Part shown: in pieces, positions 1 through 64,000 of the stretch | Layout: each line of letters begins with the position of its first letter | Numbering within the stretch: the stretch's first letter is position 1 | NCBI GenBank assembly: GCA_964426385.1 | Contig: CAYRQF010000001.1 | Coordinates: 102,190-166,189 of the forward strand | Direction of reading: 5' to 3' | DNA length: 64,000 nucleotides | From: an uncultured Candidatus Saccharibacteria bacterium | GTDB lineage: Bacteria > Patescibacteriota > Minisyncoccia > Phycocordibacterales > CSBR16-119 | Program-made: the position numbers and the translations under genes | The notes under the pieces: generated by a model | Seen by the model: only the letters and a program-made list of their open reading frames with translations | What the model was told of the DNA's origin: nothing | Database searches by the model: none

Positions 1-20
1 AAAATAGTAAAAATGAAAGT

Positions 21-656
21 TTGTCATGGGACGCACCGTATAGAAACGCCTGGTTAAAAATCAAAGATGATAAACAAATAATGTCTCAAGTTGCACAGAT
101 ACCACATCGTTCAAGAATTGCTCGAAAGACTAAAGGTGCTAGTGGTGTAGTCGCTTTTGCGAAAAAAAGCGGAAATTATGTATTTGCATTTGGAGCAACC
201 CCAGAAATGGTTGATATAGTTTCTCCTCAAGTTGCACTTCCTTTATTTAACGAGGTAGTTGATTCTGAGCAATCCCTTGAGACAAGTATGAATTTTGATC
301 CCATCTATAAAATGGCAAAGGAGCATATCTTCAAAGACAATACTAGGGTGACCGTAGACGGTGGAAGAAAGCAGGATGCACTTAATCGTATCAAACTACT
401 GAGCGAGATATATCCACAAGCCAAGGACCTTTGTATAGATGTTATACGTGCAATTAAAGATCTCGATGCATTACCAAACGGAGTTTTGAAAGAAATAGTA
501 AATTTAAGAATTGAGAAGACAAACCCTGATAGTGCATACCAGGAATTAAGAATCCTAATTCCAAATAAATATATCGAAAGTATCTTCAAGACAGCAGAAC
601 GGGCTAATGACGATGGGCAACTTATCGTGTTGTCTGAAGAGTTAATCCCATCATGA
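21..656 (+). CDS. Hypothetical protein, first gene of the methyltransferase operon. The frame is open to the window start, so the 5' end may lie upstream of position 1.
   Basis: 211-aa ORF annotated with a TTG start at 21. The frame stays open back to nt 3, so the gene may begin outside the window. Its stop overlaps the start of the downstream MTase gene (ATGA overlap at 653-656), indicating translational coupling. AT-rich composition. No motif recognised. Confidence 0.45.
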   Translation: MSWDAPYRNAWLKIKDDKQIMSQVAQIPHRSRIARKTKGASGVVAFAKKSGNYVFAFGATPEMVDIVSPQVALPLFNEVVDSEQSLETSMNFDPIYKMAKEHIFKDNTRVTVDGGRKQDALNRIKLLSEIYPQAKDLCIDVIRAIKDLDALPNGVLKEIVNLRIEKTNPDSAYQELRILIPNKYIESIFKTAERANDDGQLIVLSEELIPS

Positions 657-3600
657 AATTAAACGAGAAGTATAATCAGGGCCCTTTTATTGATTTTATT
701 GGTAATTTTTTACCTGATGATTTTCAATTAAAAGACGAAGATATTATTATTAAAAAAGATAGATATAAAGAAATCAGCAAAGCAAAAATTTTAGGCTTTT
801 GTGAATCGTTAGATTTGCATGTCTTAGAGATGGACCATACTCATGATAAGGATCCGAGAATAACCATAGCAACTGACGCGTTTAAAATCTTAGCAGACCA
901 TTGGATTCACCGAGCCCTAGTTATCTTCAAAAATAACGATTCTGAAAACTATCGCTTTTCGTATTTAACCATTACCTTAGATCTTAATGATAAAAATAAG
1001 GTCACGAAGAAATATTCTAATGCACGTCGATACTCTTTCTATTTGGGTGGTAATGCAAAAGTTAAAACACCAGAACAACAACTTATCAAAAAAGGCAGAA
1101 TTAAAGACGTAGAAGATTTGCTCAGTAGATTTTCTGTTGAGGTTGTTAATAAGCAATTTTATTTTGAGATTGCGAAATTCTTTGATGAACTTGTTTCAGG
1201 TGAAGATAAAAATCTAATACTTCCGGGCATATCTGAAGAAGATACAAATACGCGAAAGAGTTTCGCTGTTCGGCTCATTGGTCGTATTATGTTTTGTTGG
1301 TTTTTGAAACAGAAAAAATCAAATAATGGTCAGCTTATTCCTGATGAATTGCTTTCTTCAAAGATAGTTTCGGATAACTACTATCACAGTACGCTTGAGC
1401 CGTTATTTTTTGGCGTACTAAATACAAACATCGATTCTCGCGATATTCGTAGCGATTCCTTTGATAAAGTGCCGTATCTCAATGGAGGACTTTTTAACCC
1501 TCAATCAGACGATTATTATGAGCTCGATAGGGGAACTTTCGCCTCAAGGCACATAAACACTCTTAAAATCAATGATTCTTGGCTTAAGGACTTTTTTGAG
1601 CTTCTTGAAACTTATAACTTTACCATTGATGAAAATACAGTTTTTGATCAAGAACTTTCTGTTGATCCGGAAATGCTCGGTAGAATTTTTGAAAATCTAC
1701 TTGCAGAAATAAATCCCGAAACCGGAAGTAGTGATCGCAAGAGAACAGGGAGCTTTTATACTCCGCGTCAAATAGTTGAGTATATGGTTGATCAATCGTT
1801 GGTTGAATATCTAAAGACTAAGACAAAAATTAATGAAAAAAAGATATCAGCACTTGTTAGTTATGATTTAACAGATGATACAGAACATCCACTAAATAAT
1901 GACGAAAAACAAGAAATTATAAATGCGATAGAATCTCTTAAAATTCTTGACCCTGCTTGTGGTTCCGGTGCATACCCAATCGGCGCACTTCAGAAAATTG
2001 TTTACATTCTCCAGCAAATTGATCCGGATTGTAAAATGTGGCTTGAGCAGAAACTAAAAAATATTCCGGAGTTATATAAGAAAAAAATAATTGACGAAGT
2101 TAAATCTAACCCTTTTGACTACACACGAAAACTTGATGTTATTAAAAATTCAATCTTCGGTGTAGATATTCAACCAATTGCGGTGGATGTTTCCCGCTTG
2201 AGATGTTTTTTGACACTCGTCGTTGAGTCAGAAGTAAATGATACAAAACCAAACAGAGGAATAGAACCTTTACCGAACTTAGACTTTAAATTTGTATGTG
2301 CGAATACTTTGATTGGCTTGCCAAAATCTCAATCCAGCAATCTTTTCGAAGATCATTCCGGTATAATTGAGCTTTCAAAAATAATGTCGGAGTATTTTTC
2401 ATGTAATAGTCAAAGAAAAAATGAAATTAAACTTAAATTTACAAATTTACAAAAAGGAATATTAGAAAAGACGGTATCCGCCTTCGGTAAAAATACGGGA
2501 GAGCTAACTTTAAAACTTACAACTTGGAATCCGTTTAGTAATAATTCAAATTCTTGGTTTGACCCGGAATGGATGTTTGGATTGGGGGAAAAGTTTGATG
2601 TGGTTATCGGCAATCCGCCTTATGTTGATTCAGAGACAATGGTGAAAGATAACCCTGATTTGAGAAATTTATATACTTCGCTTTACAAAACAGCTAAAGG
2701 TAATTGGGATTTGTTTATCATTTTTATAGAGCAGGGCATTAATTTTCTAAGCCATTATGGAAATTTGTCATTCATCGTGCCTAACAAATTGATTGCCGCA
2801 AAATATTCTGAGTCAATTAGGCTCCACATGCAGACTAAAAATATAAAATACATAAGGGATTATTCTGATGTGAGGGTGTTTAAGGAGGCGAGTGTCTACC
2901 CGATTGTTTTTCAGATATCAAACTCATTAAATTCAGATTCAAGCATCATCTTAACAAAAATGAAAGATATTGAAGAATACGAATTAATTAACCAAATACC
3001 TCACGCGCTGTTTTATACGGACGTATTCTGGGATAGGTATTTTATAAAACCAGAAGCACTCAAAGTAATTATTAAAATCTCACAAAATCCTAAACTTGAA
3101 AAAATTAACGACTTAGTTTTGGGCGCAGCCACTGTTAATGAAGCATATCAGTTAAAAGAAATTATTACTGAGGCAGAAATTGAAAAACAAGAATATAAAA
3201 AACTAATTAATTCTGGAACAATTGATCCATATACTTCTTTATGGGGTGACAAAAAAACTCAATATATTAAATCGTCATATAAAGCACCCGTAGTCGAAAA
3301 TGACGAGCTAAACAAATTATTGCCGAGACGGTTTATTCAGGCGAATAGTGAAAAGCTTATTGTTGCCGGTATGTCAAAGAGATTAGAGGTTCTCTACGAT
3401 TCCGGTGAATACATTGCTGGTAAATCTACCACAATCATTTTAAATAATGAGAAAATTAACATGTTGTATTTACTTGCAGTTCTTAATTCAAAATTGATTT
3501 CTTATTGGTATAAGGTCTATTTTAGTTCTTTGTCACTTGCTGGAGGTTATCTAAGAATTAGTAATAACGAAATCAAAAAAATTCCAATCGTAGTGGCTGA

Positions 3601-3763
3601 TAAAAATACGCAAGAAGTTATGATTAAAATTGTTAACCAAATTCACGATTATAAAAAGGGAAGTAATAAAAATACAGACGACCTTGAGTCAAAAATTGAT
3701 GAATTAGTTATGGATTTATATGGACTAAGTGAGGAGGAAAAAGAAATAATTAGAAATTCATAA
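653..3763 (+). CDS. Gamma-class N6-adenine DNA methyltransferase, Type IIG/IIL restriction-modification-like (MmeI / BREX PglX family architecture)
   Basis: 1036-aa ORF. Motif X GSFYTPRQIVEYMV, motif I ILDPACGSGAYPIG and motif IV VIGNPPY occur in the gamma-class order. The N-terminus GPFIDFIGNF...SLDLHVLEMD resembles the MmeI-family N-terminal nuclease region, but the ExK lysine is replaced (D54, E59, D61). The LNGGLF helical-linker motif is present. The roughly 380-aa C-terminus is consistent with a target-recognition domain. Confidence 0.8.
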   Translation: MKLNEKYNQGPFIDFIGNFLPDDFQLKDEDIIIKKDRYKEISKAKILGFCESLDLHVLEMDHTHDKDPRITIATDAFKILADHWIHRALVIFKNNDSENYRFSYLTITLDLNDKNKVTKKYSNARRYSFYLGGNAKVKTPEQQLIKKGRIKDVEDLLSRFSVEVVNKQFYFEIAKFFDELVSGEDKNLILPGISEEDTNTRKSFAVRLIGRIMFCWFLKQKKSNNGQLIPDELLSSKIVSDNYYHSTLEPLFFGVLNTNIDSRDIRSDSFDKVPYLNGGLFNPQSDDYYELDRGTFASRHINTLKINDSWLKDFFELLETYNFTIDENTVFDQELSVDPEMLGRIFENLLAEINPETGSSDRKRTGSFYTPRQIVEYMVDQSLVEYLKTKTKINEKKISALVSYDLTDDTEHPLNNDEKQEIINAIESLKILDPACGSGAYPIGALQKIVYILQQIDPDCKMWLEQKLKNIPELYKKKIIDEVKSNPFDYTRKLDVIKNSIFGVDIQPIAVDVSRLRCFLTLVVESEVNDTKPNRGIEPLPNLDFKFVCANTLIGLPKSQSSNLFEDHSGIIELSKIMSEYFSCNSQRKNEIKLKFTNLQKGILEKTVSAFGKNTGELTLKLTTWNPFSNNSNSWFDPEWMFGLGEKFDVVIGNPPYVDSETMVKDNPDLRNLYTSLYKTAKGNWDLFIIFIEQGINFLSHYGNLSFIVPNKLIAAKYSESIRLHMQTKNIKYIRDYSDVRVFKEASVYPIVFQISNSLNSDSSIILTKMKDIEEYELINQIPHALFYTDVFWDRYFIKPEALKVIIKISQNPKLEKINDLVLGAATVNEAYQLKEIITEAEIEKQEYKKLINSGTIDPYTSLWGDKKTQYIKSSYKAPVVENDELNKLLPRRFIQANSEKLIVAGMSKRLEVLYDSGEYIAGKSTTIILNNEKINMLYLLAVLNSKLISYWYKVYFSSLSLAGGYLRISNNEIKKIPIVVADKNTQEVMIKIVNQIHDYKKGSNKNTDDLESKIDELVMDLYGLSEEEKEIIRNS

Positions 3764-3766
3764 AAT

Positions 3767-4672
3767 ATGATTGATGGAGATAAAAAGGAAATAAAGGAAA
3801 TCGTTATTACTCTTCACGGAGACTTAATGAGTGACAACAGTGTTGACTATAGGACAGTATTTGATGTTGTCGATGGGTCAATTGGTGCTATAGAAGGGTT
3901 CTCTCGTATTGCTAATTTTAACCAAGTTGTGAGTTATCGAGTGAAGCCGCCACGAAAGGGAAGTTTTGAAATATCGATTCAGGCAGTTCAGTTACTAGGA
4001 GTAGCCACGTTACCTATTATACAGAATGCTGGGACTATTAAAGATGTTATTAATCTTTTTACCGAGTATGTAAAAATTAAAAAAGCCCTAAGGGGTGAAG
4101 AGTTAAATAAAGAAAATATTCAAACTAATGAAAATGGAGATATTATTATAAAAAATAAAAGTGGATCCGTAGTTTATAATGATAATAGGAGGATAATCAG
4201 TGTTAATGTTATTAATAATGCGATAGCAGATCCACAAATAAATAAAAAAATAGATAAAATTGTAACCGCATTAGAGAAGAATGAGCAAGTTGATACTATA
4301 TTATTTAAGGATCCAGAATTAAAAGAAAATAACACTTTAACTATAAATAAAACAGATGTAGATGCATTAAAGTATAAAGAAAAATTTGAAGAAAAAGCAG
4401 ACCAACTTGTCGGCTATATAAGAATGATAAACAATAAAACCAATAAGGGAATAATTACAGCTTCAAATGATGAGAAGGGTCGAGGAATTAATTTTGAAAT
4501 TGACATAAAAGACATAGACCTTCTTGATAAGGTCGTCAGAAATCTTGCCCTGGCTGAAGCAGATAGATCAAGAGTGGTGTTCTCCGGTGAAAAGACTCTT
4601 GATTCTGTAGGGAATATAAAAAAGATTATTGTAAATGATGTTGATATTGTAGACAAATCATTTGATTTTTAA
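3767..4672 (+). CDS. Hypothetical protein, third gene of the methyltransferase operon
   Basis: 301-aa ORF starting 4 nt after the MTase stop. Low-complexity, K/N/D/I-rich and AT-rich. No recognisable motif. Confidence 0.45.
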   Translation: MIDGDKKEIKEIVITLHGDLMSDNSVDYRTVFDVVDGSIGAIEGFSRIANFNQVVSYRVKPPRKGSFEISIQAVQLLGVATLPIIQNAGTIKDVINLFTEYVKIKKALRGEELNKENIQTNENGDIIIKNKSGSVVYNDNRRIISVNVINNAIADPQINKKIDKIVTALEKNEQVDTILFKDPELKENNTLTINKTDVDALKYKEKFEEKADQLVGYIRMINNKTNKGIITASNDEKGRGINFEIDIKDIDLLDKVVRNLALAEADRSRVVFSGEKTLDSVGNIKKIIVNDVDIVDKSFDF

Positions 4673-4680
4673 TTGATTTC

Positions 4681-4731
4681 ATGGACATACTTGCGCACAC
4701 ATTATGGGCGAATGCCGGGGCAAGGGGGTAG
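4681..4731 (+). pseudogene. Duplicated 5' fragment (16 codons plus stop) of the ydjM-like membrane protein gene found at 6688
   Basis: ATGGACATACTTGCGCACACATTATGGGCGAATGCCGGGGCAAGGGGGTAG encodes MDILAHTLWANAGARG*. It is near-identical to the first 16 codons of ORF 6688..7242 (MDILAHTLWTNAGARG...). Confidence 0.55.
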
Positions 4732-4869
4732 GGTAGTACAATTCCTTTCATTCATATTTCCCGTCCATCTCACTCCTTCCACCCCATCATTTAACCCCCG
4801 ATCTCACTATTTCATCACCCCTCCAGACCACTAGTCCATACTAGCATTTTGCAAAACACTGCAATAAGG
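4715..4869 (+). repeat. Direct repeat copy A (about 155 bp): G-rich core CCGGGGCAAGGGGGTAGGGTAGTA followed by a C/T-rich block and a conserved ACTAGCATTTTGCAAAACACTG box
   Basis: About 90% identical to copy B at 5835..6032. Contains repeated GATCTCACT submotifs. Ends in a palindromic TTTTGCAAAA box followed by an AATAAG -10-like element upstream of ORF 4900. Confidence 0.7.
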
Positions 4870-4899
4870 AAATTTAGAGAAGAATGGTAAAATAGATTT

Positions 4900-5493
4900 A
4901 TGAAAAAATATCATACTGTATTAATTCTTGTAGCGCTGGTAATTGCGTCTATATTTCTTGCTTCACTGCTGGAGGAGGTTACTTGGCGACGGTCTGCTAA
5001 TAAAAAGGCAGTTCTCCAAGAGCAGGCCATAGAGCAAGTTCCTGCTGTTGCTGATACACAAAATATAGAGCCCGAAGAATCTATAAAATCTCCCGTTAAC
5101 TACGAAGCCGCAAATGATTACATTCTTGATAGTGGATGTAGTTATGACATGTCTAATAATGCATACACGAACTGTGCAGAGGATGCGTTAAATAAAATAA
5201 AGGAGGTAAAAAAGAATGATTTTAAAAAATTAAAGGAACTAATGAATAGCAGGGAAGACAATGTCCTAACCTCCAATCAAGAAGAAAACCAAAAGCTGTA
5301 TAGCTGGTATGAATCTTCTGAAAAGGCCAACAGTCTAAGATGCCTAGTCGCTATGTATTGGACAAGGGCTGGTTCTGCTTACAATCAGAACATATATATG
5401 TGTGAAATACAGGAAACACTTACAGATATTGAAATAATCAATGAAAACTACAAAGAAATAAAAGAATGGATTGATACCATGGATATTTATTAA
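4900..5493 (+). CDS. Hypothetical signal-anchored/secreted protein
   Basis: 197 aa with an N-terminal hydrophobic segment (LILVALVIASIFLASLL). AT-rich. Preceded by repeat copy A. Confidence 0.45.
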   Translation: MKKYHTVLILVALVIASIFLASLLEEVTWRRSANKKAVLQEQAIEQVPAVADTQNIEPEESIKSPVNYEAANDYILDSGCSYDMSNNAYTNCAEDALNKIKEVKKNDFKKLKELMNSREDNVLTSNQEENQKLYSWYESSEKANSLRCLVAMYWTRAGSAYNQNIYMCEIQETLTDIEIINENYKEIKEWIDTMDIY

Positions 5494-5516
5494 TTTATGA
5501 AATATACTATAAAATT

Positions 5517-5777
5517 ATGAAATACTTAATATTAATATTTATACTAATAATATTTTTCTGGTATGTAATACGACCCCAAGTCCTATCAAAAAATATTTGC
5601 GAGTCAACATACGTATACCATAGTTTAATTGAAAACGGTGTCTTGGTAAATTACCATACGGCATCTGGTGTAACAGGACCGACAATAGAATTTTCTAGTA
5701 AAAAATCGGCTATAAAATCCTGTACGTATTTTCACAAAAAAATGTATAGGTCTTCTTTTCCTTTCTATTTATTTTAA
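5517..5777 (+). CDS. Hypothetical small membrane protein
   Basis: 86 aa with an N-terminal TM segment (YLILIFILIIFFWYVI). The ORF ends in an A/T-rich tail. Confidence 0.3.
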   Translation: MKYLILIFILIIFFWYVIRPQVLSKNICESTYVYHSLIENGVLVNYHTASGVTGPTIEFSSKKSAIKSCTYFHKKMYRSSFPFYLF

Positions 5778-5834
5778 AAAAGGAAATAGGGTCAGCCACA
5801 AAGTATCAAACCAATATGAAAAAATTTACATTGT

Positions 5835-6032
5835 CGCGGGGGCGAGGGGGTAGGGTAGTATTGTTTTACAATTCCTTTTTTTAATTTCTTTCATTCATGT
5901 TTCCCGTCCCATCTCACTCCTCCCACCCCATCATTTAACCCCCGATCTCACTCCTTCCACCACGATCTCACTATTTCATCACCCCTCCAGACCATTAGTC
6001 TATACTAGTATTTTGCAAAACACTGGTATGAG
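5835..6032 (+). repeat. Direct repeat copy B (about 200 bp) with core CGCGGGGGCGAGGGGGTAGGGTAGTA and box ACTAGTATTTTGCAAAACACTGGTATGAG
   Basis: Aligns with copy A over its whole length, and with the 5' end of gene 6688 over the G-rich core. Ends immediately upstream of the arsR-like gene. A TGGTATGAG extended -10-like element follows the box. Confidence 0.7.
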
Positions 6033-6061
6033 AAAAAAGGCGGTGATATAATTAAAAAACT

Positions 6062-6334
6062 ATGGCATTGGACTATCGAAAAGTTGAAAGGTTGTTAAAA
6101 GGTTTTGCCAATCATAATCGGCTCAAGATTTTGGAATTGCTAGAAAAACAGCCAGAACTGTCTGTGGCTGGCATATCAGAGAAACTTAAAATAGGGTATG
6201 AGAACGCGTCAGATCATATTCGTAAAATGGCTATTGCCGGACTTCTCTTGAAACGTAACGACGGCCCCAACGTCCGCCACCGCCTCACCCCAAAGGCAAT
6301 CTCAATACTAGCATTTTGCAAAACACTAGTATAA
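6062..6334 (+). CDS. ArsR/SmtB-family winged-helix transcriptional regulator
   Basis: 90 aa. NHNRLKILELLEKQPELSVAGISEKLKIGYENASDHIRKMAIAGLL matches the ArsR HTH signature. The 3' end of the gene itself contains the third copy of the TTTTGCAAAA box. Confidence 0.8.
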   Translation: MALDYRKVERLLKGFANHNRLKILELLEKQPELSVAGISEKLKIGYENASDHIRKMAIAGLLLKRNDGPNVRHRLTPKAISILAFCKTLV

Positions 6335-6336
6335 GA
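6296..6336 (+). promoter_or_regulatory. Third copy (C) of the conserved box ATACTAGCATTTTGCAAAACACTAGTATAAG: imperfect palindrome ACTAG-N-TTTTGCAAAA-N-CTAGT plus a TATAAG -10-like element
   Basis: The same box ends repeat A (4846..4869) and repeat B (6004..6032). Here it overlaps the arsR stop and lies upstream of the phnA-like ORF. Candidate operator or promoter. Confidence 0.45.
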
Positions 6337-6390
6337 AAATAGGCGGATATTGAGTGCTGAATTGATATAAAAATACTATAATCGAATCAT

Positions 6391-6654
6391 ATGTCACATG
6401 AAAACCAAGATTTAGAATCAGAAGACGTAGAAGAAACCGAAGCCTGCGTTGATAGCGACGGGAAACCCCTGCTGTCTGGAGATGAGGTATCGGTGATCAA
6501 GGACCTGAAAGTCGGCGGGACGAAACTAACGATTAGAAAGGGGACAGTAATCAAAAATATTAGATTAACCGACGACGTCGAGGAGATCGAATGCCGTTAT
6601 GATGATATGAAAGGCATTATTCTTCGTACTGAATTTTTACGCAAACGTTCGTAG
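6391..6654 (+). CDS. PhnA-domain (YjdC-like) small protein
   Basis: 87 aa. DGKPLLSGDEVSVIKDLKVGGTKLTIRKGTVIKNIRLTDDVEEIECRYDDMKGIILRTEFLRK matches the PhnA C-terminal domain pattern (KDLKVKG...KNIRLV...C...). Confidence 0.6.
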   Translation: MSHENQDLESEDVEETEACVDSDGKPLLSGDEVSVIKDLKVGGTKLTIRKGTVIKNIRLTDDVEEIECRYDDMKGIILRTEFLRKRS

Positions 6655-6687
6655 GTTTATATTGGCAAAAATAATCATTACGAGATC

Positions 6688-7242
6688 ATGGATATATTGG
6701 CACACACATTATGGACGAACGCGGGGGCGAGGGGGGTGAATAAGCTTCGCGAGAAGAAGGGTAAACCTCGAATATTTCACGTCGGCTGGACAGCCTTCTG
6801 GGGCGTAGCGCCGGACTTCTTCGCCTTTACGGCGCCGTTCGTCATAGCTCTCTGGAACATCGTCTTTGGCGATGCCACATTTGGAAATATTCGCAGCAAT
6901 ATGGACGTGGGAGGGTTCGATCTCGCGGCGTACCTGTATCAGTACAGTCACTCCCTCGTTGTCTTCGCCGTAGTGTTCCTACTAGTCTGGCTCATCTCGC
7001 GCCGTCCACGCTGGGAGATGCTCGGCTGGGCACTCCATATACTCATCGATATCCCGTCTCACGACATCGGTTTCTACGCCACGCCGTTCCTATTCCCGAT
7101 ATCTGACTATCGTTTCCCATACGGCGTGTCCTGGGGTAACACTTACTACATGATCATCAACTACTCCGCACTAGTCCTAGTCTGGAGCGGTATCGCCATC
7201 GCGAAAATCCGCAAGACTATAAATGCCCGAAAGACCCTATAA
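6688..7242 (+). CDS. Membrane-bound metal-dependent hydrolase-like protein (YdjM/DUF457-like), GC-rich
   Basis: 184 aa with multiple TM segments and HTLW/HD motifs. Notably higher GC than its left neighbours. Its first 50 bp are duplicated at 4681 and partly at 5835. Confidence 0.45.
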   Translation: MDILAHTLWTNAGARGVNKLREKKGKPRIFHVGWTAFWGVAPDFFAFTAPFVIALWNIVFGDATFGNIRSNMDVGGFDLAAYLYQYSHSLVVFAVVFLLVWLISRRPRWEMLGWALHILIDIPSHDIGFYATPFLFPISDYRFPYGVSWGNTYYMIINYSALVLVWSGIAIAKIRKTINARKTL

Positions 7243-7286
7243 AATGGTTGTATTGACAACGTATATACAATGTATATACTAATGAT

Positions 7287-7547
7287 ATGACTACAATAAA
7301 CATTCGAATCGACGAAAAACTAAAGAAAGCGGCAGGGAAAACCCTGGCGTCTCTTGGCCTCGACACTTCTTCTGCTGTGAAGATGTTTCTTTCGCAGGTA
7401 GTAACCGAAAATGGTTTGCCATTTACTCCAAGTAAAGATCCGGCGAAGATTCGCGCTCGTTGGGATAAGGAAGTCGCAGAAGCTCTGAAGAATGGCAAGA
7501 GGTATTCTACGGCGGAAGAAATGCACAAAGATATCTTCAAGGTATAA
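7287..7547 (+). CDS. dinJ: DinJ/RelB-family antitoxin (ribbon-helix-helix)
   Basis: 86 aa. NIRIDEKLKKAAGKTLASLGLDTSSAVKMFLSQVVTENGLPF is a classic DinJ N-terminus. Immediately followed by a YafQ-like toxin gene. Confidence 0.8.
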   Translation: MTTINIRIDEKLKKAAGKTLASLGLDTSSAVKMFLSQVVTENGLPFTPSKDPAKIRARWDKEVAEALKNGKRYSTAEEMHKDIFKV

Positions 7548-7555
7548 TAATAAGC

Positions 7556-7831
7556 ATGTACGAAATCCAATTTTCGTCAACTTACAAAAAGTCTATTAAA
7601 AGAGTAAGGAAAGGTGGGAAGATCTCTATGTCAGAGGTCTACCTTGTCATCAACACTCTTGCCTCTGGTAAACCTCTTTCTGTAAAACACAGGGACCATA
7701 AGCTAAGTGGCGAATTTTCAATGTATCGAGAGTGTCACATCAAGCCAGACTTGTTACTTATATATCAAATCAAAAATGATATTCTAGTTTTGGTTTTAAT
7801 AAACATAGGTTCACACTCAGAGCTTTTCTAG
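7556..7831 (+). CDS. yafQ: YafQ/RelE-family type II toxin (mRNA interferase)
   Basis: 91 aa. KHRDHKLSGEFSMYRECHIKPDLLLIYQI...INIGSHSELF matches the YafQ signature (KDH.L.G...YR..H..PD.LLIY...GSHS.LF). 8 nt downstream of dinJ. Confidence 0.8.
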   Translation: MYEIQFSSTYKKSIKRVRKGGKISMSEVYLVINTLASGKPLSVKHRDHKLSGEFSMYRECHIKPDLLLIYQIKNDILVLVLINIGSHSELF

Positions 7832-7834
7832 GAA

Positions 7835-8086
7835 ATGTACACTTTATATATTCTCAAATGCTCTGACGGGAGTCTCTATACCGGCATCACCACAGACCTA
7901 GCGAGGAGAGTGGCTGAACATAACGCCGGCAAAACAGGCGCGAAGTATACCCGAGCGAGGCGACCGGTAGCAGTCGTATACTCTCGAAAGTTTCGCACAC
8001 GCTCTACTGCGTCTCGTGAAGAAGCGAGGATCAAGACTCTGACTCGCGTTGATAAACTCGAGTTGTTAAGCGCTAAATCTAAATAA
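7835..8086 (+). CDS. GIY-YIG nuclease family protein (UPF0213-like)
   Basis: 83 aa. YTLYILKCSDGSLYTGITTDLARRVAEHN carries the GIY-YIG core motifs. Confidence 0.75.
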   Translation: MYTLYILKCSDGSLYTGITTDLARRVAEHNAGKTGAKYTRARRPVAVVYSRKFRTRSTASREEARIKTLTRVDKLELLSAKSK

Positions 8087-8115
8087 GCGTATAATAGAAA
8101 TAGGCCGAAACGTTT

Positions 8116-8187
8116 ACCCCCACACCTACTTTTTCATAGTTCTTTGAACACGCGCCTTTAGCGCAATGAAAAAGTAGGTGTAGGGGT
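8116..8187. repeat. Long-stem hairpin H1: arms ACCCCCACACCTACTTTTTCAT / ATGAAAAAGTAGGTGTAGGGGT (21 of 22 bp) around a 28-nt loop containing GCGC
   Basis: Stem read directly from the sequence. Intergenic between the GIY-YIG and lapA-like genes. Shares the CCCCCACACCTA arm with H2 at 55687..55755. Confidence 0.6.
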
Positions 8188-8213
8188 TTATCAAAATTAA
8201 TTTAGAAAAATCT

Positions 8214-8546
8214 ATGACACTTATTTTAGGACTTATACTTGGAGCCGGTTTCGTCGTATTCGCACTCCAGAACACGCAGACCGTTATGGTCACATTTCTC
8301 GGATGGGGATTCGAGGGATCTGTTGCCGTCATCGTCATCGCAGCATTACTCGCAGGTATCGTCATCAGCCTACTCATGGCTATCCCGGGAGTTATCCGCA
8401 ACATGATATCCGAATCTAGCCTGCGTGGTCACAACGATGCACTTCGTCGAGAACTCGATGATCACAAAGAGAAGCTCGAGGACGCACATAGGACTATCGC
8501 CGAGATCAAGAAGACTCCTGATGAGATCGTCATCACCAAGCTGTAA
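8214..8546 (+). CDS. LapA/DUF1049-like small membrane protein
   Basis: 110 aa with two TM helices followed by a charged coiled tail (RRELDDHKEKLEDAHRTIAEIKK), typical of the lipopolysaccharide assembly protein A domain family. Confidence 0.5.
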   Translation: MTLILGLILGAGFVVFALQNTQTVMVTFLGWGFEGSVAVIVIAALLAGIVISLLMAIPGVIRNMISESSLRGHNDALRRELDDHKEKLEDAHRTIAEIKKTPDEIVITKL

Positions 8547-8548
8547 GA

Positions 8549-9091
8549 ATGGAGAGGAGTATCAACGGCATACCATATACACTGCGTAACACTGCGCGCA
8601 AGATGCGTGTCTCTATCCGCATAGATAGTGCTGGTACTCTCGTCGTTTCGAAGTCTCGGTGGATATCTGTCCGACAAGCTGAGCGGGTCGTAGAGCGGAA
8701 CCTCGTCTGGATAGAGACGAAGATGAAGGAGATGAATGCCAGGCCAAAGAAACTCCTCGAGCACTACTCACGCGCAGACTTCCTCGCTTATCGAGAAACC
8801 GCCAGAAAGCTCGTCAGCGAAAGGCTAAAATATTTCAACCAGACGTATAGATTCGACATCGGTCGCATCTCTATCCGGAATCAGAAGTCTCGGTGGGGTA
8901 GTTGCTCGATGCTCGGGAATGTGAATTTTAATTACAAGCTCGCACTACTGCCACCAGCACTCTCTGACTACGTCATCGTGCATGAACTATGTCATATAGG
9001 TGAAATGAATCATGGGCCGAAGTTCTGGGCACTCGTCGCTAGGGCGATCCCAGACTGGGTAGATAGGAGACGAGCACTGAAAGCTTACTAG
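8549..9091 (+). CDS. YgjP-like metal-dependent hydrolase (DUF45, M48/SprT-like HExxH)
   Basis: 180 aa. RWGSCS...DYVIVHELCHIGEMNHGPKFWALV matches the conserved DUF45 core with an HELCH zinc motif. Confidence 0.75.
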   Translation: MERSINGIPYTLRNTARKMRVSIRIDSAGTLVVSKSRWISVRQAERVVERNLVWIETKMKEMNARPKKLLEHYSRADFLAYRETARKLVSERLKYFNQTYRFDIGRISIRNQKSRWGSCSMLGNVNFNYKLALLPPALSDYVIVHELCHIGEMNHGPKFWALVARAIPDWVDRRRALKAY

Positions 9092-9139
9092 TATCCGAGA
9101 AATAGCCTTTTTGGAAATTATAGTTTAGAATATTTACAT

Positions 9140-9292
9140 ATGACAAAAAGATCAAGTGTAGACATCCGTCCGCAAAATGCGAACCCACGGAAGTCCAAGA
9201 ATAGAGTAGCGGCCAAGAAGGCCATGCTCGCGGCCAAGGCCAAAAAGGTAGTTGATAACAAGAACGCCTGGCGCAAAACCAAGGCCAAGTAG
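9140..9292 (+). CDS. Unannotated 50-aa lysine-rich basic small protein (not in the ORF track because it is under 60 aa)
   Basis: ATG at 9140 gives MTKRSSVDIRPQNANPRKSKNRVAAKKAMLAAKAKKVVDNKNAWRKTKAK*. Followed by a stem-loop plus T-tract at 9308..9340. The antisense track ORF 9118..9306 looks spurious. Confidence 0.3.
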   Translation: MTKRSSVDIRPQNANPRKSKNRVAAKKAMLAAKAKKVVDNKNAWRKTKAK

Positions 9293-9307
9293 AGGGAGGG
9301 AGACATG

Positions 9308-9340
9308 ACCCGTATCAGAGATGATGCGGGTTTTGTTCTG
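9308..9340 (+). terminator. Rho-independent terminator-like hairpin (ACCCGTATC-AGA-GATGCGGGT followed by TTTTGTTCTG)
   Basis: 9-bp stem with one G-U pair plus a T-rich tail, directly after the small basic ORF. Confidence 0.4.
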
Positions 9341-9447
9341 CCAAAAAACCATGCATTAGAGAATATATTTGCTATTTTGGCAAGAATACGTAGACTATGG
9401 GTATATCAGTTAAATACCGGCCGCAAGGCTGGCAACTAAAGTAATAT

Positions 9448-10002
9448 ATGGGTAATTTTCAAGGAGGAGGGGCTAGAGGAGGATTTCGGGGTGGGGACCG
9501 CGGCGGCAAGCCATCGTTTGGAGGTAAGCCACGTTTTGGCGGAGCTAGAGGCTCTGATCGTGGTGACCGAGGTGATGTCGTGATGCACAAGGCTGTTTGT
9601 AGTGAATGTGGCAAAAGCACTGAAGTGCCTTTCAAGCCGACAGGTGACAAGCCTGTTTACTGCAAGGATTGCTTCAATGCCAAGCGTGATGAATCTGACA
9701 CGCGTGGTGGGGCACGTCCTAGCTACGACCGTGCGCCAAGGCGAGACTATGGTGACAAGCCAAGTTTCCGTCCTGACTCACGAAGTGAGCGCCCAGCCTA
9801 CAAGCCAGCGCCTGCTAACGACGAGACGAAGAAGGTAATGCAGGAGATCAGCACGAAACTCGATAAACTAATCAACGCCGTCGAGAGGCTCGCAGACTCG
9901 AGCAAAGCCGCTAGCCACAAAGAAGATGTGAAGAATGTGGTAGCCAAAGCGATGAAAGAAGACAAACCAAAAGCCAAGGCCGTTAAGAAGAAGAAAGCGT
10001 AA
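9448..10002 (+). CDS. RGG/GG-repeat protein with a central C4 zinc ribbon (CSECGK...YCKDC) and a K-rich C-terminus
   Basis: 184 aa. N-terminal GGGARGGFRGGDRGG repeats, CxxC-x17-CxxC, C-terminal KAKAVKKKKA. Possible nucleic-acid-binding protein; the family is not assigned. Confidence 0.5.
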   Translation: MGNFQGGGARGGFRGGDRGGKPSFGGKPRFGGARGSDRGDRGDVVMHKAVCSECGKSTEVPFKPTGDKPVYCKDCFNAKRDESDTRGGARPSYDRAPRRDYGDKPSFRPDSRSERPAYKPAPANDETKKVMQEISTKLDKLINAVERLADSSKAASHKEDVKNVVAKAMKEDKPKAKAVKKKKA

Positions 10003-10014
10003 TAATCATAAGTG

Positions 10015-10053
10015 AAAAAGCGGACCTCGGGGTAACCCGTGGTCCGCTTTTCT
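10015..10053. terminator. Bidirectional rho-independent terminator (AAAAGCGGACC-loop-GGTCCGCTTTT)
   Basis: Perfect 11-bp stem flanked by A-run and T-run, between convergent genes 9448..10002 (+) and 10064..10408 (-). Confidence 0.7.
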
Positions 10054-10063
10054 CAAGGCGTGG

Positions 10064-10408
10064 CTACATTGCGAGTAGCACTTCGACCTTGAGTAGATAG
10101 CCTTCGTCAATGCCGTGACTTTTCATCAGGCGAAGCAACGGGAGGATGAGGTTGATGTATTCTCGGTCCTCGGTATCCAGGTTCTTGGTGTTGCCAGAGT
10201 CCTCCTCGATACGGTCGATATTGGACTTGAGGTCACGCCAGTCTATGCCGGTGTAGAGGTGTGCAACTTCGACGTCATTTTCGACGATAGACACTTCTTT
10301 GGATGTCCGCTCGAGATGTTCGTCGTTCGAGAATCGTTCAGTGGAAGGCTTCTGTGTCATGGTGATCAGGTTTATAAAAATACTATTCGCTGGAGGCGGT
10401 ATTGTCAA
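10064..10408 (-). CDS. Hypothetical protein (start may be the internal Met at 10360)
   Basis: 114-aa ORF. The antisense ORF 10115..10432 is probably spurious. No motif recognised. Confidence 0.35.
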   Translation of the reverse strand: MTIPPPANSIFINLITMTQKPSTERFSNDEHLERTSKEVSIVENDVEVAHLYTGIDWRDLKSNIDRIEEDSGNTKNLDTEDREYINLILPLLRLMKSHGIDEGYLLKVEVLLAM

Positions 10409-10428
10409 CGATTTGCTAAAATATATCT

Positions 10429-10695
10429 ATGACAGTTGAGAAACTCACAGATATTCCGAACGTAGGCAAGCGTGTGGCTGGAGACCTGGAACTCCTAGGG
10501 ATCAAAAAGCTCGCGGATCTCAGAAACAAAGACCCGTACAAGTTGTATCAGAAGCTTTGCAAACTAACAGGGGTACGACATGACCCATGCTTGCTCGATA
10601 CATTCATGGCGGTAGTTGATCATGCCAACGGTGCACCCAGAACCCCATGGTGGTTCTATACTGTGGAGAGGAAAAAGAAGTATCCGAATATATAA
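10429..10695 (+). CDS. Helix-hairpin-helix DNA-binding small protein (Cdd1/'pathogenicity locus' PF11731-like)
   Basis: 88 aa. LTDIPNVGKRVAGDLELLGIKKLADL is an HhH motif. Confidence 0.5.
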   Translation: MTVEKLTDIPNVGKRVAGDLELLGIKKLADLRNKDPYKLYQKLCKLTGVRHDPCLLDTFMAVVDHANGAPRTPWWFYTVERKKKYPNI

Positions 10696-10756
10696 TTTTT
10701 TTTGGTGTTGTTGCCAAGGGAGTGTGTTTGAGATAGATTGGAACAAAACACTCCCC

Positions 10757-11128
10757 ATGAGAACACACCTGGTTGACCGTCTTTCATTCTTTGCAGGAGT
10801 TGCGACCTTGGTCTTTGTCGGCGGACACAATCACTGGGATGCATTGAGCATGTTCGTTTCTTTCCTGGTAATACTGCCAGCTATGGCGATGTCCATGGCT
10901 TGCAGGAATATGCTGGAGAAGCGATACTCCGGTGACCCACCGACAAATAGCTCGTTCTGGCGCATCGTCACGATCATCTTAGTGTTGTTCGCGATAGCAC
11001 TCCACGGGTTGATCATCGATAAGTATCCATTCACTGCTCCGGCCGTGACGATACTCGGTATTAGTTTACTCGAGCTTGTGGCCGTGCTCATGCTGCAGTA
11101 CCGTTGGAGCTCGCACTCCGAATGGTGA
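10757..11128 (+). CDS. Hypothetical integral membrane protein (start trimmed to the internal Met to avoid overlap with 10429..10695)
   Basis: 3-4 predicted TM segments (FFAGVATLVFVGG, FVSFLVILPAMAMSMA, IVTIILVLFAIALHGLII, VTILGISLLELVAVLML). Confidence 0.4.
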   Translation: MRTHLVDRLSFFAGVATLVFVGGHNHWDALSMFVSFLVILPAMAMSMACRNMLEKRYSGDPPTNSSFWRIVTIILVLFAIALHGLIIDKYPFTAPAVTILGISLLELVAVLMLQYRWSSHSEW

Positions 11129-11194
11129 AAACAGAGCCGTACCCTTTGCTAATATAGCGAGGGTGCGGCTTTTCATTTGTGTTAGTATTAGTTT

Positions 11195-11734
11195 ATGGAA
11201 TACAAATCAACATTGAAATACGTCATCGTCGCCATCGTTATCGCCGTCATCGGCGTACTCGGGTTTAAACTTCTCATGACTGAGGAAAGCGTTGCTACGC
11301 CAGATGATGTCATCGTTCATGAGGGCTGGCTCTCAGGCGAGACCGTGGATGCGCAGACTTTTATGTACCCAGCGGAGCTCGGGCTACAGTATGTCCGTAC
11401 ACAGGAGTGGCCACCAGTCATCAGTATGTTGAGCGAGTCATTTACCTGTACATCAGATGGTGTTGAGACTCAGGGGTCAGGCATTACTGAAGCTATAACC
11501 ATCAATGGACATGACTACTGCGCCACACGCCTCACAGAGGGTGCGGCAGGAAGTTCATATACTACTCACACTTATGTTAGATCATCAGGAGATACGACCG
11601 AGATGATGACTTTCACGACGAAGTCGGTCCAGTGTGGTAACTACGATGAGCTGGAGATGAATGAATGTATCGCTGAACAAGCGGCGTTCGATGTCGATAA
11701 ACTCGCTGACGAGATATTCCAAACCCTCCGATAG
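11195..11734 (+). CDS. Hypothetical membrane-anchored protein
   Basis: 179 aa with an N-terminal TM segment (VIVAIVIAVIGVLGFKLL) and a Cys-containing extracytoplasmic domain. Confidence 0.45.
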   Translation: MEYKSTLKYVIVAIVIAVIGVLGFKLLMTEESVATPDDVIVHEGWLSGETVDAQTFMYPAELGLQYVRTQEWPPVISMLSESFTCTSDGVETQGSGITEAITINGHDYCATRLTEGAAGSSYTTHTYVRSSGDTTEMMTFTTKSVQCGNYDELEMNECIAEQAAFDVDKLADEIFQTLR

Positions 11735-11783
11735 CTCACAGTTTCATTACCGCTTATACTAAACTTGTGTTAATCTCTCTCCT

Positions 11784-13274
11784 ATGTCCAAAGACGAGAC
11801 AATCTTACGTTTCGAAGAAGTAGACTTCGAATATAATCCGAACAAACCGATCCTCGACGAGGTGTCTTTTTCTGTGCGTCAGGGGATGAAGCTCACTATC
11901 ATGGGACAGAACGGCGCTGGCAAGTCCACACTGTTCGGGCTCATCACAGGTGAGTACGACCCCAACAATGGCGAGATACATATCGTAAAGGGTACTAGTA
12001 TCGCCATAGCAAGACAGGTGATCCCTAGGGATCAGATGGATCTATCTATCCGAGAATTCTTTCAGAATTGTTTCAAAGAGAAAGTCTACGATATCGACCC
12101 TCGGATAGACGAGGTGCTCGAGATAGTTCACCTCAAGGGTCATGAGAAAGTTCATGACCGCATAGTGAAAAGTTTCTCAGGAGGTCAGCAAGCGAGAATA
12201 CTACTCGCCTCTGCTCTCATCCAGGAACCTGACATCCTCCTCCTCGACGAGCCGACGAACAATCTCGACAAAGCGGGTATCGAACATCTCACAGACTTCC
12301 TGAAAAAATATGAAAAGACATGTCTGGTTATTTCCCATGATGCTGAGTTCCTGAACTCATTCACCGATGGTGTCCTGTATCTCGATGTCTTCACTAGGAA
12401 GATAGAGCGATATGTCGGTAACTACTATGATGTGGTCAAAGATATCAGTGCACGTGTCGAAAAAGAAAACATAAAGAATGCGCGCCTCGGGAAAATCATC
12501 CAAGCGAAAAAAGATCAGGCCAATGTCTTCGCCCACAAGGGTGGAAACCTGCGTGCTGTGGCGAAAAGGATGCGTGACCTCGCGGCAGATCTCGAGGAGG
12601 AGCTCGTTGATGTTAGGAAAGAAGACAAAACCATCCGGCCATTCACCATCCCATTCCAGGACGACATCACCGGTGAGATCATCAGGCTCGAGTCAGTGAA
12701 AGTGATCCGAAACCACAAACCTACCGAGAAGAAAGTAAACATCAAGCTCAAGAAGAACAATCACTTGCTCCTGGCCGGTCCGAATGGTATCGGCAAGTCG
12801 ACTCTACTCGAGTCTATCGCTAGCGGTAAGAGTGCTGGTACGACCATCGCCTCGGGTGTCCGTGTCGGTTATTATCGACAGGACTTCTCAACCCTAGACT
12901 TCAATCAGACAGTTTATGAATCCCTCCGGGATGGGATGGCTGTCGCCAACATGCCACTTAACGAAGAGCGCCTCCGGGCAACCGCAGCTGGGTTTCTCCT
13001 CACCAGTGAAGTCATAAATACGAAAATCGGAAGTTTGTCCGAGGGGCAGAAGGGGCTCGTTGCATTCGCGAGACTCGTACTCGAGCGTCCAGGGCTACTC
13101 ATACTCGATGAGCCAACGAACCACATAAATTTCAGACACCTACCGATAATCGCGCAAGCACTCGACAAATACGAGGGCGCTATGATTCTCGTATCTCACG
13201 TGCCAGACTTCGTCGAGCAGATACGTATCGACGAGAAGCTAGATCTAGACAAGAAAGTTACAAAAGATTCTTAA
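11784..13274 (+). CDS. ABC-F family ATPase (two tandem ABC ATPase domains, no TMD)
   Basis: Walker A GQNGAGKST and GPNGIGKST. Signature LSGGQQARILLA and LSEGQKGLVAFARL. Walker B LLLDEPTNNLD and LILDEPTNHIN. Confidence 0.85.
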   Translation: MSKDETILRFEEVDFEYNPNKPILDEVSFSVRQGMKLTIMGQNGAGKSTLFGLITGEYDPNNGEIHIVKGTSIAIARQVIPRDQMDLSIREFFQNCFKEKVYDIDPRIDEVLEIVHLKGHEKVHDRIVKSFSGGQQARILLASALIQEPDILLLDEPTNNLDKAGIEHLTDFLKKYEKTCLVISHDAEFLNSFTDGVLYLDVFTRKIERYVGNYYDVVKDISARVEKENIKNARLGKIIQAKKDQANVFAHKGGNLRAVAKRMRDLAADLEEELVDVRKEDKTIRPFTIPFQDDITGEIIRLESVKVIRNHKPTEKKVNIKLKKNNHLLLAGPNGIGKSTLLESIASGKSAGTTIASGVRVGYYRQDFSTLDFNQTVYESLRDGMAVANMPLNEERLRATAAGFLLTSEVINTKIGSLSEGQKGLVAFARLVLERPGLLILDEPTNHINFRHLPIIAQALDKYEGAMILVSHVPDFVEQIRIDEKLDLDKKVTKDS

Positions 13275-14517
13275 CAGCATTTTTACCAGCGACGTGTCCA
13301 GTAGTCCAACATAGCTGGAGACTGTATCCGCCTGACGGTCGGTCGATGTTCAGGATATCTCCGACGAGAAATAGATTCGGGAAAGTTCTGGACTGCATAG
13401 TTTTCATATCTACCTCTGTGAGCAACACGCCACCACTCGAGATGACAGCCTTGTCGAGTCCGAGAAGTCTGTCGACGTGCATCGGTACGGCCTTGAGGAG
13501 CTGAACCAGAGCGAGCCTGTCGCCCCTACTGATACTGTTGCATGTTTTGTCACCACTTATGCCGGAAAGCTCAACGATAGTATCTGTCATCGCACCTGTG
13601 ATGAGACTGCCGAGAGAGTTCTTGAATTTCTTCGTGGCATTCGCGCTGAATACTTTCTGGAGTTCTAGGTTGAGTTCGCCATAGTTAAATCGTGGCAAGA
13701 GGTCGAGAGTTATCTTGACCGGTCCGTATTTTAGTAGTTCACCAACGTCACGACTCATGTTGAGTACCGTTGGTCCGGAGATGCCGACGTGAGTGAAGAG
13801 AATTTTACCTGCGACTTTGTCCTGCAGTACATCGTTCTGCCAGAGAGATAGTTTGATATCGCGTAGTGTCGTACCAGCCATAGACTTGGCCCACTTGTCT
13901 TTCAGCGCTATCGGAACGAGCGATGCGGTCGGCTCACTAACAGTGTGCCCGATATCGCGAAGCCACTTGTATCCATCACCGGTCGAGCCAGTCTCAGGGC
14001 GAGAAGTTCCACCTGTGGCGATGATTATGCTTTTACCAAGTATAACTTTCTTGTTCTTCAGCCGGACTCCGACGATCCTATCCTCCTCTCGAATAATCTC
14101 GGTAACAGGTGAGTTCGAGAGTATCTCTACATTGAGCCTTTTCATATTATCAACGAGTACATCCCAGACTGACTGTGCAGAGTCCGAGACAGGGAAGACT
14201 CGCAGTTCATTCTCAACTTTGGTCGGCATGTTTTTGTCATGGAAGAAGTCCAGAGTGTCCCTAACAGACCAGTCGGAGAATGCTGAGAAAAGGAACTTGG
14301 AGTTTTCTTTGAATTTGCTCAGGAGTTTTCGGGTGTCGAACTCAGCGTTCGTGACGTTGCAACGTCCTCCCCCAGTGATGAGGAGTTTCTTGCCGAGAGT
14401 TCCATTCTTCTCGATAAGGACTACGCGCGCGCCAGACTCGGCCGCTGTACCTGCAGCCATCATTCCGGCAGGCCCGCCACCGACGATCACTACATCATAG
14501 AGAGTATCTTTGTCCAT
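13258..14517 (-). CDS. NAD(P)/FAD-dependent oxidoreductase, HI0933/BaiN-like flavoprotein family
   Basis: 419 aa. N-terminal DVVIVGGGPAGMMAAGTAAESGARVVLIEKNGTLGKKLLITGGGRCNVTN is the Rossmann FAD motif of the HI0933-like family. Its 3' end overlaps the convergent ABC-F gene by 17 bp. Confidence 0.85.
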   Translation of the reverse strand: MDKDTLYDVVIVGGGPAGMMAAGTAAESGARVVLIEKNGTLGKKLLITGGGRCNVTNAEFDTRKLLSKFKENSKFLFSAFSDWSVRDTLDFFHDKNMPTKVENELRVFPVSDSAQSVWDVLVDNMKRLNVEILSNSPVTEIIREEDRIVGVRLKNKKVILGKSIIIATGGTSRPETGSTGDGYKWLRDIGHTVSEPTASLVPIALKDKWAKSMAGTTLRDIKLSLWQNDVLQDKVAGKILFTHVGISGPTVLNMSRDVGELLKYGPVKITLDLLPRFNYGELNLELQKVFSANATKKFKNSLGSLITGAMTDTIVELSGISGDKTCNSISRGDRLALVQLLKAVPMHVDRLLGLDKAVISSGGVLLTEVDMKTMQSRTFPNLFLVGDILNIDRPSGGYSLQLCWTTGHVAGKNAVKNLL

Positions 14518-14554
14518 TTGGCTATCCTAGCGTATTTGGTGATAGAATAAAAGA

Positions 14555-15076
14555 ATGGAGACAAATAATACAAAAACATGGCAAGTGGTTCTGGGGATAG
14601 CGATAATAATATTTTTAGCGATCTGGTTGTTTAAAATGCCAGAGCGGGAAGTAGTTTTACCAACAGGAGATACAGGAGAAGAAGTTGTTGATAATGACGA
14701 AGAAGAGGCCATGAAAGAAATGTGCTACATCTGGAATACAGAAGCAGGCGATAGTGCGACACTTCGGCTAAGTATCAATGGTGACACGGCAAACGGAAGT
14801 CTCAACTGGATCCCGGCAGAGAAGGATCGTAAAACCGGAAATTTCGAAGGCAAGGTTGCAAGCGTTGGAACGGTTGACGCTCTCTGGAAAGTTTCAGCTG
14901 AGGGTATGACCTATGACGAACAGCTTATTCTGAAGTACAGCGAGACTTCTGCTAACGTAGGATTCGGCATGATGGAAGATAGGGGAGACGGAACATATGT
15001 CTATAGTGACCCGACGAATCTATCGTACGAGCCGAATCTCGCGAGAACGGATTGTGGAGATGAGGCCGTTAGATAA
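14555..15076 (+). CDS. Hypothetical membrane-anchored protein
   Basis: 173 aa with an N-terminal TM segment (WQVVLGIAIIIFLAIWLF). Confidence 0.45.
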   Translation: METNNTKTWQVVLGIAIIIFLAIWLFKMPEREVVLPTGDTGEEVVDNDEEEAMKEMCYIWNTEAGDSATLRLSINGDTANGSLNWIPAEKDRKTGNFEGKVASVGTVDALWKVSAEGMTYDEQLILKYSETSANVGFGMMEDRGDGTYVYSDPTNLSYEPNLARTDCGDEAVR

Positions 15077-15213
15077 CTAAAAATAATTGAGAGAAACTCC
15101 GGATAATAAGCCGGAGTTTTTCATTGGTGTTGAAAAAGTCTTGACAGGGGAGCATTTAGCGGTAATATACTCCCCGGATAGCAACAACGCTTTCCTTCCA
15201 AACCATTTACACG

Positions 15214-15888
15214 ATGAAGATAGGACAGTTCGGAATCTCGGAAAAGAGCACGAAGAACGTGCTTGTGATGGGGATGGGGGTTTCAGACAACAGTGTACAG
15301 CTGTTGTCGGAGCTCCGTTCCATGGGCTATACGTTGACCGCACACACCAAAACCGTCGACAAGCTCGGCGGTGCCAAGGTGGGTGAGGTCATCGACTTCA
15401 CTACGTACTCGAACGACGAGCAGATCGCACCCTACCCACTGTGCGGACTGCCACAGAATGTGTTCGAGGCGATGACCGTCACCGAGGACAAGCACGGGAA
15501 TGCACTGTGGGAGCGTGGTACCACGAAAAGGATCCGCCCGATCTCGATCGTGTTCGCCCCCGTGAGCCAAACACTCTCCGGTGGAGAAACCAACGCGTTT
15601 GACCTCATGACGCAGGTGCACTACAACACCATCGGCGCCATCAGTGCCGCCTTCGCAGGGGGCCGGATCGTGGTGACGAATGAGGCTGACCTCACGGAGC
15701 TCATCCAGTTCATCGGTGGATCCGAGGACAACAAGCTCGAGCCCGAGACCTATTGCGCCCTGGCCGTACGCTACGGAACCAAGGCCATCGCTGGACTCGG
15801 TACACGCCTGAAGAACATCGGACACAAGATGGTGGACCTCACGAAGATGGCCGACGAGGTGCTCGAGCGCGTGATGATGACGAGCTGA
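15214..15888 (+). CDS. Hypothetical protein in a GC-rich (about 60%) atypical-composition gene. Weak, unverified resemblance to MGS-like / PurH N-terminal fold (RIRPISIVFAPVSQTL vs IDMVVVNLYPFAQTV).
   Basis: 224-aa ORF. The antisense ORFs 15283..15924 and 15087..15386 are H/R-rich artefacts of the high GC. Followed by a strong terminator. Confidence 0.45.
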   Translation: MKIGQFGISEKSTKNVLVMGMGVSDNSVQLLSELRSMGYTLTAHTKTVDKLGGAKVGEVIDFTTYSNDEQIAPYPLCGLPQNVFEAMTVTEDKHGNALWERGTTKRIRPISIVFAPVSQTLSGGETNAFDLMTQVHYNTIGAISAAFAGGRIVVTNEADLTELIQFIGGSEDNKLEPETYCALAVRYGTKAIAGLGTRLKNIGHKMVDLTKMADEVLERVMMTS

Positions 15889-15948
15889 TCGGAAGGAGAA
15901 GTACAAAACATTGCCGTCATGCACTGAGTGCGACGGAAGGAGAGTCGA

Positions 15949-15986
15949 GGACCCATGCCGGGAGGTGTGGGTCCTTTTTCTTTTCC
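15949..15986 (+). terminator. Rho-independent terminator (GGACCCATGCCGGGAGGTGTGGGTCC followed by TTTTTCTTTT)
   Basis: GC-rich stem plus T-tract immediately downstream of ORF 15214..15888. Confidence 0.65.
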
Positions 15987-16022
15987 ACTACTATTTATAT
16001 AGAAAACAAAGTAAAATAAGGA

Positions 16023-19000
16023 TTGTTAATGCCACCACAAAGTAAAAATATCAGAAGATACTCAGTCAGGACTGTTGTCGGCATTTTGATTGCTGTGGTT
16101 TTTCTAACGTCCACACAAATCATCGAAGCCGCCGCTCCGACGGTGGTAACTGGGGCAGCAACTAGTATCACAAAAACTAGTGCTATTTTGGCTGGATCTA
16201 TCACTAGTAACGGAGGTGAGCTTATAACCGACACTGGTTTCGAGTTTGGACTTACCGATAGTTATGGACAAATTATACCTTCAACTGATAACACTACTGA
16301 GTATGTGTCTGAATTTGGCACAAGTGGGTCCGGAAATGGGCAGTTCGCCAATCCATTTGACATAGATATTGATTCCGCGGGCAATATATATGTTGTTGAG
16401 CAAGATGGTTCCCGAGTTCAAAAATTTAACCCTGCGGGGGTTTACCAGATGAAATTTGGTTCCTTTGGTGTAGGTGATGGACAATTTCAACAATCAAGAG
16501 GTATCGGTGTTGATTCCGCGGGTAATATATATGTAGCCGATACGTCCCGAGTTCAAAAATTCAACTCCGCGGGAGTCTACCAGTCGCAGCTTGTGGGAAG
16601 CTTTTCTGACCCAACCGATATTGGAATTGATTCTTCCGATAATGTTTATGTGGTAAATTTCGGAGGGCACGAGATAGATATATATAATTCTGCAGGCGTT
16701 TTTCAGAATACTGTAGGGTCTTTGGGTACTGGCGATGGTCAGTTTTCAAACCCTATGTACATAGCTTTCGATTCAATTGGTAACTTTTTTGTAACTGACT
16801 TTGGAAATCATCGTGTTCAAAAATTCAACTCTGCGGGTGTTTACCAGTCACAGTTCGGCTCGGATGGCGATGACAACAATGGCGACGGTGATGGCGAATT
16901 TTCATATATTAGGGGTATCGCTATCAACTCCAATGACGATATTTATGTGAGTGATATATCACAAAACAGAGTCCAAAAATTCAACTCCGCGGGGGTGTAT
17001 TTGTCACAGTTTGGTACGTCAGGTAACGACGATGGAGAGTTTTCTGGAGCGTACGATGTAGCTATAGATAGTCTCGACGCAATATACGTAACAGATTCGC
17101 AGAATAACCGTGTTCAAAAGTTTATAGAGCAGTTTTCTGCGGATCTAAATGCCGTACTTCCAACCCTGACATGTGGTACGACTTATCACTACAGAGCATA
17201 TGCAACAAATGCTACCGCAACTAGTTACGGAGATGACGAGACATTCACAACCTTAGCCTGTGAGGAGTACATAGTTAGAACTGGACTTGCCTCATCCGCA
17301 ACAACCACAACGGTGTCTCTAGCCGGCACTCATGAAGGTGAAGGTAGTCTCAACATTACAGGCCGAGGATTTAACTACGGCCTAACTGATTCGTATGGCT
17401 CCAGCGTAAGCGAGACGGGGGATTTATTTATCGATAAATTTGGTAGTGCTGGTGGTGGGGGTGGAAATGGTACGTTTCAATTTCTCGCTTCAGTCGGAAC
17501 TGATGTAGACGGAAATATTTATACTACTGATCAGTTCGAGGATGTCATTCAGAAATTTGATGCAGATGGAAATTTCGTCTCACAGTATAATGTCAGCTTT
17601 CCAGCGCCAGGCGGATTATCACTGCCATTTTCCGTACGCGGTGCACCGGACGGTAAGCTGTACGCAATCGATGCCTACAATTCTCAGATTGTAAGATTTG
17701 ATAATAGCCTCTTTGCAAACCCGACGGTGTTTGCAGCGGGTGGCGGAGTATCATTCCCAACAGGTGTCGGATTCGACTCAGATAGCAATGTATATATAGC
17801 TGACTATGGAAATGATCGTATTGCCAAATTCAATCCAGCTGGGACTTTACTCAGCACAATCAGTGCAGGTTCGGGTGGCGGAAATGGGCAACTCTCGGGC
17901 CCCAGTGCTGTTGCTGTAGATACTGATGGCAATATCTATGTCTTGGATACCAATAACATGCGCGTTCAGAAATTCAGTAGTGCAGGAACGTATGTAGCTC
18001 AAGTCGGTAGTGCTGGAAGCGGGAATGGAGAATTCGGTATTTCGTACCAATCGTCGATTGCTGTCGACGCCGATAATTTCGTATATGTTGTCGACACATC
18101 GAACAACCGCGTTCAGAAGTTCAATTCGAATTTGGTTTATCAGTCTCAGTTCGGGGTCTCAGGGGCTGGCGATGGCGAGTTTAGTGGACCTACAGGCATC
18201 GCCATCGGAGCAAATGGAGATATTGTTATTGCAGACGTCGGAAATAGTCGCGTTCAGATATTTAACGAACATTTCGCACTCGGAGTTACTGGGCTTATAT
18301 GCGGTACAACCTATCATTACCAAGCAACTGCAACAGGCCCTGACGGCACAGAGACAGGAGACGATGCCACTCTTACGACATCCGTCTGTCCAGTCGCAGC
18401 GTCCAGTGGTGGGGGTGGATCGAGTGGAACACATTTTATCTGTACGGACTCGAGCGCTGTCAATTACACCAAGGACATTGGTGATGGACGAGTAAATAAT
18501 GATATATGTAAGTATAAACAGGTGAATGTTCCGACTACAGAGCTCGCTTGCGAGACGCCTTTGTACCTAACTCGTCCGGTGAAGTTTGGTGCATCAAATA
18601 ATCCTGACGACGTCAGACTTCTAGAGAAATACCTGAACACTTACGAAGACAGCAACTTAACAGTCGACGGCTTCTATTCTAAAGCAGATTTCGATACAGT
18701 TGTTAGGTGGCAAGAGAAGTACAGTTCTGAGATCCTGACACCGTGGGGTATTACCGAAGGTACCGGCTATGTCTTCATCACAAGTTTGCGGAAAATCAAA
18801 CATATTCACGAATCGAAATGTGCCGAGGGTGGATACGTCACCGCGAGTGAGGCTTGTTACTTATATGACCAGGTGCTTAAGCGTGGCATGAATAGCGGCT
18901 TCGTCAAGTTCGCACAGAAAGCCCTTCTCGCATCAGGAAACTTGGCGGGTACTGCAGACGGAGTCTTCGGTTCGGTGACTGAGCTAGCGGTCAAGAATTT

Positions 19001-19085
19001 TCAAGCTAAAAATGGGTTAGCGAGCGATGGTGTTATCGGCCCCACAACAGGTAACCTATTGTCTGGAGTAAAGTGTGACATATAG
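16023..19085 (+). CDS. Giant secreted NHL-repeat (beta-propeller) surface protein with a C-terminal peptidoglycan-binding (PG_binding_1-like) domain
   Basis: 1020 aa. N-terminal signal/TM segment. Many repeats of ...SRVQKFNSAGVYQSQFG... (NHL-like). LTCGTTYHYRAYATN and LICGTTYHYQATATG Fn3-like modules. C-terminus KNFQAKNGLASDGVIGPTTGNLL matches the PG-binding domain. The NHL repeats are visible at DNA level (cgagttcaaaaattcaactccgcggg recurs). Confidence 0.8.
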   Translation: MLMPPQSKNIRRYSVRTVVGILIAVVFLTSTQIIEAAAPTVVTGAATSITKTSAILAGSITSNGGELITDTGFEFGLTDSYGQIIPSTDNTTEYVSEFGTSGSGNGQFANPFDIDIDSAGNIYVVEQDGSRVQKFNPAGVYQMKFGSFGVGDGQFQQSRGIGVDSAGNIYVADTSRVQKFNSAGVYQSQLVGSFSDPTDIGIDSSDNVYVVNFGGHEIDIYNSAGVFQNTVGSLGTGDGQFSNPMYIAFDSIGNFFVTDFGNHRVQKFNSAGVYQSQFGSDGDDNNGDGDGEFSYIRGIAINSNDDIYVSDISQNRVQKFNSAGVYLSQFGTSGNDDGEFSGAYDVAIDSLDAIYVTDSQNNRVQKFIEQFSADLNAVLPTLTCGTTYHYRAYATNATATSYGDDETFTTLACEEYIVRTGLASSATTTTVSLAGTHEGEGSLNITGRGFNYGLTDSYGSSVSETGDLFIDKFGSAGGGGGNGTFQFLASVGTDVDGNIYTTDQFEDVIQKFDADGNFVSQYNVSFPAPGGLSLPFSVRGAPDGKLYAIDAYNSQIVRFDNSLFANPTVFAAGGGVSFPTGVGFDSDSNVYIADYGNDRIAKFNPAGTLLSTISAGSGGGNGQLSGPSAVAVDTDGNIYVLDTNNMRVQKFSSAGTYVAQVGSAGSGNGEFGISYQSSIAVDADNFVYVVDTSNNRVQKFNSNLVYQSQFGVSGAGDGEFSGPTGIAIGANGDIVIADVGNSRVQIFNEHFALGVTGLICGTTYHYQATATGPDGTETGDDATLTTSVCPVAASSGGGGSSGTHFICTDSSAVNYTKDIGDGRVNNDICKYKQVNVPTTELACETPLYLTRPVKFGASNNPDDVRLLEKYLNTYEDSNLTVDGFYSKADFDTVVRWQEKYSSEILTPWGITEGTGYVFITSLRKIKHIHESKCAEGGYVTASEACYLYDQVLKRGMNSGFVKFAQKALLASGNLAGTADGVFGSVTELAVKNFQAKNGLASDGVIGPTTGNLLSGVKCDI

Positions 19086-19169
19086 TTAGCATTCTCACCT
19101 CGATTAATCACCAGAATCTCTTTATCCACTACAAGATACTAACGAGGCGTAGTAAAATATAGGCTGTTA

Positions 19170-22100
19170 ATGCCTACAAAAGATAAAATTCAAACAAAGC
19201 ATATTCTAAGCATTCTTGGCGCGCTTTTAATTTGTATTGTTTTCCTTGAGTCAACCAATATCTTACAAGCTGCAGCACCTACAGTGAGGACCATGCCTGC
19301 AGTCAACATAACGAAAACCAGCGCAACTCTTGCTGGTGTTGTTAGTGATGATGGTGGTCAGCTTATTACAGCGAGTGGTTTTGAATTTGGCCTTACATCT
19401 AGCTATGGTCAGAGTGTGGGCGGAGATCCGACATATAGACAGACAGATGAATTCGGTGGCACAGGTAGCGCCAATGGGCAATTAGACGAACCGATGGGTA
19501 TAGATCTCGACTCGAATGGTGATATTTTTGTTGCGGATAGAATAAACAATAGAATTCAGAAGTTTAATGGTACGACTCACGCATGGATGCAAAATATTGG
19601 TACACCCGGTACCGATCCAGAACAGCTAGAAGATCCTCTGAGTATTGTTCTTCTGTCTGACGACAGCATGTGGGTCGTAGATAGGGCGAATGGATCACAA
19701 AATAGTGGTTCGCTTATCAAGTACGATGCATCAGGAACATTCGTGGAGTGCATCACACTCAATCAGTGTGCCACAAATTTTGACTTCGGTAACACACTCT
19801 TTGCCAGTAATTTTAATGGAGGAATAGAGACAGATTCATCGGATAATCTGTACTACACAAAGGGTAATGAAGTTTATGCAATTGCAAATGGGACAAATGC
19901 TACTATTTTTGTAAAAGGGGCGGCAGCTAGTTCGGCAGATGGAGAATTCGATAGCCCGGCAGGGTTGTTCGTAGACTCCGTAGGTAATATTTTAGTTGCG
20001 GATAAAAACAATGGTCGTATTCAGAAATTAGAGTCTGACGGTGATTATCTATCTAAGTTTGGGACTGTCGGGTCTGGTGACGGAGAGTTTCAAACTCCGG
20101 CGGCTATAACATCAGATAGTACCGGAGATTTGTTTGTAGTTGATGCTGGTAATGGCCGTATTCAGAAATTTGATTCAAATGGGAATTTCATACTTGATTT
20201 TGGGTCAGTTGGTCAAGGGGACGATCAGTTTGCGGGTCCTGTGGAAATTGTCGCAGATGCAGCAGATGACTTATATATTAGCGATAGTCAGAACGATCGT
20301 ATCGTGAAGTATGAGCAGGGTTTTACTTCGGACTTGTCAGTGGTCTTGCCATCTCTTACGTGTGGAACCACTTATCACTATCGAGCTTATGCCACAAACT
20401 CTGATGGAACATCTTATGGTTTAGACGAAACTTTCTCGACACTGGATTGCGATGTGCCTCTGGTTAGAACAGGTGTCTCGTCATCAATTACTGCTTCTTC
20501 AGTGACACTCGCAGGTACACATGAGGATGTAGGAAGCCTATCGATGACCTCTAGAGGTTTCCACTACGGTACAACTGCTTCATACGGCCAGTCTGTAAGT
20601 GAGGACGGTGATCTGTATATAGATAGTTTTGGTTCCGCGGGTGGAGGGGGAGGGAACGGTACATTTTTATCACTATACGGGGTAGGCTCTGACGCTGAAG
20701 GCAATATTTACACCACTGACAGTTTTGAAAATATCATCCAGAAATTTAGTGCTACGGGTACTTTTATATCTCAATATGACGTAAGCTTCCCTGATCCAGG
20801 CGGAGTCACAACCCCTTATGTGCTTCGTGGTGCACCAGATGGAAAGTTGTACGCTGTTGATGCTTTTAATAGCCAAATAATCAAATTCGACGATAATAAT
20901 TTTACTAACCCTACTGTTTTTGCTGCAGGCGCAGGATTATCATTTCCGACAGATATCGCTTTTGATGCCAGTAGTAATATTTACGCTGTAGATTCTGGAA
21001 ACAGCCGAGTAGTTAAACTAGACCAGACTGGTTCTATTGTTTTGGAAATAGATAATCCTAACGGAGGTCCAGATTTTGCAGCGTTACAAACTATTGCTGT
21101 TAATTCGGGCGGAGATATTTTTGTCTATGACGGTTCAACGCTACAAATACATAAGTTTGATTCGACTGGTGCATACGTTACTTCAACCTCAGGAGTTAAT
21201 GGTTCTGCGGACGGACAATTTGCAGGGAGTGCCTATCTGGCAAGTGACGGGAGTTACATATACGCAGCGGATGGTGCGAGCACCAGGGTTCAAAAATTTG
21301 ATTCAGATCTAGATTTCGTCTCAAAATTTGGATCTACCGGTGCTTCTATAGGTCAGTTCGCTTCTATTACCGGAATTACACTCGGCAACAGCGGCGATAT
21401 TATTGTCGCTGATTCAGGCAATTCAAGGATTCAGATTTTTAACGAAAGATTCTCTTTGCCTTTGGTGGGCCTTACTTGCGGAACGACCTATCACTATGAG
21501 GCATTTGCTACGAGTCCCGATGGTACAGGGGACGGTGACGATGCAACTTTTACAACTAGCGCTTGTCCTCCGTCAACGGGCGGTGGGGGTGGAACCACGG
21601 GGTCTAGATACTACTGTAATGACCCACTGGCTACTAACTATACTGAGAACGTACCGTCGAATCGTGTCGACAACGATCTATGTAAATACCCTGAACCAGA
21701 TGACGATGAGCTCGCATGTACTGGTACACTATTTTTGAGTAAGCCCGTAAGATACGGCTACGCTAACAACCCAGAAGACGTGAAGCTCTTGGAGAGATTT
21801 CTAAATACTTACGAGAATACGACCCTCACAGTCGATGGAGTGTATGCGCACAACGACTATGTTGCTGTTGTTACATGGCAAGAGAAATATGCAAGTGAGA
21901 TATTGAAACCTTGGGGCCTAACCAAAGGAACTGGCTACGTGTTTATCACCAGTCTCAGAAAGATTCAGAAGGTGCATGATACAGGATGCGCAGAAACAGA
22001 AAGACTGAAGAGAGATTTCTGCTACATCTATGATCAGAAACTGAAAAGAGGGGACAATATCCCACTAGTTAAGTTCGCCCAGAAGGCACTGCGTGCAGCG

Positions 22101-22250
22101 GGTACTTTTAGTGGCACTATCGACGGAGTCTATGGACCGGTAACAGAATCGTCCGTCAGAAGCTTCCAGACTCAGAATGGTCTCGCCGGGGATGGAGTCC
22201 TAGGGGCTACTACTGGTCTCAAACTTGAAGAAGTTACTTGCAACATCTAG
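19170..22250 (+). CDS. Giant secreted NHL-repeat surface protein, tandem paralog of 16023..19085, with a C-terminal PG-binding domain
   Basis: 1026 aa with the same architecture: signal/TM, NHL repeats (RIQKF..G.F), LTCGTTYHYRAYATNSDGTSYG, and C-terminus RSFQTQNGLAGDGVLGATTG. Both paralogs have a similar ribosome-site context (ggctgttaatgcc / ggattgttaatgcc). Confidence 0.8.
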   Translation: MPTKDKIQTKHILSILGALLICIVFLESTNILQAAAPTVRTMPAVNITKTSATLAGVVSDDGGQLITASGFEFGLTSSYGQSVGGDPTYRQTDEFGGTGSANGQLDEPMGIDLDSNGDIFVADRINNRIQKFNGTTHAWMQNIGTPGTDPEQLEDPLSIVLLSDDSMWVVDRANGSQNSGSLIKYDASGTFVECITLNQCATNFDFGNTLFASNFNGGIETDSSDNLYYTKGNEVYAIANGTNATIFVKGAAASSADGEFDSPAGLFVDSVGNILVADKNNGRIQKLESDGDYLSKFGTVGSGDGEFQTPAAITSDSTGDLFVVDAGNGRIQKFDSNGNFILDFGSVGQGDDQFAGPVEIVADAADDLYISDSQNDRIVKYEQGFTSDLSVVLPSLTCGTTYHYRAYATNSDGTSYGLDETFSTLDCDVPLVRTGVSSSITASSVTLAGTHEDVGSLSMTSRGFHYGTTASYGQSVSEDGDLYIDSFGSAGGGGGNGTFLSLYGVGSDAEGNIYTTDSFENIIQKFSATGTFISQYDVSFPDPGGVTTPYVLRGAPDGKLYAVDAFNSQIIKFDDNNFTNPTVFAAGAGLSFPTDIAFDASSNIYAVDSGNSRVVKLDQTGSIVLEIDNPNGGPDFAALQTIAVNSGGDIFVYDGSTLQIHKFDSTGAYVTSTSGVNGSADGQFAGSAYLASDGSYIYAADGASTRVQKFDSDLDFVSKFGSTGASIGQFASITGITLGNSGDIIVADSGNSRIQIFNERFSLPLVGLTCGTTYHYEAFATSPDGTGDGDDATFTTSACPPSTGGGGGTTGSRYYCNDPLATNYTENVPSNRVDNDLCKYPEPDDDELACTGTLFLSKPVRYGYANNPEDVKLLERFLNTYENTTLTVDGVYAHNDYVAVVTWQEKYASEILKPWGLTKGTGYVFITSLRKIQKVHDTGCAETERLKRDFCYIYDQKLKRGDNIPLVKFAQKALRAAGTFSGTIDGVYGPVTESSVRSFQTQNGLAGDGVLGATTGLKLEEVTCNI

Positions 22251-22730
22251 CTACTCACACTTCGAAGTTGTGCTGATGCAAACCGCCCCATCATCAACGA
22301 TGACGCGGACGTTTTCGTCGGCGTAGTCTAGTTCTATATTCTTGGCGAACTGCAGAGAAATAATAATTATCGCAGCGATGGAGAGGGCGAAAAGTATTCC
22401 CCCAGTGACAATACTATTATGGTCGTATTTATTTAGACCCTTGGCAAGCGACCAGAAACCCTTGGCAACAAGAGCGATCGGCCAATAGGCGATATAGAGG
22501 GAGGCACTGATAAGTGTCGCAATGACAACGGGTGATAGACCGAAGAATAGTTCATACCCAAAAAGTGTCCCACTGACAAGTATAGTTACAAATGACGCTA
22601 GCCAGCCGATACCTATACCGGCCATGGCGATATATAGCACGACAGCAATGATACCCATGAGTATGCGAAATACTCGAAGCCATGGGCTTATTCGGTAAGT
22701 ACCGGGCGTTCCGTAGTTGTTATTTTCCAT
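22251..22730 (-). CDS. Hypothetical integral membrane protein (start trimmed to the internal Met MENNNYGTPG; the upstream part of the track ORF overlaps the convergent gene and looks noncoding)
   Basis: 4 predicted TM helices (ILMGIIAVVLYIAMAGIGIGWL, FVTILVSGTLFGYELFFGL, VVIATLISASLYIAYWPIAL, ILFALSIAAIIIISL). Confidence 0.4.
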   Translation of the reverse strand: MENNNYGTPGTYRISPWLRVFRILMGIIAVVLYIAMAGIGIGWLASFVTILVSGTLFGYELFFGLSPVVIATLISASLYIAYWPIALVAKGFWSLAKGLNKYDHNSIVTGGILFALSIAAIIIISLQFAKNIELDYADENVRVIVDDGAVCISTTSKCE

Positions 22731-22847
22731 ACACGCTATTCTATGCCAGAAAGTGGGGTTTGTATAGAAGTTTGACAAGACATAAGTTCTTGTGCTTTTA
22801 TACGCGCAGAACAGTGAAGTTGAACTTTCCACCAAAAACAGAAGCAA

Positions 22848-23528
22848 ATGAACACCGTAGACTTCGAACTGACTGAGGGTAGTTTCCTCGAATTCGATAA
22901 ATGGATACGTAGTTATGGTTTTGAAATGGTCGTCTATGGAATGACCCACACAGGTGGTGTGAATCTTGAGGCTTCTATGCTTATCGCTCCGAGGAAGGGT
23001 GAGGGCGGGGCCGTTTACTACATCTTTGTGTGCAAAAAGACCGGTTACCTGGTTGTTGTACGCACAATCTGGCTTCTCAAGTCGAAGCGTGTGACACGCG
23101 ATAAGAAAAAAGGGTGGGTACTGATAGTTCCGATCAAGAATCCGGACCATCGTGCTCATTCATCAATCGCTATCACGAGGACCCCACGCTTTTGGGAGAT
23201 TCTCAAGGAGCGGACGATCGTTGCGCGCGAAATCGTGATCCAAGTCCCTAACTGTATCGAGTGTCACGCAAGAACCGAGATAAAAATTGACAATCGAAGC
23301 GGAAAGATCGGCGATCGACATTTCGTTTGTCCACATAATTGGTTTCACCCATCGATACACTGGAATGCTTTGCAGCACTCCAAGCTTGGATGGAAACGGC
23401 TTCTCGAGGATAGAGCGAGCGAGAAACGCAACCGACGAAACCCAAATGTCAAAGAACCGGGCTCTGCTCGTAAAAAGCGAAAGCGCTGGAAGCGATTAAT
23501 GCCAAACGGGGAAATAGTCCTAGTTTGA
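22848..23528 (+). CDS. Hypothetical protein with Cys/His cluster (CIECH...HFVCPHNWFHP) and a basic C-terminus (RKKRKRWKR)
   Basis: 226-aa ORF. Several short ORFs on both strands at 23160-23880 are probably artefacts. Confidence 0.35.
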   Translation: MNTVDFELTEGSFLEFDKWIRSYGFEMVVYGMTHTGGVNLEASMLIAPRKGEGGAVYYIFVCKKTGYLVVVRTIWLLKSKRVTRDKKKGWVLIVPIKNPDHRAHSSIAITRTPRFWEILKERTIVAREIVIQVPNCIECHARTEIKIDNRSGKIGDRHFVCPHNWFHPSIHWNALQHSKLGWKRLLEDRASEKRNRRNPNVKEPGSARKKRKRWKRLMPNGEIVLV

Positions 23529-23575
23529 CGCAGTACCTCATATGAACTGGCCGGATATCCGGCCTTTTTCATTTA

Positions 23576-23612
23576 TATAAAAAAGATGAACCCCGCCAAC
23601 GGCGCGGGGTTC
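23576..23612 (-). terminator. Rho-independent terminator for a minus-strand gene (GAACCCCGCGCCGTTGGCGGGGTTC followed by a T-run on the minus strand)
   Basis: Hairpin AACCCCGCC-AACG-GCGCGGGGTT with an adjacent A-run on the plus strand, just downstream of minus-strand ORF 23629..23826. Confidence 0.55.
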
Positions 23613-23628
23613 TGAAGGGGTTGTAGAA

Positions 23629-23826
23629 CTACTTGTCGTCAGCAACGGTGGCGTCTTCTGGGGAGACGTTTTGTTGCATGACTGACACGGATTTGGGCTG
23701 TGCATTTGAGAGCGCAAGTGCACCGGGGTATTGTACTGCAAGTGCGGTCAACAAAAGCAGGATGATGGTGGGGATGTCCGAAGGAATGGCGTTCCTTACA
23801 ATCCAGAGTTTGACGTTCTTCATCAT
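23629..23826 (-). CDS. Small hypothetical secreted/membrane protein
   Basis: 65 aa with a hydrophobic core (IPTIILLLLTALAVQYPGALALS). A terminator lies directly downstream. Confidence 0.35.
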   Translation of the reverse strand: MMKNVKLWIVRNAIPSDIPTIILLLLTALAVQYPGALALSNAQPKSVSVMQQNVSPEDATVADDK

Positions 23827-23895
23827 GACCTTGGGGGTTTTGTTTAATAATATTCCAAAGTTCTGATGTGGTCAACAAATTGTTATACTGTACTT

Positions 23896-25134
23896 ATGAA
23901 AATTTCCACAAAACAATTCAATAACATCGGTAAATGGTTTATCGTTGTAACAGTTATCGTCTGTCTCGGCAAGGTGTATGTCGATAAAAAGATTGGAGAA
24001 ATAACTGTTCCGCCAAAAGGCGATGTTGGAATGGTGGAAGCAGGGGAAGAAGTTGATTTCTTGGAGTTACCCGCGGGCTTCAAGGCAACATATTATGCCA
24101 AAGGCGTTGATGGCGCTCGCGTTATGGAGTGGGACTCGCAAGGCCGGATGCTCGTTTCTCAAACTGGCGAGGGCAAGATTTCTGTGCTTATAGACGAGAA
24201 CGGTGATGGTACTGTAGAGTCGGTAAAAACTCTCATTGATAACCTCGACAAGCCTCACGGCATGACAATAAAATGCAATCCTGTCGGTAATCCGCCATGT
24301 CACCTCTATGTGGCGCAGCATGGCGAGCTATCTCGCTATGCTTATGACGCCGACAAAATCGAATTATCCCAGTACACCAAGCTCATGGATCTACCGAAGT
24401 CAAAAACAGATCGACATTACACTCGTACCCTGCTCGACCTGAGCACGGAACAGGAAAACAGATTACTTATTTCTGTAGGCTCCTCATGTAATGTTTGTGA
24501 TGAAAAGGATGGAGTTCGTGGAAAGATTATCTCATACGATATCGATACTGGAGAGATCTCTGACTACGCCCGAGGTCTTAGAAATGCGGCCTTTATGACA
24601 CGTAACCCACTCGATGGGCGAATATTTATGACAGAAATGGGTCGTGATGGACTAGGAGACGATACTCCGCCAGACGAGATCAACGTTATAGATCCGGATA
24701 AAGTGACTAGTGTTCCAAATTTCGGCTGGCCGATTTGCTATGGTCAAAATATTCATGATGGTGACTTCGATAAAAAACAATACATACGAGATCCTTGTGA
24801 AGATCCAACGCCCGCATATGTCGACTTACAAGCACACTCGGCACCACTCGGGTTATCATTTTTCGGCGAGGAGTCTTGGCCACAGGAGTACTGGTTTGAT
24901 CTACTCGTCGCATATCATGGATCATGGAATAGGGAAGTTCCGACTGGATACAAGATAGTGCGAGTAAAAACTGACAAGAATGGCGAGTCAGCCGGAGTCG
25001 AGGACTTCATCACGGGCTGGCTGTCACCAGAGGGAGACAAGCTCGGGCGACCCGCAGATGTTAGGGTTATGCCGGGAACAATTTATATATCGGACGACAT
25101 GAAGGGTGTCATATACAAGATATCTAGAATATAG
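23896..25134 (+). CDS. PQQ-dependent sugar dehydrogenase-like protein (soluble glucose/sorbosone dehydrogenase beta-propeller family), membrane-anchored
   Basis: Start trimmed to MKISTKQFNNIGKWFIVVTVIVCLG (TM). The body, GFKATYYAKGVDGARVMEWDSQGRMLVSQTGEGKISVLIDENGDGTVE...KPHGMTI, resembles the GSDH family. Confidence 0.6.
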   Translation: MKISTKQFNNIGKWFIVVTVIVCLGKVYVDKKIGEITVPPKGDVGMVEAGEEVDFLELPAGFKATYYAKGVDGARVMEWDSQGRMLVSQTGEGKISVLIDENGDGTVESVKTLIDNLDKPHGMTIKCNPVGNPPCHLYVAQHGELSRYAYDADKIELSQYTKLMDLPKSKTDRHYTRTLLDLSTEQENRLLISVGSSCNVCDEKDGVRGKIISYDIDTGEISDYARGLRNAAFMTRNPLDGRIFMTEMGRDGLGDDTPPDEINVIDPDKVTSVPNFGWPICYGQNIHDGDFDKKQYIRDPCEDPTPAYVDLQAHSAPLGLSFFGEESWPQEYWFDLLVAYHGSWNREVPTGYKIVRVKTDKNGESAGVEDFITGWLSPEGDKLGRPADVRVMPGTIYISDDMKGVIYKISRI

Positions 25135-25177
25135 TTATTTCATTGGAGAAAAAGGGCTTTTGTACTAAAATAATCAA

Positions 25178-26596
25178 ATGCAAAACAGAACATATATACG
25201 TGATTTAAAAGATCACATCGGGACATCTATAATTATTAAAGGATGGATACAGGTGCGCCGTGACCAGGGAAAAATGACATTTTTCGATTTTCGTGATGCG
25301 ACTGGAGTCGTCCAGGGCGTTGTGCTACCTGGGAGCGCTGCTGGCGATGTTGCCAAAGAAACTCGTCCAGAATGGGTCGTGGCCGTGACTGGTAAGGTTA
25401 ACGCACGTCCTGAAAAGATGGTTAAGGTCGGCGTCCAAAACGGCGATATTGAGATCGAAGTCCTCGATATCGAAGTTCTGAATAAAGCTGAGACTCCTGC
25501 GTTTGATATATTATCTGACACCCGCGAAGTGAACGAAGAGTCTCGTCTCACACATCGTTATCTTGACCTACGCTCCGAGAGACTTCAGAAGAATCTCCGC
25601 GCCAGGCACAAAGTTCAGAATTTTGTCCGCAATCTTCTAGACGCAGAGAACTTTGTCGAAGTTGAGACTCCGATATTTACGAAGTCTACCCCAGAGGGTG
25701 CGCGCGACTATGTCGTACCATCACGAGTTTACCCTGGTAAATTCTACGCACTCCCACAGTCTCCTCAGCAATACAAACAGCTCCTCATGGCCGGCGGCAT
25801 CGAACGCTACTATCAGTTTGCCCGTTGTATGCGGGACGAAGACCTTCGAGGTGACAGACAGCCAGAGTTCACACAGCTCGATATGGAAATGTCGTTCGCC
25901 ACAGAGTCTGACATCATGTCTGTCACAGAGAATCTCCTGATCAAGCTCGTAACCGAACTATATCCGGACAAGAAAATCCAGACCATCCCATTCCCACACA
26001 TCCCATACAAGGAAGCTATGGAGAAATACGGAAGTGACAGACCTGATATACGCGAGAACAAAGAAGACCCGAACACCCTAGCATTCTGCTGGGTAGTAGA
26101 CTTCCCATTCTTCGAGAAAACTGCCAAATCTGACAACCCTCAGGCAGAAGGCGAGTGGACTTTTACCCACAACCCTTTTTCACTTTCGAAACCAGAGCAT
26201 GTCGAGAATCTCCGCGACAGGAAAAACATCGGCGATATCATCGCGGCACAGTACGACATAGTTCTGAACGGCTACGAGATCGGTGGTGGATCAGTTCGAG
26301 CGCATGATCCAGAGATTCTCAAGAATATTCTCGGCATACTCGGACACTCGCCAGAGAAAATCGAAAGTAACTTTAGCCATATGTTGAAGGCTCTCGGTTC
26401 TGGTACGCCACCTCACGGAGGTATCGCCTGGGGATTTGACCGATTGATGATGCTCCTACAGAACGAGCCGAACATCCGTGAAGTTATCGCCTTCCCAAAG
26501 ACTCGCGAGGGTCGTGACCCGATGATGGATTCGCCATCGACGATATCTGACGCTCAGCTCGCAGAGCTCTCGATCAAAGTCGTGAAGAAAGATTAA
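25178..26596 (+). CDS. aspS: Aspartate--tRNA ligase, short class IIb form (possibly non-discriminating Asp/Asn type)
   Basis: 472 aa. N-terminal OB-fold anticodon-binding domain. Motif 2 region FYALPQSPQQYKQLLM. Motif 3 GGGSVRAHDPEIL...GTPPHGGIAWGFDRLMMLL. Lacks the bacterial insertion domain (archaeal/short type). Confidence 0.8.
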   Translation: MQNRTYIRDLKDHIGTSIIIKGWIQVRRDQGKMTFFDFRDATGVVQGVVLPGSAAGDVAKETRPEWVVAVTGKVNARPEKMVKVGVQNGDIEIEVLDIEVLNKAETPAFDILSDTREVNEESRLTHRYLDLRSERLQKNLRARHKVQNFVRNLLDAENFVEVETPIFTKSTPEGARDYVVPSRVYPGKFYALPQSPQQYKQLLMAGGIERYYQFARCMRDEDLRGDRQPEFTQLDMEMSFATESDIMSVTENLLIKLVTELYPDKKIQTIPFPHIPYKEAMEKYGSDRPDIRENKEDPNTLAFCWVVDFPFFEKTAKSDNPQAEGEWTFTHNPFSLSKPEHVENLRDRKNIGDIIAAQYDIVLNGYEIGGGSVRAHDPEILKNILGILGHSPEKIESNFSHMLKALGSGTPPHGGIAWGFDRLMMLLQNEPNIREVIAFPKTREGRDPMMDSPSTISDAQLAELSIKVVKKD

Positions 26597-26597
26597 A

Positions 26598-27824
26598 ATG
26601 CTACAAAAGACTTATACTCCGTCAAAACAAATACTCGAAAAATATGCCGATGTTCTGGTGAATTTCGCATTGGGTAGTGGGGAGGGAATAAAGCCCGGAG
26701 AAACAGTTCGTATTGTCATCGAGGAGTCTGCCAAACCGCTCTTGATCGAGCTTCAGAAGGCAATCTTAAAGTCTCGAGGTAACTTCATCCTGACCTACCT
26801 ACCTGATGACACCGACGAATATAATTTCTCAAAGACTTTTTACGAATTGGCCGATGAGGCACAGCTAGCATATTTTCCGAAGACTCAACTCACCGGCATG
26901 ATCAAAGACATCGATCATCAGATCGGTATCATCAGCGAAGCGGTCAAGAACCCTCTCAAAGGCGTAGACCCGAAAAAGATGATGAAACGTGGCGAGGTAG
27001 GCAAATTCCTGATGGATATGCGTAACCACAAAGAAAACCGCGGTGAATTCACCTGGACGCTCGCACTATATGGAACACCCGCCATGGCCAAAGAAGCCGG
27101 CATGTCGGAGAAGGAATACTGGAATGAGATAATCAAAGCCTGCTATCTAAATGAGCCGAGCCCTATCAAGAAGTGGAAAGATACCTACAAGAAAATCGCT
27201 CAGTATCAGAAGAAACTTAACGATCTCAATATTGATAAACTTCATATCGAGGGCGTTGATGCGAATCTCTGGATCAAACTATCGCCAATGAGTAAATGGA
27301 TCGGTGGATCTGGTAGGAATATACCGTCGTTTGAGATATTTACGAGTCCCGACTGGCGAGGAACGAACGGCTGGATCAGGTTCAATCAGCCACTTTATCG
27401 ATACGGAAATCTCATCACTGGTATCGAGCTATGGTTCGAGAACGGTCGCGTCGTAAAGTCCAAGGCGAAGAAGAATGAAAACGTTTTGAAAGAGATGATC
27501 GCCACACGTAATGCTGACAAAATCGGCGAGTATTCACTGACTGACCGCAGATTCTCTGAGATAACCAAATTCATGGCCGAGACTCTATATGATGAGAATA
27601 TCGGCGGACGATTCGGTAACACCCATCTCGCACTCGGTAATAGTTACCATGATTGCTACAAAGGTGACCCAGCCAAGGTCTCAAAGAAGACCTGGGAGAA
27701 ACTCGGGTACAACGACTCATCTGTTCATACAGATATCATCTCCACGACTGACCGTACGGTGACAGCATATTTACCGAACGGCAAAACTAAAGTTATTTAT
27801 AAAGACGGACAATTTACTTTATAG
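26598..27824 (+). CDS. Aminopeptidase, M29 (AmpS/PepS/aminopeptidase T) family
   Basis: 408 aa. N-terminus LEKYADVLVNFALGSGEGIKPGETVRIV is the typical M29 opening. Starts 2 nt after aspS. Confidence 0.65.
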   Translation: MLQKTYTPSKQILEKYADVLVNFALGSGEGIKPGETVRIVIEESAKPLLIELQKAILKSRGNFILTYLPDDTDEYNFSKTFYELADEAQLAYFPKTQLTGMIKDIDHQIGIISEAVKNPLKGVDPKKMMKRGEVGKFLMDMRNHKENRGEFTWTLALYGTPAMAKEAGMSEKEYWNEIIKACYLNEPSPIKKWKDTYKKIAQYQKKLNDLNIDKLHIEGVDANLWIKLSPMSKWIGGSGRNIPSFEIFTSPDWRGTNGWIRFNQPLYRYGNLITGIELWFENGRVVKSKAKKNENVLKEMIATRNADKIGEYSLTDRRFSEITKFMAETLYDENIGGRFGNTHLALGNSYHDCYKGDPAKVSKKTWEKLGYNDSSVHTDIISTTDRTVTAYLPNGKTKVIYKDGQFTL

Positions 27825-27835
27825 TCTAAAAATGC

Positions 27836-27864
27836 AGAAGCCCCGCGATGAGCGGGGCTTTGCG
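27836..27864. terminator. Bidirectional terminator hairpin (GAAGCCCCGCGATGAGCGGGGCTTT)
   Basis: Perfect 9-bp GC-rich stem between convergent ORFs 26598..27824 (+) and 27886..28107 (-). Confidence 0.6.
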
Positions 27865-27885
27865 ATAAAGGTGATGAACAGGGCT

Positions 27886-28107
27886 TCAGCCGGTGATCGA
27901 TTCGTTATGACCTTGGATGACACCGAGTCTGTGGACACCCAGTCCTGTCATAAGAGAGAACATGGCACCAAAAAAGATGCAGAAGTAGGCGTCCACGGTG
28001 TTACGGCTCGTCGCTACTCCAATGAAGCATGCGCCGGCGCAGAGTACAAAGAAGATCGTAATGATCAACGCACCCTTACTACTTTCGCGTTTTCTGTTGT
28101 GTTTCAT
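27886..28107 (-). CDS. Small hypothetical membrane protein (start taken at the internal MKHNRKRE)
   Basis: Two TM segments (ALIITIFFVLCAGACFIGVA, FCIFFGAMFSLMTGLGV). The overlapping plus-strand ORF 27832..28116 lacks protein-like features. Confidence 0.4.
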   Translation of the reverse strand: MKHNRKRESSKGALIITIFFVLCAGACFIGVATSRNTVDAYFCIFFGAMFSLMTGLGVHRLGVIQGHNESITG

Positions 28108-28212
28108 GATCGTTGAAGTTTGATTGTATTGTACCATAGTATAATGATATTGTCAATCAATAATTTTGATATTTAACAGGTTAGAAAATTATTTGCATGC
28201 TAAAATGTTCCC

Positions 28213-28971
28213 GTGGAAGACACTCTCTATAAAGTAAAAACTGTAAGTTTCGAAGGACCTCTTGAGGTCCTATTGGGTCTCATCGAGAAGCGAAAACTTT
28301 TCATAAACGAAATATCGCTGGCGGCTATTACAGACGATTACATAACCTATGTTCGAGGCCTGAAGACCAGCGATATTAGCGACTACACGTCGTTCATATC
28401 TGTTGCCGCAACACTCATTCTCATCAAGTCACGTTCTCTCATACCGAACCTCGAGCTCACGACAGAGGAAGAGTCCGATGTGGCATCACTTGAGCATCGT
28501 CTGGAACTATACAAGCTGATCAAAGAAATAGGTGTCGATATAGCCGAGCAATTCGGGAAGAATATTATTTTCCCAAGGCTCGAGCGCGACATCGAGATGC
28601 GAGTGTTCGCCCCACATGAGAGTATTTCTCAAACGTCTCTTCTCGGAGCTATCAATGACGTAGTCCGGGCGATACCTGAACCAGCTGTAGTCAAGCCAGA
28701 GGTTGTCGTCATGAAGATAAGGAGTCTCGAGGATACGATCAATGATCTCGTAGAACGTGTACACAAGTCTCTCAAGATGAGCTTCCGAGAGTTTTCTGCG
28801 AGCGGTGACTACAAAACTCACAAAGAAAAGAAGGTTGGTACGATAGTCTCGTTCCTCGCCATGCTAGAATTAGTCCGTCAGGGATTTATGGAGGCATTTC
28901 AGGGTGAGGATTTTTCTGACATAAATATCGAGAAGCTAGAAAATAAACAAGAACCAAATGGATCCCGTTAG
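28213..28971 (+). CDS. scpA: Segregation and condensation protein A
   Basis: 252 aa. FEGPLEVLLGLIEKRKLFINEISLAAITDDYITYV is the ScpA N-terminal signature. Confidence 0.8.
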   Translation: MEDTLYKVKTVSFEGPLEVLLGLIEKRKLFINEISLAAITDDYITYVRGLKTSDISDYTSFISVAATLILIKSRSLIPNLELTTEEESDVASLEHRLELYKLIKEIGVDIAEQFGKNIIFPRLERDIEMRVFAPHESISQTSLLGAINDVVRAIPEPAVVKPEVVVMKIRSLEDTINDLVERVHKSLKMSFREFSASGDYKTHKEKKVGTIVSFLAMLELVRQGFMEAFQGEDFSDINIEKLENKQEPNGSR

Positions 28972-29084
28972 AAGCCGCGGTCGCAGATCCCAAGAAAAAC
29001 CATGATAAAATCAAAAAGCATTTTTATAAATATTAGCCAAACAGTTTGCGGGACGACCGCGACCTGCTTCTAACGGGATGGATC
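28961..29084. repeat. Inverted-repeat element IRE-1 (about 124 bp): outer 14-bp stem ATCCCGTTAGAAGC/GCTTCTAACGGGAT, inner stem CGCGGTCG/CGACCGCG, AT-rich loop of about 60 nt containing TTTTTATAAATATTA
   Basis: The left arm contains the scpA TAG stop (28969-71). The right arm ends in the scpB ATG (29078-80). Homologous to IRE-2 at 29620..29738. Confidence 0.75.
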
Positions 29085-29629
29085 TATCGAATAAAATCGA
29101 AGCATTACTTTTCTGGAAAGGCGAGCCAATGACCCTATGGGATATCGGGGTGGCACTACGCGCAGAACCAGACGATGTAAAGTCTGCATTTCCGAAGCTA
29201 CGTGAAAGTCTCACGGGTAGAGGCATAACAGTAATAGAACATGACGGCAAAGTAATGCTCGGTACTGCGCCAGAGATGTCAGAATTCTTCGAGACCCTCA
29301 GAAAGGAAGAGCTCCAGAAAGAGCTGTCGAAAGCCGCCCTCGAGACACTATCCGTTATCCTCTACAAGCAGGGTGTCACCCGAAGCGATATCAACTTCAT
29401 CCGAGGAGTGAACTCGAGCTACATCCTCCGAAACCTCGAGGTCCGAGGCCTCGTCGAGCGTGTGAGTCACAATAGTGACGGTCGCACGTATGTGTATAAA
29501 CCATCCCTTGAACTCTTGGCGCATCTTGGGGTATCATCTGTAGCGGACTTACCAGACTTCGAGCGTGTCCGAAATAGCCTAGAAAACAAGATATCTAACC
29601 AGGAGAAAGACCCGAATGAATCCCGATAG
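29078..29629 (+). CDS. scpB: Segregation and condensation protein B
   Basis: 183 aa. ALETLSVILYKQGVTRSDINFIRGVNSSYILRNLEVRGLVER matches the ScpB winged-helix repeats. Confidence 0.8.
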   Translation: MDLSNKIEALLFWKGEPMTLWDIGVALRAEPDDVKSAFPKLRESLTGRGITVIEHDGKVMLGTAPEMSEFFETLRKEELQKELSKAALETLSVILYKQGVTRSDINFIRGVNSSYILRNLEVRGLVERVSHNSDGRTYVYKPSLELLAHLGVSSVADLPDFERVRNSLENKISNQEKDPNESR

Positions 29630-29738
29630 TGATCGCGGTCGCGCTAGTGTATATTACCGAGTATCGAGTATTACGAATTATTAGATTTTTATAATTATAT
29701 AGGTAACGTTTAGACCGCGACCTATCACTATCGGGATG
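29620..29738. repeat. Inverted-repeat element IRE-2 (about 119 bp): outer 14-bp stem ATCCCGATAGTGAT/ATCACTATCGGGAT, inner CGCGGTC/GACCGCG, AT-rich loop containing TTTTTATAATTATATA (perfect TATAAT)
   Basis: The left arm contains the scpB TAG stop (29627-29). The right arm ends in the ATG of the dacA-like gene (29736-38). Same architecture as IRE-1. Confidence 0.75.
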
Positions 29739-30677
29739 AAACCAACCCAGAGTGAGTTACAACTTATATTTTCGATGATATTCCTCGCAGTCGTGGGCTT
29801 TTTTTATGTGCGGGGTGTGAGGCAGGAGATAGCTAGAGGGGAAGTGCTCGAACAACAGATGGCTGAGTACGAGGAGAGTATCAAGCCCTTCCTAGATATC
29901 GCGCTCAACGCCGATGCTTTCGCAATATACGACATGGATAAATCTGAGTTCGTATACAAGAGAAATGCAGAGCAAGTTATGCCTCTCGCGTCACTCGCGA
30001 AAATAATGAGCGCTATAGTTGTGATGGAGAATGTTCCAGCTGATCATGTATTCACTATCTCCAAAGACGCACTTAGTATCATAGGTGACAACAAGCTACT
30101 TGTGGACGAGAGATGGACACGAGATGAGCTACTGCAATTCACGCTGGTAGAATCTTCGAATGACGCTATATACGAGATGGCTCTAGAAACGGGTGCGATT
30201 ATAGACCCGACTGCCGCAGACCCTCGGAGTGTTTTCATAGCAAAGATGAATGACAAAGCCAAAGAACTCAAACTTCAGAGTCTCAAGTTTAACAATGAGT
30301 CAGGTCTAGACGAGACAGCAGAACTCTCCGGAGCATACGGTAACAGTCGTGACGTTAGTCGTATTCTCTCGTACGCCGTAAAAACATATCCAGATATAAT
30401 GCTCCCAACAACGAAGTCTGCTCCAATATTCAACTCTCTCGACACACAGCATGTCGCTAAAAATACGAATCCTATCGTTGAGAGTATAGATGGTATCGTG
30501 GCATCAAAAACCGGCTTCACGAACATATCTGGGGGCAATCTAGCTGTGGCGATAGAGAGTGCGACGGGTAGAAAGCTCGTTATGACAGTGCTCGGCTCGA
30601 CGTTTGACGATAGGTTTACAGACATCATGACGCTGAGCGGGGCAGTGAATGGTGAAGTTAAGGAGACTCCGGAATAA
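29736..30677 (+). CDS. D-alanyl-D-alanine carboxypeptidase (serine-type, PBP5/S11-like low-molecular-weight PBP)
   Basis: 313 aa. N-terminal TM. SxxK (ASLAKIM), SxN (LVESSNDA) and KTG (SKTGFT) active-site motifs in the canonical order. Confidence 0.75.
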   Translation: MKPTQSELQLIFSMIFLAVVGFFYVRGVRQEIARGEVLEQQMAEYEESIKPFLDIALNADAFAIYDMDKSEFVYKRNAEQVMPLASLAKIMSAIVVMENVPADHVFTISKDALSIIGDNKLLVDERWTRDELLQFTLVESSNDAIYEMALETGAIIDPTAADPRSVFIAKMNDKAKELKLQSLKFNNESGLDETAELSGAYGNSRDVSRILSYAVKTYPDIMLPTTKSAPIFNSLDTQHVAKNTNPIVESIDGIVASKTGFTNISGGNLAVAIESATGRKLVMTVLGSTFDDRFTDIMTLSGAVNGEVKETPE

Positions 30678-31767
30678 TGCTAATATGGTATTCATGGAAC
30701 TCAGTCTAATAAAAGTCTTCTTGCCTACAGTGCTGACATTCGCACTAGGTATCCTGATCACGCCGATATTTTCTAACATCTTCTATAAATACAAGATGTG
30801 GAAACAGACACCCAGGCACGTCGATGGGTGTACTGACGACCACTGCATGTCGCCCGAGTTCAAACGTATCCACAACGGCGATGATGAGCTCCACACACCG
30901 CGCGTTGGAGGGATCATCATATGGATGAGCATCTGTCTGTCCGCACTTCTACTTTTCCTTATACCGACATTTTTCCCATCTGAACTAACTCAGAAACTCA
31001 ACTTCGTTTCCAAAGAGCAAACTGTACTACCATTCGTAGGACTACTAGTCGGTGCATTCATCGGTCTCGTGAATGACTTTCTAACTATATACATGAACAA
31101 GGGAGTCTTCATCAACGGCTTCCCGAGACGATACATGATCATGTTCGTCACACTCTCTGCGCTGGCGTTCGCTTCGTGGTTCTACTGGAAGCTCGGTGAT
31201 AGCGAGATACTCATACCTATCATCCATCAGTTTCTAGATATCGGTATATGGTTCATCCCTGTTTTCGTATTCGTATTTCTAGCCACTTTCTCATCCGGAG
31301 TCATCGACGGTATCGATGGACTAGCGGGTGGAGTGATGGCGATGATATTCGCAGCACTGTCGACAATCGCATTCTTCCAGAATCAGATAGATATAGCAGC
31401 ATTCTCGCTCGTTGTCGCTGGAGCGATACTCGCGTTCTTGTGGTTCAACATCCCACCAGCCAGGTTCTGGATGGGGGAGACGGGGATGCTCGGACTCATG
31501 TTCGCGCTCACTATCATTGTGTTTCTAACTGACACTGTTCTCATCCTTCCAATTATCGGATTCCCCCTAGTCATCACTGCTGCGAGCTCTGCGATACAGA
31601 TTATTTCGAAAAAACTCCGTGGTCCGGTCAAAGGCAAGATTTTCCGCGTGGCGCCACTACATCATCACTTCGAAGCTATCGGTTGGTCTCGGGAGAAGAT
31701 CACTATGCGCTATTGGATCATCTCAACTATTTTCGCTATTGCGGGAGTTATTGTCGCGCTTATCTAA
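30649..31767 (+). CDS. mraY: Phospho-N-acetylmuramoyl-pentapeptide transferase
   Basis: 372 aa polytopic membrane protein. VIDGIDGLAGGV and the HHHFE motif region (APLHHHFEAIGW) are diagnostic of MraY. The true start may be the Met at 30685 (MVFMEL) rather than 30649. Confidence 0.85.
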   Translation: MVKLRRLRNNANMVFMELSLIKVFLPTVLTFALGILITPIFSNIFYKYKMWKQTPRHVDGCTDDHCMSPEFKRIHNGDDELHTPRVGGIIIWMSICLSALLLFLIPTFFPSELTQKLNFVSKEQTVLPFVGLLVGAFIGLVNDFLTIYMNKGVFINGFPRRYMIMFVTLSALAFASWFYWKLGDSEILIPIIHQFLDIGIWFIPVFVFVFLATFSSGVIDGIDGLAGGVMAMIFAALSTIAFFQNQIDIAAFSLVVAGAILAFLWFNIPPARFWMGETGMLGLMFALTIIVFLTDTVLILPIIGFPLVITAASSAIQIISKKLRGPVKGKIFRVAPLHHHFEAIGWSREKITMRYWIISTIFAIAGVIVALI

Positions 31768-31832
31768 CTATTGACAAACAGATACTTTATGTTAGTATTT
31801 TGAGTCATAGCTCACCAACAACTTAACACCAC

Positions 31833-32582
31833 ATGGACAGACAAACTTTCGGCCGTACGGTCGCCAAGCGCTCTGGTCAGAGAACATCAGGGAATTTCCT
31901 GATGTTTGGATCATTTCCGCTTCTCGTGCTCACAGTTATTGGAATGTTCGCGATGGTTGCGACTGAAAGTCAGGGTGTGCTCCCGCGCTGGACACAGATC
32001 TATATCCTGGGAGGAGTACTGCTAGGGTTCGGCCTCATCCCTCTCGTTGGATGGATACTTGGACGCACGAGAAGGAGATTCCATATTTCCACCCTTCGGG
32101 CAGACATCGATGTAGAGGAGCACATGATCAGGTTCGCCTGGCGCAAGAAGGAGGAGTACAGAATGTACTACTATGGAGAGCGGGACATCCTTGAGTTTTT
32201 CGGTCTTAAGGACTACGTGACTACAGTGGGGCTCGACAAGCCCATTAGTGACTTCAAGCGAATTATCAATGAACTTGAACGGCGCGAGGCTGAGTGGGTC
32301 CAGATGGGGTGGCATAAAATTCCTGAGCACCGAGAGGGGTTCAAGAAGATGCGGTCCTACATGCGCGAATGCCATGATTACATTACCGAAGCTGAGATCG
32401 AAGGGCTCATGGAAGACAGTCAGCGTGTTGAGCGCCTGAAAGACTTTCTGAAGCCGCTCTACGAGAAATCTCTCCTTGAAGTGGAGAAGATGATCATTGC
32501 TCTCAATGAGAAGTTGCGCTTGGCCAAGGATGTGTACGGCATGGAGTTTCCACCGAGAAGATTGTGGGAGGATGATCTTTGA
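31833..32582 (+). CDS. Hypothetical membrane-anchored protein occupying the position usually held by murD in dcw clusters
   Basis: 249 aa with two N-terminal TM segments followed by a charged cytoplasmic domain. The antisense track ORF 32022..32840 looks spurious. A terminator follows. Confidence 0.45.
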   Translation: MDRQTFGRTVAKRSGQRTSGNFLMFGSFPLLVLTVIGMFAMVATESQGVLPRWTQIYILGGVLLGFGLIPLVGWILGRTRRRFHISTLRADIDVEEHMIRFAWRKKEEYRMYYYGERDILEFFGLKDYVTTVGLDKPISDFKRIINELERREAEWVQMGWHKIPEHREGFKKMRSYMRECHDYITEAEIEGLMEDSQRVERLKDFLKPLYEKSLLEVEKMIIALNEKLRLAKDVYGMEFPPRRLWEDDL

Positions 32583-32590
32583 TGAATTTG

Positions 32591-32633
32591 ATGGCGCCTT
32601 TCCCAACTGGGGAAGGCGCCATCTTTGTTTTTG
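32591..32633 (+). terminator. Rho-independent terminator (ATGGCGCCTTTCCCAACTGGGGAAGGCGCCAT followed by CTTTGTTTTTG)
   Basis: Near-perfect 12-bp stem plus T-tract downstream of ORF 31833..32582. Confidence 0.7.
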
Positions 32634-32646
32634 ATATACTTTAGGG

Positions 32647-33750
32647 ATGTCTAACGTCGGTAAAGTCGATAAGTTTTTTCTCGGTGTAGTAATAGCGCTA
32701 GTTGTGCTCGGGTTTTTCTCATTCATCTCTGCCTCGTTCGGCGTACTCGCTAGAAACGAAACGAAATTCTGGGGCATCGTCATCAACCAAACTATTGGTC
32801 TCGGACTCGGTGGACTCCTCATGTATGTTTTCTCTCGCATAGACTACAAAGTCTGGCGTAAGTACGCATTCTTCATGTTCGTGACCTCGATACTTCTCAC
32901 ACTACTCGTCTTCGTCCCAGCTATCAGTCTCGAGCACGGTGGGGCGAGACGTTGGATATCGTTCGGGCCGATATCATTTCAGCCTGTTGAATTCCTAAAG
33001 ATCGCTTTCGTCATATATTTCGCTGGATGGTTGTCCTGGGTCAAGAACAAGGCGAAGCAGGTCAAATACGGCATCCTACCTCTCGTCATCATGCTCGGCG
33101 TCGTCGCAGCTGTACTACTACAGCAACCTGACACGAAGAGTATCATCCTCATATTCGTCGCTTCTGCATCGATGCTTCTGCTGTCGGGAGTACCGTGGAA
33201 ATATATTTTCATTTCGATCGGAGTCGCTATAGCACTCTTTACCATACTTGCGCTATCGAAACCGTACCTGTTTCAAAGAGTGAAGACATTCATCAATCCG
33301 TCAGCCGATCTGCAGGGAGCATCGTTTCAGCTGAAGCACTCGCTCATCGCCATCGGCTCGGGCGGAGTTTTCGGTAGGGGTCTCGGACAGAGTCTGCAGA
33401 AATTTACATATTTACCCGAGCCTCAGGGTGACTCGATATTTGCTGTTATTGGCGAGGAATTTGGCTTCGTCGGCACGACCCTTATCGTCGTTCTGTTCGT
33501 TATGTTTGGCCTGCGAGGACTCCGGATCGCATATCGGGCCCCTGACTCGTTCGGTAGACTAATGGTTGCCGGAATTGTTATACTTCTCCTAGCACAGTCA
33601 TTCCTAAACATCGCCTCCATCATCGGGCTTTTCCCGTTGACGGGTGTACCGCTCGTATTCATCAGTCATGGTGGAACGAGCCTCATGATCGCCCTGGCCG
33701 CGATAGGTATAGTGCTGAACGTCTCGAGGTATCAATTACAAAATAGATAA
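32647..33750 (+). CDS. ftsW: SEDS-family peptidoglycan glycosyltransferase FtsW/RodA
   Basis: 367 aa with about 10 TM segments. Conserved SEDS loop region and lipid II flippase / cell division protein FtsW family features. Lies between mraY and murG. Confidence 0.8.
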   Translation: MSNVGKVDKFFLGVVIALVVLGFFSFISASFGVLARNETKFWGIVINQTIGLGLGGLLMYVFSRIDYKVWRKYAFFMFVTSILLTLLVFVPAISLEHGGARRWISFGPISFQPVEFLKIAFVIYFAGWLSWVKNKAKQVKYGILPLVIMLGVVAAVLLQQPDTKSIILIFVASASMLLLSGVPWKYIFISIGVAIALFTILALSKPYLFQRVKTFINPSADLQGASFQLKHSLIAIGSGGVFGRGLGQSLQKFTYLPEPQGDSIFAVIGEEFGFVGTTLIVVLFVMFGLRGLRIAYRAPDSFGRLMVAGIVILLLAQSFLNIASIIGLFPLTGVPLVFISHGGTSLMIALAAIGIVLNVSRYQLQNR

Positions 33751-33764
33751 TATTGTTAAACTAG

Positions 33765-34895
33765 ATGAAGGTACTATTAACAGGCGGAGGCACAGGTGGA
33801 CATTTCTATCCACTGATCGCTGTCGCCGAGGAACTCCGAGAACTAGCCGCCAAAGAGAAGATCCTAGATCTCGAGCTTTTCTATATATCCGATACTCCAT
33901 ACGATCAGAGTGCTCTCGATGAAGCTCAAATCAAATTCATGAAGCTCTCGACAGGCAAGCAGAGGATGTATTTCTCCATCGACAATTTCTTCGACATCTT
34001 CAAGACATTCTTCGCGACTATTCGCGCACTATTCATGGTCTACGGACTGTTCCCAGATGTCATATTCTCCAAAGGCGGATACCCATCGGTCCCTGTGACT
34101 ATCGCTGCTAGATTCCTCGATATCCCACTCATCATCCACGAGTCTGACTCTGTACCAGGTCGTGCGAACAAGATGGCAGGGAAGTGGGCGAAACGTATCG
34201 CCATATCGTACCAGGAAGCTGTCGAGTATTTCCCAAAAGACAAAACTGCCTATGTCGGACACATAGTTAGAGGAGATGTTCGCGAACCTCTCACCGAGGG
34301 TGCATTCGAATACCTGAAACTGAAGTCTGCGCTTCCGGTGATATTTGTGCTCGGCGGGTCTCAGGGTGCACGACTCATCAACGACGCCATACTAGACGCG
34401 CTACCGGACCTCGTCACACGCTATCAGATAATCCACCAGACGGGTGTAAAAAACTTTGATGAGGTCAAAGAGATCGGCAATATCGTACTAAAAGATAACG
34501 AGTCAAAAGGGAATTACTACCCGTATCCATATCTAAACAAGCTCGCCATCCGAATGTGCGCTGGAGTGGCGAACCTCATCATTTCTCGAGCCGGTGCGAA
34601 CTCGATCAGTGAGATCGCCGCCTGGGGTAGGGCATCTATCATCATCCCTATAACGAAATCTAACGGTGACCATCAACGAAACAATGCATTTAACTATGCT
34701 CGTACGGGTGCATGCTCCGTAGTAGAAGAGGCGAACCTGAAGGGTCATGTACTGACCGAAGAGATCGATCGCATACTCGGCGATGAGTCTCTCAGAAATA
34801 GGATGATGGAATCTACGAAGGACTTCGTCACACCCGACGCGGAGATGAAAATAGCAGAAGAGATTATCAGAATCGGTGTGTCACATGAAAAATAA
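33765..34895 (+). CDS. murG: UDP-N-acetylglucosamine--N-acetylmuramyl-(pentapeptide) pyrophosphoryl-undecaprenol N-acetylglucosamine transferase
   Basis: 376 aa. N-terminus MKVLLTGGGTGGHFYPLIAVAEEL is the MurG glycine-rich motif. VLGGSQGA motif present in the C-terminal half. Confidence 0.85.
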   Translation: MKVLLTGGGTGGHFYPLIAVAEELRELAAKEKILDLELFYISDTPYDQSALDEAQIKFMKLSTGKQRMYFSIDNFFDIFKTFFATIRALFMVYGLFPDVIFSKGGYPSVPVTIAARFLDIPLIIHESDSVPGRANKMAGKWAKRIAISYQEAVEYFPKDKTAYVGHIVRGDVREPLTEGAFEYLKLKSALPVIFVLGGSQGARLINDAILDALPDLVTRYQIIHQTGVKNFDEVKEIGNIVLKDNESKGNYYPYPYLNKLAIRMCAGVANLIISRAGANSISEIAAWGRASIIIPITKSNGDHQRNNAFNYARTGACSVVEEANLKGHVLTEEIDRILGDESLRNRMMESTKDFVTPDAEMKIAEEIIRIGVSHEK

Positions 34896-36189
34896 TATTG
34901 TTACGAGAATAGCCCCAAGTCCAACGGGGAAGCTTCATATTGGAACCGCTAGAACGGCGCTTTTCTCATATTTATTTGCTAAAAAAAATAACGGTAAATT
35001 TATCTTAAGAATCGAAGATACCGATAAGGAGCGCTCAAAAAAGGAATACGAGGATAATATTTTAGAAGGTCTCGAATGGCTTGGGCTCGATTATGAAAAG
35101 CCAATGTACCGTCAGTCAGAGAGGACGGAAATCTACAAAGAATACATAAAGAAACTAATTGATTCAGGAACAGCATATGTATCCAAGGAGGAACCAAAAG
35201 AGGAGGGGGGTAGGACAGAAGTTATCCGATTCAAAAATCCCAATACAAAGATCAAATTCACGGACGTAATCTTGGGTGAAATAGAAGTCGACACGACTGA
35301 TCTCAAGGACTTTGTTATTGCCAAGGATTTAGACACACCGTTGTTTCATTTGACAGTTGTTATAGATGATGGTCTTATGGGGATTACTCACGTAATTCGC
35401 GGCCAGGATCATGTTCCAAATACTCCAAGGCAAATCCTTATTCTGGAGGCTTTAGGCTTCCAGAGGCCCGTATACGCTCATATACCGCTTATTTTATCCC
35501 CTGATAAATCTAAGATGTCCAAGCGCCACGGTGCCACATCTGTGGCCGAATTCCGCGAGCTGGGATACCTGCCGGAAGCCCTCATAAACTTTATTGCTTT
35601 CTTGGGCTGGAATCCAGGTACGGAGCAGGAAATTTTCAGCATGGATGATCTTATTAAAGAGTTTTCACTTGAAAAAATCCAAAAGGGGGCTGCGGTCTTT
35701 AATCAGGAAAAGCTTGATTGGTTTAACCGTGAATGGATAAAAACAAAGTTTACTGACACCTTTGCAATTGAAATGATTTGCAAGAAATTAGGTGTATCTG
35801 AGGAATTGGCAAAGAGGGCTCTACCTACGGTTGTCGAACGTCTAACTAAATATTCTGATTTAGATAATCAAGAGGAGTTCGGTTTCTATACCAAACTGCC
35901 TGACTTTGATTCGGCAAACCTCATCTGGAAAAAATCTGATAAGGAGAAAACTCTAACTTATTTAAAGAAGGCTAAAGAATTACTTGAAGACGCTGACTTC
36001 ACCAGCGCTGAAACTATCAAGTCGGCTGTCTGGGATTACGCCGAGTCTGTCGGCCGAGGAGACTTCCTCTGGCCGATGCGATACTCGCTATCTGGCAAGG
36101 ACAAATCTCCTGATCCGTTCACCCTTGCATATATATTTGGTAAAGATGAGACTATATCTCGCATAAGCCGAGCCCTCGAGCGTCTCTGA
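34876..36189 (+). CDS. gltX: Glutamate--tRNA ligase
   Basis: 437 aa. RIAPSPTGKLHIGTARTALFSYLFAKKNNGKFILRIEDTDKERS (HIGH region) and KMSKR motif. Overlaps the murG end by 20 nt. Confidence 0.85.
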   Translation: MCHMKNNIVTRIAPSPTGKLHIGTARTALFSYLFAKKNNGKFILRIEDTDKERSKKEYEDNILEGLEWLGLDYEKPMYRQSERTEIYKEYIKKLIDSGTAYVSKEEPKEEGGRTEVIRFKNPNTKIKFTDVILGEIEVDTTDLKDFVIAKDLDTPLFHLTVVIDDGLMGITHVIRGQDHVPNTPRQILILEALGFQRPVYAHIPLILSPDKSKMSKRHGATSVAEFRELGYLPEALINFIAFLGWNPGTEQEIFSMDDLIKEFSLEKIQKGAAVFNQEKLDWFNREWIKTKFTDTFAIEMICKKLGVSEELAKRALPTVVERLTKYSDLDNQEEFGFYTKLPDFDSANLIWKKSDKEKTLTYLKKAKELLEDADFTSAETIKSAVWDYAESVGRGDFLWPMRYSLSGKDKSPDPFTLAYIFGKDETISRISRALERL

Positions 36190-36201
36190 TATACTTAGAG
36201 C

Positions 36202-37515
36202 GTGAAAAAAAGCTTAACAATACTCCTACTACTTCTAATGACAGCAGGTCATGGCTTTGTTTTTGCCCAATCAAATCTCGAAACAGAACTCGAGGCTAAG
36301 CGCAAAGCCAAAGAAGCTCTCGAGCTCGAACTTCGACAAGACCAGCTCAAGCTCGATGCCATAAGTGCTGAGAAGAATACTATCGATAAAGCTGTAAAAG
36401 AACTCGACTATACCCAGAAGAAACTCGGTACAGAGGTGAAACTCACTGAGTCAAAAATCGGCGAGACTGAAACTCATATCCAAGAGCTCGATAACACTAT
36501 CCGCACCAAGGAAGAGAAGATTATTCTTTTCAAACAAACGATCCGAGAGGGTATACAGAGTATTAACGTCGAAGATGGCACACCTTTCGTTGTGCGTATA
36601 CTCGCCAGCGGTTCAGTGACCGGCGCGATCCAAGAAACTGATGAGAGAATCAAACTGAATCAGGAGATGGGCGGGGCCATAGATAGTCTCCTTACTGAAA
36701 AAGAAAAACTTTTACTAGACAAAACCTCGAGAGAGCTCAAGAAAGTTGAACTTTTGGATTATAAGGGGGAAGTAGTCGGCCAGAAGAGTCAGGTGGATGC
36801 GAACAAGCAAGAGAAGACTACACTCCTCAATCAGACCAAAGCAGAAGAGGCTGCATACCAGAAAATTATCGCTGAGAAGAAGAAGCTTCAAGCACAATTC
36901 GAGGCTGAACTCTCCGCCATCGAAGCCAAGATGAAATTCAATCTAGATCCGACATCGTACCCGAAGCCGGCTCACGGCATACTCGCTTGGCCTAGAGAGG
37001 ATGTGCTCATAACTCAGGGATTCGGTCTAACGGAGAGCTCATACAAGCTATACAACTACAGAACTGGTGCCTGGAAAGGCAAGCATGCCGGCGTAGACTT
37101 CCGTGCGAATAATGACAAAGTCCTAGCTATGGCTGAAGGCGTTGTTGTTGGCACGGGCAACACTGATCAGGTTTGTCCGAGGGCTTCTACTGGAGTATGG
37201 GTACTGCTGAAGTACGACAACGGTCTCGCGAGTACTTTCTTCCATCTATCGAGCGTTGTGGTAAAAACAGGTGACAGGGTAAAGACTGGCCAGATTATTG
37301 CCTACAGTGGAAACACTGGTTACTCAACAGCTCCACATCTCCACGTTGGCGTCATGCCATCGAGTGTTGTATCCGTCGAGACTTGGCCATCTGCAGGGTG
37401 TCCGGGCAAGAACTACACGACACCGCTCGTTGCGAACTCATTCTATCTGAACCCACTAGACTATCTACCGGTTGCCACACCTAACATGTTCAAGGAAAAT
37501 CTAAATGGCGAATAG
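36202..37515 (+). CDS. Secreted M23-family peptidoglycan DD-metalloendopeptidase with an N-terminal coiled coil (EnvC/NlpD-like)
   Basis: 437 aa. Signal peptide, about 230 aa of coiled coil, then the M23 motifs HAGVDF...D and GNTGYSTAPHLHVGV. Confidence 0.8.
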   Translation: MKKSLTILLLLLMTAGHGFVFAQSNLETELEAKRKAKEALELELRQDQLKLDAISAEKNTIDKAVKELDYTQKKLGTEVKLTESKIGETETHIQELDNTIRTKEEKIILFKQTIREGIQSINVEDGTPFVVRILASGSVTGAIQETDERIKLNQEMGGAIDSLLTEKEKLLLDKTSRELKKVELLDYKGEVVGQKSQVDANKQEKTTLLNQTKAEEAAYQKIIAEKKKLQAQFEAELSAIEAKMKFNLDPTSYPKPAHGILAWPREDVLITQGFGLTESSYKLYNYRTGAWKGKHAGVDFRANNDKVLAMAEGVVVGTGNTDQVCPRASTGVWVLLKYDNGLASTFFHLSSVVVKTGDRVKTGQIIAYSGNTGYSTAPHLHVGVMPSSVVSVETWPSAGCPGKNYTTPLVANSFYLNPLDYLPVATPNMFKENLNGE

Positions 37516-37762
37516 CTTCAAGGAAAAAGTTTTAGCGATTGTAAAAAAGATTCCGAAAGGGAAGACTCTCACCTACAAACAAGTCGCTGACAGAGCCGGA
37601 AGCCCTAATGCCTCACGAGCAGTGGGGAGTGTGCTGAAGCAAAACTATAATCCTGATATTCCATGCCACCGAGTCATCAGATCAGACGGCGTCGCCGGTG
37701 AATACAATCGTGGAAGAGACAATAAAATCAAACTGTTGAGAAGTGAGGGCGCGATAAAGTGA
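37505..37762 (+). CDS. MGMT-family protein: methylated-DNA-protein-cysteine methyltransferase DNA-binding/active-site domain only (85 aa)
   Basis: TYKQVADRAGSPNASRAVGSVLKQNYNPDIPCHRVIRSDG contains the PCHRV active-site cysteine motif of the Ogt/Ada C-terminal domain. Confidence 0.7.
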   Translation: MANSFKEKVLAIVKKIPKGKTLTYKQVADRAGSPNASRAVGSVLKQNYNPDIPCHRVIRSDGVAGEYNRGRDNKIKLLRSEGAIK

Positions 37763-37787
37763 ATCTGATACAATTTATATATCAATT

Positions 37788-38210
37788 ATGTCAGGCAAAG
37801 ATAAACAGCTAGACCTAAACAGGGGTCGTGTTCAAACGAGACATCCGAGACTCATGGCTAACGGAATGCCCGGGTTTATAAACGTGCGCACTCTTGTCGT
37901 CGTGATACTCATCCTCGTCACACTAGGACTTCTCGGTGTGTCAGTAGAGGATGACATCGTCGCCAATCCTGATGTCCAGGAAAACACTTCATATGTTTGG
38001 GAGGGCGTCAGTCATATCTGGCAGACGTATCTCGCTGGTCCCGCAAGCTTTATATTGAACGACGTTATCGTCGGCATACTCTGGGAAGGTTTCCGGCTGA
38101 ATATGGAGAGACTCCAGAACGGCGAGTCACCGACAGATTTCTACAGTATGGACACCTCAAGTATCCCATCCATTCCTGATCTAATAAGCGAATACAACCA
38201 GAATAATTAA
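37788..38210 (+). CDS. Hypothetical membrane-anchored protein
   Basis: 140 aa with one TM segment (LVVVILILVTLGLLGV). Confidence 0.4.
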   Translation: MSGKDKQLDLNRGRVQTRHPRLMANGMPGFINVRTLVVVILILVTLGLLGVSVEDDIVANPDVQENTSYVWEGVSHIWQTYLAGPASFILNDVIVGILWEGFRLNMERLQNGESPTDFYSMDTSSIPSIPDLISEYNQNN

Positions 38211-38214
38211 AAAG

Positions 38215-38258
38215 AAGAAGCCCCGGCACGATGTGTCCGGGGCTTTGATCATTTTCAC
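38215..38258. terminator. Bidirectional terminator (AAGCCCCGGCACGATGTGTCCGGGGCTTT)
   Basis: 9-bp GC-rich stem flanked by A and T runs, between convergent genes 37788..38210 (+) and 38267..38755 (-). Confidence 0.65.
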
Positions 38259-38266
38259 TTTCTTGG

Positions 38267-38755
38267 TCAACTACGCACGCTCAATTGCATGATCTCGTAG
38301 TGCTTCAACAGGCGCATCATTGCAAGTGTTGACTGACGGATGTCCTCGTGTGCTTCGTTGTACACTTGTAGTGCGGCTTCCTTGGTCCTTGTCTCGATGA
38401 GCTCATCGAGCGAGAGCTCCTTCCAGCGATTGAGAACCGCGGTCTCAAGTTCGTTCATCTGAGCTGCGGTATGCCCTGTACGTTGGGTCTTGAAAAACCA
38501 GCGAAGGTTGTGATAGGCATTACGTGCCTGTCTTGCCTTGGTCAGCTCCACGTTCGGATCTGTCGTCACAAGAACGATACGCTTCAGATCCAAGCTTCTT
38601 CGGATATCATCCTCACTGATACCGGTATCGAGCGACATCTGGTAGATGTCCAGAATAGGCTTGTTAGTTGTGCTCATGGTCGTGGGTTTGTTTGAGTTAA
38701 CTTTACGCAGAAACTGTAGAGTGTCAATCGGGGGAGTAAGATAGAACTTTTGCAC
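38267..38755 (-). CDS. Hypothetical protein
   Basis: 162-aa ORF with a charged, helical character. No motif recognised. Confidence 0.4.
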   Translation of the reverse strand: MQKFYLTPPIDTLQFLRKVNSNKPTTMSTTNKPILDIYQMSLDTGISEDDIRRSLDLKRIVLVTTDPNVELTKARQARNAYHNLRWFFKTQRTGHTAAQMNELETAVLNRWKELSLDELIETRTKEAALQVYNEAHEDIRQSTLAMMRLLKHYEIMQLSVRS

Positions 38756-38991
38756 AGAGCACGAGTTCCAGATGATCTAGACCATGACTTGATCGGGGAT
38801 AAGTAAGAATCGGATCCTCAAACGAAAATTTCTAATCGCCGTGGGGGATAAGTCCCTAGAGCCAAGCGTCGTAAAAGATATATTGTGCGACGTGTCTCTA
38901 TAGGAGAAAACCGGCTCCCCATCGATAAAGTGGCCGGTTATCCAGTAAATATTATTTTGTATTTTTACACGTATTTCCCCGCCATATTCGA

Positions 38992-39960
38992 CTAGGAGAT
39001 TATTTCCTCCCCCTCTTCTTTAGAGCTCTCAGTCTTAAATTTGCGAAATACGTTAATTGCTTCTTCTAGCAAAACGAGCTTATTGGTCGGATAAGCTTCA
39101 AATATCCTTTTTGCCCTATCTACCATGCTTTGGCTTGGTGAAGCTATTATTCTTTCTACCATCTCATCATATTCATTCTCTAGAGATCTCTTTTTCTCTG
39201 GACTGACATCGAGTTGATTGATCAAACCATAGTTAGCACTTCGAGTAGCCTGGAGTACGATACTCTGATATGTACTGAGAACGTTTTCAAAGCTAGCGGA
39301 CCCATTCAAAACTATTTCACTTTCGAGTAGATCTAGCTGAGCAGCGGTATTCTTGGCACCCTGAGCTCTCAGCTGTGAATTCCTATCGTCATAAGTGTGG
39401 GGTTCTATAAAACCGTCCCCATCTTTCTCTAGATGTCTTTCGATGATCTTGAAACGGAGATTCTTTACACCCTCCTTCGATAGAAGTGATGTAAACAAAT
39501 TATATTTCTGAGTTATGACGATATCCCAAAATAGCGCCTCCATTTCTTCTCGGGTTTGAAGTTCGTCATTTATATTATCCTTGACGCTATCCTTATCGAA
39601 GAATTGTGAGCCAAAATGTTTCCCCTCTGACCGTTCATATTCAACGACACCATGAAAGAAATCGTGCCAAGCGAGCTGTTTGATTGATTCTTGGGTATCT
39701 TCTAGGTCGGCATCTGGACGCTCTTCGTAGTCCTGTTTTACGATCTTCTTTACTAATTCTGGTCCGTACTTGATCAGAGCTTCTTCGAGCTCTCGTTGGT
39801 ACTCTTCTGGTATCTCGGTACCTTTTGGTATCCCAAAGCGAGACAATACGTGTTTATCTTTGACCGTTAACACCTCTCGCGACCACTGTTCGATCGTCTC
39901 ATCAGAAATCACTGTCTTTCCTTCCCTATTATTTCTTGGGGCACCTGATTTGAATTCCAT
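38992..39960 (-). CDS. Hypothetical protein (acidic)
   Basis: 322-aa ORF with good coding character. No motif recognised. Confidence 0.45.
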   Translation of the reverse strand: MEFKSGAPRNNREGKTVISDETIEQWSREVLTVKDKHVLSRFGIPKGTEIPEEYQRELEEALIKYGPELVKKIVKQDYEERPDADLEDTQESIKQLAWHDFFHGVVEYERSEGKHFGSQFFDKDSVKDNINDELQTREEMEALFWDIVITQKYNLFTSLLSKEGVKNLRFKIIERHLEKDGDGFIEPHTYDDRNSQLRAQGAKNTAAQLDLLESEIVLNGSASFENVLSTYQSIVLQATRSANYGLINQLDVSPEKKRSLENEYDEMVERIIASPSQSMVDRAKRIFEAYPTNKLVLLEEAINVFRKFKTESSKEEGEEIIS

Positions 39961-39973
39961 ATATTTATTACTA

Positions 39974-40291
39974 CTAACATCCTGACGCTAGTGTCAGACC
40001 CTCTTTTTGGGCTTCCTCTACCGTCATGAAATAAACGCGATTTTCGGACTTGATCCTAGAAGCGCTTTTACAGCCAATTGGATAATATCTAGTTCCGCTT
40101 TTGGACGCCAGATAATTAAACTTAGATTCGTCTAACTCAAGCCTTGCGAGCTCAGGAACGATGACGCTAGCCATTCCGTTAGCCTTCTCAGTCTCTAGGA
40201 CCGATAGTCTACCTAGTCCAAAAGATGCAGTGGAGGCCAGAATTATGACAAGAGCGAGGAGTATAGTTTTCTTATCAAAATTCTGCTGCAT
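39974..40291 (-). CDS. Small secreted protein with an Ada-like metal-binding domain pattern
   Basis: 105 aa. Signal peptide. RYYPIGCKSASRIKSENRVYFMTVEEAQKEGLTLASGC resembles the Ada N-terminal Zn-binding domain consensus (YH.P.C...I...N..F....EA...G...C..C). Confidence 0.4.
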   Translation of the reverse strand: MQQNFDKKTILLALVIILASTASFGLGRLSVLETEKANGMASVIVPELARLELDESKFNYLASKSGTRYYPIGCKSASRIKSENRVYFMTVEEAQKEGLTLASGC

Positions 40292-40294
40292 AAA

Positions 40295-41101
40295 TTACTC
40301 GCTTAGATATTTAGGATCGATGATACTGCCTAGCTCAGACTTCATATCGATCGAGATGTCGACAACACCCGTTGCCCATGGTCCTACCTGATATGGCTGG
40401 AAGATTATATGGAGCATTCCTTCGCTATCGGTGTAGAAAGTGCTGAAATTTTCTGTGATTGGTGCTGTTCCTTCCTCCATCCACGAACTGACATTTTCTG
40501 CAAGCTTTTCTTGTAATTTCACGCGGGAGATTCTCGAAAGTTCGGACAAGTAATTTGTTTCAGGCTGGAATACATCTCCTATCGTTATACGCTGACCAGC
40601 GTCGTTATAGTTGATGCTCCTTATATAGTGATTTCCATGAGCGCCACCTGTATAGGTGGAGAAGTCCAGCACGATACTGTGCAACCCTTCCCCTTCATTT
40701 ATTTCATAAGAACCGTCGAAAGTATATTTGTATCCGAACTCTTTAATACGATTTTTCTCCTCAATCGGGAAATTATCAAAATTGATATCTTTCTTGAATT
40801 GTCTAAGCTCTCCTTCGACAATGTCCTCTACCTCATCACTAAGCTTCTTGTTATCAAAAAATGGATAGACGATATTTACTATCAAAAATTCATTTTCCTC
40901 CTTAATTTCCTTGTCTCCGAAGCTGTCATATAACGCCACAGGCTTTTGGTCTTCTGCCGGGACCAACGGAGAGGTATCCTCTAGAGGCTCGGGACTTGTC
41001 TCATACTCTCCTACCCTATTAGTAAAATACATATATCCGATAACACCGAGAAGCAATATAACCACGATTATTAGGGCTTTTTTCATACCTTGATTATACA
41101 A
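40295..41101 (-). CDS. Hypothetical secreted/lipoprotein-like protein
   Basis: 268 aa with an N-terminal signal/TM segment (ALIIVVILLLGVIGYMYF). Possible RsiV/DUF3298-like fold, unverified. Confidence 0.45.
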   Translation of the reverse strand: MYNQGMKKALIIVVILLLGVIGYMYFTNRVGEYETSPEPLEDTSPLVPAEDQKPVALYDSFGDKEIKEENEFLIVNIVYPFFDNKKLSDEVEDIVEGELRQFKKDINFDNFPIEEKNRIKEFGYKYTFDGSYEINEGEGLHSIVLDFSTYTGGAHGNHYIRSINYNDAGQRITIGDVFQPETNYLSELSRISRVKLQEKLAENVSSWMEEGTAPITENFSTFYTDSEGMLHIIFQPYQVGPWATGVVDISIDMKSELGSIIDPKYLSE

Positions 41102-41176
41102 TACCCGGGCGGGTATTGCATATTTCGGGCTTTTACCATATAATTCAGCCCGTTAATCATTTATTTATAAAGCACT

Positions 41177-41455
41177 ATGGCACATAGAAAAGCCGGCGGA
41201 ACAGCTCGAAATTTAAGAGATTCTAACCCAAAATACCTTGGGGTTAAGGTTGCAGATGGGCAGGTTGCCGAGGCTGGTGCTATCATCGTGCGACAGAGAG
41301 GAACAAAATTCATGCCTGGAAACAACACTGATATGGGTAAGGATCACACTATTCACGCCCTAAAGAAAGGCACAGTGAAGCTAGGAAATGCTAGAAAAGT
41401 CGGGTTCGACAATCGCACAACTAGCAGGAAAATCGTTCACATCGTAACTAAATAA
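41177..41455 (+). CDS. rpmA: 50S ribosomal protein L27
   Basis: [24 protein letters not shown]...GTKFMPGNN is the canonical L27 sequence. Confidence 0.9.
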
Positions 41456-41464
41456 TCTCCTAAG

Positions 41465-41494
41465 AATAAAACCCCATATCGGGGTTTTATTCTT
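41465..41494. terminator. Bidirectional terminator (AAAACCCCATATCGGGGTTTT)
   Basis: Perfect stem with flanking A/T runs between convergent rpmA (+) and rplI (-). Confidence 0.7.
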
Positions 41495-41924
41495 TGTCTA
41501 TGGAAACGTGCAGGGTCAGTCCATCAGTATTTTTAATTGGGATCTCTACTTCCCCGAGCTTCTTGATATGACTGAAAAGCTCGAGATCTTTTTCCTCTAG
41601 GTTAATTCCTTTTTCTTTGAGTACCGATAAGATGTCTTTCAGAGTAACGCTCGAGAACAGGTGACCCTCATCGTTTGCCTTTTTCTTGATAGATAGTGTG
41701 AAGTCACGGGTCAGACTGACCGCCTCGCGAAACTCCTTGGTCCCCTTCTCTATCTTCTGCTCCTTCATACGTAGTCGTTCTGATAGTGCAGAGAGTGCCT
41801 TGGCAGATGCCTCTACGGCAAGCTTCTGTGGGATAAGGAAGTTCCTAGCATGACCCTCGTTTACGTCTTTTACCTCGTCCTTGAGTCCCAGCTTCTTTAC
41901 ATTCTGGAGGAAAATTACTTTCAT
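41487..41924 (-). CDS. rplI: 50S ribosomal protein L9
   Basis: MKVIFLQNVKKLGLKDEVKDVNEGHARNFLIPQKLA is the L9 N-domain signature. Confidence 0.85.
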   Translation of the reverse strand: MKVIFLQNVKKLGLKDEVKDVNEGHARNFLIPQKLAVEASAKALSALSERLRMKEQKIEKGTKEFREAVSLTRDFTLSIKKKANDEGHLFSSVTLKDILSVLKEKGINLEEKDLELFSHIKKLGEVEIPIKNTDGLTLHVSIDKE

Positions 41925-41926
41925 GA

Positions 41927-43135
41927 TTATTTCTTATTTAATATCTTAACGGCTTCCGCGAACTGAGTGTCTACTCCATCCTTCGTGAACTTCTCTTGGT
42001 CAAATTCGACGATGACGTCAGGGGTGAGGCCCTGCTTCGATATAGAGGTACCGTTAGGTGTCTGCCACTCCGCGATAGTTAGCTTGAGCGACGTCTTGTC
42101 CCCCATCGGGATAAGTTCCTGGACAGAGCCCTTGCCGAACGTCTGCGTACCAACAAGTGTCGCAACTCCGTGTTCCTGCAGAGCACCGGCCATAATCTCG
42201 GATGCTGAAGCGGAACCTTCGTTCACTAGTATCACAACTTTGTACTTCTCTGTCAGATAATGACCTTTGGCTTTGTAAACGGCATTGTCAGCTTCATTTG
42301 TTGATTTCTCATTAACTATGACAGTGCCCGCTGGCAAGAACCAGCTACTGATATTCACCGCAGCGGAGAGATACCCACCTGGGTTATTTCGCAAATCGAT
42401 GATGAGCTTCTCAGACCCAGACTCCTTGAAACTTGTTATAGCTTTTTCAAATTCTGCTGTTGCAGTCTCACCGAAGCTGAAGAAATTGATGACGAAGATT
42501 TTATCTTTGTCGAGGTACTCTGTCTCAATGGTTGGAAGCTTTATGACCTCGCGGGTGATAGAAATCACTTTCGCCTCTGGTAGACCCTCTCTTGCTACTG
42601 CGATAACAACCTCTGTATTGGCTTCACCTCGGATCAGCTTTACGGCAGCATCGATATCGAGCCCTGTTGCGACCGTATCGTCGATTTTCAGAATCTTGTC
42701 ACCTGCCATCACTCCAGCCCTCTCTGCTGGGGAGTCCTTGAGAGGTGCGATAACAGTCAGGATATCGTCACGGACACCTACTTCCATACCGACGCCAGAG
42801 AACTGGCCCTTGAGATCAATATTAAGATTCTCTGTATCTTCTGGTGGTAAAAATACTGAGTACGGGTCATTTAGCGAGTCTACGAGTCCTGAAGTCGCTG
42901 CCCAGACTTTTTCCTTGGCAGTAATAACATTGCCATCAGGGTGACGTTCCTCGATGAGTCTCCAAGCATCCCAAAGTCCTGTGAAATCAGCATCTTCCGC
43001 GATGTCGTCGGGTATAACCCTACTGCCACCGATACCCTGGCCCGAGACACTGTTGCCGTTGGCACCGATGTACATACCCGCAGATAGTGCCACCAGGATG
43101 ACTAACGTCATTATAATTATTCTCTGTGTTTTCAT
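41927..43135 (-). CDS. ctpA: Carboxyl-terminal processing protease (S41 family, Ctp/Prc-like) with a PDZ domain
   Basis: 402 aa. Signal peptide. PDZ region (GVGMEVGVRDDILTVIAPLKDSPAERAGVMAGDKILKIDD) and the S41 catalytic region (SASASEIMAGAL...GTQTFGKGSVQ). Confidence 0.85.
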   Translation of the reverse strand: MKTQRIIIMTLVILVALSAGMYIGANGNSVSGQGIGGSRVIPDDIAEDADFTGLWDAWRLIEERHPDGNVITAKEKVWAATSGLVDSLNDPYSVFLPPEDTENLNIDLKGQFSGVGMEVGVRDDILTVIAPLKDSPAERAGVMAGDKILKIDDTVATGLDIDAAVKLIRGEANTEVVIAVAREGLPEAKVISITREVIKLPTIETEYLDKDKIFVINFFSFGETATAEFEKAITSFKESGSEKLIIDLRNNPGGYLSAAVNISSWFLPAGTVIVNEKSTNEADNAVYKAKGHYLTEKYKVVILVNEGSASASEIMAGALQEHGVATLVGTQTFGKGSVQELIPMGDKTSLKLTIAEWQTPNGTSISKQGLTPDVIVEFDQEKFTKDGVDTQFAEAVKILNKK

Positions 43136-43167
43136 GATTATTTATTGTTTATAACCGTATTATAACA

Positions 43168-44331
43168 CTATTCTGGTAGGAGCGCCTTTTTCGTATAGAC
43201 GTTCTTCGGGTCCCAAATAAGCCACGAATCTAGCCCTGCATCATACGTAGCATCTATCTGTGCACGGACCATCTCGGCAGTATATGTGGCCCCCAGGTTA
43301 AAATCCTGGAGCCACGGACGAAGCTTCGTCGGGTCTTCACCCATAGCTACTAGTCTCGCACTCGCTTTATCCATGGTTATCTTGATCACGTCATATGGAT
43401 TCTCAGCCGGGTTTGCATAACCGTTCCATGTATCAGGGAAATGTGACGGGTAAACCATCGGGTCGATAAAATCAAAATACGGTGCAGCTTTCTCTAGAAC
43501 CTGACCGATACCCAAATCGTCAGTGTTCGTTGTAACCATACCGAATAGATTTACTGATGTTGGGATCGGATTATCTACGGAACGTAACTTCGAATCAACA
43601 TATTTGAAAAATGACTCGAGCACTTCTGGCTTATCTTTCCCTTCACTCATCGGATAATATATGTCTTTCATGTTCCCGTCTGATGGAAAGCGTATATAGT
43701 CGAAGTTAATCTCGTCGAACCCAACTGCATATGACTCCTCGGCGAGAGCGATGACATAGTCCCAGACTTTCGTAGAGCCTGCATCGAACCACCCGAGACC
43801 CTTTCTATCGGCCCAAAGTTTATCATGACTAGTAGCGGTCTTCACCGCCTCACTTGGCCATTTTTTAATGAGGTATGGATCCTGGAATGTTGAGATGCGG
43901 CCTATGACATAAATATTCTTATCGTGTAGGGTCTCTATCAGACCTCTAATGTCAGATATACGACTCTCAGATGAACCGAGACTTTTGAATGGCTCATTCT
44001 CGATAACGAACGAGACTTTGCCCGTATCATCCTTGATATCGAGAACAACGGCATTGACCTCTGTATCGTCTATTATCTTGATGACTCTATCTCGGATACT
44101 CGGAGTACCGGCGACCCAGCTTGTCATATATATGGCTTTGACTGCATCAGGGGTTGGTATATGTCGTACCGAATTCCCGGTGTCAGGAAGCTTGATGATA
44201 GCGCCATCTACAAAAGAGTCCTCTACTTCTGCATTCACACTAGTCTGACGGTGAGGTGCATAGAAATATATCCCAACCAATACAAAAATACCGATCGTAA
44301 CTATCGTGATATTTTTGTGAGTGAGGTACAT
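43168..44331 (-). CDS. Putative glycoside-hydrolase-like TIM-barrel protein (DUF4015/GHL10-like), membrane-anchored
   Basis: 387 aa. N-terminal TM. AIYMTSWVAGTPSIRDRVIKIIDDTEVNAVVLDIKDDTGKVSF resembles the DUF4015 family opening. Confidence 0.45.
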   Translation of the reverse strand: MYLTHKNITIVTIGIFVLVGIYFYAPHRQTSVNAEVEDSFVDGAIIKLPDTGNSVRHIPTPDAVKAIYMTSWVAGTPSIRDRVIKIIDDTEVNAVVLDIKDDTGKVSFVIENEPFKSLGSSESRISDIRGLIETLHDKNIYVIGRISTFQDPYLIKKWPSEAVKTATSHDKLWADRKGLGWFDAGSTKVWDYVIALAEESYAVGFDEINFDYIRFPSDGNMKDIYYPMSEGKDKPEVLESFFKYVDSKLRSVDNPIPTSVNLFGMVTTNTDDLGIGQVLEKAAPYFDFIDPMVYPSHFPDTWNGYANPAENPYDVIKITMDKASARLVAMGEDPTKLRPWLQDFNLGATYTAEMVRAQIDATYDAGLDSWLIWDPKNVYTKKALLPE

Positions 44332-44625
44332 CTATAAATTAAAATTATCATTTTTCTCGGGTGCTTTCTTCACGAAGACGAACCCACTTGTGTCTACTGG
44401 AACCTCTTTCTTGGCGAGTGGTGGCATAGGAGATACAGAGACTTTCTTTGTAGCAGGTTTTCTAACTACTTTTTTCTTACGGTCGAAATATAAGGTGTAG
44501 GCGAATATCATAATAATGAGTCCGAGAATAAGTAGACTGATCCTCTCTACAAGGTTCGGGAATCCTAAATGTGGCAATACCATGACGAGTATCGCTATGA
44601 TGAAAAGTGTTTTCTCTCGAGTCAT
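44332..44625 (-). CDS. Small hypothetical membrane protein
   Basis: 97 aa with two TM segments. Its stop codon directly abuts the start of 43168..44331. Confidence 0.4.
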   Translation of the reverse strand: MTREKTLFIIAILVMVLPHLGFPNLVERISLLILGLIIMIFAYTLYFDRKKKVVRKPATKKVSVSPMPPLAKKEVPVDTSGFVFVKKAPEKNDNFNL

Positions 44626-44735
44626 TACTTACAAAATATCTATTAATAGAGCCATTATAACGCTATAGTTTCAAAAGTACCTGTTGATTAGACAAATCTA
44701 GAATAATATGTATAATCATTTCCGAATCTAACCAC

Positions 44736-44933
44736 ATGCCGAGGCAGCAACTTCCTGCTAATTGGCTGGCATTCGGGACCTTGCTTATCACAGGACTCCT
44801 GTTACTCGGAGTATTTGCAGTCATGGCTGCAAAAGAGAACATCAAGGCTTTAGACCAGACGCCTTGGTGGAACATACTATCCGCCGATGAAGCCCCCAAA
44901 AGGGGCTTTGTCTATTGTGCTAAGAGACTATAA
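44736..44933 (+). CDS. Possible small membrane protein (65 aa) with an extended -10 promoter (TGTATAAT at 44706..44714)
   Basis: TM helix LAFGTLLITGLLLLGVFAVMAA. However, a terminator hairpin (AGCCCCCAAAAGGGGCT, 44891..44907) lies inside its 3' end and it overlaps rsmI by 14 nt, so it is uncertain. Confidence 0.3.
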   Translation: MPRQQLPANWLAFGTLLITGLLLLGVFAVMAAKENIKALDQTPWWNILSADEAPKRGFVYCAKRL

Positions 44934-45600
44934 CCACAAACTCCCCTCTAACCTTGTCCTGATTTTTATTGAAATACTCGAGGACCTCCGTTGCTGATCC
45001 CGAGACAGTTTCTTCGAACATTTTTGTCAGCTCCCGAGCGATGACAACTTTCTTCGTTTCCGGTAAATGTTTGGCGAGAGATTCCAAAGTTTTTTCTATT
45101 CGATGAGGTGACTCATAAAACACTGACGTTCTTTCACTTTCGGAAATTTCTTTGAATATTGTTTCCCTACCCTTCTTGTGTGGGAGGAATCCATAGAATG
45201 TAAATTGCGGACTTGGGATACCGCTGATAGATAGTGCGGCGGTTAGTGCTGAGGCTCCTGGGATAGCAACTATCTTCACATCGGGGAGATCTCTTTTGAT
45301 CATCTCGATAAGCATTACCCCGGGGTCAGATATAGTCGGCGTGCCGGCATCAGAAACTAGTGCGAGAGACTTCCCTTCACTGAGCATCTCGAGTATCTTG
45401 TCATGCTTTGAAAGTTTTGACTGCGCGTGATAGCTCATGGTTCCCGTACCGATCATATAGTGGTCTAGGAGGTTTCTAGTGACACGGGTATCCTCACACA
45501 GCACCAAATCAACGCTTTTCAGCGTCTCTATGGCTCTGTGAGTCATGTCACCCATATTCCCTATCGGTGTGGCGACAACATATAAAATCCCGTTTTGCAT
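44920..45600 (-). CDS. rsmI: 16S rRNA (cytidine1402-2'-O)-methyltransferase
   Basis: 226 aa. MQNGILYVVATPIGNMGDMTHRAIETLKSVDLVLCEDTRVTRNLL is the RsmI (tetrapyrrole-methylase fold) signature. Confidence 0.85.
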   Translation of the reverse strand: MQNGILYVVATPIGNMGDMTHRAIETLKSVDLVLCEDTRVTRNLLDHYMIGTGTMSYHAQSKLSKHDKILEMLSEGKSLALVSDAGTPTISDPGVMLIEMIKRDLPDVKIVAIPGASALTAALSISGIPSPQFTFYGFLPHKKGRETIFKEISESERTSVFYESPHRIEKTLESLAKHLPETKKVVIARELTKMFEETVSGSATEVLEYFNKNQDKVRGEFVVIVS

Positions 45601-45670
45601 GAGAAATATAATACTTGACTTTTCGTATTTTGTCTAGTACAATACACTCAAACTTTACACACCCACCGTC

Positions 45671-46069
45671 ATGAACCCAGTCAGAACTGTTGGAATTTTC
45701 GGACTCATAGCTGGTGCGATCGGCGGACTGATACTTATCTCCGGACTGCTTTTTAGCGGACCGTCAGGTCCAGAAAGCGATCCAAAGATGAGAAGCCCGA
45801 TGAGAATGGACCTCTATCACTTCGAAGCGAAGCTGGTTGATCAACCCGATAAACACAAGCTTCTTCAGTGGAGTGCTGTCCCCTTGAGTGATCATTGGAC
45901 AGACACCCTGCTCATCGATTTTGATTACGGCCCTGGCATTGCTGATCAGCAAGAAGGAGATGTTGTCTGGCTGGTGTCTGAATACAACGCCCAAACCCAG
46001 ACATGGGACTATTGGACCGCAGAGCACTGGAAGCAAATTCGTCTCCCAGACAGGAAAACTTGGAGATAG
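45671..46069 (+). CDS. Hypothetical membrane-anchored protein
   Basis: 132 aa with an N-terminal TM segment (VGIFGLIAGAIGGLILISGLLF). Confidence 0.4.
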   Translation: MNPVRTVGIFGLIAGAIGGLILISGLLFSGPSGPESDPKMRSPMRMDLYHFEAKLVDQPDKHKLLQWSAVPLSDHWTDTLLIDFDYGPGIADQQEGDVVWLVSEYNAQTQTWDYWTAEHWKQIRLPDRKTWR

Positions 46070-46129
46070 CATCTACGCACCCCTCAGAGGAAAGCACCTC
46101 ATCTGGGGTGTTTTTCATTTAGCTAAAAA

Positions 46130-46552
46130 TTATTTTCTCCACTTCTTACCTACATTTATACGATTGAGTTCTTTTTCCATCGCGCTCTGGATGCGAGCGT
46201 AGTCGACATCGGCGACGTTCTGTTCCATCTTCATCGCATCTTGTGCGCGTTTATAAGCATCCTCTGCACGAGAGACGTCGATGTCATGAGCTAGTTCTCC
46301 TCGCTCTGCGAGGATGACGATGGTGTTACCATCGCGGACTTCAAGTATCCCGCCAGAAACTGCGAGTCCAAGTGTCGTCCCGTCTTTGATGAGGTGCGCC
46401 TCGCCAGTCTTGATGGGTGCGATGAGTGGAACGTGTCCGGGTAGAACCGTGATTACACCCTCCTTGGTCGGGATAGTGACAGACGAAATACCAGTGCCGT
46501 CGTACACTATCCTATCTGGCGTAATGATTTTTAATTCAAGAGTGTTATTCAT
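46130..46552 (-). CDS. atpC: F1Fo ATP synthase epsilon subunit
   Basis: 140 aa. The N-terminal beta-sandwich LELKIITPDRIVYDGT...VTIPTKEGVITVLPGHVPL is typical of epsilon. Last gene of the atp operon. Confidence 0.85.
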   Translation of the reverse strand: MNNTLELKIITPDRIVYDGTGISSVTIPTKEGVITVLPGHVPLIAPIKTGEAHLIKDGTTLGLAVSGGILEVRDGNTIVILAERGELAHDIDVSRAEDAYKRAQDAMKMEQNVADVDYARIQSAMEKELNRINVGKKWRK

Positions 46553-46588
46553 ATTCCTTTTCTACATACTACTCACTACCAACTCGTC

Positions 46589-47989
<1,401 letters not shown>

Positions 47990-48889
47990 TTAGTTACTAA
48001 GTTGTGCACTAGCCCCTCCGACGATCTCTGATATCTCCTGCGTAATGGCTGCTTGACGAGCTTGGTTATAGTAGAGCGTCAGGTCAGATAGTATCTCTCC
48101 GGCGTTATCGTTCGCGTTCTTCATCGCGAACATTCTGGCTGAGTGTTCCGATGCCTGAGCTTCCTGGAAGGCATGGAATACAGCGAGAGCAACTGACTGC
48201 GGAACTAACTGGTCGAGAATACTTTGCATGTCCGGCTCAAATTTATATTCTCGCATATCCTTGCTCGGAGTTGTGCCATCTACGCCGGTATCTAATAAGA
48301 AGTTCGAGTAGAGATTCGGCACGATCGGAATGAGTTGCATCATGAACGGTTTGTAACTCATGGCTGACTTCCACTCGGTGTAGAGAACCGAGACCTTGTC
48401 ATAATCCTCCGATTTGAACTTCTCGATTATCATGTCTCGTATGATCAGGAACTCATCTGACGAAGTCTTCTCGGAAAAAGTGACGAAACTCGCGACAATG
48501 TTTAGTCCGTGACGACGTGCAGACTTCTCTGACTGCTTGCCGATAGTTATGGTATCTACTTTACCAACTGACTTTTTCTTATATTCAAGTAGGGCTTTAG
48601 AAATATTCGTGTTGTATGAACCGGCCAGACCCTTGTTCGAAGAGATTACGATAATCAGTTCATTACCGGAAACCTTCTCTTTGGCTCCAAATAACTGGTG
48701 TTCAATATTGGGCTGCTTAGAGATGTGCGACATGAGTTCTATCATGTATGTCGAGTATGCCTTACCACGACTGTTCATCTCAGTAGACTTCTTCATTTTC
48801 GCAACCGAAACCATCTCCATCGTTTTGGTGATTTTCTTGATATTACCGATAGATTTCATTTTCTGCCTGATGGCTTTGGTGTCTGGCAT
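47990..48889 (-). CDS. atpG: F1Fo ATP synthase gamma subunit
   Basis: 299 aa. N-terminal IRQKMKSIGNIKKITKTMEMVSVAKMKK and C-terminal NQARQAAITQEISEIVGGASA are gamma-subunit hallmarks. Confidence 0.85.
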   Translation of the reverse strand: MPDTKAIRQKMKSIGNIKKITKTMEMVSVAKMKKSTEMNSRGKAYSTYMIELMSHISKQPNIEHQLFGAKEKVSGNELIIVISSNKGLAGSYNTNISKALLEYKKKSVGKVDTITIGKQSEKSARRHGLNIVASFVTFSEKTSSDEFLIIRDMIIEKFKSEDYDKVSVLYTEWKSAMSYKPFMMQLIPIVPNLYSNFLLDTGVDGTTPSKDMREYKFEPDMQSILDQLVPQSVALAVFHAFQEAQASEHSARMFAMKNANDNAGEILSDLTLYYNQARQAAITQEISEIVGGASAQLSN

Positions 48890-48892
48890 TTC

Positions 48893-50392
48893 TTATTTCT
48901 TACTCGTCTTCTTGAAAACTTCGAGTGCTTTGGCGAGCTCTGCTTTCGTCTCATCTGTCCAATCTGCGCGGATAGCTTCGAGAAGCTTCGGCTGTGTCGT
49001 ACGCATAAAGTTATGGATCTCTGTCTCAGTCGCAGTCACCGCAGATATCTCAACGTCGTCGAATACTCCGGAGTTAAGTGCGACGATAGATACAACTTGC
49101 TGTGCAACCGGAAGTGGTGAGTACTGTCCCTGCTTTAGGAGCTCTGTTGCTCGCTTACCTCTCTCAATAGTTCTCTTCGTATCAGGATCGAGGTCAGAGT
49201 CAAACTGGGCGAATGACTCGAGTTCTCGATACTGGGCCATGGCGAGCTTGAGTGGGCCGGCGTTCTTCTTCATAGACTTGATCTGTGCAGATCCTCCGAC
49301 GCGAGAAACGGATAGTCCGGCGTTGATAGCAGGACGCACGCCCTTGTAGAAGAGACTCGTCTCGAGGAAAATCTGTCCGTCAGTAATAGAAATGACGTTC
49401 GTTGGGATGTATGCAGAGATATCTCCAGCGAGAGTTTCGATGATTGGGAGCGCTGTGATAGATCCACCACCAGATTTCTCATTACGGCGACATGCTCGCT
49501 CTAGTAGACGTGAGTGCAGATAGAAGACGTCTCCAGGGTATGCCTCGCGCCCTGGTGGACGGCGAAGGAGAAGAGAGATTTCTCGATATGCGATAGCGTG
49601 CTTTGATAGATCATCGTATACGATGAGAACGTCCTCGCCTTTGTCCATAAAATATTCGGCAATAGACACACCAGAGTAAGGTGCGAGGTATAGCATAGCT
49701 GGTGAGTCTGATGCGGCAGCAGAGACGACGACAGTGTAATCCATAGCGCCAGCTTCGGCGAGACGGGATACTATTCGTGCGACTTTGGACTGCTTCTGAC
49801 CGATAGCGACATAAACACACTTTATGCCCTCACCTTTTTGGTTGATGATGGTGTCGATAGCGATAGCTGTTTTACCAGTTTGACGGTCACCGATAATGAG
49901 CTCACGCTGACCACGGCCGACTGGTATCATGGCGTCGATAGCTTTGATACCAGTCTGTAGAGGCTGACCAACAGGTTCGCGGGACATGACTCCAGGAGCG
50001 ATCTTCTCCACGAGTACACGCTTCGTCGCCTTTATAGCGCCTTTGCCGTCTATCTCCTCACCGAGTGGATTCACAACGCGTCCGACGATACTGTCAGACA
50101 CAGGAATAGAGAGAATCTCTTTGGTGCGTGTCACTGACTCGCCCTCACGGATAGCCTTGAACTCTCCGAGGATAATAACTCCAATAAAGTCCTCTTCGAG
50201 ATTGAGAGCGAGACCTGTTGCACCCGACTCGAATTTCAAAAGTTCTGAGGCTTGGACTTCGGGTAGACCGGCAACCTTGGCGATGCCGTCAGATATGGAA
50301 ACAACCACACCGATTTCTTTCTCGACAACTCCTGGCTCAAAGCCAGAAATTTTTGATTTTAAATTTTCGATTAATGATTTTACGTCTTTCAT
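48893..50392 (-). CDS. atpA: F1Fo ATP synthase alpha subunit
   Basis: 499 aa. Walker [16 protein letters not shown]. Conserved alpha signature throughout. Confidence 0.95.
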
Positions 50393-50395
50393 ATA

Positions 50396-50779
50396 TTATT
50401 TCATCAGTATGGTTTTTAACTCCCGAAGTTGCCCCTTGATCGACCCGTCGTACTCCTTGCCTCTATACCGTATCAAAAATCCACCTATTAAACTGTTGTC
50501 ATACGTTACGACGACACTGTCCTCAGGTCTCTTCATTATGATCTTTTCGATATCTTTCATGGCAGAAGGTTTCAGCTCGTGAGAAAGTGTGACACTCGCG
50601 GTTTCTAGTTTATCGAGCTCGATACTTTTGCGTTCGAGTGACTCTATAATCATAGGCAACATCGGAGTAAGATGATTCTCTTTGAGAAATCTAAGCAAGT
50701 CATCCACTACAGTTGGTGTAGACTTGTTTGACCTTGCGAGCTGTGTCAGAGCCTCTGCGATTTGCCTAGAGCTTATCAT
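50396..50779 (-). CDS. atpH: F1Fo ATP synthase delta subunit (OSCP)
   Basis: 127 aa (short). Sits between atpF and atpA. SRQIAEALTQLA-type OSCP N-terminus. Confidence 0.7.
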   Translation of the reverse strand: MISSRQIAEALTQLARSNKSTPTVVDDLLRFLKENHLTPMLPMIIESLERKSIELDKLETASVTLSHELKPSAMKDIEKIIMKRPEDSVVVTYDNSLIGGFLIRYRGKEYDGSIKGQLRELKTILMK

Positions 50780-51273
50780 TTCGATGCAACACTACTGTGT
50801 ATCATGGCTTCAACTTTTTTTGCGTCTACCTCTTCTTTGAGAATCTTCTCTAGACCCGTCATGATTAGCTCCACAGAGCGCGCCTTGACCTGAGCTGCGT
50901 GTTGTTCAGCCAACGCCTCTATATCCCTCATAGCATTCTCCTTGATAGCTCTAGAGGCGAGCTCGGCATCAACTTTTGCCGCCTCTATAATCTCAGACTT
51001 CAAAGCCTCTGCTCCCACAAGCATACCTTTTACCTCCATGTGACCATCGGTTAGGATCCTCTCCTTCTCGTGGCCCGCCATCATGAGTTCAGTCTTTGCT
51101 TTCTGTGCGTCGTCGAGACCTGCTTGGATCTTTTCTCGGCGCTCGCGGATAGCGTCACCAATCTTTCTGAAGACGACTTTTCTAAGTAGGAAATAAATGA
51201 TAAGGAAATTTACTAAGTTGGCCAAAGCAACTTTCCAATCAAAACCTAGTTTTCCTAGTACTTCCTCTATCAT
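50776..51273 (-). CDS. atpF: F1Fo ATP synthase subunit b
   Basis: 165 aa. N-terminal TM (LANLVNFLIIYFLL) followed by a long charged helix. Confidence 0.7.
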   Translation of the reverse strand: MIEEVLGKLGFDWKVALANLVNFLIIYFLLRKVVFRKIGDAIRERREKIQAGLDDAQKAKTELMMAGHEKERILTDGHMEVKGMLVGAEALKSEIIEAAKVDAELASRAIKENAMRDIEALAEQHAAQVKARSVELIMTGLEKILKEEVDAKKVEAMIHSSVASK

Positions 51274-51279
51274 AGATAT

Positions 51280-51495
51280 TTAGATGATGAAGAATGCGAC
51301 GAGTGCGTAGATGGCTGTTGATTCACAGATGGCCATAGCGACGATCATCTTTGGGAAGATAGAATCACCCACTTCTGGATTTCTACCAATTGCATCCATT
51401 GCTTTTGCAGCTACCCACGCCTCTGATGGCGCTGTTGCGAGCATAGAAAGGATGATTAATGCCTTTGCGATGTACTTTGTTGACTCTAGTTCCAT
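51280..51495 (-). CDS. atpE: F1Fo ATP synthase subunit c
   Basis: 71 aa. Two-TM hairpin with the conserved carboxylate in ICESTAIYALVAFFI. Confidence 0.8.
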   Translation of the reverse strand: MELESTKYIAKALIILSMLATAPSEAWVAAKAMDAIGRNPEVGDSIFPKMIVAMAICESTAIYALVAFFII

Positions 51496-51525
51496 ATATA
51501 TTTCTTTAAATTAATAATTTATAAA

Positions 51526-52326
51526 CTAACTTTGCCTACCGGGCTCTGGACCGGCAGCTTGCATATAAAACACAGTGATTAGTGACCCAAATACGATTGT
51601 TTGAACCAGTGACCCTAGTAGTCCGAATGCAATCCAAAAAGAAGGCACTGCAAATGCAAATATACCTATCAAGACTGTCGTAAGCACATCACCGGCATAC
51701 AAGTTACCAAAGAGACGCAATGAAACGGAAGCTACCTTCGCTATTTCACCCACGATATCAAGACAAGCAATAAGAATAGTAACAAACATAAATATAGGCG
51801 CAAGTACCCCCTTTGTCGCGTCCACTCGCAACTGTTTTACAGGAATGTATTTATTTAGATGACCAAGTATTCCAAAATCCTTTATCGAAACAAGCTGAAG
51901 AACAATCAGGGCACCTAATGCCAACCCAAAGGTGGTATTGAAGTCTCCGGTCGCCGTACGAAAAAGTGTGGCACCATCAAATGTAATACTTGATAGGCCA
52001 GGTATCATGCCGATATAGTTTGATACGCCGACGAAAATAAATATTGACGCGATTATTGGAAAGACCCGCTCTGCATGATATTCACTATTTGTTATGGTGC
52101 GGATCTGTGCCGATACAGCCTCGTATACAATCTCAAAAAAAGCTTGTATTTTTCCTGGAACCAAACTTTTTTTTCTAAAAGCCAGTGCTGTAAAAATCCC
52201 CAGGATAAGGACAATCAGCACCATAAAAAGCGTAGAGTTAGCGATAGGAAATCCACCAATATCAAAAATAACCGACGGCTCTATCGTGGCAATATCTCTC
52301 TTGAAACTAAAAATTTCTTTTTCCAT
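51526..52326 (-). CDS. atpB: F1Fo ATP synthase subunit a
   Basis: 266 aa polytopic protein. Conserved essential Arg in LSLRLFGNLYAGDV. Confidence 0.85.
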   Translation of the reverse strand: MEKEIFSFKRDIATIEPSVIFDIGGFPIANSTLFMVLIVLILGIFTALAFRKKSLVPGKIQAFFEIVYEAVSAQIRTITNSEYHAERVFPIIASIFIFVGVSNYIGMIPGLSSITFDGATLFRTATGDFNTTFGLALGALIVLQLVSIKDFGILGHLNKYIPVKQLRVDATKGVLAPIFMFVTILIACLDIVGEIAKVASVSLRLFGNLYAGDVLTTVLIGIFAFAVPSFWIAFGLLGSLVQTIVFGSLITVFYMQAAGPEPGRQS

Positions 52327-52331
52327 AAATT

Positions 52332-52658
52332 TTACTCTTCTGTCTGTTCGGCTTCTTTCATCGCCTTGCGCACCTCCCTGTATTCTTTGGTAACCCTGCG
52401 GCTATTTCTATACACGAGGATCCACGAGAATATGAAGGATACAAGTAGTAAAGCAAGGGTAATTTTTTTATTTGTTCCATATCTACCGTCTAGATATTTA
52501 CCTAGGAATAACGCAGTAAATGCAGGTATGCCAAAAAGCGGTATATTGATGAGCGAGTTAGTAAACATCTTGCTCGTTACCTTGTGGTAAACTTCTGGAA
52601 TTTTTTGAGGTTTTTTTTCTTCCATAAAAACATAAAAGACCCTCGCTGAGTCGTGCAT
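52332..52658 (-). CDS. AtpZ/AtpI-like small membrane protein at the head of the atp operon
   Basis: 108 aa with two TM segments, immediately upstream of atpB. The position and topology are typical of AtpI/AtpZ. Confidence 0.45.
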   Translation of the reverse strand: MHDSARVFYVFMEEKKPQKIPEVYHKVTSKMFTNSLINIPLFGIPAFTALFLGKYLDGRYGTNKKITLALLLVSFIFSWILVYRNSRRVTKEYREVRKAMKEAEQTEE

Positions 52659-52761
52659 AGTATACTCTGTTTTAGAATTATTGCCACATGTTAATGTTAA
52701 TCTTTAAATGGTTGACATTATCCATATTTTATGCTACTATTATAGACAAACCCCCTTAACA

Positions 52762-53406
52762 ATGCGCACCATTTACATCACTCTCTGTCTCGTCCTGACC
52801 CTATGCTTCAACGCTGCAAATGCGCAGCATCTGACGCAGGCATCGAAAAACGGACTACTCGAGTCCGCTGACAGTGCCTACGCTCGAATGAAGTACAACG
52901 TTCCCACCAAGCTCTTGCTTGAGAAGCTGACTTATTTCACGGATACCCTCAAGTGGGATTCCACTACTATCAGGCGCGTCGTGTTTTCCCTGGGGCATTT
53001 CGAATCCCACGGTAAGATCGAGGCTGTCAGTGCCGATGGCAAGGATCATGGCTGGCTACAAGTACGCGAGTCTACGGTCACGGAACATTTCCGAAAGATG
53101 CCTGGAAAGGCTGAGCCAACCTTCACAGCCGCAGACCTCTCCAATCCCGCCAATGGACACGATCTTGTTTGGGCTAAGCCTCTTGAGCTGCTGAACGAGA
53201 TCAGCAGGAAACGAAAGCTTGATAACTTTCGTGACATTGTGGGCGTATGGTGTTCAGGTTGGGGCGGATACAATCGTAACCCTGGTGCGACCGACTATCA
53301 CTTCGAAAAGTTCACATTTACCTTCAACCAAGGAATGGGACTGATGGAAGAGGATGGTCGTGCACAGATCTGTAACCCGATCCCTGGCACAGTCCTGCTT
53401 CAATAG
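52762..53406 (+). CDS. Hypothetical secreted protein (start taken at MRTIYITLCLVLTLCFNAANA, a signal peptide), GC-rich
   Basis: Signal peptide. Noticeably higher GC than its neighbours. No firm family assignment. Confidence 0.4.
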   Translation: MRTIYITLCLVLTLCFNAANAQHLTQASKNGLLESADSAYARMKYNVPTKLLLEKLTYFTDTLKWDSTTIRRVVFSLGHFESHGKIEAVSADGKDHGWLQVRESTVTEHFRKMPGKAEPTFTAADLSNPANGHDLVWAKPLELLNEISRKRKLDNFRDIVGVWCSGWGGYNRNPGATDYHFEKFTFTFNQGMGLMEEDGRAQICNPIPGTVLLQ

Positions 53407-53430
53407 CGAAGCATCGCACACCCCCTTGAA

Positions 53431-53466
53431 GAAAGCCCCGGCATGATGTCGGGGTTTTCCATTTCA
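53431..53466 (+). terminator. Rho-independent terminator (CCCCGGCATGATGTCGGGG followed by TTTTCCATTTC)
   Basis: GC stem plus T-tract downstream of ORF 52762..53406 and upstream of the tRNA. Confidence 0.6.
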
Positions 53467-53512
53467 AAAAATATTGTAATAATCAGTCTTTTTTGCTATA
53501 TTACTTCGCATC

Positions 53513-53587
53513 GCGCGTGTAGTTCAGTGGTAGAACGCTGTCCTGATAAGACAGAGGCCGAAAGTTCGATTCTTTCCACGCGCACCA
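53513..53587 (+). tRNA. tRNA-Ile (anticodon GAT), CCA encoded
   Basis: Manual fold. Acceptor GCGCGTG/CACGCGC. D-arm AGTTCAGTGGTAGAACG. Anticodon stem CTGTC/GACAG with loop CTGATAA (anticodon GAT). T-arm GAAAG-TTCGATT-CTTTC. 3' discriminator A plus CCA. Confidence 0.85.
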
Positions 53588-53588
53588 A

Positions 53589-54314
53589 ATGGATCAAGAA
53601 TCTCGTTGGCTACTTGCCGACAAATACGGCGGTAAAGAGTCGGACGAGTTCCGACAGGATATTTTACGTCTCGAGAACGGCGAGCCTCTCGCTTATGTTA
53701 TAGGTTGGACGCCTTTCCTTCATACGAAAATATATCTAGACTCTCATCCGCTTATCCCCCGACCTGAGACAGAATACTGGGTCTCTGTCGCCATCAAAGA
53801 ATTGCAAAGTAAGGGAATTAAAAATCCGAAGGTTCTGGATCTTTGTGCGGGGTCCGGATGCATCGGTGTCGCAGTTCTAAAAGCGGTCCCGGAAGCCACA
53901 GTACACTTCGCTGAAATAGATACAACCCACCACGAAACCATAGAGAAAAATATACTGGCAAATGATATTACTCGAACTCTTACCAAAATATTTAACGGCG
54001 ACTTATTTGAAAACATAACGGATAAGTATGATCTCATACTCACCAATCCTCCATATATTGACCCTACACTTTCCGATCGAGTTGAGGCGAGTGTGACCGC
54101 TCACGAACCCGATGTAGCACTCTGGGGTGGCGCAGGAGGCATGGAAGTCATCGATCGTATCATCGTAGAAGCTCCGAAGCATCTAAACTCAGGAGGTGTT
54201 CTATATATCGAGCATGAACCTGAAAAAGCGGGACACATAGCAAAGCTTTGCCCTGGTGCACAGCCACACGAAGACCAATTCGGAGTGATTCGTTTCTCTA
54301 GAATCCAGTTTTAA
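53589..54314 (+). CDS. prmC: Release factor glutamine N5-methyltransferase (HemK family)
   Basis: 241 aa. SAM motif [12 protein letters not shown] and the NPPY catalytic motif (LTNPPYI). Starts 1 nt after the tRNA. Its 3' end overlaps convergent prfA by 4 nt. Confidence 0.8.
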
Positions 54315-55300
54315 TCATCACCAACATCGTCTGCTGGAGTGTATCCACCAGAAAGCCTCTCTGTTGTCGTTTCGATAATATCGTCGAGCTGACCGTTTAA
54401 GATAAGCGGGATATTAGACCATGACTCTTTGATACGATGGTCTGTGACACGATCCTGTGGGAAGTTATAGGTACGGATTTTCTCTGACCTGTCCCCTGTT
54501 CCGATTTGTGAGGCACGGTCTGCAGAATACTTCCTCGCTTCTTCTTCGTCTTTCATCTGCTGGAGGCGAGACTTGAGGAGTGTCATGGCTCGTTCACGGT
54601 TGGCTAGCTGACTCCTCTCAACAGTTGAACGCACATCGATACCAGTAGGTTTGTGGATGATACGAACTGCGGATTCAACTTTGTTGACGTTCTGACCACC
54701 TGCCCCACCAGCACGCGAGGTTTCAAATTCTAGATCAGACTCGGGTATAACGATGGTTGTTTTCTTGAAAAGGGGCAGAACTGCAACAGATGCAGTCGAG
54801 GTATGGATACGGCCCTGCTTCTCTGTAGCTGGGATACGCTGTACACGATGGACACCAGTCTCGAATCGCAGTCTCCTGTACACGTCTTTACCATGGAATT
54901 CGAATGACGCTTCCTTGTAACCCCCGATATCGTTCTGGGATTCGTAATCTGTCTTCCATGTAAAACCCTGCTTTTCGCCGTACCGCTGATACATCTCGGC
55001 GAGCTGTCTAGCGAATAGAGCTGCTTCGTCACCTCCAGCACCGGCTCTAACTTCGAGAATAACTTCGTTCGGGAATTTCTCTTCTTCACGCTCAGCGTTC
55101 ATGATAGTCTCGACTTGGGACTCTATAACAGCACGCTCGGCACTAACACGAGAGATCTCTTCATCTGCGAGTTCCTTCATCGAGGGGTCGGCTTCGAGCA
55201 TCTCACGAGCACTTTTTTCTTCATTCAAAAGCCTCTGGATTTCACTTCCGAGGTATGCTGTACGGTGATTCTGTTTTACTTCTTCTAAGTCATATTTCAT
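54311..55300 (-). CDS. prfA: Peptide chain release factor 1
   Basis: 329 aa. GGQ motif ([19 protein letters not shown]) and the PxT-type RF1 decoding region ([15 protein letters not shown]). Confidence 0.9.
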
Positions 55301-55374
55301 GCTCTTAAATCTTACATCCTAAATCTTAAATCCCAAAACAAAAGGCGCTCATTAAGAGCCCCTTTTGTTTTAAA

Positions 55375-55650
55375 CTATTTAGCCGCTTTCTTGGCTTTGG
55401 TGCCTGTTGCTGCTGCTCGCTTCTTGAACTTGTCGACTCGTCCTGCCGTGTCGAGAACGGTTTCTTTACCTGTATAGAATGGGTGTGAGGCGCTAGAGAT
55501 TTCGACTTTGTACATGTCGTATTCTTTGCCATCTTCCCACTTGCCCTTTTCAGTCGTAGCGATAACAGACCCGATCAAGTATTGGGTGCCGTTAGAAACA
55601 TCTTGGAATATGACATTTCGGTAGTTTTTTGGGTGGATTTCTTTCTTCAT
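55375..55650 (-). CDS. rpmE: 50S ribosomal protein L31, type B (no Zn-ribbon cysteines)
   Basis: Start trimmed to [21 protein letters not shown]...HPFYTGK (canonical L31). The 28 codons upstream in the track ORF run into hairpin H2 and are unlikely to be coding. Confidence 0.85.
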
Positions 55651-55686
55651 AAAAAGGATATTAGCACACGGTTTATAGACAATCAA

Positions 55687-55755
55687 GCCCCCACACCTAT
55701 ATTTTGGTAGCGCAACGCGCGTCCTCTGGGACAATCAAAATATAGGTGTGGGGGC
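55687..55755. repeat. Long-stem hairpin H2: perfect 20-bp arms GCCCCCACACCTATATTTTG / CAAAATATAGGTGTGGGGGC around a 29-nt GC-rich loop
   Basis: Read directly from the sequence. On the minus-strand transcript it lies about 35 nt upstream of the rpmE start and downstream of the 463-aa gene. Shares the CCCCCACACCTA arm with H1. Confidence 0.65.
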
Positions 55756-55797
55756 AAGCCCTTTCGCTATGACCCAAGACCTATTTCCTGTAACCTC

Positions 55798-57189
55798 TTA
55801 TATACCCTCGAGAATATCGATACTGGCCTGGATAGTCGCAACATGAGTCATAACCGCATTACCATAAAAGGCATTCGTCACGCCCGGTGCAGAGCAACCT
55901 CGGCCAGAATAGTACTTGCAGGCTGCTTCACGCTCTGCGGTATAGGTCTTGGCTCCAGCACCTAGATCCATGAGGTAGAGTGACGTAGCAGTGATGGCGT
56001 GCTGAGGGTTCCAAGGATTCGCCACAGAGACTCCGAGTGCCGCCTCGATACGCTGATCATAAGACTCCCATGTAGCTGGAATGAACTGTGACGGACCCAT
56101 CGCGCCTCCCCATCCACCGATAGCGAGTGGACATGATAGTGGTTGTCCTTCAGGACTGATACCCAGCCTCTCAGTGATACGGAGAAATGCTGACTGATCG
56201 TCACGCCATGATCCTGATGTCGGACCCGGCATGATGTCCTTCCAGGTTCTAGCATCCCCCACACGATTACATGTACCAACATTGGCTCCGAGATTAGACT
56301 CTTGTTTCAAGATTGCGAGAATAAATGCTGGTCTGACTCCAGACTTACTACCAGCAAGCTTCGCCATATCATAAGCCTCTCCGAATGGAATAGGTCCAGC
56401 GCCGCGGAATCTAAAGAGTTCAGCACGTATTTTCGACGCCTGAGCTTGTCTATCTTTTAGGACCTGGGCATACTCAGCCTCTTTGTTCTTACTTATAGAG
56501 AGGAGTGTCTTCTGTTCTTTCTCGCTCGCTTCTACGAGTGCTTTCTGTTTCTCTATCTCAGCCTTGGCATCCATCTCTTCGTCCTGCTTGGTCTCGAGCT
56601 CTTTCTTCACCCCCTCGGTCCTCTCACGAACGCTTTTGATCTGTTCGACAGAGTTGTTTACTGAGCGTTTGACGGATGAGAAAGTATCGACGTCGGCATA
56701 AAAGTCAGATATAGATGAAGCACCAAGCATCGCGTGAGCAAAAGTGATTCTGTCCATCTCGTCGGTTTTTCTTATGAGTTGGCCGAGAGATTCTTTGCCC
56801 TTCTCTATATCGCTGTTGAGACTAGTGATGGTATCGGTTTTACTTTTGATGTCCTTGCTTATTTTTTTGATTTCGACGTCCTTCTGGTTAACCTTCTTCT
56901 TGGCAGCGTCGATACGACTACGAAGTACGGAGATGTCGCGAGTAAGCGAGGCAGACTGATTCTTCTGACCATTTAGGACTACTTCCTGTGCCTTGATCTC
57001 CGCTTCACAGACCTTGAGGATTTCTTCGAGTTCTGCATCAGATTTGCCAGCGATATTACCATCACAGACTGCCGCCTCAGCGAATCTGCCAGCAGATAGC
57101 GTTCCTAAAATTAATAAAAGCATTATGCCCATGAGCACAATGCCTTTATTAATTACGCGTTTATTACTTTTGTTGATTAGAAATAACAT
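55798..57189 (-). CDS. Secreted coiled-coil protein with a C-terminal lytic murein transglycosylase (MltB/GH103-like) domain
   Basis: 463 aa. Signal/TM, then about 250 aa of heptad-rich coiled coil, then AILKQESNLG and GAMGPSQFIPATW motifs typical of MltB-family lytic transglycosylases. Confidence 0.65.
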   Translation of the reverse strand: MLFLINKSNKRVINKGIVLMGIMLLLILGTLSAGRFAEAAVCDGNIAGKSDAELEEILKVCEAEIKAQEVVLNGQKNQSASLTRDISVLRSRIDAAKKKVNQKDVEIKKISKDIKSKTDTITSLNSDIEKGKESLGQLIRKTDEMDRITFAHAMLGASSISDFYADVDTFSSVKRSVNNSVEQIKSVRERTEGVKKELETKQDEEMDAKAEIEKQKALVEASEKEQKTLLSISKNKEAEYAQVLKDRQAQASKIRAELFRFRGAGPIPFGEAYDMAKLAGSKSGVRPAFILAILKQESNLGANVGTCNRVGDARTWKDIMPGPTSGSWRDDQSAFLRITERLGISPEGQPLSCPLAIGGWGGAMGPSQFIPATWESYDQRIEAALGVSVANPWNPQHAITATSLYLMDLGAGAKTYTAEREAACKYYSGRGCSAPGVTNAFYGNAVMTHVATIQASIDILEGI

Positions 57190-57223
57190 AATGAAAGATC
57201 TGCAAAAACTATTCCACTACGAA

Positions 57224-57871
57224 TTACTTCGTTTCAGTGGCTTCTCCTTCTCCTTCAACTTCTTTCTTGCCTTTCGCCTCTACTTCGATAGTAGAGAGAT
57301 CAGGAGCGACAGTCGCCTCCTCTACTTCCTCTTTGGCCAATACGATAGATGCCACAACGGCCTCAGTATCCTCTAGGAATCGGACGCCCTCTGGGAGTTT
57401 CAGGTCTTTGAGTGCGATAACTGACTCGTTAGTCTCGAGAGCGGTGATATCAACCTCTATGTCATGAGGTACGTTCTTAGGGAGAGCGGCAACCTTAACT
57501 TCGTGCATAACTTTGACAAGAATAGCTCCGCCTTTGACCGCAGCTGACTCACCGACGAACTCGAATGGTACGTCAACTTCGATTTCCTTGGTCATGTCGA
57601 CAGATAGGAAGTCTATGTGGATAGGCTCGTTCGTCACAGGGTCATGCTGGACCTCGTGAATAAGAGCGTCAAAAGACCCTGATGGAGTAGCAAGTGTAAG
57701 GGTATTGGTTTCGCCAACTTCCCTAAAAGCCTTTATAAAATCAGTCTTTTTGATAGCTAGTGAAGTGGCGTCCTTCTTAAAACCGTAAAAAACAGCTGGG
57801 ATGTTTCCAGTGCTTCTGACCTCTGCGTTCTTTTGATTTTTGTCCCTTATTTGGGCATTCAGTGTTGTCAT
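57224..57871 (-). CDS. rplY: 50S ribosomal protein L25 / general stress protein Ctc
   Basis: 215 aa. LNAQIRDKNQKNAEVRSTGNIPAVFYG is the L25 N-domain. Acidic C-terminal extension. Confidence 0.85.
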   Translation of the reverse strand: MTTLNAQIRDKNQKNAEVRSTGNIPAVFYGFKKDATSLAIKKTDFIKAFREVGETNTLTLATPSGSFDALIHEVQHDPVTNEPIHIDFLSVDMTKEIEVDVPFEFVGESAAVKGGAILVKVMHEVKVAALPKNVPHDIEVDITALETNESVIALKDLKLPEGVRFLEDTEAVVASIVLAKEEVEEATVAPDLSTIEVEAKGKKEVEGEGEATETK

Positions 57872-57923
57872 ATCCCGAAAGTATAAATTAAAGCCTGCCT
57901 AAAGGCAAGTTGTGACATGGTTA

Positions 57924-58115
57924 TTATAATCCGGCAAGCGCTGCCGCTATCTGTGAGCCAGCGGCCTGGACCTCACGAGCTGTCTCGTAACTTTCGCCGC
58001 TATCGCTCCCAAAAATGACGAAGAAAACCATGGCAATGAGAATAAAACCGATAAAGACAAATGTTGTCGCTATCGCCTGCTCTCTATGAAGTTTTATCAA
58101 ATTTTTTTCTTCCAT
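57924..58115 (-). CDS. Small hypothetical membrane protein
   Basis: 63 aa with one TM helix (ATTFVFIGFILIAMVFFVIF). Confidence 0.3.
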   Translation of the reverse strand: MEEKNLIKLHREQAIATTFVFIGFILIAMVFFVIFGSDSGESYETAREVQAAGSQIAAALAGL

Positions 58116-58168
58116 AATATTTTCTTCTACGTAATTACTGACGCACGAAGAAAATATTTCTTACACCT

Positions 58169-58231
58169 GCACACCAAATTTTTGATTATTTTTTAAAATG
58201 CGCTCCTGGCGTGATCAAAAAATTGGTGTGC
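58169..58231. repeat. Long-stem hairpin H3: arms GCACACCAAATTTTTGAT / ATCAAAAAATTGGTGTGC (17 of 18) with a 27-nt loop containing GCGC, followed by an A-rich low-complexity tract (58235..58285)
   Basis: Same architecture as H1 and H2: C/A-rich arm ending in a T-run, GCGC in the loop, intergenic between co-oriented genes. Confidence 0.5.
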
Positions 58232-58328
58232 GGGTACAAAAAATAAATAAAAATAAAAAAATAAATTATTAAATTAAAAGCAATACAGGCGCCCCCTTTA
58301 TGGAAGCGCCTGTGATGTTGCGGTTGTG

Positions 58329-58979
58329 TCACTTGGCCAACTCTACAATGGGCGACATGCTGTCAGCACCAAAGTAAGGTGTGTTCATGACTTCGTTCGT
58401 GCATCTCCATTGTCCATCAGATGTTCCATTACGCCTGAGTACGCGTACGTTTTGTCGATCACTCCCAGGACTGTGCTTGAAACCCAGAATGGTTCCGAAG
58501 AAGTTCAGCTCTTCGATACCTTTTGTCCGGTAGAGGTGCTCAAGGACAGAGTCAGCGTTATAGTGGTCATGATCATGCTTGAGGAGAAAAGCCCATGACC
58601 AATCCAGTCTGATCACTCCGGCCTGCTTCATTCGCGCAAGCTTTTCGTTGCCGGTGATTATTTGGCCTGGTTCCACAAAAGACTTGTACTTGATCTTATC
58701 CCAGTCAATGTGCAGGACTTTCATAGCGCGCGGATCCTTGTCCGTGATCATCATCTCTTTGGGAAGAGAAAACGGTTCCCGAAGAAGGATTGCTCCTTCC
58801 CGCTGGAAGAGACGCCCTTCTGTGAACAGTTTTCTTCGTCCTGGGCTTGCGGCAAGTATGGCCGCTATAGCTTTTGGCAGATCAGAATCCTGTTTCTTGT
58901 GTGCGTCATGCAAGCGTGTTGCAAGCTCACTCTGTAGGCCAAGCAGGTCGCTTGGATCTACTCCAATGTTCTTATTCAT
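58329..58979 (-). CDS. Hypothetical protein
   Basis: 216-aa ORF with good coding character. Several antisense ORFs in the track are probably artefacts. Confidence 0.4.
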   Translation of the reverse strand: MNKNIGVDPSDLLGLQSELATRLHDAHKKQDSDLPKAIAAILAASPGRRKLFTEGRLFQREGAILLREPFSLPKEMMITDKDPRAMKVLHIDWDKIKYKSFVEPGQIITGNEKLARMKQAGVIRLDWSWAFLLKHDHDHYNADSVLEHLYRTKGIEELNFFGTILGFKHSPGSDRQNVRVLRRNGTSDGQWRCTNEVMNTPYFGADSMSPIVELAK

Positions 58980-59023
58980 CGGCTATCTATTGTTGATTAC
59001 CTCAGTCCGAGGTTAGAGCCATG

Positions 59024-59078
59024 ACTTTGCCATAGCCAGGAAAGGCCCAAATTAAGCCTCTTTTGGCTATGGCAAAAC
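59024..59078. terminator. Inverted repeat TTGCCATAGCCA...TGGCTATGGCAA (12-bp stem, about 27-nt loop) downstream of the minus-strand FAD-oxidase gene
   Basis: Read directly from the sequence. The position fits a terminator or protein-binding site. No clean T-tract. Confidence 0.35.
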
Positions 59079-59143
59079 AAGTAACTTTTTAAAAGTGCTT
59101 ATGAGTTCATTATAACATAAATTTAGGCTATATGTCAAATAAC

Positions 59144-60847
59144 CTATTTCTTCGGCTTAATGATGTATTTCTCGATATCGGCGAGCGTCGCGCCGACTTT
59201 TTTCCGAGGATTCCACATGTTGTGTGGGTCTGTGATCTCTTTGAATTCTTTGAACACTCCTGCGATTTTATCTCCGAACATCATGGGTAGATACGGTGTA
59301 CGGATCAGTCCGTCATTGTGTTCGGCTGTCATAGAACCACCAAACTTTTTCACCATAGGATATATCTGTGCGGATATTTTCATAATTTTATCAGCGGTTC
59401 TAGGGTCGCTGAAGTCCATCAGCGGTACGACATGTAAGTTCCCGTCGCCTAGATGTCCGGCGACAGTATAGAGAATCTTGTTTTCATCAAGTATCCTGAC
59501 GAGCTCTGGCCAATACTCGGGTAGCTTGTCCACCGGCACAACCACGTCGTCGATAAACGGAGCCGTACGCAAGTCTTTGGAGTGATCGGATAGTAATTTG
59601 AAGCTATCGTGACGTATGGCGAAATATTTGTTACGTTCCTCCCTAGTTTTCGTGATACGAGTCTTGAGTCCGAGATCTTTGAGTCTATTCTCAGCAAGTA
59701 ACGCCTCTCGAAATAGGCCCTGTTCGTCATCCGAAACAAACTCTGCCAGAACTATGAGCTTCGGCATGCCACCGGATAGAACCATCAGAAACTCAGGTAG
59801 AAATTGCCAAGCGTATTTTATCGAACCGATAATACCTTTGTCCCGCAGGAAACTCCCGAAGAACTTGATCGCGAACTTCATCGTGTGGTCGTCGTACACT
59901 TCGAGCGTTTCGACGTCTTCTTTCATTAGTCTGTGAGTCAGCTCTGGTATCAGTTTCAAATCCTTGAGGAATACCACCAGAAGTGTCGAATGCTTCTCGT
60001 CCGCTACCAATTTGTACGTGATCTCTGTGATGATGCCGGTAGTTCCCTGCGCACCAACGAACAGCTTCGTCCCGTCGAAAATCTCGGTACTAGCATCCCA
60101 GACGTCCCAGAGGAGATATCCTGAGGAATTCTTTGTCGTCTTCGGTCTCGCTGATTTGATATCATCATAGTTACGCTTGATCAGGTTCCAGGTTTTGCGA
60201 TATATCTCAGCGAGACGATTATCCTCGAGAATGATCGCCTCGAGCTCCTGCTTGTTGATAGGCTCGATAACATACTCTTCCCCATCGTCGAGAATGACTT
60301 TCAGACTTTTGACGAAATCTTTGTTCTGACCATACTTGAGAGACTTCTCTCCGGCACCATTGTTAGCGACCATACCGCCGACGGCGCAGATCTCTCTAGA
60401 GGCTGGGAAGCATGGCATGATGAGACCCTGCTTCAAAGTCTCTATCTCAAAATCTCTATAATACGTACCCGGTAGAACTGTAGCGGTACCGGCAATATCA
60501 AAATTCATCCCGTCGTGAGACCTCTGTTTGCCGAGTTTAACCTTCCTAACCTCAGTGACGCCCTGCATATAGCGAGTCGTGTCGAGGATGATGGACTCCC
60601 CGAGCGGTCCACCCGCCATGTCGGTGCCGGCCGCGCGAGCTGTGACTGATAGATAGATGTAACCTTCTTCATTACGCTTCGCATTTAGAAATTTAACGAG
60701 AGCTTTTATGTCTGTTGAATCTTTGGGATAAACGATCAGCTCTGGGCGCATCTCGAAGATGCTATAGTCGTGACTATATTTATCGAGGACACTACTAGCA
60801 TCCTCCACGTCGCCCTTGATTACTCTTTTTATCTCGTCTTTGAGCAT
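59144..60847 (-). CDS. FAD-linked oxidase (PCMH-type FAD-binding; GlcD/D-lactate dehydrogenase-like)
   Basis: FAD-binding region REICAVGGMVANNGAGEKSLKYGQ and a C-terminal FAD-oxidase domain. The track ORF extends to 60919; the start at 60847 is chosen to avoid a 70-nt overlap with the upstream small ORF. Confidence 0.75.
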   Translation of the reverse strand: MLKDEIKRVIKGDVEDASSVLDKYSHDYSIFEMRPELIVYPKDSTDIKALVKFLNAKRNEEGYIYLSVTARAAGTDMAGGPLGESIILDTTRYMQGVTEVRKVKLGKQRSHDGMNFDIAGTATVLPGTYYRDFEIETLKQGLIMPCFPASREICAVGGMVANNGAGEKSLKYGQNKDFVKSLKVILDDGEEYVIEPINKQELEAIILEDNRLAEIYRKTWNLIKRNYDDIKSARPKTTKNSSGYLLWDVWDASTEIFDGTKLFVGAQGTTGIITEITYKLVADEKHSTLLVVFLKDLKLIPELTHRLMKEDVETLEVYDDHTMKFAIKFFGSFLRDKGIIGSIKYAWQFLPEFLMVLSGGMPKLIVLAEFVSDDEQGLFREALLAENRLKDLGLKTRITKTREERNKYFAIRHDSFKLLSDHSKDLRTAPFIDDVVVPVDKLPEYWPELVRILDENKILYTVAGHLGDGNLHVVPLMDFSDPRTADKIMKISAQIYPMVKKFGGSMTAEHNDGLIRTPYLPMMFGDKIAGVFKEFKEITDPHNMWNPRKKVGATLADIEKYIIKPKK

Positions 60848-60848
60848 T

Positions 60849-61076
60849 TTATGATAGTAAAAATTGTCTGATTGCGAACTCTGCTTCCTTCTTGTCTTTG
60901 TCTGTCTTAGCTTCTTCAAGAGCCTTTTTTAACCTCATAAATTCTGCTTGTTGTTCTGGATCAGAAAATTCAATATCCCCCTTTAATAAGGCAGGAATTA
61001 CTTCTATTTTTTCCTGGGGTGGATTAGGTTCAAGTTTTATAATTTTAGTTTCTCGTTTCTTAGGTTTCTCGTTCAT
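60849..61076 (-). CDS. Small charged hypothetical protein (75 aa; MNEKPKKRETKIIKLEPNPPQEKIE...)
   Basis: Good coding periodicity. The upstream remainder of track ORF 60849..61370 runs through a GC-rich noncoding-looking block and was trimmed. Confidence 0.35.
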   Translation of the reverse strand: MNEKPKKRETKIIKLEPNPPQEKIEVIPALLKGDIEFSDPEQQAEFMRLKKALEEAKTDKDKKEAEFAIRQFLLS

Positions 61077-61094
61077 GCGCTTATTATAGCAAAT

Positions 61095-61335
61095 CCTAAA
61101 ACGCGAGAAGACCAGCCGGGTTACGACTGGTCCTCGAATTGTCCACTTGTCTAGCGCGACTTCTTTGCCCTCTGGCGTCGCGGAGCGAGCTCTCCCGACC
61201 CGATCCGCACGGGGTGTCCGGGTAGCGCCCGTGGAGCACTGGTTCTCGGTACGTCTCCGAGGATCTGCTTGATATCCTCTTGCGACAACGGTCTTCTGGT
61301 AGTTCTCTTCGCCATGGCAAGCTAGTTTGGTGTGA
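61095..61335. other. GC-rich (about 60%) structured noncoding block with no plausible ORF on either strand; candidate small RNA or leader
   Basis: Both overlapping track ORFs are R/P-rich artefacts. Multiple local stems (CCAG..CTGG, CACGGG..CCCGTG, CTCGG..CCGAG, palindrome CGAGCTCG). Weak AACCCGGCU-like motif on the minus strand. Identity not established. Confidence 0.25.
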
Positions 61336-61383
61336 ACGTAAAGATCGAAAGTAAAAATATACAACTTCATAGACGGAGCGTCA

Positions 61384-62427
61384 ATGAGTTTTTCAACCTT
61401 TTTAGACTCTATAAATTGCTATAATAACCCCATGTCTAAAAAACTTGATTTCCTAGCTATCGGCGACATCGTTATCGACGCATTTATCGAACTCGAGGAC
61501 GCGAATGTCTCTTGTGATATCAACAGAGCTAACTGTACGCTATCGATGCGTTTCGCTGACAAGATACCCTACAGAGATGTAACAGTTATAAAAGCCGTTG
61601 GTAATAGTCCGAATGCAGCAACATCTGCGGCACGCCTCGGACTCTCGGTCGGACTCCTAACTCATATCGGTGGTGATGAAAATGGTCGTGACTGCATCGA
61701 CACACTGAAAGAGAACGGCATCGACACGGCGCTAGTTCAGATCGAGAACAAGGCGAAAACCAACTACCACTACGTCCTGTCGTACGAAGCAGAACGTACC
61801 ATCCTTATCAAACACGAAGCCTATAACTACAAATTTATAGCCCCAGACACAGCACCTGCTTGGGTCTACCTATCATCCGTTGGTAACGACACTCTCGCAT
61901 ATCACGAAGATATTGCTGACTATCTCGAACAGAATCCCGAGATAAAGCTCGCTTTTCAACCGGGAACTTTTCAGATGAAGCTCGGCACGGAGAAACTCGC
62001 AGGGCTTTATAAGAGAACTAAAGTCTTCTTCTGCAACAAAGAAGAGGCGCAGAGAATACTTGGAAACAAAGAGGAAGATATCAAGGTCCAGATGAACAAC
62101 CTGCACGCTCTAGGGCCGAAACTAGTCTGTATAACTGACGGTCCCAATGGAGCATACGCCTCCGATGGCGCGAATGCCTGGTTCATCCCTATGTACCCTG
62201 ACCCGAAGCCTCCTGTAGAGAGAACGGGCGCAGGAGACGCATTCTCTTCGACCGTGACAGCTATGCTAGTACTCGGGAAGCCTCTCGAGACAGCTATAAC
62301 TTACGGCCCGGTTAACTCCATGAACGTAGTACAATACGTAGGAGCCCAGGCAGGACTACTAACACTACCCGAGATTGAGAAATGGCTCGCAAAAGCACCG
62401 GAAGATTATAAGGTTAAAGAAATATAA
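61384..62427 (+). CDS. PfkB-family carbohydrate kinase (ribokinase-like)
   Basis: 347 aa. N-terminal GD-box FLAIGDIVIDAF and C-terminal RTGAGDAFSSTV (the DTxGAGD anion-hole motif). GGAG ribosome site 9 nt upstream of 61384. Confidence 0.75.
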   Translation: MSFSTFLDSINCYNNPMSKKLDFLAIGDIVIDAFIELEDANVSCDINRANCTLSMRFADKIPYRDVTVIKAVGNSPNAATSAARLGLSVGLLTHIGGDENGRDCIDTLKENGIDTALVQIENKAKTNYHYVLSYEAERTILIKHEAYNYKFIAPDTAPAWVYLSSVGNDTLAYHEDIADYLEQNPEIKLAFQPGTFQMKLGTEKLAGLYKRTKVFFCNKEEAQRILGNKEEDIKVQMNNLHALGPKLVCITDGPNGAYASDGANAWFIPMYPDPKPPVERTGAGDAFSSTVTAMLVLGKPLETAITYGPVNSMNVVQYVGAQAGLLTLPEIEKWLAKAPEDYKVKEI

Positions 62428-62428
62428 T

Positions 62429-62653
62429 ATGGCATTTGAAACAGCTCCTGGAGCGACACCCGGAAACAATCAGCTAGAGGATTTGATGTTAAAGAGGCAG
62501 GAATATCTCAACAACCTAGAAAAAATAAAATCTGATCCTAACCTTGAACAGAATATGGTAAGTAGCGTAGTCATCGGTCTGAATGTGGAGATAGAAAATT
62601 TAAATTCACAAATTAATGAATTGAAAGGCAAAGAAAAACTAAAGGCGGCTTAA
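62429..62653 (+). CDS. Small coiled-coil hypothetical protein (start trimmed to MAFETAPGA)
   Basis: 74 aa and K/E-rich. Starts 2 nt after the pfkB-like stop. Confidence 0.3.
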   Translation: MAFETAPGATPGNNQLEDLMLKRQEYLNNLEKIKSDPNLEQNMVSSVVIGLNVEIENLNSQINELKGKEKLKAA

Positions 62654-62673
62654 TTAATATTAGTAAAATAATT

Positions 62674-62943
62674 ATGGAAAGAATAAATATGGAGCGTGGT
62701 CCGGACAATAAGCCAAATCCAGAAGTAAAGCGTCCATTAGAGACAGTAACACCGTATGATGATTTGAAAATTTATCAGAATAGTTTAGATTTACTCAAGA
62801 AAGAAGCCGAAGACTACAGAAGAGATCTCGCTATGTTCGAAGCAGAAGGAAATGATTCAATGGTAAGACGCTATCGGGATTTACTGAGAGACAAGGAGAT
62901 AGAGATTAAAGACCATGAAGCAATAGTTAATGCACACCAATAA
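62674..62943 (+). CDS. Small charged hypothetical protein
   Basis: 89 aa and E/K/R-rich. Overlaps the next ORF by 14 nt. Confidence 0.3.
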   Translation: MERINMERGPDNKPNPEVKRPLETVTPYDDLKIYQNSLDLLKKEAEDYRRDLAMFEAEGNDSMVRRYRDLLRDKEIEIKDHEAIVNAHQ

Positions 62944-63301
62944 ATATATGGAAAAAATACCAGAACAAAAGCCAAAAAATGAATTGAATGAAGTTTCATC
63001 AACTGAGCTAATGCGTGGCATCATTGAGAGGGAGAGAAGAGAGAAAATCGTTGAGACTGCACAGAAGATAATAGAACTCGCCCAATTAGAAGCTGGTACC
63101 CATGAAACTGATGAATTCGGTAATCCTACACTTGGTGCAACAGACGAGGAACGCAAGAGACTTCTAGAAGAAAAAAGAGTAGAGGTTAAAAAATTAGAAG
63201 AACATATTGGGATGACTTATGATCAAGAAAGTCATCTACGTACGGCAGATGTTGTCGCTGGAGACTCCCCAACATCAGAATACCTCCAACAGTACAACTA
63301 G
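62930..63301 (+). CDS. Small charged/coiled-coil hypothetical protein
   Basis: 123 aa and E/K-rich helical. Confidence 0.3.
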   Translation: MHTNKYMEKIPEQKPKNELNEVSSTELMRGIIERERREKIVETAQKIIELAQLEAGTHETDEFGNPTLGATDEERKRLLEEKRVEVKKLEEHIGMTYDQESHLRTADVVAGDSPTSEYLQQYN

Positions 63302-64000
63302 CTAGCGTCTCTTTAAAACTTTATGTACCGCGATTTTGATATGACTCACGTCCATTCCGTAATGGGCTATTAGCTCATCCGGTTTGCCTGACTGACCGAA
63401 CTGGTCATGAACGCCGATAAATTCTATAAATGCAGGTTTCGTTGCCGCTAGAACCTCGGCGATAGCACTTCCCATCCCTCCATGGATCTGATGCTCCTCT
63501 ACTGTAACCACTCGGCCGATCTTGCCGATGTGTTCGATCATCTTCATATCTAGAGGTTTGATCATTGCGAGATTAATTACAGTCGTCTGTATACCCTCTT
63601 CCTGAAGCTCCTTGGCGGCAAGCATAGCGTTATGAGTGAGCGCTCCGGTCGAGACTATGGCAACCTGCGGATCTCGTGACTGCCAGAATATCTGAGCCTT
63701 ACCGGCCTCAAAAGGAGTGTCTCTGGTCGTCATGACCGGCGTTTTCTCTCGCCCTAGACGTATATACACGGGTCCTGGATGTCCTGCAGCCCAGAGTGTC
63801 GCCTTCCTGGCCTCCTCGCTATCGCATGGGTTTATAACTGTCATACGTGGAAGCATACGCATGAGGCCGATATCCTCGAGAGCCTGATGTGTCGCGCCAT
63901 CAGGACCAACAGATACCCCGGCGTGACAACCGACGATTTTTACCGGGACGTTATTGATCGCTATCGTCGTTCTGATCTGCTCATTGTTCCTACCTGGTGA
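63302..64000 (-). CDS. Transketolase-family C-terminal subunit (pyrimidine-binding plus C-terminal domains). The 5' end lies beyond the window.
   Basis: The frame stays open upstream of the track Met to nt 64000, encoding ...VGPDGATHQALEDIGLMRMLPRMTVINPCD... (the transketolase GPDG.THQ / EDIA.MR.IPNM signature). Confidence 0.8.
   Translation of the reverse strand, partial: SPGRNNEQIRTTIAINNVPVKIVGCHAGVSVGPDGATHQALEDIGLMRMLPRMTVINPCDSEEARKATLWAAGHPGPVYIRLGREKTPVMTTRDTPFEAGKAQIFWQSRDPQVAIVSTGALTHNAMLAAKELQEEGIQTTVINLAMIKPLDMKMIEHIGKIGRVVTVEEHQIHGGMGSAIAEVLAATKPAFIEFIGVHDQFGQSGKPDELIAHYGMDVSHIKIAVHKVLKRR

Follow-up and report, generated by a model that had tools for sequence, protein, structure and literature searches.

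A 7.3-kb AT-rich cassette, which reaches into the left end of the 64,000-nucleotide stretch of DNA analysed (the window), is probably a horizontally acquired two-subunit ATP-dependent restriction-modification (R-M) system accompanied by a promiscuous accessory protein, here called X. Its core, a helicase gene followed by a methyltransferase gene, is with good confidence predicted from sequence to be a two-subunit R-M system, and the methyltransferase would be the modification/specificity half of a motor-nuclease enzyme and not an orphan with small helpers. The features of the region are as follows.

1 to 656 (open reading frame from 21, open to the window edge, to 656), plus strand: 3' end (last ~218 codons) of a gene for a 1095-aa HKD/PLD-nuclease and SNF2/SF2 ATPase (PLD-SNF2), predicted R subunit.
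653 to 3763, plus strand: 1036-aa MmeI/Eco57I-like gamma-class N6-adenine methyltransferase with its own TRD, predicted M+S subunit.
653 to 1120, plus strand: N-terminal domain of the methyltransferase (aa 1 to ~155), with restriction-endonuclease-like alpha-beta3-alpha-beta topology, candidate docking domain.
3767 to 4672, plus strand: accessory protein X (301 aa), divergent within the LAPAL/DUF7946-DUF7947 family; its C-terminal part (aa ~207-294) has an OB fold.
4679 to 4879, no strand assigned: ~200-nt repeat, host-like in composition (46% GC), right end of the cassette, found by repeat search and blastn; the 5' end of the gene at 6688 is duplicated in its first 50 nt.
4900 to 5777, plus strand: a further AT-rich stretch, of 33% GC, that holds two orphan ORFs of 197 aa and 86 aa.
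5836 to 6043, no strand assigned: the ~200-nt repeat again, in a copy that is 90-95% identical and closes the second AT-rich insert (repeat search and blastn).

The full-length upstream gene was recovered from an exactly matching public contig (SRR12762274_42486); it occupies positions 6717-10004 of this locus (L001) and starts about 2.6 kb to the left of window position 1. What the sequence-only reading had described as one of two dedicated small partners of the methyltransferase is the C-terminus of a 1095-aa HKD-nuclease/SNF2 motor, and the other partner, X, is not specific to the methyltransferase. Pfam identified PLDc_2 (residues 45-198), ResIII, SNF2-rel_dom and Helicase_C domains, PADLOC returned 'HKD+Snf2' (3.7e-33) and DrmD (4.7e-33), and phrog_26785 was also matched (3e-102). 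The PLD nuclease motif (H137-x-K139…GSSN) and SF2 motifs I, II, III and VI (Walker A GLGKS at 292, DEAH at 360, SATP at 389 and QRVGR at 806) are intact. Neither a modified-base reader nor a TRD was detected in this protein by Pfam or PADLOC.

The start of the methyltransferase gene overlaps the end of the PLD-SNF2 gene in an ATGA at 653-656, and its stop codon is separated from the start of X by 3 nt (taa-aat-atg); of the translational coupling first reported, the overlap stands and the 4-nt gap is corrected. The ORFs, the gamma-class motifs GSFYTPRQIV (aa 366-375), DPACGSGAY (aa 433-441) and NPPY (aa 654-657), and the positions D54, E59 and D61 within LDLHVLEMDH (aa 53-62) were all confirmed in the sequence. 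Assignment to an MmeI/PglX-like gamma-class N6-adenine methyltransferase was likewise borne out by Pfam matches to Eco57I (5e-32), TaqI_C (1e-10, aa 869-979), N6_Mtase and MmeI_Mtase (28.2 bits, cutoff 27), a weak match to MmeI_hel, and PADLOC REase_MTase_IIG (3.5e-84). Both the methyltransferase motifs and the TRD are intact. The PglX models of NCBIfam scored 36-68 bits against cutoffs of 400-900. As the PADLOC alignment begins only at model position ~202, the nuclease part of the Type IIG model is unmatched, and MmeI_N gave no Pfam match in the protein at E ≤ 1.

The fold match of the N-terminal domain to restriction endonucleases is weak. Among 28-30 methyltransferase relatives, E59, which sits on beta3, is the sole invariant residue of the three; position 54 varies and position 61 is hypervariable (D/K/N/T/S/V/A/I/Y). 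No conserved Asp or Lys partners for E59, and no conserved D…ExK triad, were found in these relatives. The whole clade thus lacks the triad and this is not one enzyme with a point change, which disposes of the earlier idea that the nuclease lysine had been replaced by aspartate. The more general suggestion that the enzyme may not cleave on its own is upheld, and the methyltransferase alone is probably unable to cut DNA. Because it has no nuclease and the PLD-SNF2 protein is predicted, from its motifs, to provide one, the core would be a two-subunit R-M module consisting of a PLD-SNF2 effector and an MTase-TRD protein. Such an architecture predicts the classical logic, in which methylation blocks restriction, and not the modification-dependent defence proposed earlier. 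It is highly improbable that the methyltransferase is instead a self-sufficient Type IIG/IIL enzyme with an unconventional E59 active site, sharing an operon with an independent Type IV-like or SauUSI-like nuclease: the invariant glutamate on beta3 of the restriction-endonuclease-like fold, the E-V-K read at this site in Bacteroidota relatives and the ability of SauUSI, a PLD-helicase protein, to act autonomously would suit it, but the conserved Asp/Lys partners and an MmeI_N match are missing, neither a modified-base reader nor a TRD is detectable in the PLD-SNF2 protein, and the two genes overlap and co-occur across phyla.

The compact helicase and methyltransferase pair was found intact in five other genomes belonging to three phyla, which marks it as a stable unit. 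Parabacteroides carries the same two genes in the same order, with full-length identities of 44% and 35%, respectively; the pair is also present in Prevotella and Pelobacter, and at two other CPR loci. It has been mentioned in passing before (PMC9881135). The pair is thus widespread and still unnamed and uncharacterised; the claim that the layout is not that of a textbook Type IIG, Type I or BREX system holds, whereas the suggestion that it could be previously undescribed does not. A reading of the locus as the decayed remainder of some larger named system (class 1 DISARM, BREX or MANTIS/BR type 2), in place of an autonomous two-subunit R-M system, would fit the PADLOC similarity to DrmD, DrmMI (2e-18), BrxHI/II and PglX, the PLD-SNF2 homolog contained in a DISARM-like locus of B. 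cereus and the effector architecture, which is the same in MANTIS. We consider it very unlikely, since DrmA, DrmB/DUF1998, PglZ, BrxC, DUF499 and DUF3780 are absent from the 6.7 kb upstream and from the 64-kb window, PglX reached 68 bits where NCBIfam requires 500, and the pair is intact elsewhere. Retrieval of the upstream sequence had itself yielded the full 1095-aa gene and no BREX genes (PglZ, BrxC) in those 6.7 kb.

The GC content of the cassette is 34.5%, as against 49.6% for the left flank and 46.3% for the rest of the window, and the cassette genes have a GC3 of 23-32%, the host genes one of 40-65%. The description of the AT-rich island as horizontally acquired and defence-type is supported by this difference from flanks of 46-50% GC. 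On the left, the island begins at the PLD-SNF2 start codon. On the right, positions 4679-4728 repeat, with 84% identity, the 5' end of the YdjM-like gene that lies at 6688, so the duplicated gene fragment noted at the boundary is real, but the AT-rich DNA does not end at 4680: it continues past the ~200-nt repeat into the stretch at 4900-5777, followed by the second copy of the repeat. The Logan contig breaks inside the first copy, at window position 4721. The 197-aa and 86-aa ORFs both have hydrophobic N-termini, gave no significant family match in Pfam, PADLOC, NCBIfam or phrog, and have no counterpart downstream of X at any other locus compared; that they are part of the restriction system is not supported. 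A serine recombinase that adjoins the trio of helicase, methyltransferase and X at another CPR locus (L008) also speaks for a foreign origin. The recipient of the cassette was probably a candidate-phyla (Patescibacteria-like) bacterium.

X aligned end to end with the family model NF053583 (model positions 2-279 of 292) at 42.2 bits (E 6.5e-11), under the family cutoff of 60 bits, so that it ranks as a divergent relative and falls short of formal membership. The same model was matched by 37 of 40 wider relatives of X (best 4.5e-62), all of which are standalone proteins of ~300 aa. The OB fold covers about one third of the protein, and no fold was assignable to its two N-terminal domains. X is mildly acidic overall (pI 5.4), no invariant catalytic-type residues were seen in the wide family, and searches of Pfam, NCBIfam and PADLOC revealed no recognisable toxic or enzymatic domain. 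NF053583 carries the name 'LAPAL motif-containing putative phage structural protein' and is linked to Pfam DUF7946 and DUF7947 and to phrog_3243. This database name is probably misleading. No tblastn match to X was obtained among 50,697 phage records, its full-length BFVD matches are uncharacterised temperate-phage proteins, and its relatives in IMG/VR adjoin integrase, repressor or Mrr genes. Placement in a virion module was not seen for these relatives, the neighbours being integrases, repressors and R-M genes, and nothing that would point to a structural role was found.

In all 11 informative contexts X adjoins an SF2-ATPase restriction system, the partners being of Type I, Type III, Type ISP-like and PLD-SNF2 classes. 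Its sequence is conserved at 63-64% identity where the partner enzymes share just 25-33%, and some partners are non-homologous. X is found embedded between hsdS and hsdR, and at three loci RecB/Cas4-like nucleases (DUF2779, PDDEXK_1) lie just downstream of it. The same CPR R-M operons also contain other genes of an accessory or back-up kind, namely Fic, SduA_C and T5orf172, and X and the R-M cassettes are mobilised together, next to recombinases. Its named sources are Patescibacteria, Parcubacteria and Saccharibacteria, so far a single host lineage. The closest Bacteroidota relatives of the helicase and methyltransferase are without X, which is thus dispensable for the core activity. X is, with good confidence, not specific to the 1036-aa methyltransferase but an R-M-linked accessory gene shuffled among systems.

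In the mechanism proposed for the two-subunit system, the methyltransferase would recognise a probably asymmetric site through its own TRD, N6-methylate adenine and so mark self DNA, its N-terminal domain being a decayed restriction-endonuclease-like fold which presumably no longer cuts. The PLD-SNF2 protein would dimerise to form one composite PLD active site and, from unmethylated sites, would use ATP hydrolysis to move on or remodel DNA before cleaving it. X is probably a non-enzymatic OB-fold accessory and not a subunit tailored to this enzyme. Tentatively, it could bind a nucleic-acid intermediate shared by all motor-driven restriction enzymes, be it ssDNA, DNA ends or stalled complexes, and in this way boost or safeguard restriction; OB folds bind proteins and sugars also.

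X might alternatively be a guard or back-up effector of the PrrC/Rlo type, silent beside a working R-M enzyme and causing abortive infection once a phage anti-restriction factor disables it. Its slot between hsdS and hsdR is that of prrC in EcoprrI (for PrrC biology see PMC2610378 and PMC3874168), back-up genes occur in the same CPR operons (the Fic, SduA_C and T5orf172 genes above), and auxiliary or back-up effectors are widespread around BREX-like systems (Rakesh & Krishnan). However, the family has neither a toxic or enzymatic domain nor invariant catalytic-type residues, and a latent complex would require specific contacts with HsdR/M, Res/Mod and PLD-SNF2 alike, against which stands the ~64% identity of X beside partners that are 25-33% identical or non-homologous. 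A guard function is consequently unlikely. Quite unlikely, too, is that X works against the anti-restriction of phages or plasmids, for example by acting as a decoy or sink for DNA-mimic inhibitors, or that it restrains the motor-nuclease on host DNA, in the sense of restriction alleviation or establishment control, for whichever ATP-dependent R-M system it travels with. Independence from R-M type within what is so far one lineage is as expected if the host or its phages, and not the enzyme, determine the partner; X is mobilised together with R-M cassettes beside recombinases, and a DNA-binding type of fold could bind DNA mimics; the proposal is nevertheless purely inferential, no similarity to known anti-anti-restriction or restriction-alleviation factors was found, and the pI of 5.4 disfavours binding of acidic mimics.

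In candidate-phyla bacteria the X family, itself uncharacterised, behaves like a portable addition to four ATP-dependent restriction classes that differ in mechanism. The genomes of these bacteria are tiny, and for defence they are thought to rely heavily on R-M. Should X modulate restriction, it would act as a generic regulator or enhancer, testable in tractable Type I or Type III systems. More speculatively, X might represent a new 'plug-in' class of cofactor, a lineage-specific OB-fold protein serving R-M systems of any SF2-ATPase class (Type I, III, ISP-like or PLD-SNF2) by recognising what all of them produce or are exposed to, for example displaced ssDNA, motors that collide or stall, or a shared phage inhibitor; this would provide a layer of control or back-up immunity that has not been described in classical R-M.

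Comparison with known systems placed the cassette outside several of them. Type III R-M was rejected on the basis of a gamma-class Eco57I-type methyltransferase in place of a beta-class Mod, and an N-terminal PLD nuclease in place of a C-terminal PD-(D/E)xK; BREX was rejected as PglZ and BrxC/PglY were not found in L001 or the window and the PglX models scored far under cutoff. Class 1 DISARM (DrmD and DrmMI) shares the pairing of an SNF2-type ATPase with a large Eco57I-like adenine methyltransferase, hence the PADLOC cross-matches, but its PLD is a separate protein, DrmC, whereas here it is fused to the SNF2 protein; DrmA and DrmB (DUF1998) were not found in L001 or the window, leaving merely DrmD- and DrmMI-like similarity. 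MmeI-family Type IIL/IIG enzymes (MmeI, DrdV, BpuSI, Cj0031-like) have the same order of helical spacer, gamma-class methyltransferase and TRD, and the N-terminal domain described here lies in the nuclease position with a general nuclease topology. Unlike them, the cassette methyltransferase has no conserved D…ExK triad and no MmeI_N match and is coupled to a separate motor-nuclease; restriction and modification by a single Type IIG/IIL polypeptide is contradicted by that coupled gene and by conservation of the pair across phyla. The PrrC and Rlo genes of Type I loci resemble X in being non-R-M genes in or beside R-M operons, including the hsdS-hsdR slot, and in being co-transcribed. X differs in having no ABC-ATPase, anticodon-nuclease or other enzymatic motif detectable by Pfam, NCBIfam or PADLOC, its contents being the OB domain and two N-terminal domains, and in its linkage to four classes of ATP-dependent R-M and not to Type I alone.

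Type ISP enzymes (LlaGI, LlaBIII) follow the same linear order of nuclease, SF2 motor, gamma-class methyltransferase and TRD, and the same ATP-dependent logic. They are, however, single polypeptides with an Mrr/PD-(D/E)xK nuclease, whereas the cassette has two overlapping genes, an HKD/PLD nuclease and an extra, decayed restriction-endonuclease-like domain heading its methyltransferase.

The nearest characterised relative is the MtsD effector of MANTIS (Gao_RL, the Type-2 DUF499-centred BREX-related system), the family being defined as in PMC12839542 and the MANTIS preprint (10.64898/2026.09.23.753747). MANTIS has four core genes as against two here; MtsA (DUF499 AAA+) and MtsB (DUF3780/3870) have no counterpart in the 6.7 kb upstream or the 64-kb window. 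Its methyltransferase is a DPPY enzyme loaded by an ATPase, in contrast to the gamma-class NPPY, MmeI/Eco57I-related protein of the cassette with its own TaqI_C-type TRD. As loading in MANTIS requires the extra AAA+ ATPase and a co-regulator (10.64898/2026.09.23.753747), a PLD-SF2 and methyltransferase pair is not necessarily self-sufficient. The effector MtsD shares the N-terminal HKD/PLD and SF2 helicase-like ATPase; it is a dimer with one PLD site, and restriction, which is directed at unmethylated DNA, needs its H122 and Walker A residues (10.64898/2026.09.23.753747). MtsD and PLD-SNF2 have one HKD motif per chain, which points to a dimeric composite active site, and in both systems an N6-adenine methyltransferase (MtsC in MANTIS) would mark self, with restriction of unmethylated DNA predicted for the cassette. 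The motor-nuclease R-M pair can now be interpreted through the structure of MtsD.

Three co-directional open reading frames, as had been read from the sequence alone, were confirmed at the left end of the window:

21 (open) to 656, + strand: 3' part of the gene for a helicase-nuclease (PLD-SNF2)
653 to 3763, + strand: MmeI/Eco57I-like gamma-class methyltransferase (MTase), 1036 aa
3767 to 4672, + strand: X, 301 aa, a divergent LAPAL/NF053583 (DUF7946/DUF7947) relative with two N-terminal domains and a C-terminal OB fold

The first two genes are translationally coupled by an ATGA overlap, as claimed; at the second junction, for which a 4-nt gap had been given, the spacer is 3 nt (taa-aat-atg). 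The reported AT-richness of the block was reproduced, the cassette having 34.5% GC, the DNA left of it 49.6% and the remaining window 46.3%. For GC3 the cassette genes have 23-32% and host genes 40-65%, and the composition break between cassette and flanks is strong. Promoter and terminator scans gave results at chance level.

The first gene had been taken for a small partner of 211 aa. An exact-match look-up of the MTase led to a 19.7-kb public contig (SRR12762274_42486) reaching 9.3 kb left of the window, from which this ORF proved to be the tail of a 1095-aa protein. Its Pfam domains are PLDc_2 (aa 45-198), ResIII/SNF2-rel_dom and Helicase_C, and its catalytic signatures are intact: one HKD motif (H137-x-K139…G-S-S-N), Walker A GLGKS, DEAH, SATP and QRVGR. 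The best PADLOC matches were "HKD+Snf2" (3.7e-33) and DrmD (4.7e-33), followed by BrxHI/II, HmaA, PbeA and DpdE; phrog_26785 was matched almost full length (3e-102). The left edge of the AT-rich island is the start codon of this gene, approximately 30 nt past a host S49-peptidase gene. A standard BREX operon had been considered for the upstream region; the full helicase-nuclease gene was recovered there instead, and no BREX, DISARM or DUF499 components were identified in the 6.7 kb upstream or within the 64-kb window.

The MTase motifs were located as GSFYTPRQIV (aa 366-375), DPACGSGAY (aa 433-441) and NPPY (aa 654-657), and the domain order determined with Pfam is of the MmeI/Eco57I type (helical spacer, gamma-MTase, TaqI_C-type TRD). 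The N-terminus had been likened to the MmeI endonuclease region with D54, E59 and D61, which are numbered correctly (LDLHVLEMDH is aa 53-62). An AF2 model (pLDDT 83) shows the α-β-β-β-α-β order of restriction endonucleases with E59 on β3. MmeI_N gave no match in the MTase even at E ≤ 1. When the N-terminal domain was aligned with 27-29 relatives, E59 proved invariant, position 54 was variable, and position 61, where an Asp had been thought to replace the lysine, was hypervariable (D/K/N/T/S/V/A/I/Y). The signatures that are kept are SNxRRYS(F/Y)xLG and SRFSVEVVNKQFY. Alignment of the MTase with the top-scoring PADLOC Type IIG model (3.5e-84) starts only at model position ~202, and the nuclease part is thus missing from the match. 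We conclude that the N-domain is a decayed restriction endonuclease-like domain, probably not a nuclease, although it might keep some residual activity. It co-varies with the C-terminal ~225 aa of the helicase in 5/5 pairs, both being alignable in Parabacteroides and neither in the four others, which suggests that the two might form a docking interface; because overall divergence confounds this co-variation, the interface is put forward tentatively. Many homologues of the N-domain, P0128, P0137, P0142 and P0164 among them, are short predicted proteins (124-350 aa). They lie on long contigs (16-686 kb), so that truncation at a contig end does not simply account for their length, and the MTase genes concerned may in many cases be split, frameshifted or phase-variable.

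The helicase-nuclease and MTase pair is a recurrent module. A tblastn search of plasmid records with the helicase-nuclease matched 277 records. In Parabacteroides distasonis the gene order is the same, with an SNF2-related protein (44% identity, 99% coverage) followed by an N-6 methylase (35%, full length); in Prevotella nigrescens and Pelobacter propionicus the two genes likewise form a cassette, beside an HTH gene or a recombinase, and the pair is present at two more loci of candidate-phyla bacteria (CPR; L008 and L023). In B. cereus the helicase-nuclease homologue lies within a DISARM-like locus. Homologues of 31% identity on Allomeiothermus and Thermus plasmids (L015, L016), in the order DNA methyltransferase, hypothetical protein, helicase-related protein, point to more variants of the module. 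Milman et al. (PMC9881135) briefly list a Type IIG-like CDS beside a PLD and SNF-helicase CDS, and no paper naming or characterising the pair was found in the literature.

The Bacteroidota pair lacks X, though it is much closer to the pair in the window. In P. distasonis NZ_OY725763 (L014, 13633-15532), which has the closest helicase/MTase relative, a non-homologous 304-aa hypothetical protein begins 4 nt past the MTase stop and is followed by a TIR-domain protein. Its assignment as an X homologue was rejected (hhalign probability 0.2%), and the third cassette position thus looks like a slot for variable accessory genes.

No Pfam or PADLOC assignment was obtained for X. X and NCBIfam NF053583 ("LAPAL motif-containing putative phage structural protein") align over their whole length, with a score under the cutoff (42 vs 60 bits); phrog_3243 is also matched. 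An exhaustive profile search revealed 91 cluster representatives, nearly all standalone and of 280-320 aa; NF053583 was matched by 37/40 relatives tested, and a few match DUF7946 and DUF7947. No invariant catalytic-type residue was identified across the wide family, and no solved structure was found among the sequence relatives. Literature searches for "LAPAL" returned irrelevant matches only, and DUF7946 and DUF7947 were found in no paper. Searches of INPHARED phages and PLSDB plasmids (tblastn) with X and the canonical LAPAL member P0041 gave no matches. Locus retrieval with alignment A1 gave only a single locus among GTDB genomes and two among JGI metagenomes, the wide alignment A2 being too diverse for this purpose. 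Named sources of X are Patescibacteria, Parcubacteria or Saccharibacteria. In IMG/VR prophages, distant relatives adjoin integrase and repressor genes, in one case an Mrr nuclease, and the full-length BFVD matches are uncharacterised temperate-phage proteins; no support for a structural role was found.

Genomic contexts of X (n=12, of which 11 informative)
Window, L008, L023: PLD-SNF2, Eco57I-MTase, X
L018: Eco57I-MTase (5'-truncated at contig end), X
L030: ResIII–Eco57I single-polypeptide fusion (Type ISP-like), X
L005: HsdM, HsdS, X, HsdR
L010: X, Mod, Res
L004: SNF2, Mod, Res, X
L028: SNF2, Shedu-like, Mod, Res, X
L029: Mod, Fic, Res, X
L021: Res, 68 aa, X
L013: T5orf172, X, Cas4-like nuclease, truncated at contig end

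In all informative contexts (11/11) X was found at operon-like distance, usually 2-4 nt, from an SF2-ATPase restriction system. Between the window and L008/L023 X is 63-64% identical, versus 25-28% for the helicase-nucleases and 30-33% for the MTases, the N-termini of which are non-homologous; members 63-68% identical to the X of the window accompany Type III and ISP-like enzymes. Identity kept across diverged partners, together with the lack of X from the closer Bacteroidota pair, marks X as a shuffled accessory, tied to restriction-modification (R-M) systems and not to one particular enzyme. The new element of the locus is this R-M-hopping accessory family.

A conserved fourth gene was not observed downstream of X, except for DUF2779 in two Type III loci. 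The DUF2779 proteins (L010, 5999-7546; L028, 9937-11499; 41% identical mutually) are at the 3' end of the locus, where the gene immediately before them is Res in L010 and X in L028. In L013, X is followed by a PDDEXK_1/Cas4-like nuclease (1172-1924), and X may have a recurrent nuclease partner in such proteins. The CPR R-M operons often have other defence-type genes embedded or adjacent: a Shedu-like SduA_C protein between SNF2 and Mod (L028, 3160-4383), a Fic protein between Mod and Res (L029, 4318-5496), and T5orf172/MUG113 proteins and a SIR2-STAND protein (L005, 6163-6771; L030, 67-636 and 7581-10703).

That X stays conserved beside unrelated partners speaks against contacts specific to any one of them. 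Based on the OB fold and on the RecB/Cas4-like nucleases nearby in three loci, our best guess, a tentative one, is that X binds a DNA intermediate common to its partner systems. X could alternatively be a guard or back-up effector, an anti-anti-restriction or restriction-alleviation factor, or a passive hitch-hiker.

The duplicated gene fragment at the right-hand end is real. A host-like repeat begins 6 nt past the end of the cassette, and the following features were identified there, just right of the island (7287-8086) and farther right (16023-22250):

4679 to 4879: first 200-nt repeat
4679 to 4728: opens the repeat; 84% copy of the YdjM-like gene's 5' end (gene start 6688)
4900 to 5777: second AT-rich insert (0.9 kb), with two orphan ORFs (197 aa, 86 aa) with hydrophobic N-termini
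5836 to 6043: second repeat copy, closing the insert
6062 to 6334: ArsR-family HTH gene
6391 to 6654: PhnA/YjdM-like gene
7287 to 7547: DinJ/RelB-like antitoxin ORF (by eye)
7556 to 7831: YafQ-family toxin (PDB HP0892/YafQ, E 3e-20)
7835 to 8086: small GIY-YIG-like ORF (by eye)
16023 to 22250: two tandem paralogues (~1020 aa), NHL-repeat beta-propellers with a C-terminal peptidoglycan-binding domain

The ~200-nt copies are 90-95% identical, and the public short-read contig breaks within the first, at window position 4721. No att-like repeat matching the right-hand repeat was found at the left edge, and the locus contains no integrase. The arrangement suggests successive (nested) insertions or cassette exchange at one hotspot. 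Weak PADLOC/NCBIfam matches of the 197-aa ORF to Cas8 (E 3.5e-4, 0.017) were taken as chance. A 45-nt element with the near-perfect palindrome ATACTAGnATTTTGCAAAAnnCTAGTAT occurs in three copies (4835-4879, 5999-6043, 6302-6346), upstream of the 197-aa ORF, the ArsR-family gene and the PhnA/YjdM-like gene; it is probably the operator of the ArsR-like repressor.

The observations of the sequence-only reading were largely correct, and its interpretation is partly supported. By analogy with MtsD, SauUSI, BfiI and Type ISP/III enzymology, the MTase with its TRD would recognise a site and methylate self DNA, and a PLD-SNF2 dimer would hydrolyse ATP and cleave at unmethylated sites. Membership of BREX, DISARM, MANTIS, Type III and Type ISP was rejected in each case, defining components being missing. 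The nearest characterised relative of the pair is MANTIS (Gao_RL, BR Type-2 in the classification of PMC12839542), the effector of which, the dimeric PLD-SF2 protein MtsD, has a single composite PLD site and needs both the His of that site and the Lys of Walker A to restrict unmethylated DNA (preprint 10.64898/2026.09.23.753747). MANTIS further depends on a small co-regulator and a DUF499 AAA+ ATPase, and its MTase is of the DPPY type; all three are absent from the window locus. Functionally, the locus reads as a Type ISP enzyme divided over two genes, with PLD replacing the Mrr nuclease, and the core helicase-nuclease and MTase system belongs, as a new member or a variant, among the known ATP-dependent R-M designs.

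Follow-up and report, generated by a model that had tools for sequence, protein, structure and literature searches.

Tandem copies of an ArsR-type regulator's control region at the end of a defence island in a Patescibacteria chromosome

Introduction

The known autoregulated repressors of the ArsR/SmtB family, such as SmtB, CzrA, CadC, HlyU and BigR, have imperfect inverted-repeat operators of the 12-2-12 type. They are small winged-helix dimers with the order alpha1-alpha2-alpha3-alphaR-wing-alpha5, and palindromes of about 28 bp mark the regulator's own promoter as well as those of adjacent genes. Tandem arrays of small gene units are known from integrons, where promoterless cassettes are separated by attC-type folded sites next to the integrase IntI, and from IMEX elements as well as the pdif (XerC/D) modules of Acinetobacter plasmids, in which 28-bp sites of 11-6-11 layout, alternating in inverted orientation, delimit small modules of genes. 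A third kind of arrangement is that of islands with a duplicated end of the target gene (attL/attR) and of hotspots of defence islands located between core genes, in which a conserved gene borders on a variable segment rich in defence genes.

The locus described here lies in a 64-kb stretch of a CPR (Patescibacteria) chromosome, called the window in the following. We read it, with a probability of roughly 60%, as a tandem mosaic of gene units under the control of an ArsR-type regulator, placed where a low-GC defence island has its right end, immediately 5' of a conserved ydjM-like gene (Table 1). Its repeats are real: they are duplicates of the control region of arsR, which encodes a small regulator of the ArsR type widespread in CPR, and recombination at a variable spot rich in defence genes has placed them in tandem. 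They are not an RNA gene, and a site-specific cassette system is not proven. An initial annotation of this DNA, every sequence element of which was found again in its place, had already proposed the ArsR protein as the binder of the palindromes, a promoter for each unit, and an insertion hotspot, and these parts of its interpretation are supported, whereas its successive insertions at an attachment site and its alternative of a small RNA are not.

Table 1. Features of the locus (positions in the window)
Feature	Position	Strand	Remarks
Right part of low-GC (33%) defence island	1..4672	+	Eco57I/MmeI-type RM gene 653-3763; 301-aa ORF 3767-4672
ydjM-like 5' relic	4679..4731	+	16 codons, then TAG stop
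Arm A spacer	4732..4834	+	C 43%, G 4%; two ~20-nt direct units
Box A	4838..4865	.	28-bp palindromic operator (putative), variant with GCAAT right end
Extended -10 (TGGTAAAAT)	4885..4893	+	6 nt before ATG 4900; leaderless-type promoter (predicted)
Cassette 1	4900..5777	+	197-aa gene (4900-5493) and 86-aa gene (5517-5777), no assigned function, 32% GC
Truncated 'MKKIY' module	5782..5842	+	small-ORF 5' end (ATG 5817), cut at CGCGGGGG; junction J2
Core copy B (CGCGGGGGCGAGGGGG)	5835..5850	+	remnant of resident-type ydjM 5' relic
Arm B spacer	5851..5998	+	C 38%, G 5%; three ~20-nt units
Box B	6002..6029	.	putative operator at arsR promoter
Extended -10 (TGATATAAT), arsR promoter (predicted)	6044..6052	+	9 nt before ATG 6062; conserved in other loci
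ArsR/SmtB-family winged-helix regulator, 90 aa	6062..6334	+	Pfam HTH_5
Box C	6305..6332	.	within arsR codons 82-91 (ILAFCKTLV + stop)
TATAAT -10 hexamer	6377..6382	+	8 nt before phnA ATG 6391
PhnA/YjdM-like gene	6391..6654	+	Pfam YjdM, E=4e-24
Intact ydjM-like membrane-protein gene	6688..7242	+	first 48 nt = second copy of duplicated segment

The regulator and the palindrome flanking its gene

The regulator encoded in the locus matches the Pfam family HTH_5 with E=1.2e-6 and narrowly misses the NCBIfam family HTH_metalloreg (50.4 bits at a cutoff of 55). A profile of its family searched against the PDB matched CadC (E=9e-10), and its AF2 model (pLDDT 81) gave Foldseek TM scores of 0.86-0.89 to CadC and CzrA; the protein is accordingly modelled with the ArsR/SmtB winged-helix fold and the order of elements seen in the known repressors. 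It differs from these in that the known inducer-binding residues, the CxC motif of alpha3 and the His/Asp cluster of alpha5, are absent: ELSVAG is aligned opposite the ELCVCD of CadC, and C86, the sole cysteine, belongs to the family-invariant residues. Homologues form 575 clusters at E <= 1e-8. The arsR module has been transferred laterally between CPR lineages, as judged by divergence between the window and the related locus L010, where pS is 0.27 for arsR and 0.82 for the neighbouring ydjM.

The motif ACTAGYATTTTGCAAAACACT occurs at 4840, 6004 and 6307 with a chance expectation of 0, and the full box is a 28-bp near-palindrome (ATACTAGyATTTTG/CAAAAcACTrGTAT), the third copy of which forms the end of the arsR coding region. 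The exact 21-mer was found at 17 loci in 16 CPR genome records. Boxes at the position of Box B, 5' of arsR, are present in L006, L008, L010, L013, L018, L019, L032, L036 and L041, and the arrangement of the window, in which Box B ends 17 nt before the -10 hexamer of arsR, has its equivalent in these nine other loci. Eleven loci from different CPR genomes, the window included, carry the box inside the last codons of arsR, and they include orthologues just 72-75% identical to the ArsR protein of the window; ten of them have the promoter box as well, and the sequence of the eleventh (L005) is cut off upstream. The residues F-C-K, encoded by TTT TGC AAA, are invariant across the family, and the box within arsR is constrained as DNA, since the identity at synonymous codons is 0.83 in the box and 0.51 in the remainder of the gene. 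The variants of the box also co-vary per genome, with both copies being AAAAAACT in L032 and AAAAGACT in L041.

The most plausible role of the palindrome is that of an operator for the 90-aa regulator. The proposal that ArsR may bind it is favoured by the presence of the box on both flanks of arsR at every arsR locus examined, by its place beside the promoter, by the co-variation and by the constraint on synonymous sites. In comparison to other ArsR/SmtB systems it is peculiar that one putative operator lies within the last nine codons of the regulator, and this family-wide. Some boxes, however, stand between convergent genes or have no obvious downstream promoter (L011, L012, L014, L020), and a pure operator model accounts for these only as relics, which counts against our main reading.

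Gene units and their predicted control

Every box is followed by a -10-like hexamer, and each gene unit would have its own promoter and operator, with the hexamer 6-9 nt from each ATG, so that all three predicted promoters are of the leaderless type; the geometry TGnTAnnnT, about 6 nt, ATG is repeated across the window. Box A and the promoter downstream of it recur in L010, L015 and L016, with identities of 89-93%. Box B is located just 5' of the arsR promoter, which would make the regulator autoregulated, Box A precedes the pair of genes for 197 and 86 aa, and Box C would serve the gene downstream of arsR. As each box precedes a hexamer at this short distance from an ATG, a single repressor may gate three transcription units, namely 197aa-86aa, arsR and phnA-ydjM. 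The control of phnA-ydjM by Box C is less certain, because 45 nt separate the end of this box from the best -10 hexamer of phnA.

Two versions of the arsR upstream module

The first codons of the ydjM-like gene are duplicated at the left end of the array, where the copy at 4681 reads MDILAHTLWANAGARG before its stop codon. The two copies form a direct repeat of 50 nt with 84% identity (4679-4728 versus 6686-6735), and seven of the eight nucleotide differences are synonymous. An internal third copy keeps 16 nt, all of which are identical to 6720-6735, and is fused to unrelated sequence: to its left is the truncated start of a different small ORF and not ydjM. The G-rich core that had been noted in the repeats is present at three sites (4714-4738, 5836-5860 and 6721-6745), whereas its extended form GGGGCRAGGGGGTAGGGTAGTA is confined to 4717 and 5839 (shuffled sequences would give 0). 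The core simply consists of codons 11-16 of the ydjM-like gene. The relic in copy A shares 95.8% identity with the ydjM 5' end of L026 and only 84% with that of the resident gene, so by sequence its allele appears nearer to those of other lineages than to the resident one.

Copies A and B are identical at 143 of 156 aligned positions (91.7%), with 42 additional gap columns, which agrees with the roughly 90% given before. One gap of 20 nt corresponds exactly to one internal unit of about 20 nt, GATCTCACTCCTTCCACC, and the 13 mismatches are mixed, chiefly C/T and A/G. They are not adenine-specific, and no reverse transcriptase was found among the ORFs scanned, which speaks against a diversity-generating retroelement. 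Apart from arms A and B and one marginal site, the window contains no 96-nt stretch with such a C-rich and G-poor composition. The arm of L010 is 80% identical to arm B, and in L041 a short sequence homologous to the left end of the arm lies 5' of arsR. The 155-200-bp repeats A and B are two versions of the arsR upstream module, composed of a relic of ydjM codons 1-16, a repeat-expanded C-rich and G-poor spacer, and the putative operator, and copy B would be the resident version. The junction of relic and arm is shared with L010, although the ydjM of that locus is just 68% identical, which means that this junction is of old origin or was carried along with the module; the succession of events stays a model.

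Two intergenic copies of such unusual composition and about 92% identity could be taken for genes of a small RNA or for a cis-regulatory RNA on either strand, as the initial annotation had considered. We regard this as very improbable: Rfam gave nothing at the gathering threshold and only chance matches at E <= 10, the fold z-scores (-0.34, -0.07, -1.43 and +0.23) are in the range of shuffled controls, the indels between the copies comprise entire repeat units, and most of the tract is missing from the homologue in L010. The arms rather resemble the Rho-utilisation (rut) tracts of Rho-dependent terminators: they exceed 95 nt, are rich in C (38-43%) and poor in G (4-5%), lack structure on the coding strand, the folding of the + strand being near zero, and lie between an upstream operon and a regulated promoter. 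The spacers would thus probably act like a rut site and shield the regulated promoters against read-through. The arms differ from rut tracts in that they consist of recently expanded repeat units.

How the tandem array may have arisen

The region upstream of the ydjM-like gene is a hotspot, as had been supposed: the five orthologous loci L022-L026 have an intact ydjM without relic, arm or box and thus represent empty sites, and each of them carries different, mostly defence, genes there. In the window, the RM gene of the adjoining island matches Pfam Eco57I with E=5e-32. The GC content is 33.2% over 1-4672, 32.4% over 4870-5834 and 45.6% over 6033-9100, so that copy A sits within the low-GC island, the right end of which is at copy B. 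Based on this base composition, it is suggested that copy A and cassette 1 came together with the island. The 197/86-aa gene pair of cassette 1 is also present in L029 and L030, with 72-76% nucleotide identity, where it is accompanied by neither box nor arm. The region from arsR to phnA (6062-6654) had been regarded as a second cassette, but phnA is a native neighbour of ydjM and not cargo, being found near ydjM also in L024 with 87% nucleotide identity.

The right end of the island is marked by a truncated module that is complete in L006 (5712-5773) and in L015 (5664-5723 and 6352-6387), with about 88% identity. The truncation is exactly at CGCGGGGG, an 8-nt microhomology at the point where the core of copy B starts. 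A low-GC segment bearing the RM genes and cassette 1 may thus have brought copy A along, and its right end would have been joined to the resident relic via this microhomology, in a way that resembles homology-facilitated illegitimate recombination.

The tandem arrangement had originally been ascribed to successive insertions at one attachment site. In such a scenario, the core in ydjM codons 11-16 is the site at which a recombinase acting in trans serially inserted two circular, promoter-bearing cassettes, each of which left a core and an arm. It would agree with this that the inserted block is bracketed by the 50-nt direct repeat while an intact ydjM is kept, as in islands that duplicate their target end, that there are five related loci with empty sites, that the differences between relic copies are nearly all synonymous, as if drawn from functional alleles, and that the arms have iteron-like direct repeats as possible arm-type binding sites. 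Also the junction of GGGGG with TAGGGT exists in three copies, one of them in a second genome, but L010 is the only other genome in which further copies of core and arm were found, and the single match of the junction pattern in a metagenome scan was due to chance. No tyrosine recombinase was detected by phmmer, where none of the window ORFs of >= 80 aa matched an Xer-like query, and Pfam revealed neither recombinase nor transposase families in the approximately 40 largest ORFs. An integrase gene was detected neither in the interval between the repeats, the ORFs of which encode ArsR, PhnA and two proteins of no assigned function, nor elsewhere in the 64 kb, with the left end of the island lying outside the window. 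In contrast to islands with attL and attR, the flanking repeats are just 84% identical, and the left flank of copy B is the 5' fragment of another gene that is joined by microhomology, which indicates an illegitimate join and not an att join. Furthermore, the first 16 codons of ydjM have no special conservation at the DNA level, the arm in L041 is an ordinary arsR upstream region without a ydjM relic, and the allele and GC context of copy A are consistent with an arrival in the island. An insertion at an attachment site is for these reasons unlikely, and the stitching of an incoming segment to a resident relic is preferred.

The palindrome as a possible crossover site

It could also be the box itself that recombines. 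The 28-bp box would then be a Xer/dif-like, pdif-module-like or minimal attC-like site at which promoter-equipped units are shuffled, and arsR would be one of these units and not the reader of the box. An 11-6-11 layout as in pdif modules is possible (ATACTAGCATT-TTGCAA-AACACTAGTAT), but an operator of 12-4-12 or 14-0-14 geometry fits equally well, and the sequence is unlike the dif consensus. Several comparisons are in line with exchange at boxes: L006 and L008 differ by a 437-bp unit between two 34-nt box copies, a single box of L004 stands in the place of box-arsR-box in L008, the gene after the second box is a different one in L013, the arsR module is laterally exchanged, there are solo boxes between convergent genes, and in L014 a box lies 8 nt past the stop codon of a Xer-like gene. 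L014 is, however, the only locus with a linked recombinase, and the position of the box is fixed relative to the -10 hexamers and to arsR across divergent genomes, with variants that co-vary per genome. All three boxes of the window and the box pairs of other loci are direct repeats; true Xer sites arranged in this way in a chromosome would cause deletions. The sites of pdif modules alternate in orientation, and the boxes further differ from them in being chromosomal and linked to promoters. There is no box near the switch of GC skew and gene orientation at about 38 kb, where dif would be expected, and the phage, plasmid and viral collections are free of the box.

With integron arrays the locus shares the tandem small gene units that are split by a recurring element and the content that varies between related genomes, but there is no IntI next to the array, the recurring element co-occurs with a regulator gene, and each unit has its own predicted promoter. 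On neither strand do the 140-150-nt repeats fold better than shuffled sequences, the 28-bp palindrome being their only self-complementary part, so attC-like hairpins were not found. It is thus quite improbable that the box is a recombination site instead of an operator. A combined function, in which the box is the operator, the crossover site of a CPR-specific cassette-exchange system and the coding sequence of the last codons of the regulator, and in which promoter-equipped units including arsR have spread between lineages of Patescibacteria in this way, is equally speculative; if true, the exchange of boxes would be a promoter-carrying analogue of integron or pdif modules.

Implications for the biology of CPR bacteria

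The CPR/Patescibacteria are mostly uncultured, and to our knowledge gene regulation in these organisms is almost unstudied. The locus reveals a predicted pair of regulator and operator that is apparently common across CPR, given the number of homologue clusters and the identical 21-mer in so many genome records, and that has unusual properties. Besides the overlap of one putative operator with the C-terminal codons of its own regulator, the sites arrange small stress and accessory genes (TspO, DoxX, PhnA, rhodanese, YgjP, cupin) into modular arrays, and, unlike in known ArsR/SmtB systems, these are swapped between CPR lineages, with the laterally exchanged arsR module being located in variable regions rich in defence genes. 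The box offers a PWM with which the regulon can be mapped in CPR from sequence only, as well as a concrete target for binding assays. The locus is also a worked example of how variable islands in reduced genomes may be stitched together by short homologies, and if the boxes should recombine as well, they would constitute a new cassette system.

Sequence anatomy of the repeats

All elements described in the initial annotation of this region are present (table). Each of the two repeats, copies A and B, is composed, in this order, of a relic of the ydjM 5' end, a C-rich and G-poor spacer (the arm) and the operator discussed below. The 50 nt at the start of the ydjM-like gene are duplicated with 84% identity, and the duplicate translates as MDILAHTLWANAGARG, then a stop. 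A G-rich stretch occurs three times, but when extended with TAGGGTAGTA it is found only in the two repeats (chance expectation 0). The alignment of copies A and B contains 42 gap columns and shows identity at 143 of the 156 aligned positions (91.7%); one 20-nt gap is exactly one internal unit of about 20 nt, GATCTCACTCCTTCCACC. A composition like that of the arms (4-5% G, 38-43% C) is found in no other 96-nt stretch of the 64 kb, bar one marginal site.

Coordinates of the features (window positions unless a locus of another CPR genome is named)
Feature	Position	Remark
ORF already open at the window start	1-650	runs into RM gene
Eco57I/MmeI-type RM gene	from 653	1-4672: 33.2% GC
301-aa ORF	3767-4672	after RM gene
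Duplicate of ydjM 5' end	4679-4728	original at 6686-6735
Copy A	4715-4869
Copy B	5835-6032
G-rich stretch	4714, 5836, 6721	extended form at 4717, 5839
Box ACTAGYATTTTGCAAAACACT	4840, 6004, 6307	boxes A, B, C
-10 hexamer TGGTAAAAT	6 nt before ATG 4900
-10 hexamer TGATATAAT	9 nt before ATG 6062
-10 hexamer TATAAT	8 nt before ATG 6391
197-aa and 86-aa gene pair (cassette 1)	4900-5777 (+)	4870-5834: 32.4% GC
Second intergenic module	5782-5842	L006 5712-5773; L015 5664-5723, 6352-6387
Start of small ORF	ATG 5817	MKKFTLS...
arsR	6062-6334 (+)	codons 85-87 at 6314-6322
phnA	6391-6654 (+)
ydjM-like gene	6688-7242 (+)
RelB/YafQ pair	7287-7831	directly downstream of ydjM-like gene
TGnTAnnnT + ~6 nt + ATG	4885, 10414, 11180, 14540, 23881, 30145, 32632, 61417 (+); 61091 (-)
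Cumulative GC skew peak	~37,500-39,000	gene orientation switches + to -
L014 box	4874-4894 (oriented)	8 nt past stop of recombinase gene, 4902-5807 (-)
Element before box-less gene pair	L029 ~4950-5000; L030 ~4940-5000

The relic-arm junction (GGGGG/TAGGGT) is also found 5' of arsR in one other genome (locus L010), where the arm is shorter and without most of the repeated units. Locus L041 (Vogelbacteria) carries, in front of the arsR operator and without a ydjM relic, a short sequence related to the left end of the arm (TAGGG...ACAATTYCC...CATCT). As relatives of the arm thus precede arsR in both, the arm is the arsR upstream region, expanded in the window by unit duplication. The length of the tract, its C-rich and G-poor composition and its lack of structure on the sense strand, together with the absence of a predicted intrinsic terminator separating the upstream genes from the promoters under regulation, suggest that it may serve as a rut-like insulator. 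The alternative that the arm encodes a small RNA, also raised initially, finds no support, as there is no Rfam match at the gathering threshold or at E <= 10 and fold z-scores range from -1.4 to +0.2 (both strands, both arms). Readings of the arm as a decayed continuation of ydjM or as an opposite-strand coding region were rejected, given the lack of similarity and the many stops. Nor do the repeats resemble a DGR pair (the A/B mismatches show no A-specificity, and no RT was found among the ORFs scanned) or a MITE or IS (around them no terminal inverted repeats or target duplication, and no transposase, were found).

The box as probable operator of the ArsR-like regulator

The box (chance expectation 0) lies at the centre of a 28-bp near-palindrome, ATACTAGyATTTTG/CAAAAcACTrGTAT, and is followed each time by a -10 hexamer very near a start codon; in its third copy it supplies the final codons of the arsR-like gene. 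The exact 21-mer occurs at 17 loci in 16 genome records, named Saccharibacteria, Nomura-, Vogel-, Wolfe-, Zambryskibacteria, Paceibacterota and Minisyncoccia, and at all loci showing the 90-aa ArsR-like gene a box lies over its last nine codons. Wherever upstream sequence is available, a second box is found at the arsR promoter, about 300 bp upstream of the terminal one (L006, L008, L010, L013, L018, L019), also with orthologues that are only 72-75% identical in protein (L032, L036/L040, L041); L005, which is cut off upstream, has the terminal box only. Box variants co-vary per genome, both being AAAAAACT in L032 and both AAAAGACT in L041. The box within arsR is constrained as DNA, beyond the constraint on the protein: where residues are the same, codon identity is 0.51 in codons 1-81 versus 0.83 in codons 82-91, and 1.00 at L83 and from F85 through T/K88.

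The 90-aa protein is a canonical ArsR/SmtB winged-helix protein, with a Pfam HTH_5 match, CadC in the PDB profile search (E=9e-10), and an AF2 model (pLDDT 81) that reaches Foldseek TM scores of 0.86-0.89 to CadC and CzrA; its NCBIfam score is just below the cutoff, and the family comprises 575 clusters at E <= 1e-8. The known metal or arsenite ligands are absent: ELSVAG stands opposite ELCVCD of CadC, and the protein has only one Cys. The C-terminal half of helix alpha5 is encoded by the box, and the family-invariant F85-C86-K87 is TTT TGC AAA, the palindrome centre. As this is the centre of the presumed operator, the protein's only Cys is held constant by the DNA site or jointly with it.

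ArsR/SmtB repressors have imperfect inverted repeats at their own promoters as operators. From these comparisons we conclude that the box most likely is the operator of the 90-aa regulator, and the locus anatomy together with the established facts on such repressors leads us to infer that ArsR would bind to it and repress. The initial proposal of repeat-borne promoters and operators with ArsR as a plausible binder is supported in this respect by the boxes at the arsR promoter and arsR end across loci and by the hexamers near the ATGs. Control of phnA and ydjM by ArsR is less secure than that of the other two units, the 197/86-aa gene pair and arsR, because box C ends 45 nt upstream of the best phnA -10; ydjM is co-oriented with phnA and starts 33 nt beyond it, and no terminator is predicted in this gap. 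The hexamer-ATG geometry recurs at many other window genes, so that leaderless-type promoters seem to be normal in the organism, and this suggests that transcription of many of its genes starts at extended -10 promoters and gives leaderless or near-leaderless mRNAs.

A hotspot with exchangeable units

The window homologues are from Patescibacteria/CPR, and from about 9 kb onward the sequence is ordinary core chromosome, with aaRS genes, murein synthesis, ATP synthase, RF-1 and L25. The GC skew peak in this part is probably the replication terminus; no box is near the turn, which speaks against the box as a chromosomal dif site.

In five loci with the closest ydjM orthologues (72-81% protein identity), synteny is kept downstream of ydjM, but the content differs upstream: a type I RM in L022, a SocA/Panacea TA in L023, an N6/N4 methylase with PhnA, DoxX and GIY-YIG in L024/L025, and an EcoRI-type methylase with GmrSD in L026. 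None of the five has the relic, arm or box. Empty sites thus exist in related genomes and the box is found elsewhere, so that neither of these two outcomes named initially as refuting came about, and the reading of the region as a hotspot stands. The phnA gene is 87% identical to that near ydjM in L024 and is thus a native neighbour, not cargo. The RelB/YafQ pair, without counterpart in the syntenic L024 and L026, is another small insertion at the ydjM locus.

Between the window and L010, arsR has a pS of 0.27 (90% nt identity), whereas the adjacent ydjM-like genes are saturated (pS 0.82, 67%). Swaps of gene units fall exactly at boxes: L006 and L008 have 93% identical flanks and differ by a 437-bp unit between two 34-nt box copies, L004 has a single box where L008 has box-arsR-box, and in L013 the second box is followed by a different gene. 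The ArsR-box module is thus modular and mobile. Genes located behind boxes are small and of the accessory or stress type (TspO, rhodanese, cupin, YgjP-like, a 160-aa family, NosD-like), DoxX genes adjoin the arrays in L010 and L027, and RM or other defence genes are common neighbours. As for a phage or plasmid vehicle, arm and box had no match in viral contigs, and the module had none in phage or plasmid collections. In L014, a box is located between convergent genes, just past a Xer-like tyrosine recombinase gene; this single case is the sole physical link of a box to a recombinase.

Proposed origin of the tandem arrangement

The low GC of the left part extends through cassette 1 to the copy B junction, and from arsR rightward GC is about 46%. 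The left end of this island lies beyond the window, as the sequence begins within an ORF that is already open. The 301-aa ORF has a sub-threshold match to NCBIfam LAPAL_fam (42 bits, cutoff 60); in L017 an ORF of 302 aa, likewise placed behind a similar RM gene, adjoins a box, and no homology between the two ORFs is detectable.

The left neighbour of copy B is not ydjM sequence but the start of a different small ORF, which L006 has in full and L015 has in full twice (MKKIYIVAGVV...). In the window it is cut exactly at CGCGGGGG, the same 8 nt that open the ydjM-derived core. The 16-nt core of copy B is identical to the resident ydjM-like gene, whereas the copy A relic is 95.8% identical to the L026 allele and 84% to the resident gene, 7 of 8 differences to the latter being synonymous. 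The 197/86-aa gene pair is also found without a box (L029/L030).

In the initial annotation, the layout was said to look like successive cassette insertions at one attachment site within the 5' end of ydjM. Such site-specific insertions at the core are not supported and seem unlikely, as no recombinase or transposase was detected in the window by phmmer with a Xer-like query or by Pfam scans of its roughly 40 largest ORFs, and this alternative would have to account for the microhomology junction of copy B, for the rarity of the core-arm junction (a metagenome scan gave one chance match only, within an aminotransferase gene), and for a ydjM 5' end that lacks the special DNA-level conservation an att site might show. 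The same points weigh on the idea that the box doubles as a recombination site, used by a CPR-specific system for exchanging promoter-bearing cassettes, which we regard as improbable.

The simplest reading is that a low-GC segment of at least 5.8 kb would have come from a related CPR donor, already carrying the 197/86-aa gene pair and a relic-arm-operator module of its own, and that its right end would have been joined to the resident relic via the 8-nt microhomology, so that two versions of the module, the donor's (A) and the resident one (B), came to lie in tandem. This outcome resembles homology-facilitated illegitimate recombination, which is known from naturally transformable bacteria.

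Two further intergenic elements were noticed. The module around the small ORF start, GGAAATAGGGTCAGCC...ATCAAACCAAT-ATG AAA AAA ATA TAC ATT GTC GCG GGG GTT..., is about 88% identical between different CPR genomes and opens a short hydrophobic ORF, the C-terminus of which varies per site, with different genes following; possible readings are a leader peptide, a gene-start relic that recurs, and a mobile piece of promoter. The box-less gene pair in L029 and L030 is preceded by a different repeat-rich element, TTTACTTTACATTTGGTGAAAAGTAAATAAGTATGTAAAC, and faces a defence cluster with an HTH_17 gene; here the same cargo may have another regulator-operator pair.

Relation to known systems

Integron arrays and pdif modules are similar in layout only: an IntI-type recombinase beside the array, attC-type folding and promoterless cassettes were looked for and not found, and the boxes are direct repeats, unlike the alternating inverted sites of pdif modules. 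The 28 bp can be read as 11-6-11, as in pdif sites, and equally well as a 12-4-12 or 14-0-14 operator. In the searchable literature, nothing relevant was found on the palindrome or on ArsR regulators or operators of Patescibacteria. By analogy, the locus would be in function an autoregulated repressor-operator system of the ArsR/SmtB type. It differs from the described systems in that the known sensing residues are missing, that it is restricted to CPR, that one operator lies family-wide within the coding end of the regulator, and that the sites arrange gene units into exchangeable arrays.

Follow-up and report, generated by a model that had tools for sequence, protein, structure and literature searches.

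The window analysed here is a stretch of 64,000 nucleotides from an uncultured Candidatus Saccharibacteria bacterium, and the locus of interest within it holds three genes of the ORF list, all on the plus strand. These are scpA (28213..28971; Pfam SMC_ScpA, E 7e-16), scpB (29078..29629; Pfam ScpB), and a D-Ala-D-Ala carboxypeptidase gene (29736..30677; Pfam Peptidase_S11). Each of the two junctions is occupied by a 118-nt foldback element on the same strand, IRE-1 (28962..29079) between scpA and scpB and IRE-2 (29620..29737) between scpB and the carboxypeptidase gene. The positions and hairpin architecture given for both in a preliminary description of this DNA were borne out in the sequence. 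The core, which runs from TCCCG to CGGGA, spans 28963-29078 in IRE-1 and 29621-29736 in IRE-2. The outer helix (P1) is formed by ATCCCGTTAGAAGC (28962-28975) and GCTTCTAACGGGAT (29066-29079) in IRE-1 and by ATCCCGATAGTGAT (29620-29633) and ATCACTATCGGGAT (29724-29737) in IRE-2; in either case the arms are 14 nt long, 100% complementary, and spaced exactly 90 nt apart. The inner helix (P2), built on CGCGGTCG / CGACCGCG in both elements (28976-83 with 29054-61 and 29634-40 with 29713-19), is followed by a conserved unpaired ACCT (29062-65 and 29720-23), and in IRE-1 the helices enclose an AT-rich loop at 28984-29053.

The stop codon of each upstream gene had been placed within the left arm and the start codon of each downstream gene at the 3' foot of the stem, and this is what we find: the TAG of scpA lies at 28969-71 and that of scpB at 29627-29, while scpB starts at 29078-80 and the carboxypeptidase gene at 29736-38. 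We take the ATG at 29078 as the true start of scpB because homologues begin MDLxNKIEALLFWKGEP; the gene caller made this gene 17 codons short. One correction concerns the extent of the elements, as the homology between IRE-1 and IRE-2 reaches 4 nt beyond the stems in the form of direct repeats, TGGA and TGAA, which are the target duplications. For IRE-1 the left TGGA (28959..28962, plus strand) together with A28958 is an orphaned copy of the scpB start codon, and the right TGGA (29079..29082, plus strand) supplies the TG that, with A29078, rebuilds the functional ATG (29078-29080). The final scpA codons, GGA TCC CGT TAG, come partly from the duplicated target and partly from the IRE-1 left arm. 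For IRE-2 the left TGAA lies at 29617..29620 and the right one at 29737..29740 (both on the plus strand), where A29736 plus TG rebuilds the carboxypeptidase ATG (29736-29738).

The pattern CCCGNTAG-N70-100-CTANCGGG has two matches in the window against none in 100 shuffles. RNA folding, which had been proposed as a check, gave -45.5 and -43.7 kcal/mol for IRE-1 and IRE-2 (z = -4.9 and -4.3), with none of 200 shuffles equal. The element is not an assembly artefact, because the same sequence occurs in two independent assemblies (L001 and L002). No further copies were found within the window; an extra ATCCCGATAG at 62871 lies in coding sequence without a partner and is not a copy.

Other features proposed in the preliminary description did not hold. 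The conserved "TTTTTATAA(A/T)TAT box" of the loops is simply AT-rich, and the two copies do not align there. A promoter inside the loops was also suggested, and a sigma-70 scan gave no hit toward scpB or the carboxypeptidase gene in either loop; across the family, -10-like hexamers are symmetric between the two strands (134 vs. 129). Independently of that description, we considered and rejected an intrinsic terminator, since the stems precede GGATCTATCG and GAAACCAACC with no U-tract and a terminator scan made no call. Rfam 15 returned no match at E <= 10 for the window copies, only tRNAs and noise for the whole window, and no match at E <= 1 for eight loci with typical copies.

Comparison with relatives, another proposed check, showed that scpA and scpB as well as scpB and the carboxypeptidase gene overlap directly in L003, L130, and L131/132. 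IRE-1 is missing from the orthologous junction in L129, L003, L130, and L131. The empty scpB start site reads CCAATGGATCTAC in L003 and ACAGATGGATCTATAC in L129, and the scpA ORF of L003 continues to ...NGSTQ* and overlaps scpB. The IRE-2 junction is empty in L003, L130, and L131, with CCCAATGAAACTAACC as the empty site in L003. Excising IRE-2 together with one repeat predicts a ScpB that ends in DPNETNPE*, and the actual L003 ScpB ends in DPNETNQE. L129 holds the orthologue of IRE-2 only, at the same junction and with the same rare arms (ATCCCGATAGTGAT), and the interiors of these two copies have diverged almost completely. IRE-2 is the older insertion in this lineage, since it is common to the window and a relative with an 84% identical ScpB, and IRE-1 is the younger, since we saw it nowhere but in the window and the two assemblies nearly identical to it. 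The opposite distribution was found at the murG start, where the window has an empty target site, ATGAAGG (33765..33771, plus strand), and L003 has a copy of 119 nt, from the same subfamily, at exactly this site. In L005, other subfamilies (103 and 121 nt) have inserted independently at the same two start codons as IRE-1 and IRE-2; there the scpA stop precedes the element, and all six copies in 20 kb lie on an ATG. Filled and empty states, a hallmark of MITEs, are seen at three sites among the window, L129, L003, L130, L131, and L005.

A scan of genome contigs for additional copies identified at least 120 further loci, and our family counts rest on the copies among the matches listed for them. 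The lineages among these matches are almost all Patescibacteria (CPR), with a few labelled Planctomycetota or Omnitrophota. The copies are 99-125 nt long, non-coding, with terminal inverted repeats and no conserved ORF, as is typical of MITEs. In some genomes their density reaches one copy per 3-4 kb. Among the matches listed, the terminal AT+G opens an ORF of at least 50 codons in 115 of 136 copies, and exact 4-nt direct repeats flank 97 of 130 (TGAA in 73 and TGGA in 18). The repeat length is not strictly fixed, a minority having 3 or 5 nt, and the duplication is of the kind that MITEs make. Taking the duplication as 2 nt would be equivalent, but 4-nt TGRA is more parsimonious and was preferred. 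Element subfamily and the fourth base of the repeat are correlated, and rare flanks (GT..GT, GC..GC, TGCG..TGCG) are exact duplicates. Some copies stand in tandem with only the repeat between them (L015, L017, L068, L116), and one nested copy was found. Relative to the gene, orientation is biased 47:5, and the five copies in reverse orientation carry perfect repeats. The genes downstream of the copies are unrelated housekeeping genes of all kinds, with no shared regulon.

Two generalisations made from the window copies apply to part of the family. Insertion between coupled genes fits 67 of 113 copies, which lie at co-directional junctions, but about 45 lie directly behind a -10 box, at a leaderless-type promoter. 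The TAG of the arm serves as the upstream stop in both window copies but in only about 11 of 113 family copies. The target of the family is start codons in general (A|TGRA), which is wider than coupled junctions.

We consider it highly probable that IRE-1 and IRE-2 are non-autonomous foldback DNA elements, MITE/REPIN-like and without coding capacity, of a family that is abundant in Patescibacteria and integrates at A|TGRA, at start codons. The best reading of the family itself is that it is new, MITE/REPIN-like, and homes to start codons; literature searches by keyword and terminal sequence found no description of it, the terminal sequences giving unrelated primers only. That it is a small mobile palindromic family whose insertions destroy neither frame, as first suggested, is supported by the empty sites, the reciprocal presence and absence, the target duplications, and more than 130 further copies. 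Integration duplicates TGRA. Because the element ends in ...CGGGA, the right junction is always ATGRA, so that the downstream gene keeps its start codon and N-terminus. The left junction retains the original ATG and the native signals, and any frame that enters the element is closed by stop codons in the arms. Both stems are maintained by compensatory changes, and the wobble asymmetry is in favour of the gene-sense strand. More than 85% of copies are on ORF starts because, in compact genomes with overlapping or leaderless genes, these are about the only insertions that are not destructive. The mobilising enzyme would act in trans.

The consequences for translation can be envisaged from the geometry of the stem. 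In mRNA, a 22-bp hairpin would hide the rebuilt AUG, and a Shine-Dalgarno sequence is absent. On reaching the UAG of the 5' arm, a ribosome that terminates scpA or scpB may melt the stem and expose this AUG, which in the folded state would face the stop across the helix at a distance of about 7 nt. Such melting would allow scpB and the carboxypeptidase gene to be translated by termination-reinitiation, in place of the overlap coupling of the relatives. Translational coupling by the hairpin, which the preliminary description had proposed, is compatible with this geometry and plausible. Across the family it draws indirect support from a surplus of ORFs that lead from the duplicated ATG to the stop codons of the right arm, a feature that the two copies in the window lack.

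Several known systems resemble this family in part. Correia elements (CREE/NEMIS) of Neisseria are non-coding foldback elements of about 100-155 bp with terminal inverted repeats (TIRs), a short target duplication, and many copies near genes. They are co-transcribed, the TIR hairpin in the mRNA affects the neighbouring gene, and processing by RNase III has been reported. They duplicate TA, have 26-bp TIRs of unrelated sequence, occur in one genus only, and are not known to be associated with start codons. The family described here shares their small non-coding foldback form, TIRs, short target duplication, and many copies beside genes. Unlike them, it duplicates TGRA, rebuilds the ATG, places stop codons within the arms, and extends across a phylum, and its TGRA flanks and ATCCCGTTAGA termini set it apart from the TA duplication and TIR of Correia elements. 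REPINs are likewise hairpins of about 100 nt with inverted halves, a conserved foot (GTAG in REPs, GTTAG here), and a variable loop, and both kinds have a structure kept by covariation, high copy numbers, and vertical inheritance with bursts. As in REPIN-RAYT systems, some of the same genomes carry IS200-like Y1 genes. However, REPINs are extragenic and lack a target duplication, and the RAYT gene is flanked by the same REPs, whereas here the copies lie on start codons (115 of 136) with direct repeats and the Y1 genes are flanked by different palindromes. As for the inverted doublet of a REPIN, the long hairpin and conserved foot are present, and half-palindromes occur in some variants only.

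The RPEs of Rickettsia are also palindromic mobile elements of reduced genomes that persist through compatible gene expression. They are inserted in frame and translated within the host protein, however, whereas the present element separates reading frames, with none of the 26 length-compatible copies open. MITEs derived from DDE elements (IS630, IS5, IS30) are similar in their small size, TIRs, target-site duplication, AT-rich non-coding interior, tandem and nested copies, and filled/empty polymorphism. In contrast to them, a parent IS with the same ends was not found in the flanks, and the target is TGRA rather than TA (IS630) or YTAR (IS5). The covariation of internal hairpins and the strong orientation bias also differ from elements that depend purely on their TIRs. 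Termination-reinitiation, shunting, and bypassing (the CaMV 35S leader, T4 gene 60) offer a functional analogy only, in that a frame ends at the 5' foot of a hairpin and resumes at the 3' foot; unlike in shunting or bypassing, of which we see no sign in this family, the downstream frame here has its own AUG, and the mechanism is one that we infer. Integron attC sites have the form RYYYAAC ... GTTRRRY, with AAC/GTT on the inner side of the stem, beside the 3' end of the cassette ORF. We rejected an attC site for the present element, whose 5' arm has GTTAGA and whose 3' arm has TCTAAC, GTT/AAC being outermost, and which adjoins the 5' ends of ORFs.

A start-codon-homing element with a new mechanism, by which core-matching or guide-dependent recombination would occur at A|TGRA, is a possibility to which we assign a minor share of the probability. 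The hairpin would then be a portable translational coupler or switch, with downstream initiation requiring ribosomes that arrive through the preceding frame or the duplicated AUG. Pointing to this mechanism are the palindromic site CTAACGGGA-TGRA-TCCCGTTAG, which resembles a circle junction, the scar-free empty sites, and the subfamily-specific fourth bases of the repeat, the last of which fit site-specific, core-matching, or guide-based recombination better than classical DDE cut-and-paste.

Structural conservation, which is part of the case for the mobile family, also admits a second possibility. In 115 copies the terminal repeats are 96-100% paired, and at positions 12-14 of P1 the pairing is 96-98%, A-T and G-C being swapped. 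In 32 type-A copies, P1 and P2 covary. Their inner helix has nine pairs with double changes, a score reached by none of 500 shuffles, and a second, mutually exclusive register of this helix also covaries. Type B has a local hairpin with more than 20 different stems. G.T mismatches exceed A.C mismatches (49:21, p = 0.001), a wobble asymmetry that favours the gene-sense strand, and interior motifs are oriented (GGGA[TA] 33 vs. 4, ACGG 58 vs. 9, AGTCG 19 vs. 3). The element could accordingly be primarily a functional cis-acting RNA (a leader or operator for a protein or RNase, or a conformational switch) for which mobility is the means of spread, with the conserved termini and oriented motifs as RNA recognition elements instead of transposase sites. 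The compensatory changes in two helices, the covarying alternative register, the sense-strand wobble excess, and the orientation toward the gene would all suit such an RNA. Moreover, the right terminus recurs in the GGGAT motif, for which the 5' arm is a possible alternative pairing partner, and ATCCCGTTAGA / TCTAACGGGAT are conserved phylum-wide and even across phyla, although this apparent invariance is partly by construction, the termini being fixed by the search pattern. Against this, there is no Rfam match and no shared regulon downstream, the same genes lack the element in close relatives, orthologous interiors diverge, and the strand asymmetry is equally expected from ribosome-linked selection after insertion or from single-strand DNA transposition. 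We regard a primary RNA function as rather unlikely. Even so, a MITE would not usually keep the same 11-nt termini across whole phyla, and an RNA or host-factor function might explain them instead.

Single-stranded DNA movement by an HUH Y1 enzyme (IS200/IS605- or RAYT-like), in a REPIN-RAYT-type system, seems to us similarly doubtful. Insertion would occur in one orientation, 3' of a tetranucleotide (ATGR/TGRA), and the apparent duplication would be made up of the target and a matching 3' cleavage site that the element itself encodes. The whole-element hairpin, in which structure and not sequence is conserved beyond position 11, agrees with this, as do the 47:5 orientation bias, the strand-asymmetric wobble, and the short specific target whose fourth base follows the subfamily. 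A short palindrome in each half (CGCGATCGCG / GATCGCGATC) occurs in some variants and is absent from most. The search for a mobilising enzyme bears directly on this possibility. All-against-all clustering of 1039 ORFs from the loci yielded housekeeping families and one Y1_Tnp cluster. Its genes (PF01797, E 1e-9 to 1e-11) occur, among the matches listed, in 4 of about 122 element loci (L011, L019, L040, L094), with the element 140-950 nt away and on one side only, and this proximity would favour a Y1 mechanism. However, 4 of 122 is a weak enrichment, and we rejected these genes as partners, as they are flanked and interrupted by their own unrelated palindromes of 17-29 nt and not by the ATCCCGTTAGA element. 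The exact duplication of rare flanks, as in true target duplication, and the five reverse-orientation copies with perfect repeats also speak against it. In the approximately 1 Mb of flanking sequence at the loci we found no autonomous element or transposase with the same termini, no pairs of termini 0.5-3 kb apart, and no recurrent transposase beside the copies.

An intron-like element, whose loss from the mRNA along with one repeat would bring back the overlapping junction and whose position in DNA would be neutral, is very improbable. Removing the 116-nt core and one TGRA (120 nt) does give exactly the junction of the relatives, and the stem joins the two boundaries. Yet insertions at internal ATGRA sites would then be equally harmless, and 115 of 136 copies are at ORF starts; in addition, no Rfam group I/II intron or ribozyme matched, and 100-125 nt is too small for known self-splicing RNAs. 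The reading frames point in the same direction. The conserved arms contain stop codons (TAG on the left, TAA and (A)TGA on the right), and in each of the 102 copies whose left ATG is duplicated, the frame ends within or at the right arm. The frame of this ATG reaches the right-arm TAA or ATGA in 30 of the 102, compared with 9% in shuffles, and is stop-free in 34 of 115 copies, compared with 11-17 of 115 in the five remaining frames; in the window, both copies close this frame early. Such an excess of upstream ORFs ending at the arm stops implies translation into the element. On the frame statistics and the distribution of copies we rejected splicing and an RPE-like in-frame fusion. Finally, ordinary intergenic hairpins conserved in place (terminators, attenuators, or chance inverted repeats) would account for strong hairpins between genes but have next to no probability, being refuted by the shuffles, by the lack of a U-tract or terminator call, and by the comparative data, with empty sites in relatives and over 130 homologous copies elsewhere.

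The genomes of Patescibacteria are very small and densely packed, and they are considered poor in mobile elements. For selfish DNA, insertion at start codons that are restored in the process would be a new "safe-harbour" strategy by which a foldback element survives. Its hairpin and the absence of a ribosome-binding site mislead gene callers, and its insertions alter protein C-termini and create spurious intergenic regions. Should the hairpin enforce termination-reinitiation, nature would have run in this family a replicated experiment on translational coupling and leaderless initiation, within organisms that genetics can hardly reach. If it is a portable coupler, it would form a mobile, phylum-wide layer of gene-expression wiring in Patescibacteria. 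As a recombinase, the mobilising enzyme might merit interest for its 4-5-nt target and its scar-free empty sites. A scan of viral contigs gave no evidence for phages as the main vector; it produced only three pattern matches, one of them a convincing copy, which lies at an ATGA start.

The two foldback elements of the window, IRE-1 (28962-29079) and IRE-2 (29620-29737), are both 118 nt long and lie at the scpA/scpB and scpB/carboxypeptidase junctions. The ORF list and Pfam place ScpA at 28213-28971, ScpB at 29078-29629 and the carboxypeptidase (Peptidase_S11) at 29736-30677. Each element has a perfect 14-bp outer stem (P1) with arms exactly 90 nt apart, an inner stem (P2) of CGCGGTCG/CGACCGCG and a conserved unpaired ACCT at the 3' side. 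Element positions 8-10 hold the TAG stop of scpA in IRE-1 and of scpB in IRE-2, and the last two bases contribute to the ATG of scpB or the carboxypeptidase gene, respectively. Five outer-stem positions differ between the two elements, each time on both sides. The composite pattern matched twice in the window and never in 100 shuffles, and identical copies of both elements are present in two independent assemblies. The paired homologous inverted repeats reported in the preliminary description were thus confirmed in coordinates, stems, stop/start placement and comparison with shuffles, and RNA folding favors the stems (IRE-1, -45.5 kcal/mol, z ~ -4.9; IRE-2, -43.7 kcal/mol, z ~ -4.3).

Both elements are insertions. 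Homologues of the window's ScpB mark the organism as a Patescibacterium from the Paceibacteria/Nomurabacteria neighborhood. In L003, a contig stretch whose ScpB is 77% identical, both junctions are direct overlaps without an element (scpA/scpB, CCAATGGATCTACACAATAA; scpB/carboxypeptidase gene, CCCAATGAAACTAACCAAGAGTGA); the same overlaps are element-free in the 73% and 69% relatives. The preliminary description had suggested comparison with relatives whose scpA and scpB overlap directly, and in those found here the element is absent. The L003 ScpB ends in ...DPNETNQE, and the window without IRE-2 and one flanking repeat would encode the end DPNETNPE*; other homologues terminate in ...NESR, like the window's ScpB. 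In L129, the closest relative (84%), the scpA/scpB junction is empty but an orthologue of IRE-2 sharing its rare arms (ATCCCGATAGTGAT) is present, so IRE-2 is the older insertion and IRE-1 the younger. On the same two start codons, the 66% relative L005 carries other subfamilies, of 103 and 121 nt. The murG start codon of L003 is occupied by a 119-nt member of the IRE-1 subfamily and is an empty site in the window (ctagATGAAGG at 33765). Insertion is thereby shown to be recurrent and polymorphic. Copy density is very uneven among related genomes, with six copies per 20.5 kb in L005 (2469-2586, 7197-7278, 9900-10002, 10546-10666, 14647-14765, 19062-19183), all six adjoining a gene's ATG, two per 64 kb in the window and one decayed copy of 80 nt in L131/L132, which suggests lineage-specific bursts.

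We scanned 185,579 species genomes with the pattern ATCCCGWTAG-N75-105-CTAWCGGGAT and at least 120 stretches matched. By depositors' labels, the matches listed are nearly all Patescibacteria of many classes (Saccharibacteria, Paceibacteria, Nomura-, Kaiser-, Wolfe-, Kerfeld-, Levyi- and Moran-bacteria, and others); three of them (L061, L088, L118) look like chance. A 102-108-nt subfamily with arms ATCCCGTTAGACCTC / GAGGTCTAACGGGAT occurs in contigs labeled Sedimentisphaerales/Planctomycetes and Omnitrophota (L069 5534-5640, on a 210-kb contig; L086 6291-6392; L087 439-546; L098 3026-3129; L092 5455-5562). Four of these five copies adjoin long ORFs at ATGA starts, the ATG in L087 opening 6 codons only, and the family therefore crosses phylum boundaries. 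A copy at an ATGA start was also seen in an IMG/VR contig classed as viral (L128 3734-3829), with a nested mini-hairpin carrying the same motif (CCCTGTTAGAGGtttaCCTCTAACAGGG) and AAGGAGG just 5' of the right arm.

Among the matches listed, the terminal AT plus G starts an ORF 50 or more codons long in 115 of 136 copies, and identical dinucleotides flank both sides in 106 of 136. For the direct-repeat count we redefined the core as TCCCG..CGGGA with unconstrained outer bases. In the matches listed, an exact 4-nt repeat was found at 97 of 130 copies (TGAA 73, TGGA 18), and the core was preceded by A in 125 and followed by T in 127, which identifies the target as A|TGRA. These data show that the element inserts at A|TGRA, duplicates the target and rebuilds the start codon. 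The duplicated stretch counts 4 nt, or 2 nt when the outer A/T are assigned to the element. The last base of the element is A, so ATGRA is always restored at the right junction, and this regenerated target explains tandem copies with only the repeat between them (L015, L017, L068, L116). A nested copy was found in L047.

Co-directional gene junctions hold 67 of 113 copies in the matches listed; the commonest upstream stops there are an overlapping ATGA (-3), TAATGA (-6) or the left-arm TAG (+7), the last, as in the window, in about 11 cases among the 113. Within the same 113, the left ATG is preceded at 4-10 nt by a TAnnnT box in about 45, often as TGGTAnAAT or GGGTATAAT, and only 13 have a Shine-Dalgarno motif. 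Genes with the box look leaderless from their sequence, and target genes in other loci commonly have a (T/G)GGTAnAAT box 6-8 nt ahead of the ATG. Because of these contexts, insertion between coupled genes is a special case of insertion on start codons: the mobile palindromic family of the preliminary description stands, its restriction to coupled junctions does not, and the core idea was right but too narrow. In the window itself, an extended -10-like TGcTAAAAT (28198-28215) precedes the listed scpA start, a GTG, by 6 nt; scpA may therefore itself be leaderless or start elsewhere.

The structure is conserved. P1 positions 1-11 are constant (1-10 being fixed by the search pattern, 11 being A in 95%), and positions 12-14 vary yet are 96-98% paired. 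Among 32 distinct copies of type A, the window's type, nine pairs changed on both sides, and none of 500 shuffles matched the observed covariation; inner-stem variants include GGTC/GACC, GATC/GATC and GGAC/GTCC. An alternative inner register, GGTCGC/GCGACC plus a single U, likewise covaries (3' strand GAYC-GC-GAYC-T). Type B, with the other inner architecture, has a local hairpin, AC-GG(N4-7)-loop-(N4-7)CC-T, directly 5' of the right arm, for which over 20 distinct stems were seen. The element is polar, its (A/T)CCT side being turned toward the gene in 47 copies vs. 5, and interior motifs are strand-specific (GGGA[TA] 33 vs. 4, ACGG 58 vs. 9, AGTCG 19 vs. 3). Under a detection rule symmetric for both, G.T mismatches exceed A.C mismatches (49:21, p = 0.001), which argues that the structure is selected in the gene-sense strand, whether in mRNA or in the corresponding DNA strand. 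The loop promoter proposed earlier found no support, -10-like hexamers in the interiors being equal on both strands (134 vs. 129).

Incoming frames are closed by stop codons in the conserved arms: the left arm has TAG, and the right arm has (A)TGA and a TAA placed 7 nt ahead of the real ATG, each in the appropriate frame. In the matches listed, the frame of the duplicated left ATG spans the whole element, ending at the right-arm TAA or ATGA, in 30 of 102 copies vs. 9.3% of interior-shuffled controls (p = 8e-9), and the interior is stop-free in this frame in 34 of 115 copies, against 11-17 of 115 for the other five. An open in-frame fusion of both ATGs occurred in none of the 26 copies of compatible length. 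The window copies belong to this length class and their duplicated-ATG frame stops early; we propose that ribosomes entering the stem there come from scpA and scpB themselves.

In mRNA, a stem of ~22 bp would mask the AUG, which has no Shine-Dalgarno motif. A ribosome terminating at the 5'-arm UAG would have melted it, and reinitiation at the exposed AUG would replace the overlap coupling of the relatives; where the gene is leaderless, the incoming ribosome would be supplied by the duplicated AUG. Such a coupling device is a reasonable hypothesis. As the mobilizing enzyme, a core-matching or guide-dependent recombinase fits at least as well as the default, a DDE transposase acting in trans, because repeat length varies, empty sites are scar-free and the repeat's fourth base tracks subfamily (GG/GT in 7 of 9 CGGAAA-type copies vs. 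~13 of 83 others in the matches listed). Four of the element loci contain Y1 HUH genes, but the palindromes that these carry are their own and unrelated to the element.

As a foldback repeat co-transcribed with genes, the element would resemble Correia/NEMIS, ERIC and REPIN sequences. It differs from Correia elements in lacking the TA duplication and the Correia TIR, from REPINs in that no RAYT flanked by the same repeat was found in the element loci and from RPEs in the absence of in-frame translation. Three of four generic MITE features are present; the fourth, a parent IS, was not found in about 1 Mb of sequence around the copies. We found no Rfam match for the window copies or for eight loci with typical copies, and no published description in literature searches of incomplete coverage. 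What appears to be new is the targeting of start codons, the ATG and stop codons carried within the element, and a spread over the whole phylum and beyond.

The IS200-like Y1_Tnp genes (L019 232-985; L040 3507-4242; L094 1749-2486, minus strand; L011 7211-8000) match PF01797 in the two scanned (L019, L040), and the other two cluster with them. Their coding sequences include perfect 17-29-nt palindromes, all at one protein position and translated in frame (e.g., CCAACTTGGAAGCtctGCTTCCAAGTTGG = QLGSSASKL, and ACAAGGTTCAACCTTGT), and the same palindromes also flank the genes. This looks like a CPR REP/RAYT-type system whose repeat may have invaded its own transposase gene. A second, unrelated hairpin family was seen in the window at 8116-8187 and 55687-55755, with arms ACCCCCACACCTA(N6-9) / (N6-9)TAGGTGTGGGGG of 20-22 bp (95-100% complementary) and loops of 28-29 nt with GCGC-rich sequence. 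Finally, the element, having no ribosome-binding site, misleads gene callers: the public call P0001 (ScpB, 166 aa) begins 17 codons too far downstream, at an internal Met (window 29078-29131), and homologues and a JGI call (183 aa) place the true start at the ATG at the hairpin foot.
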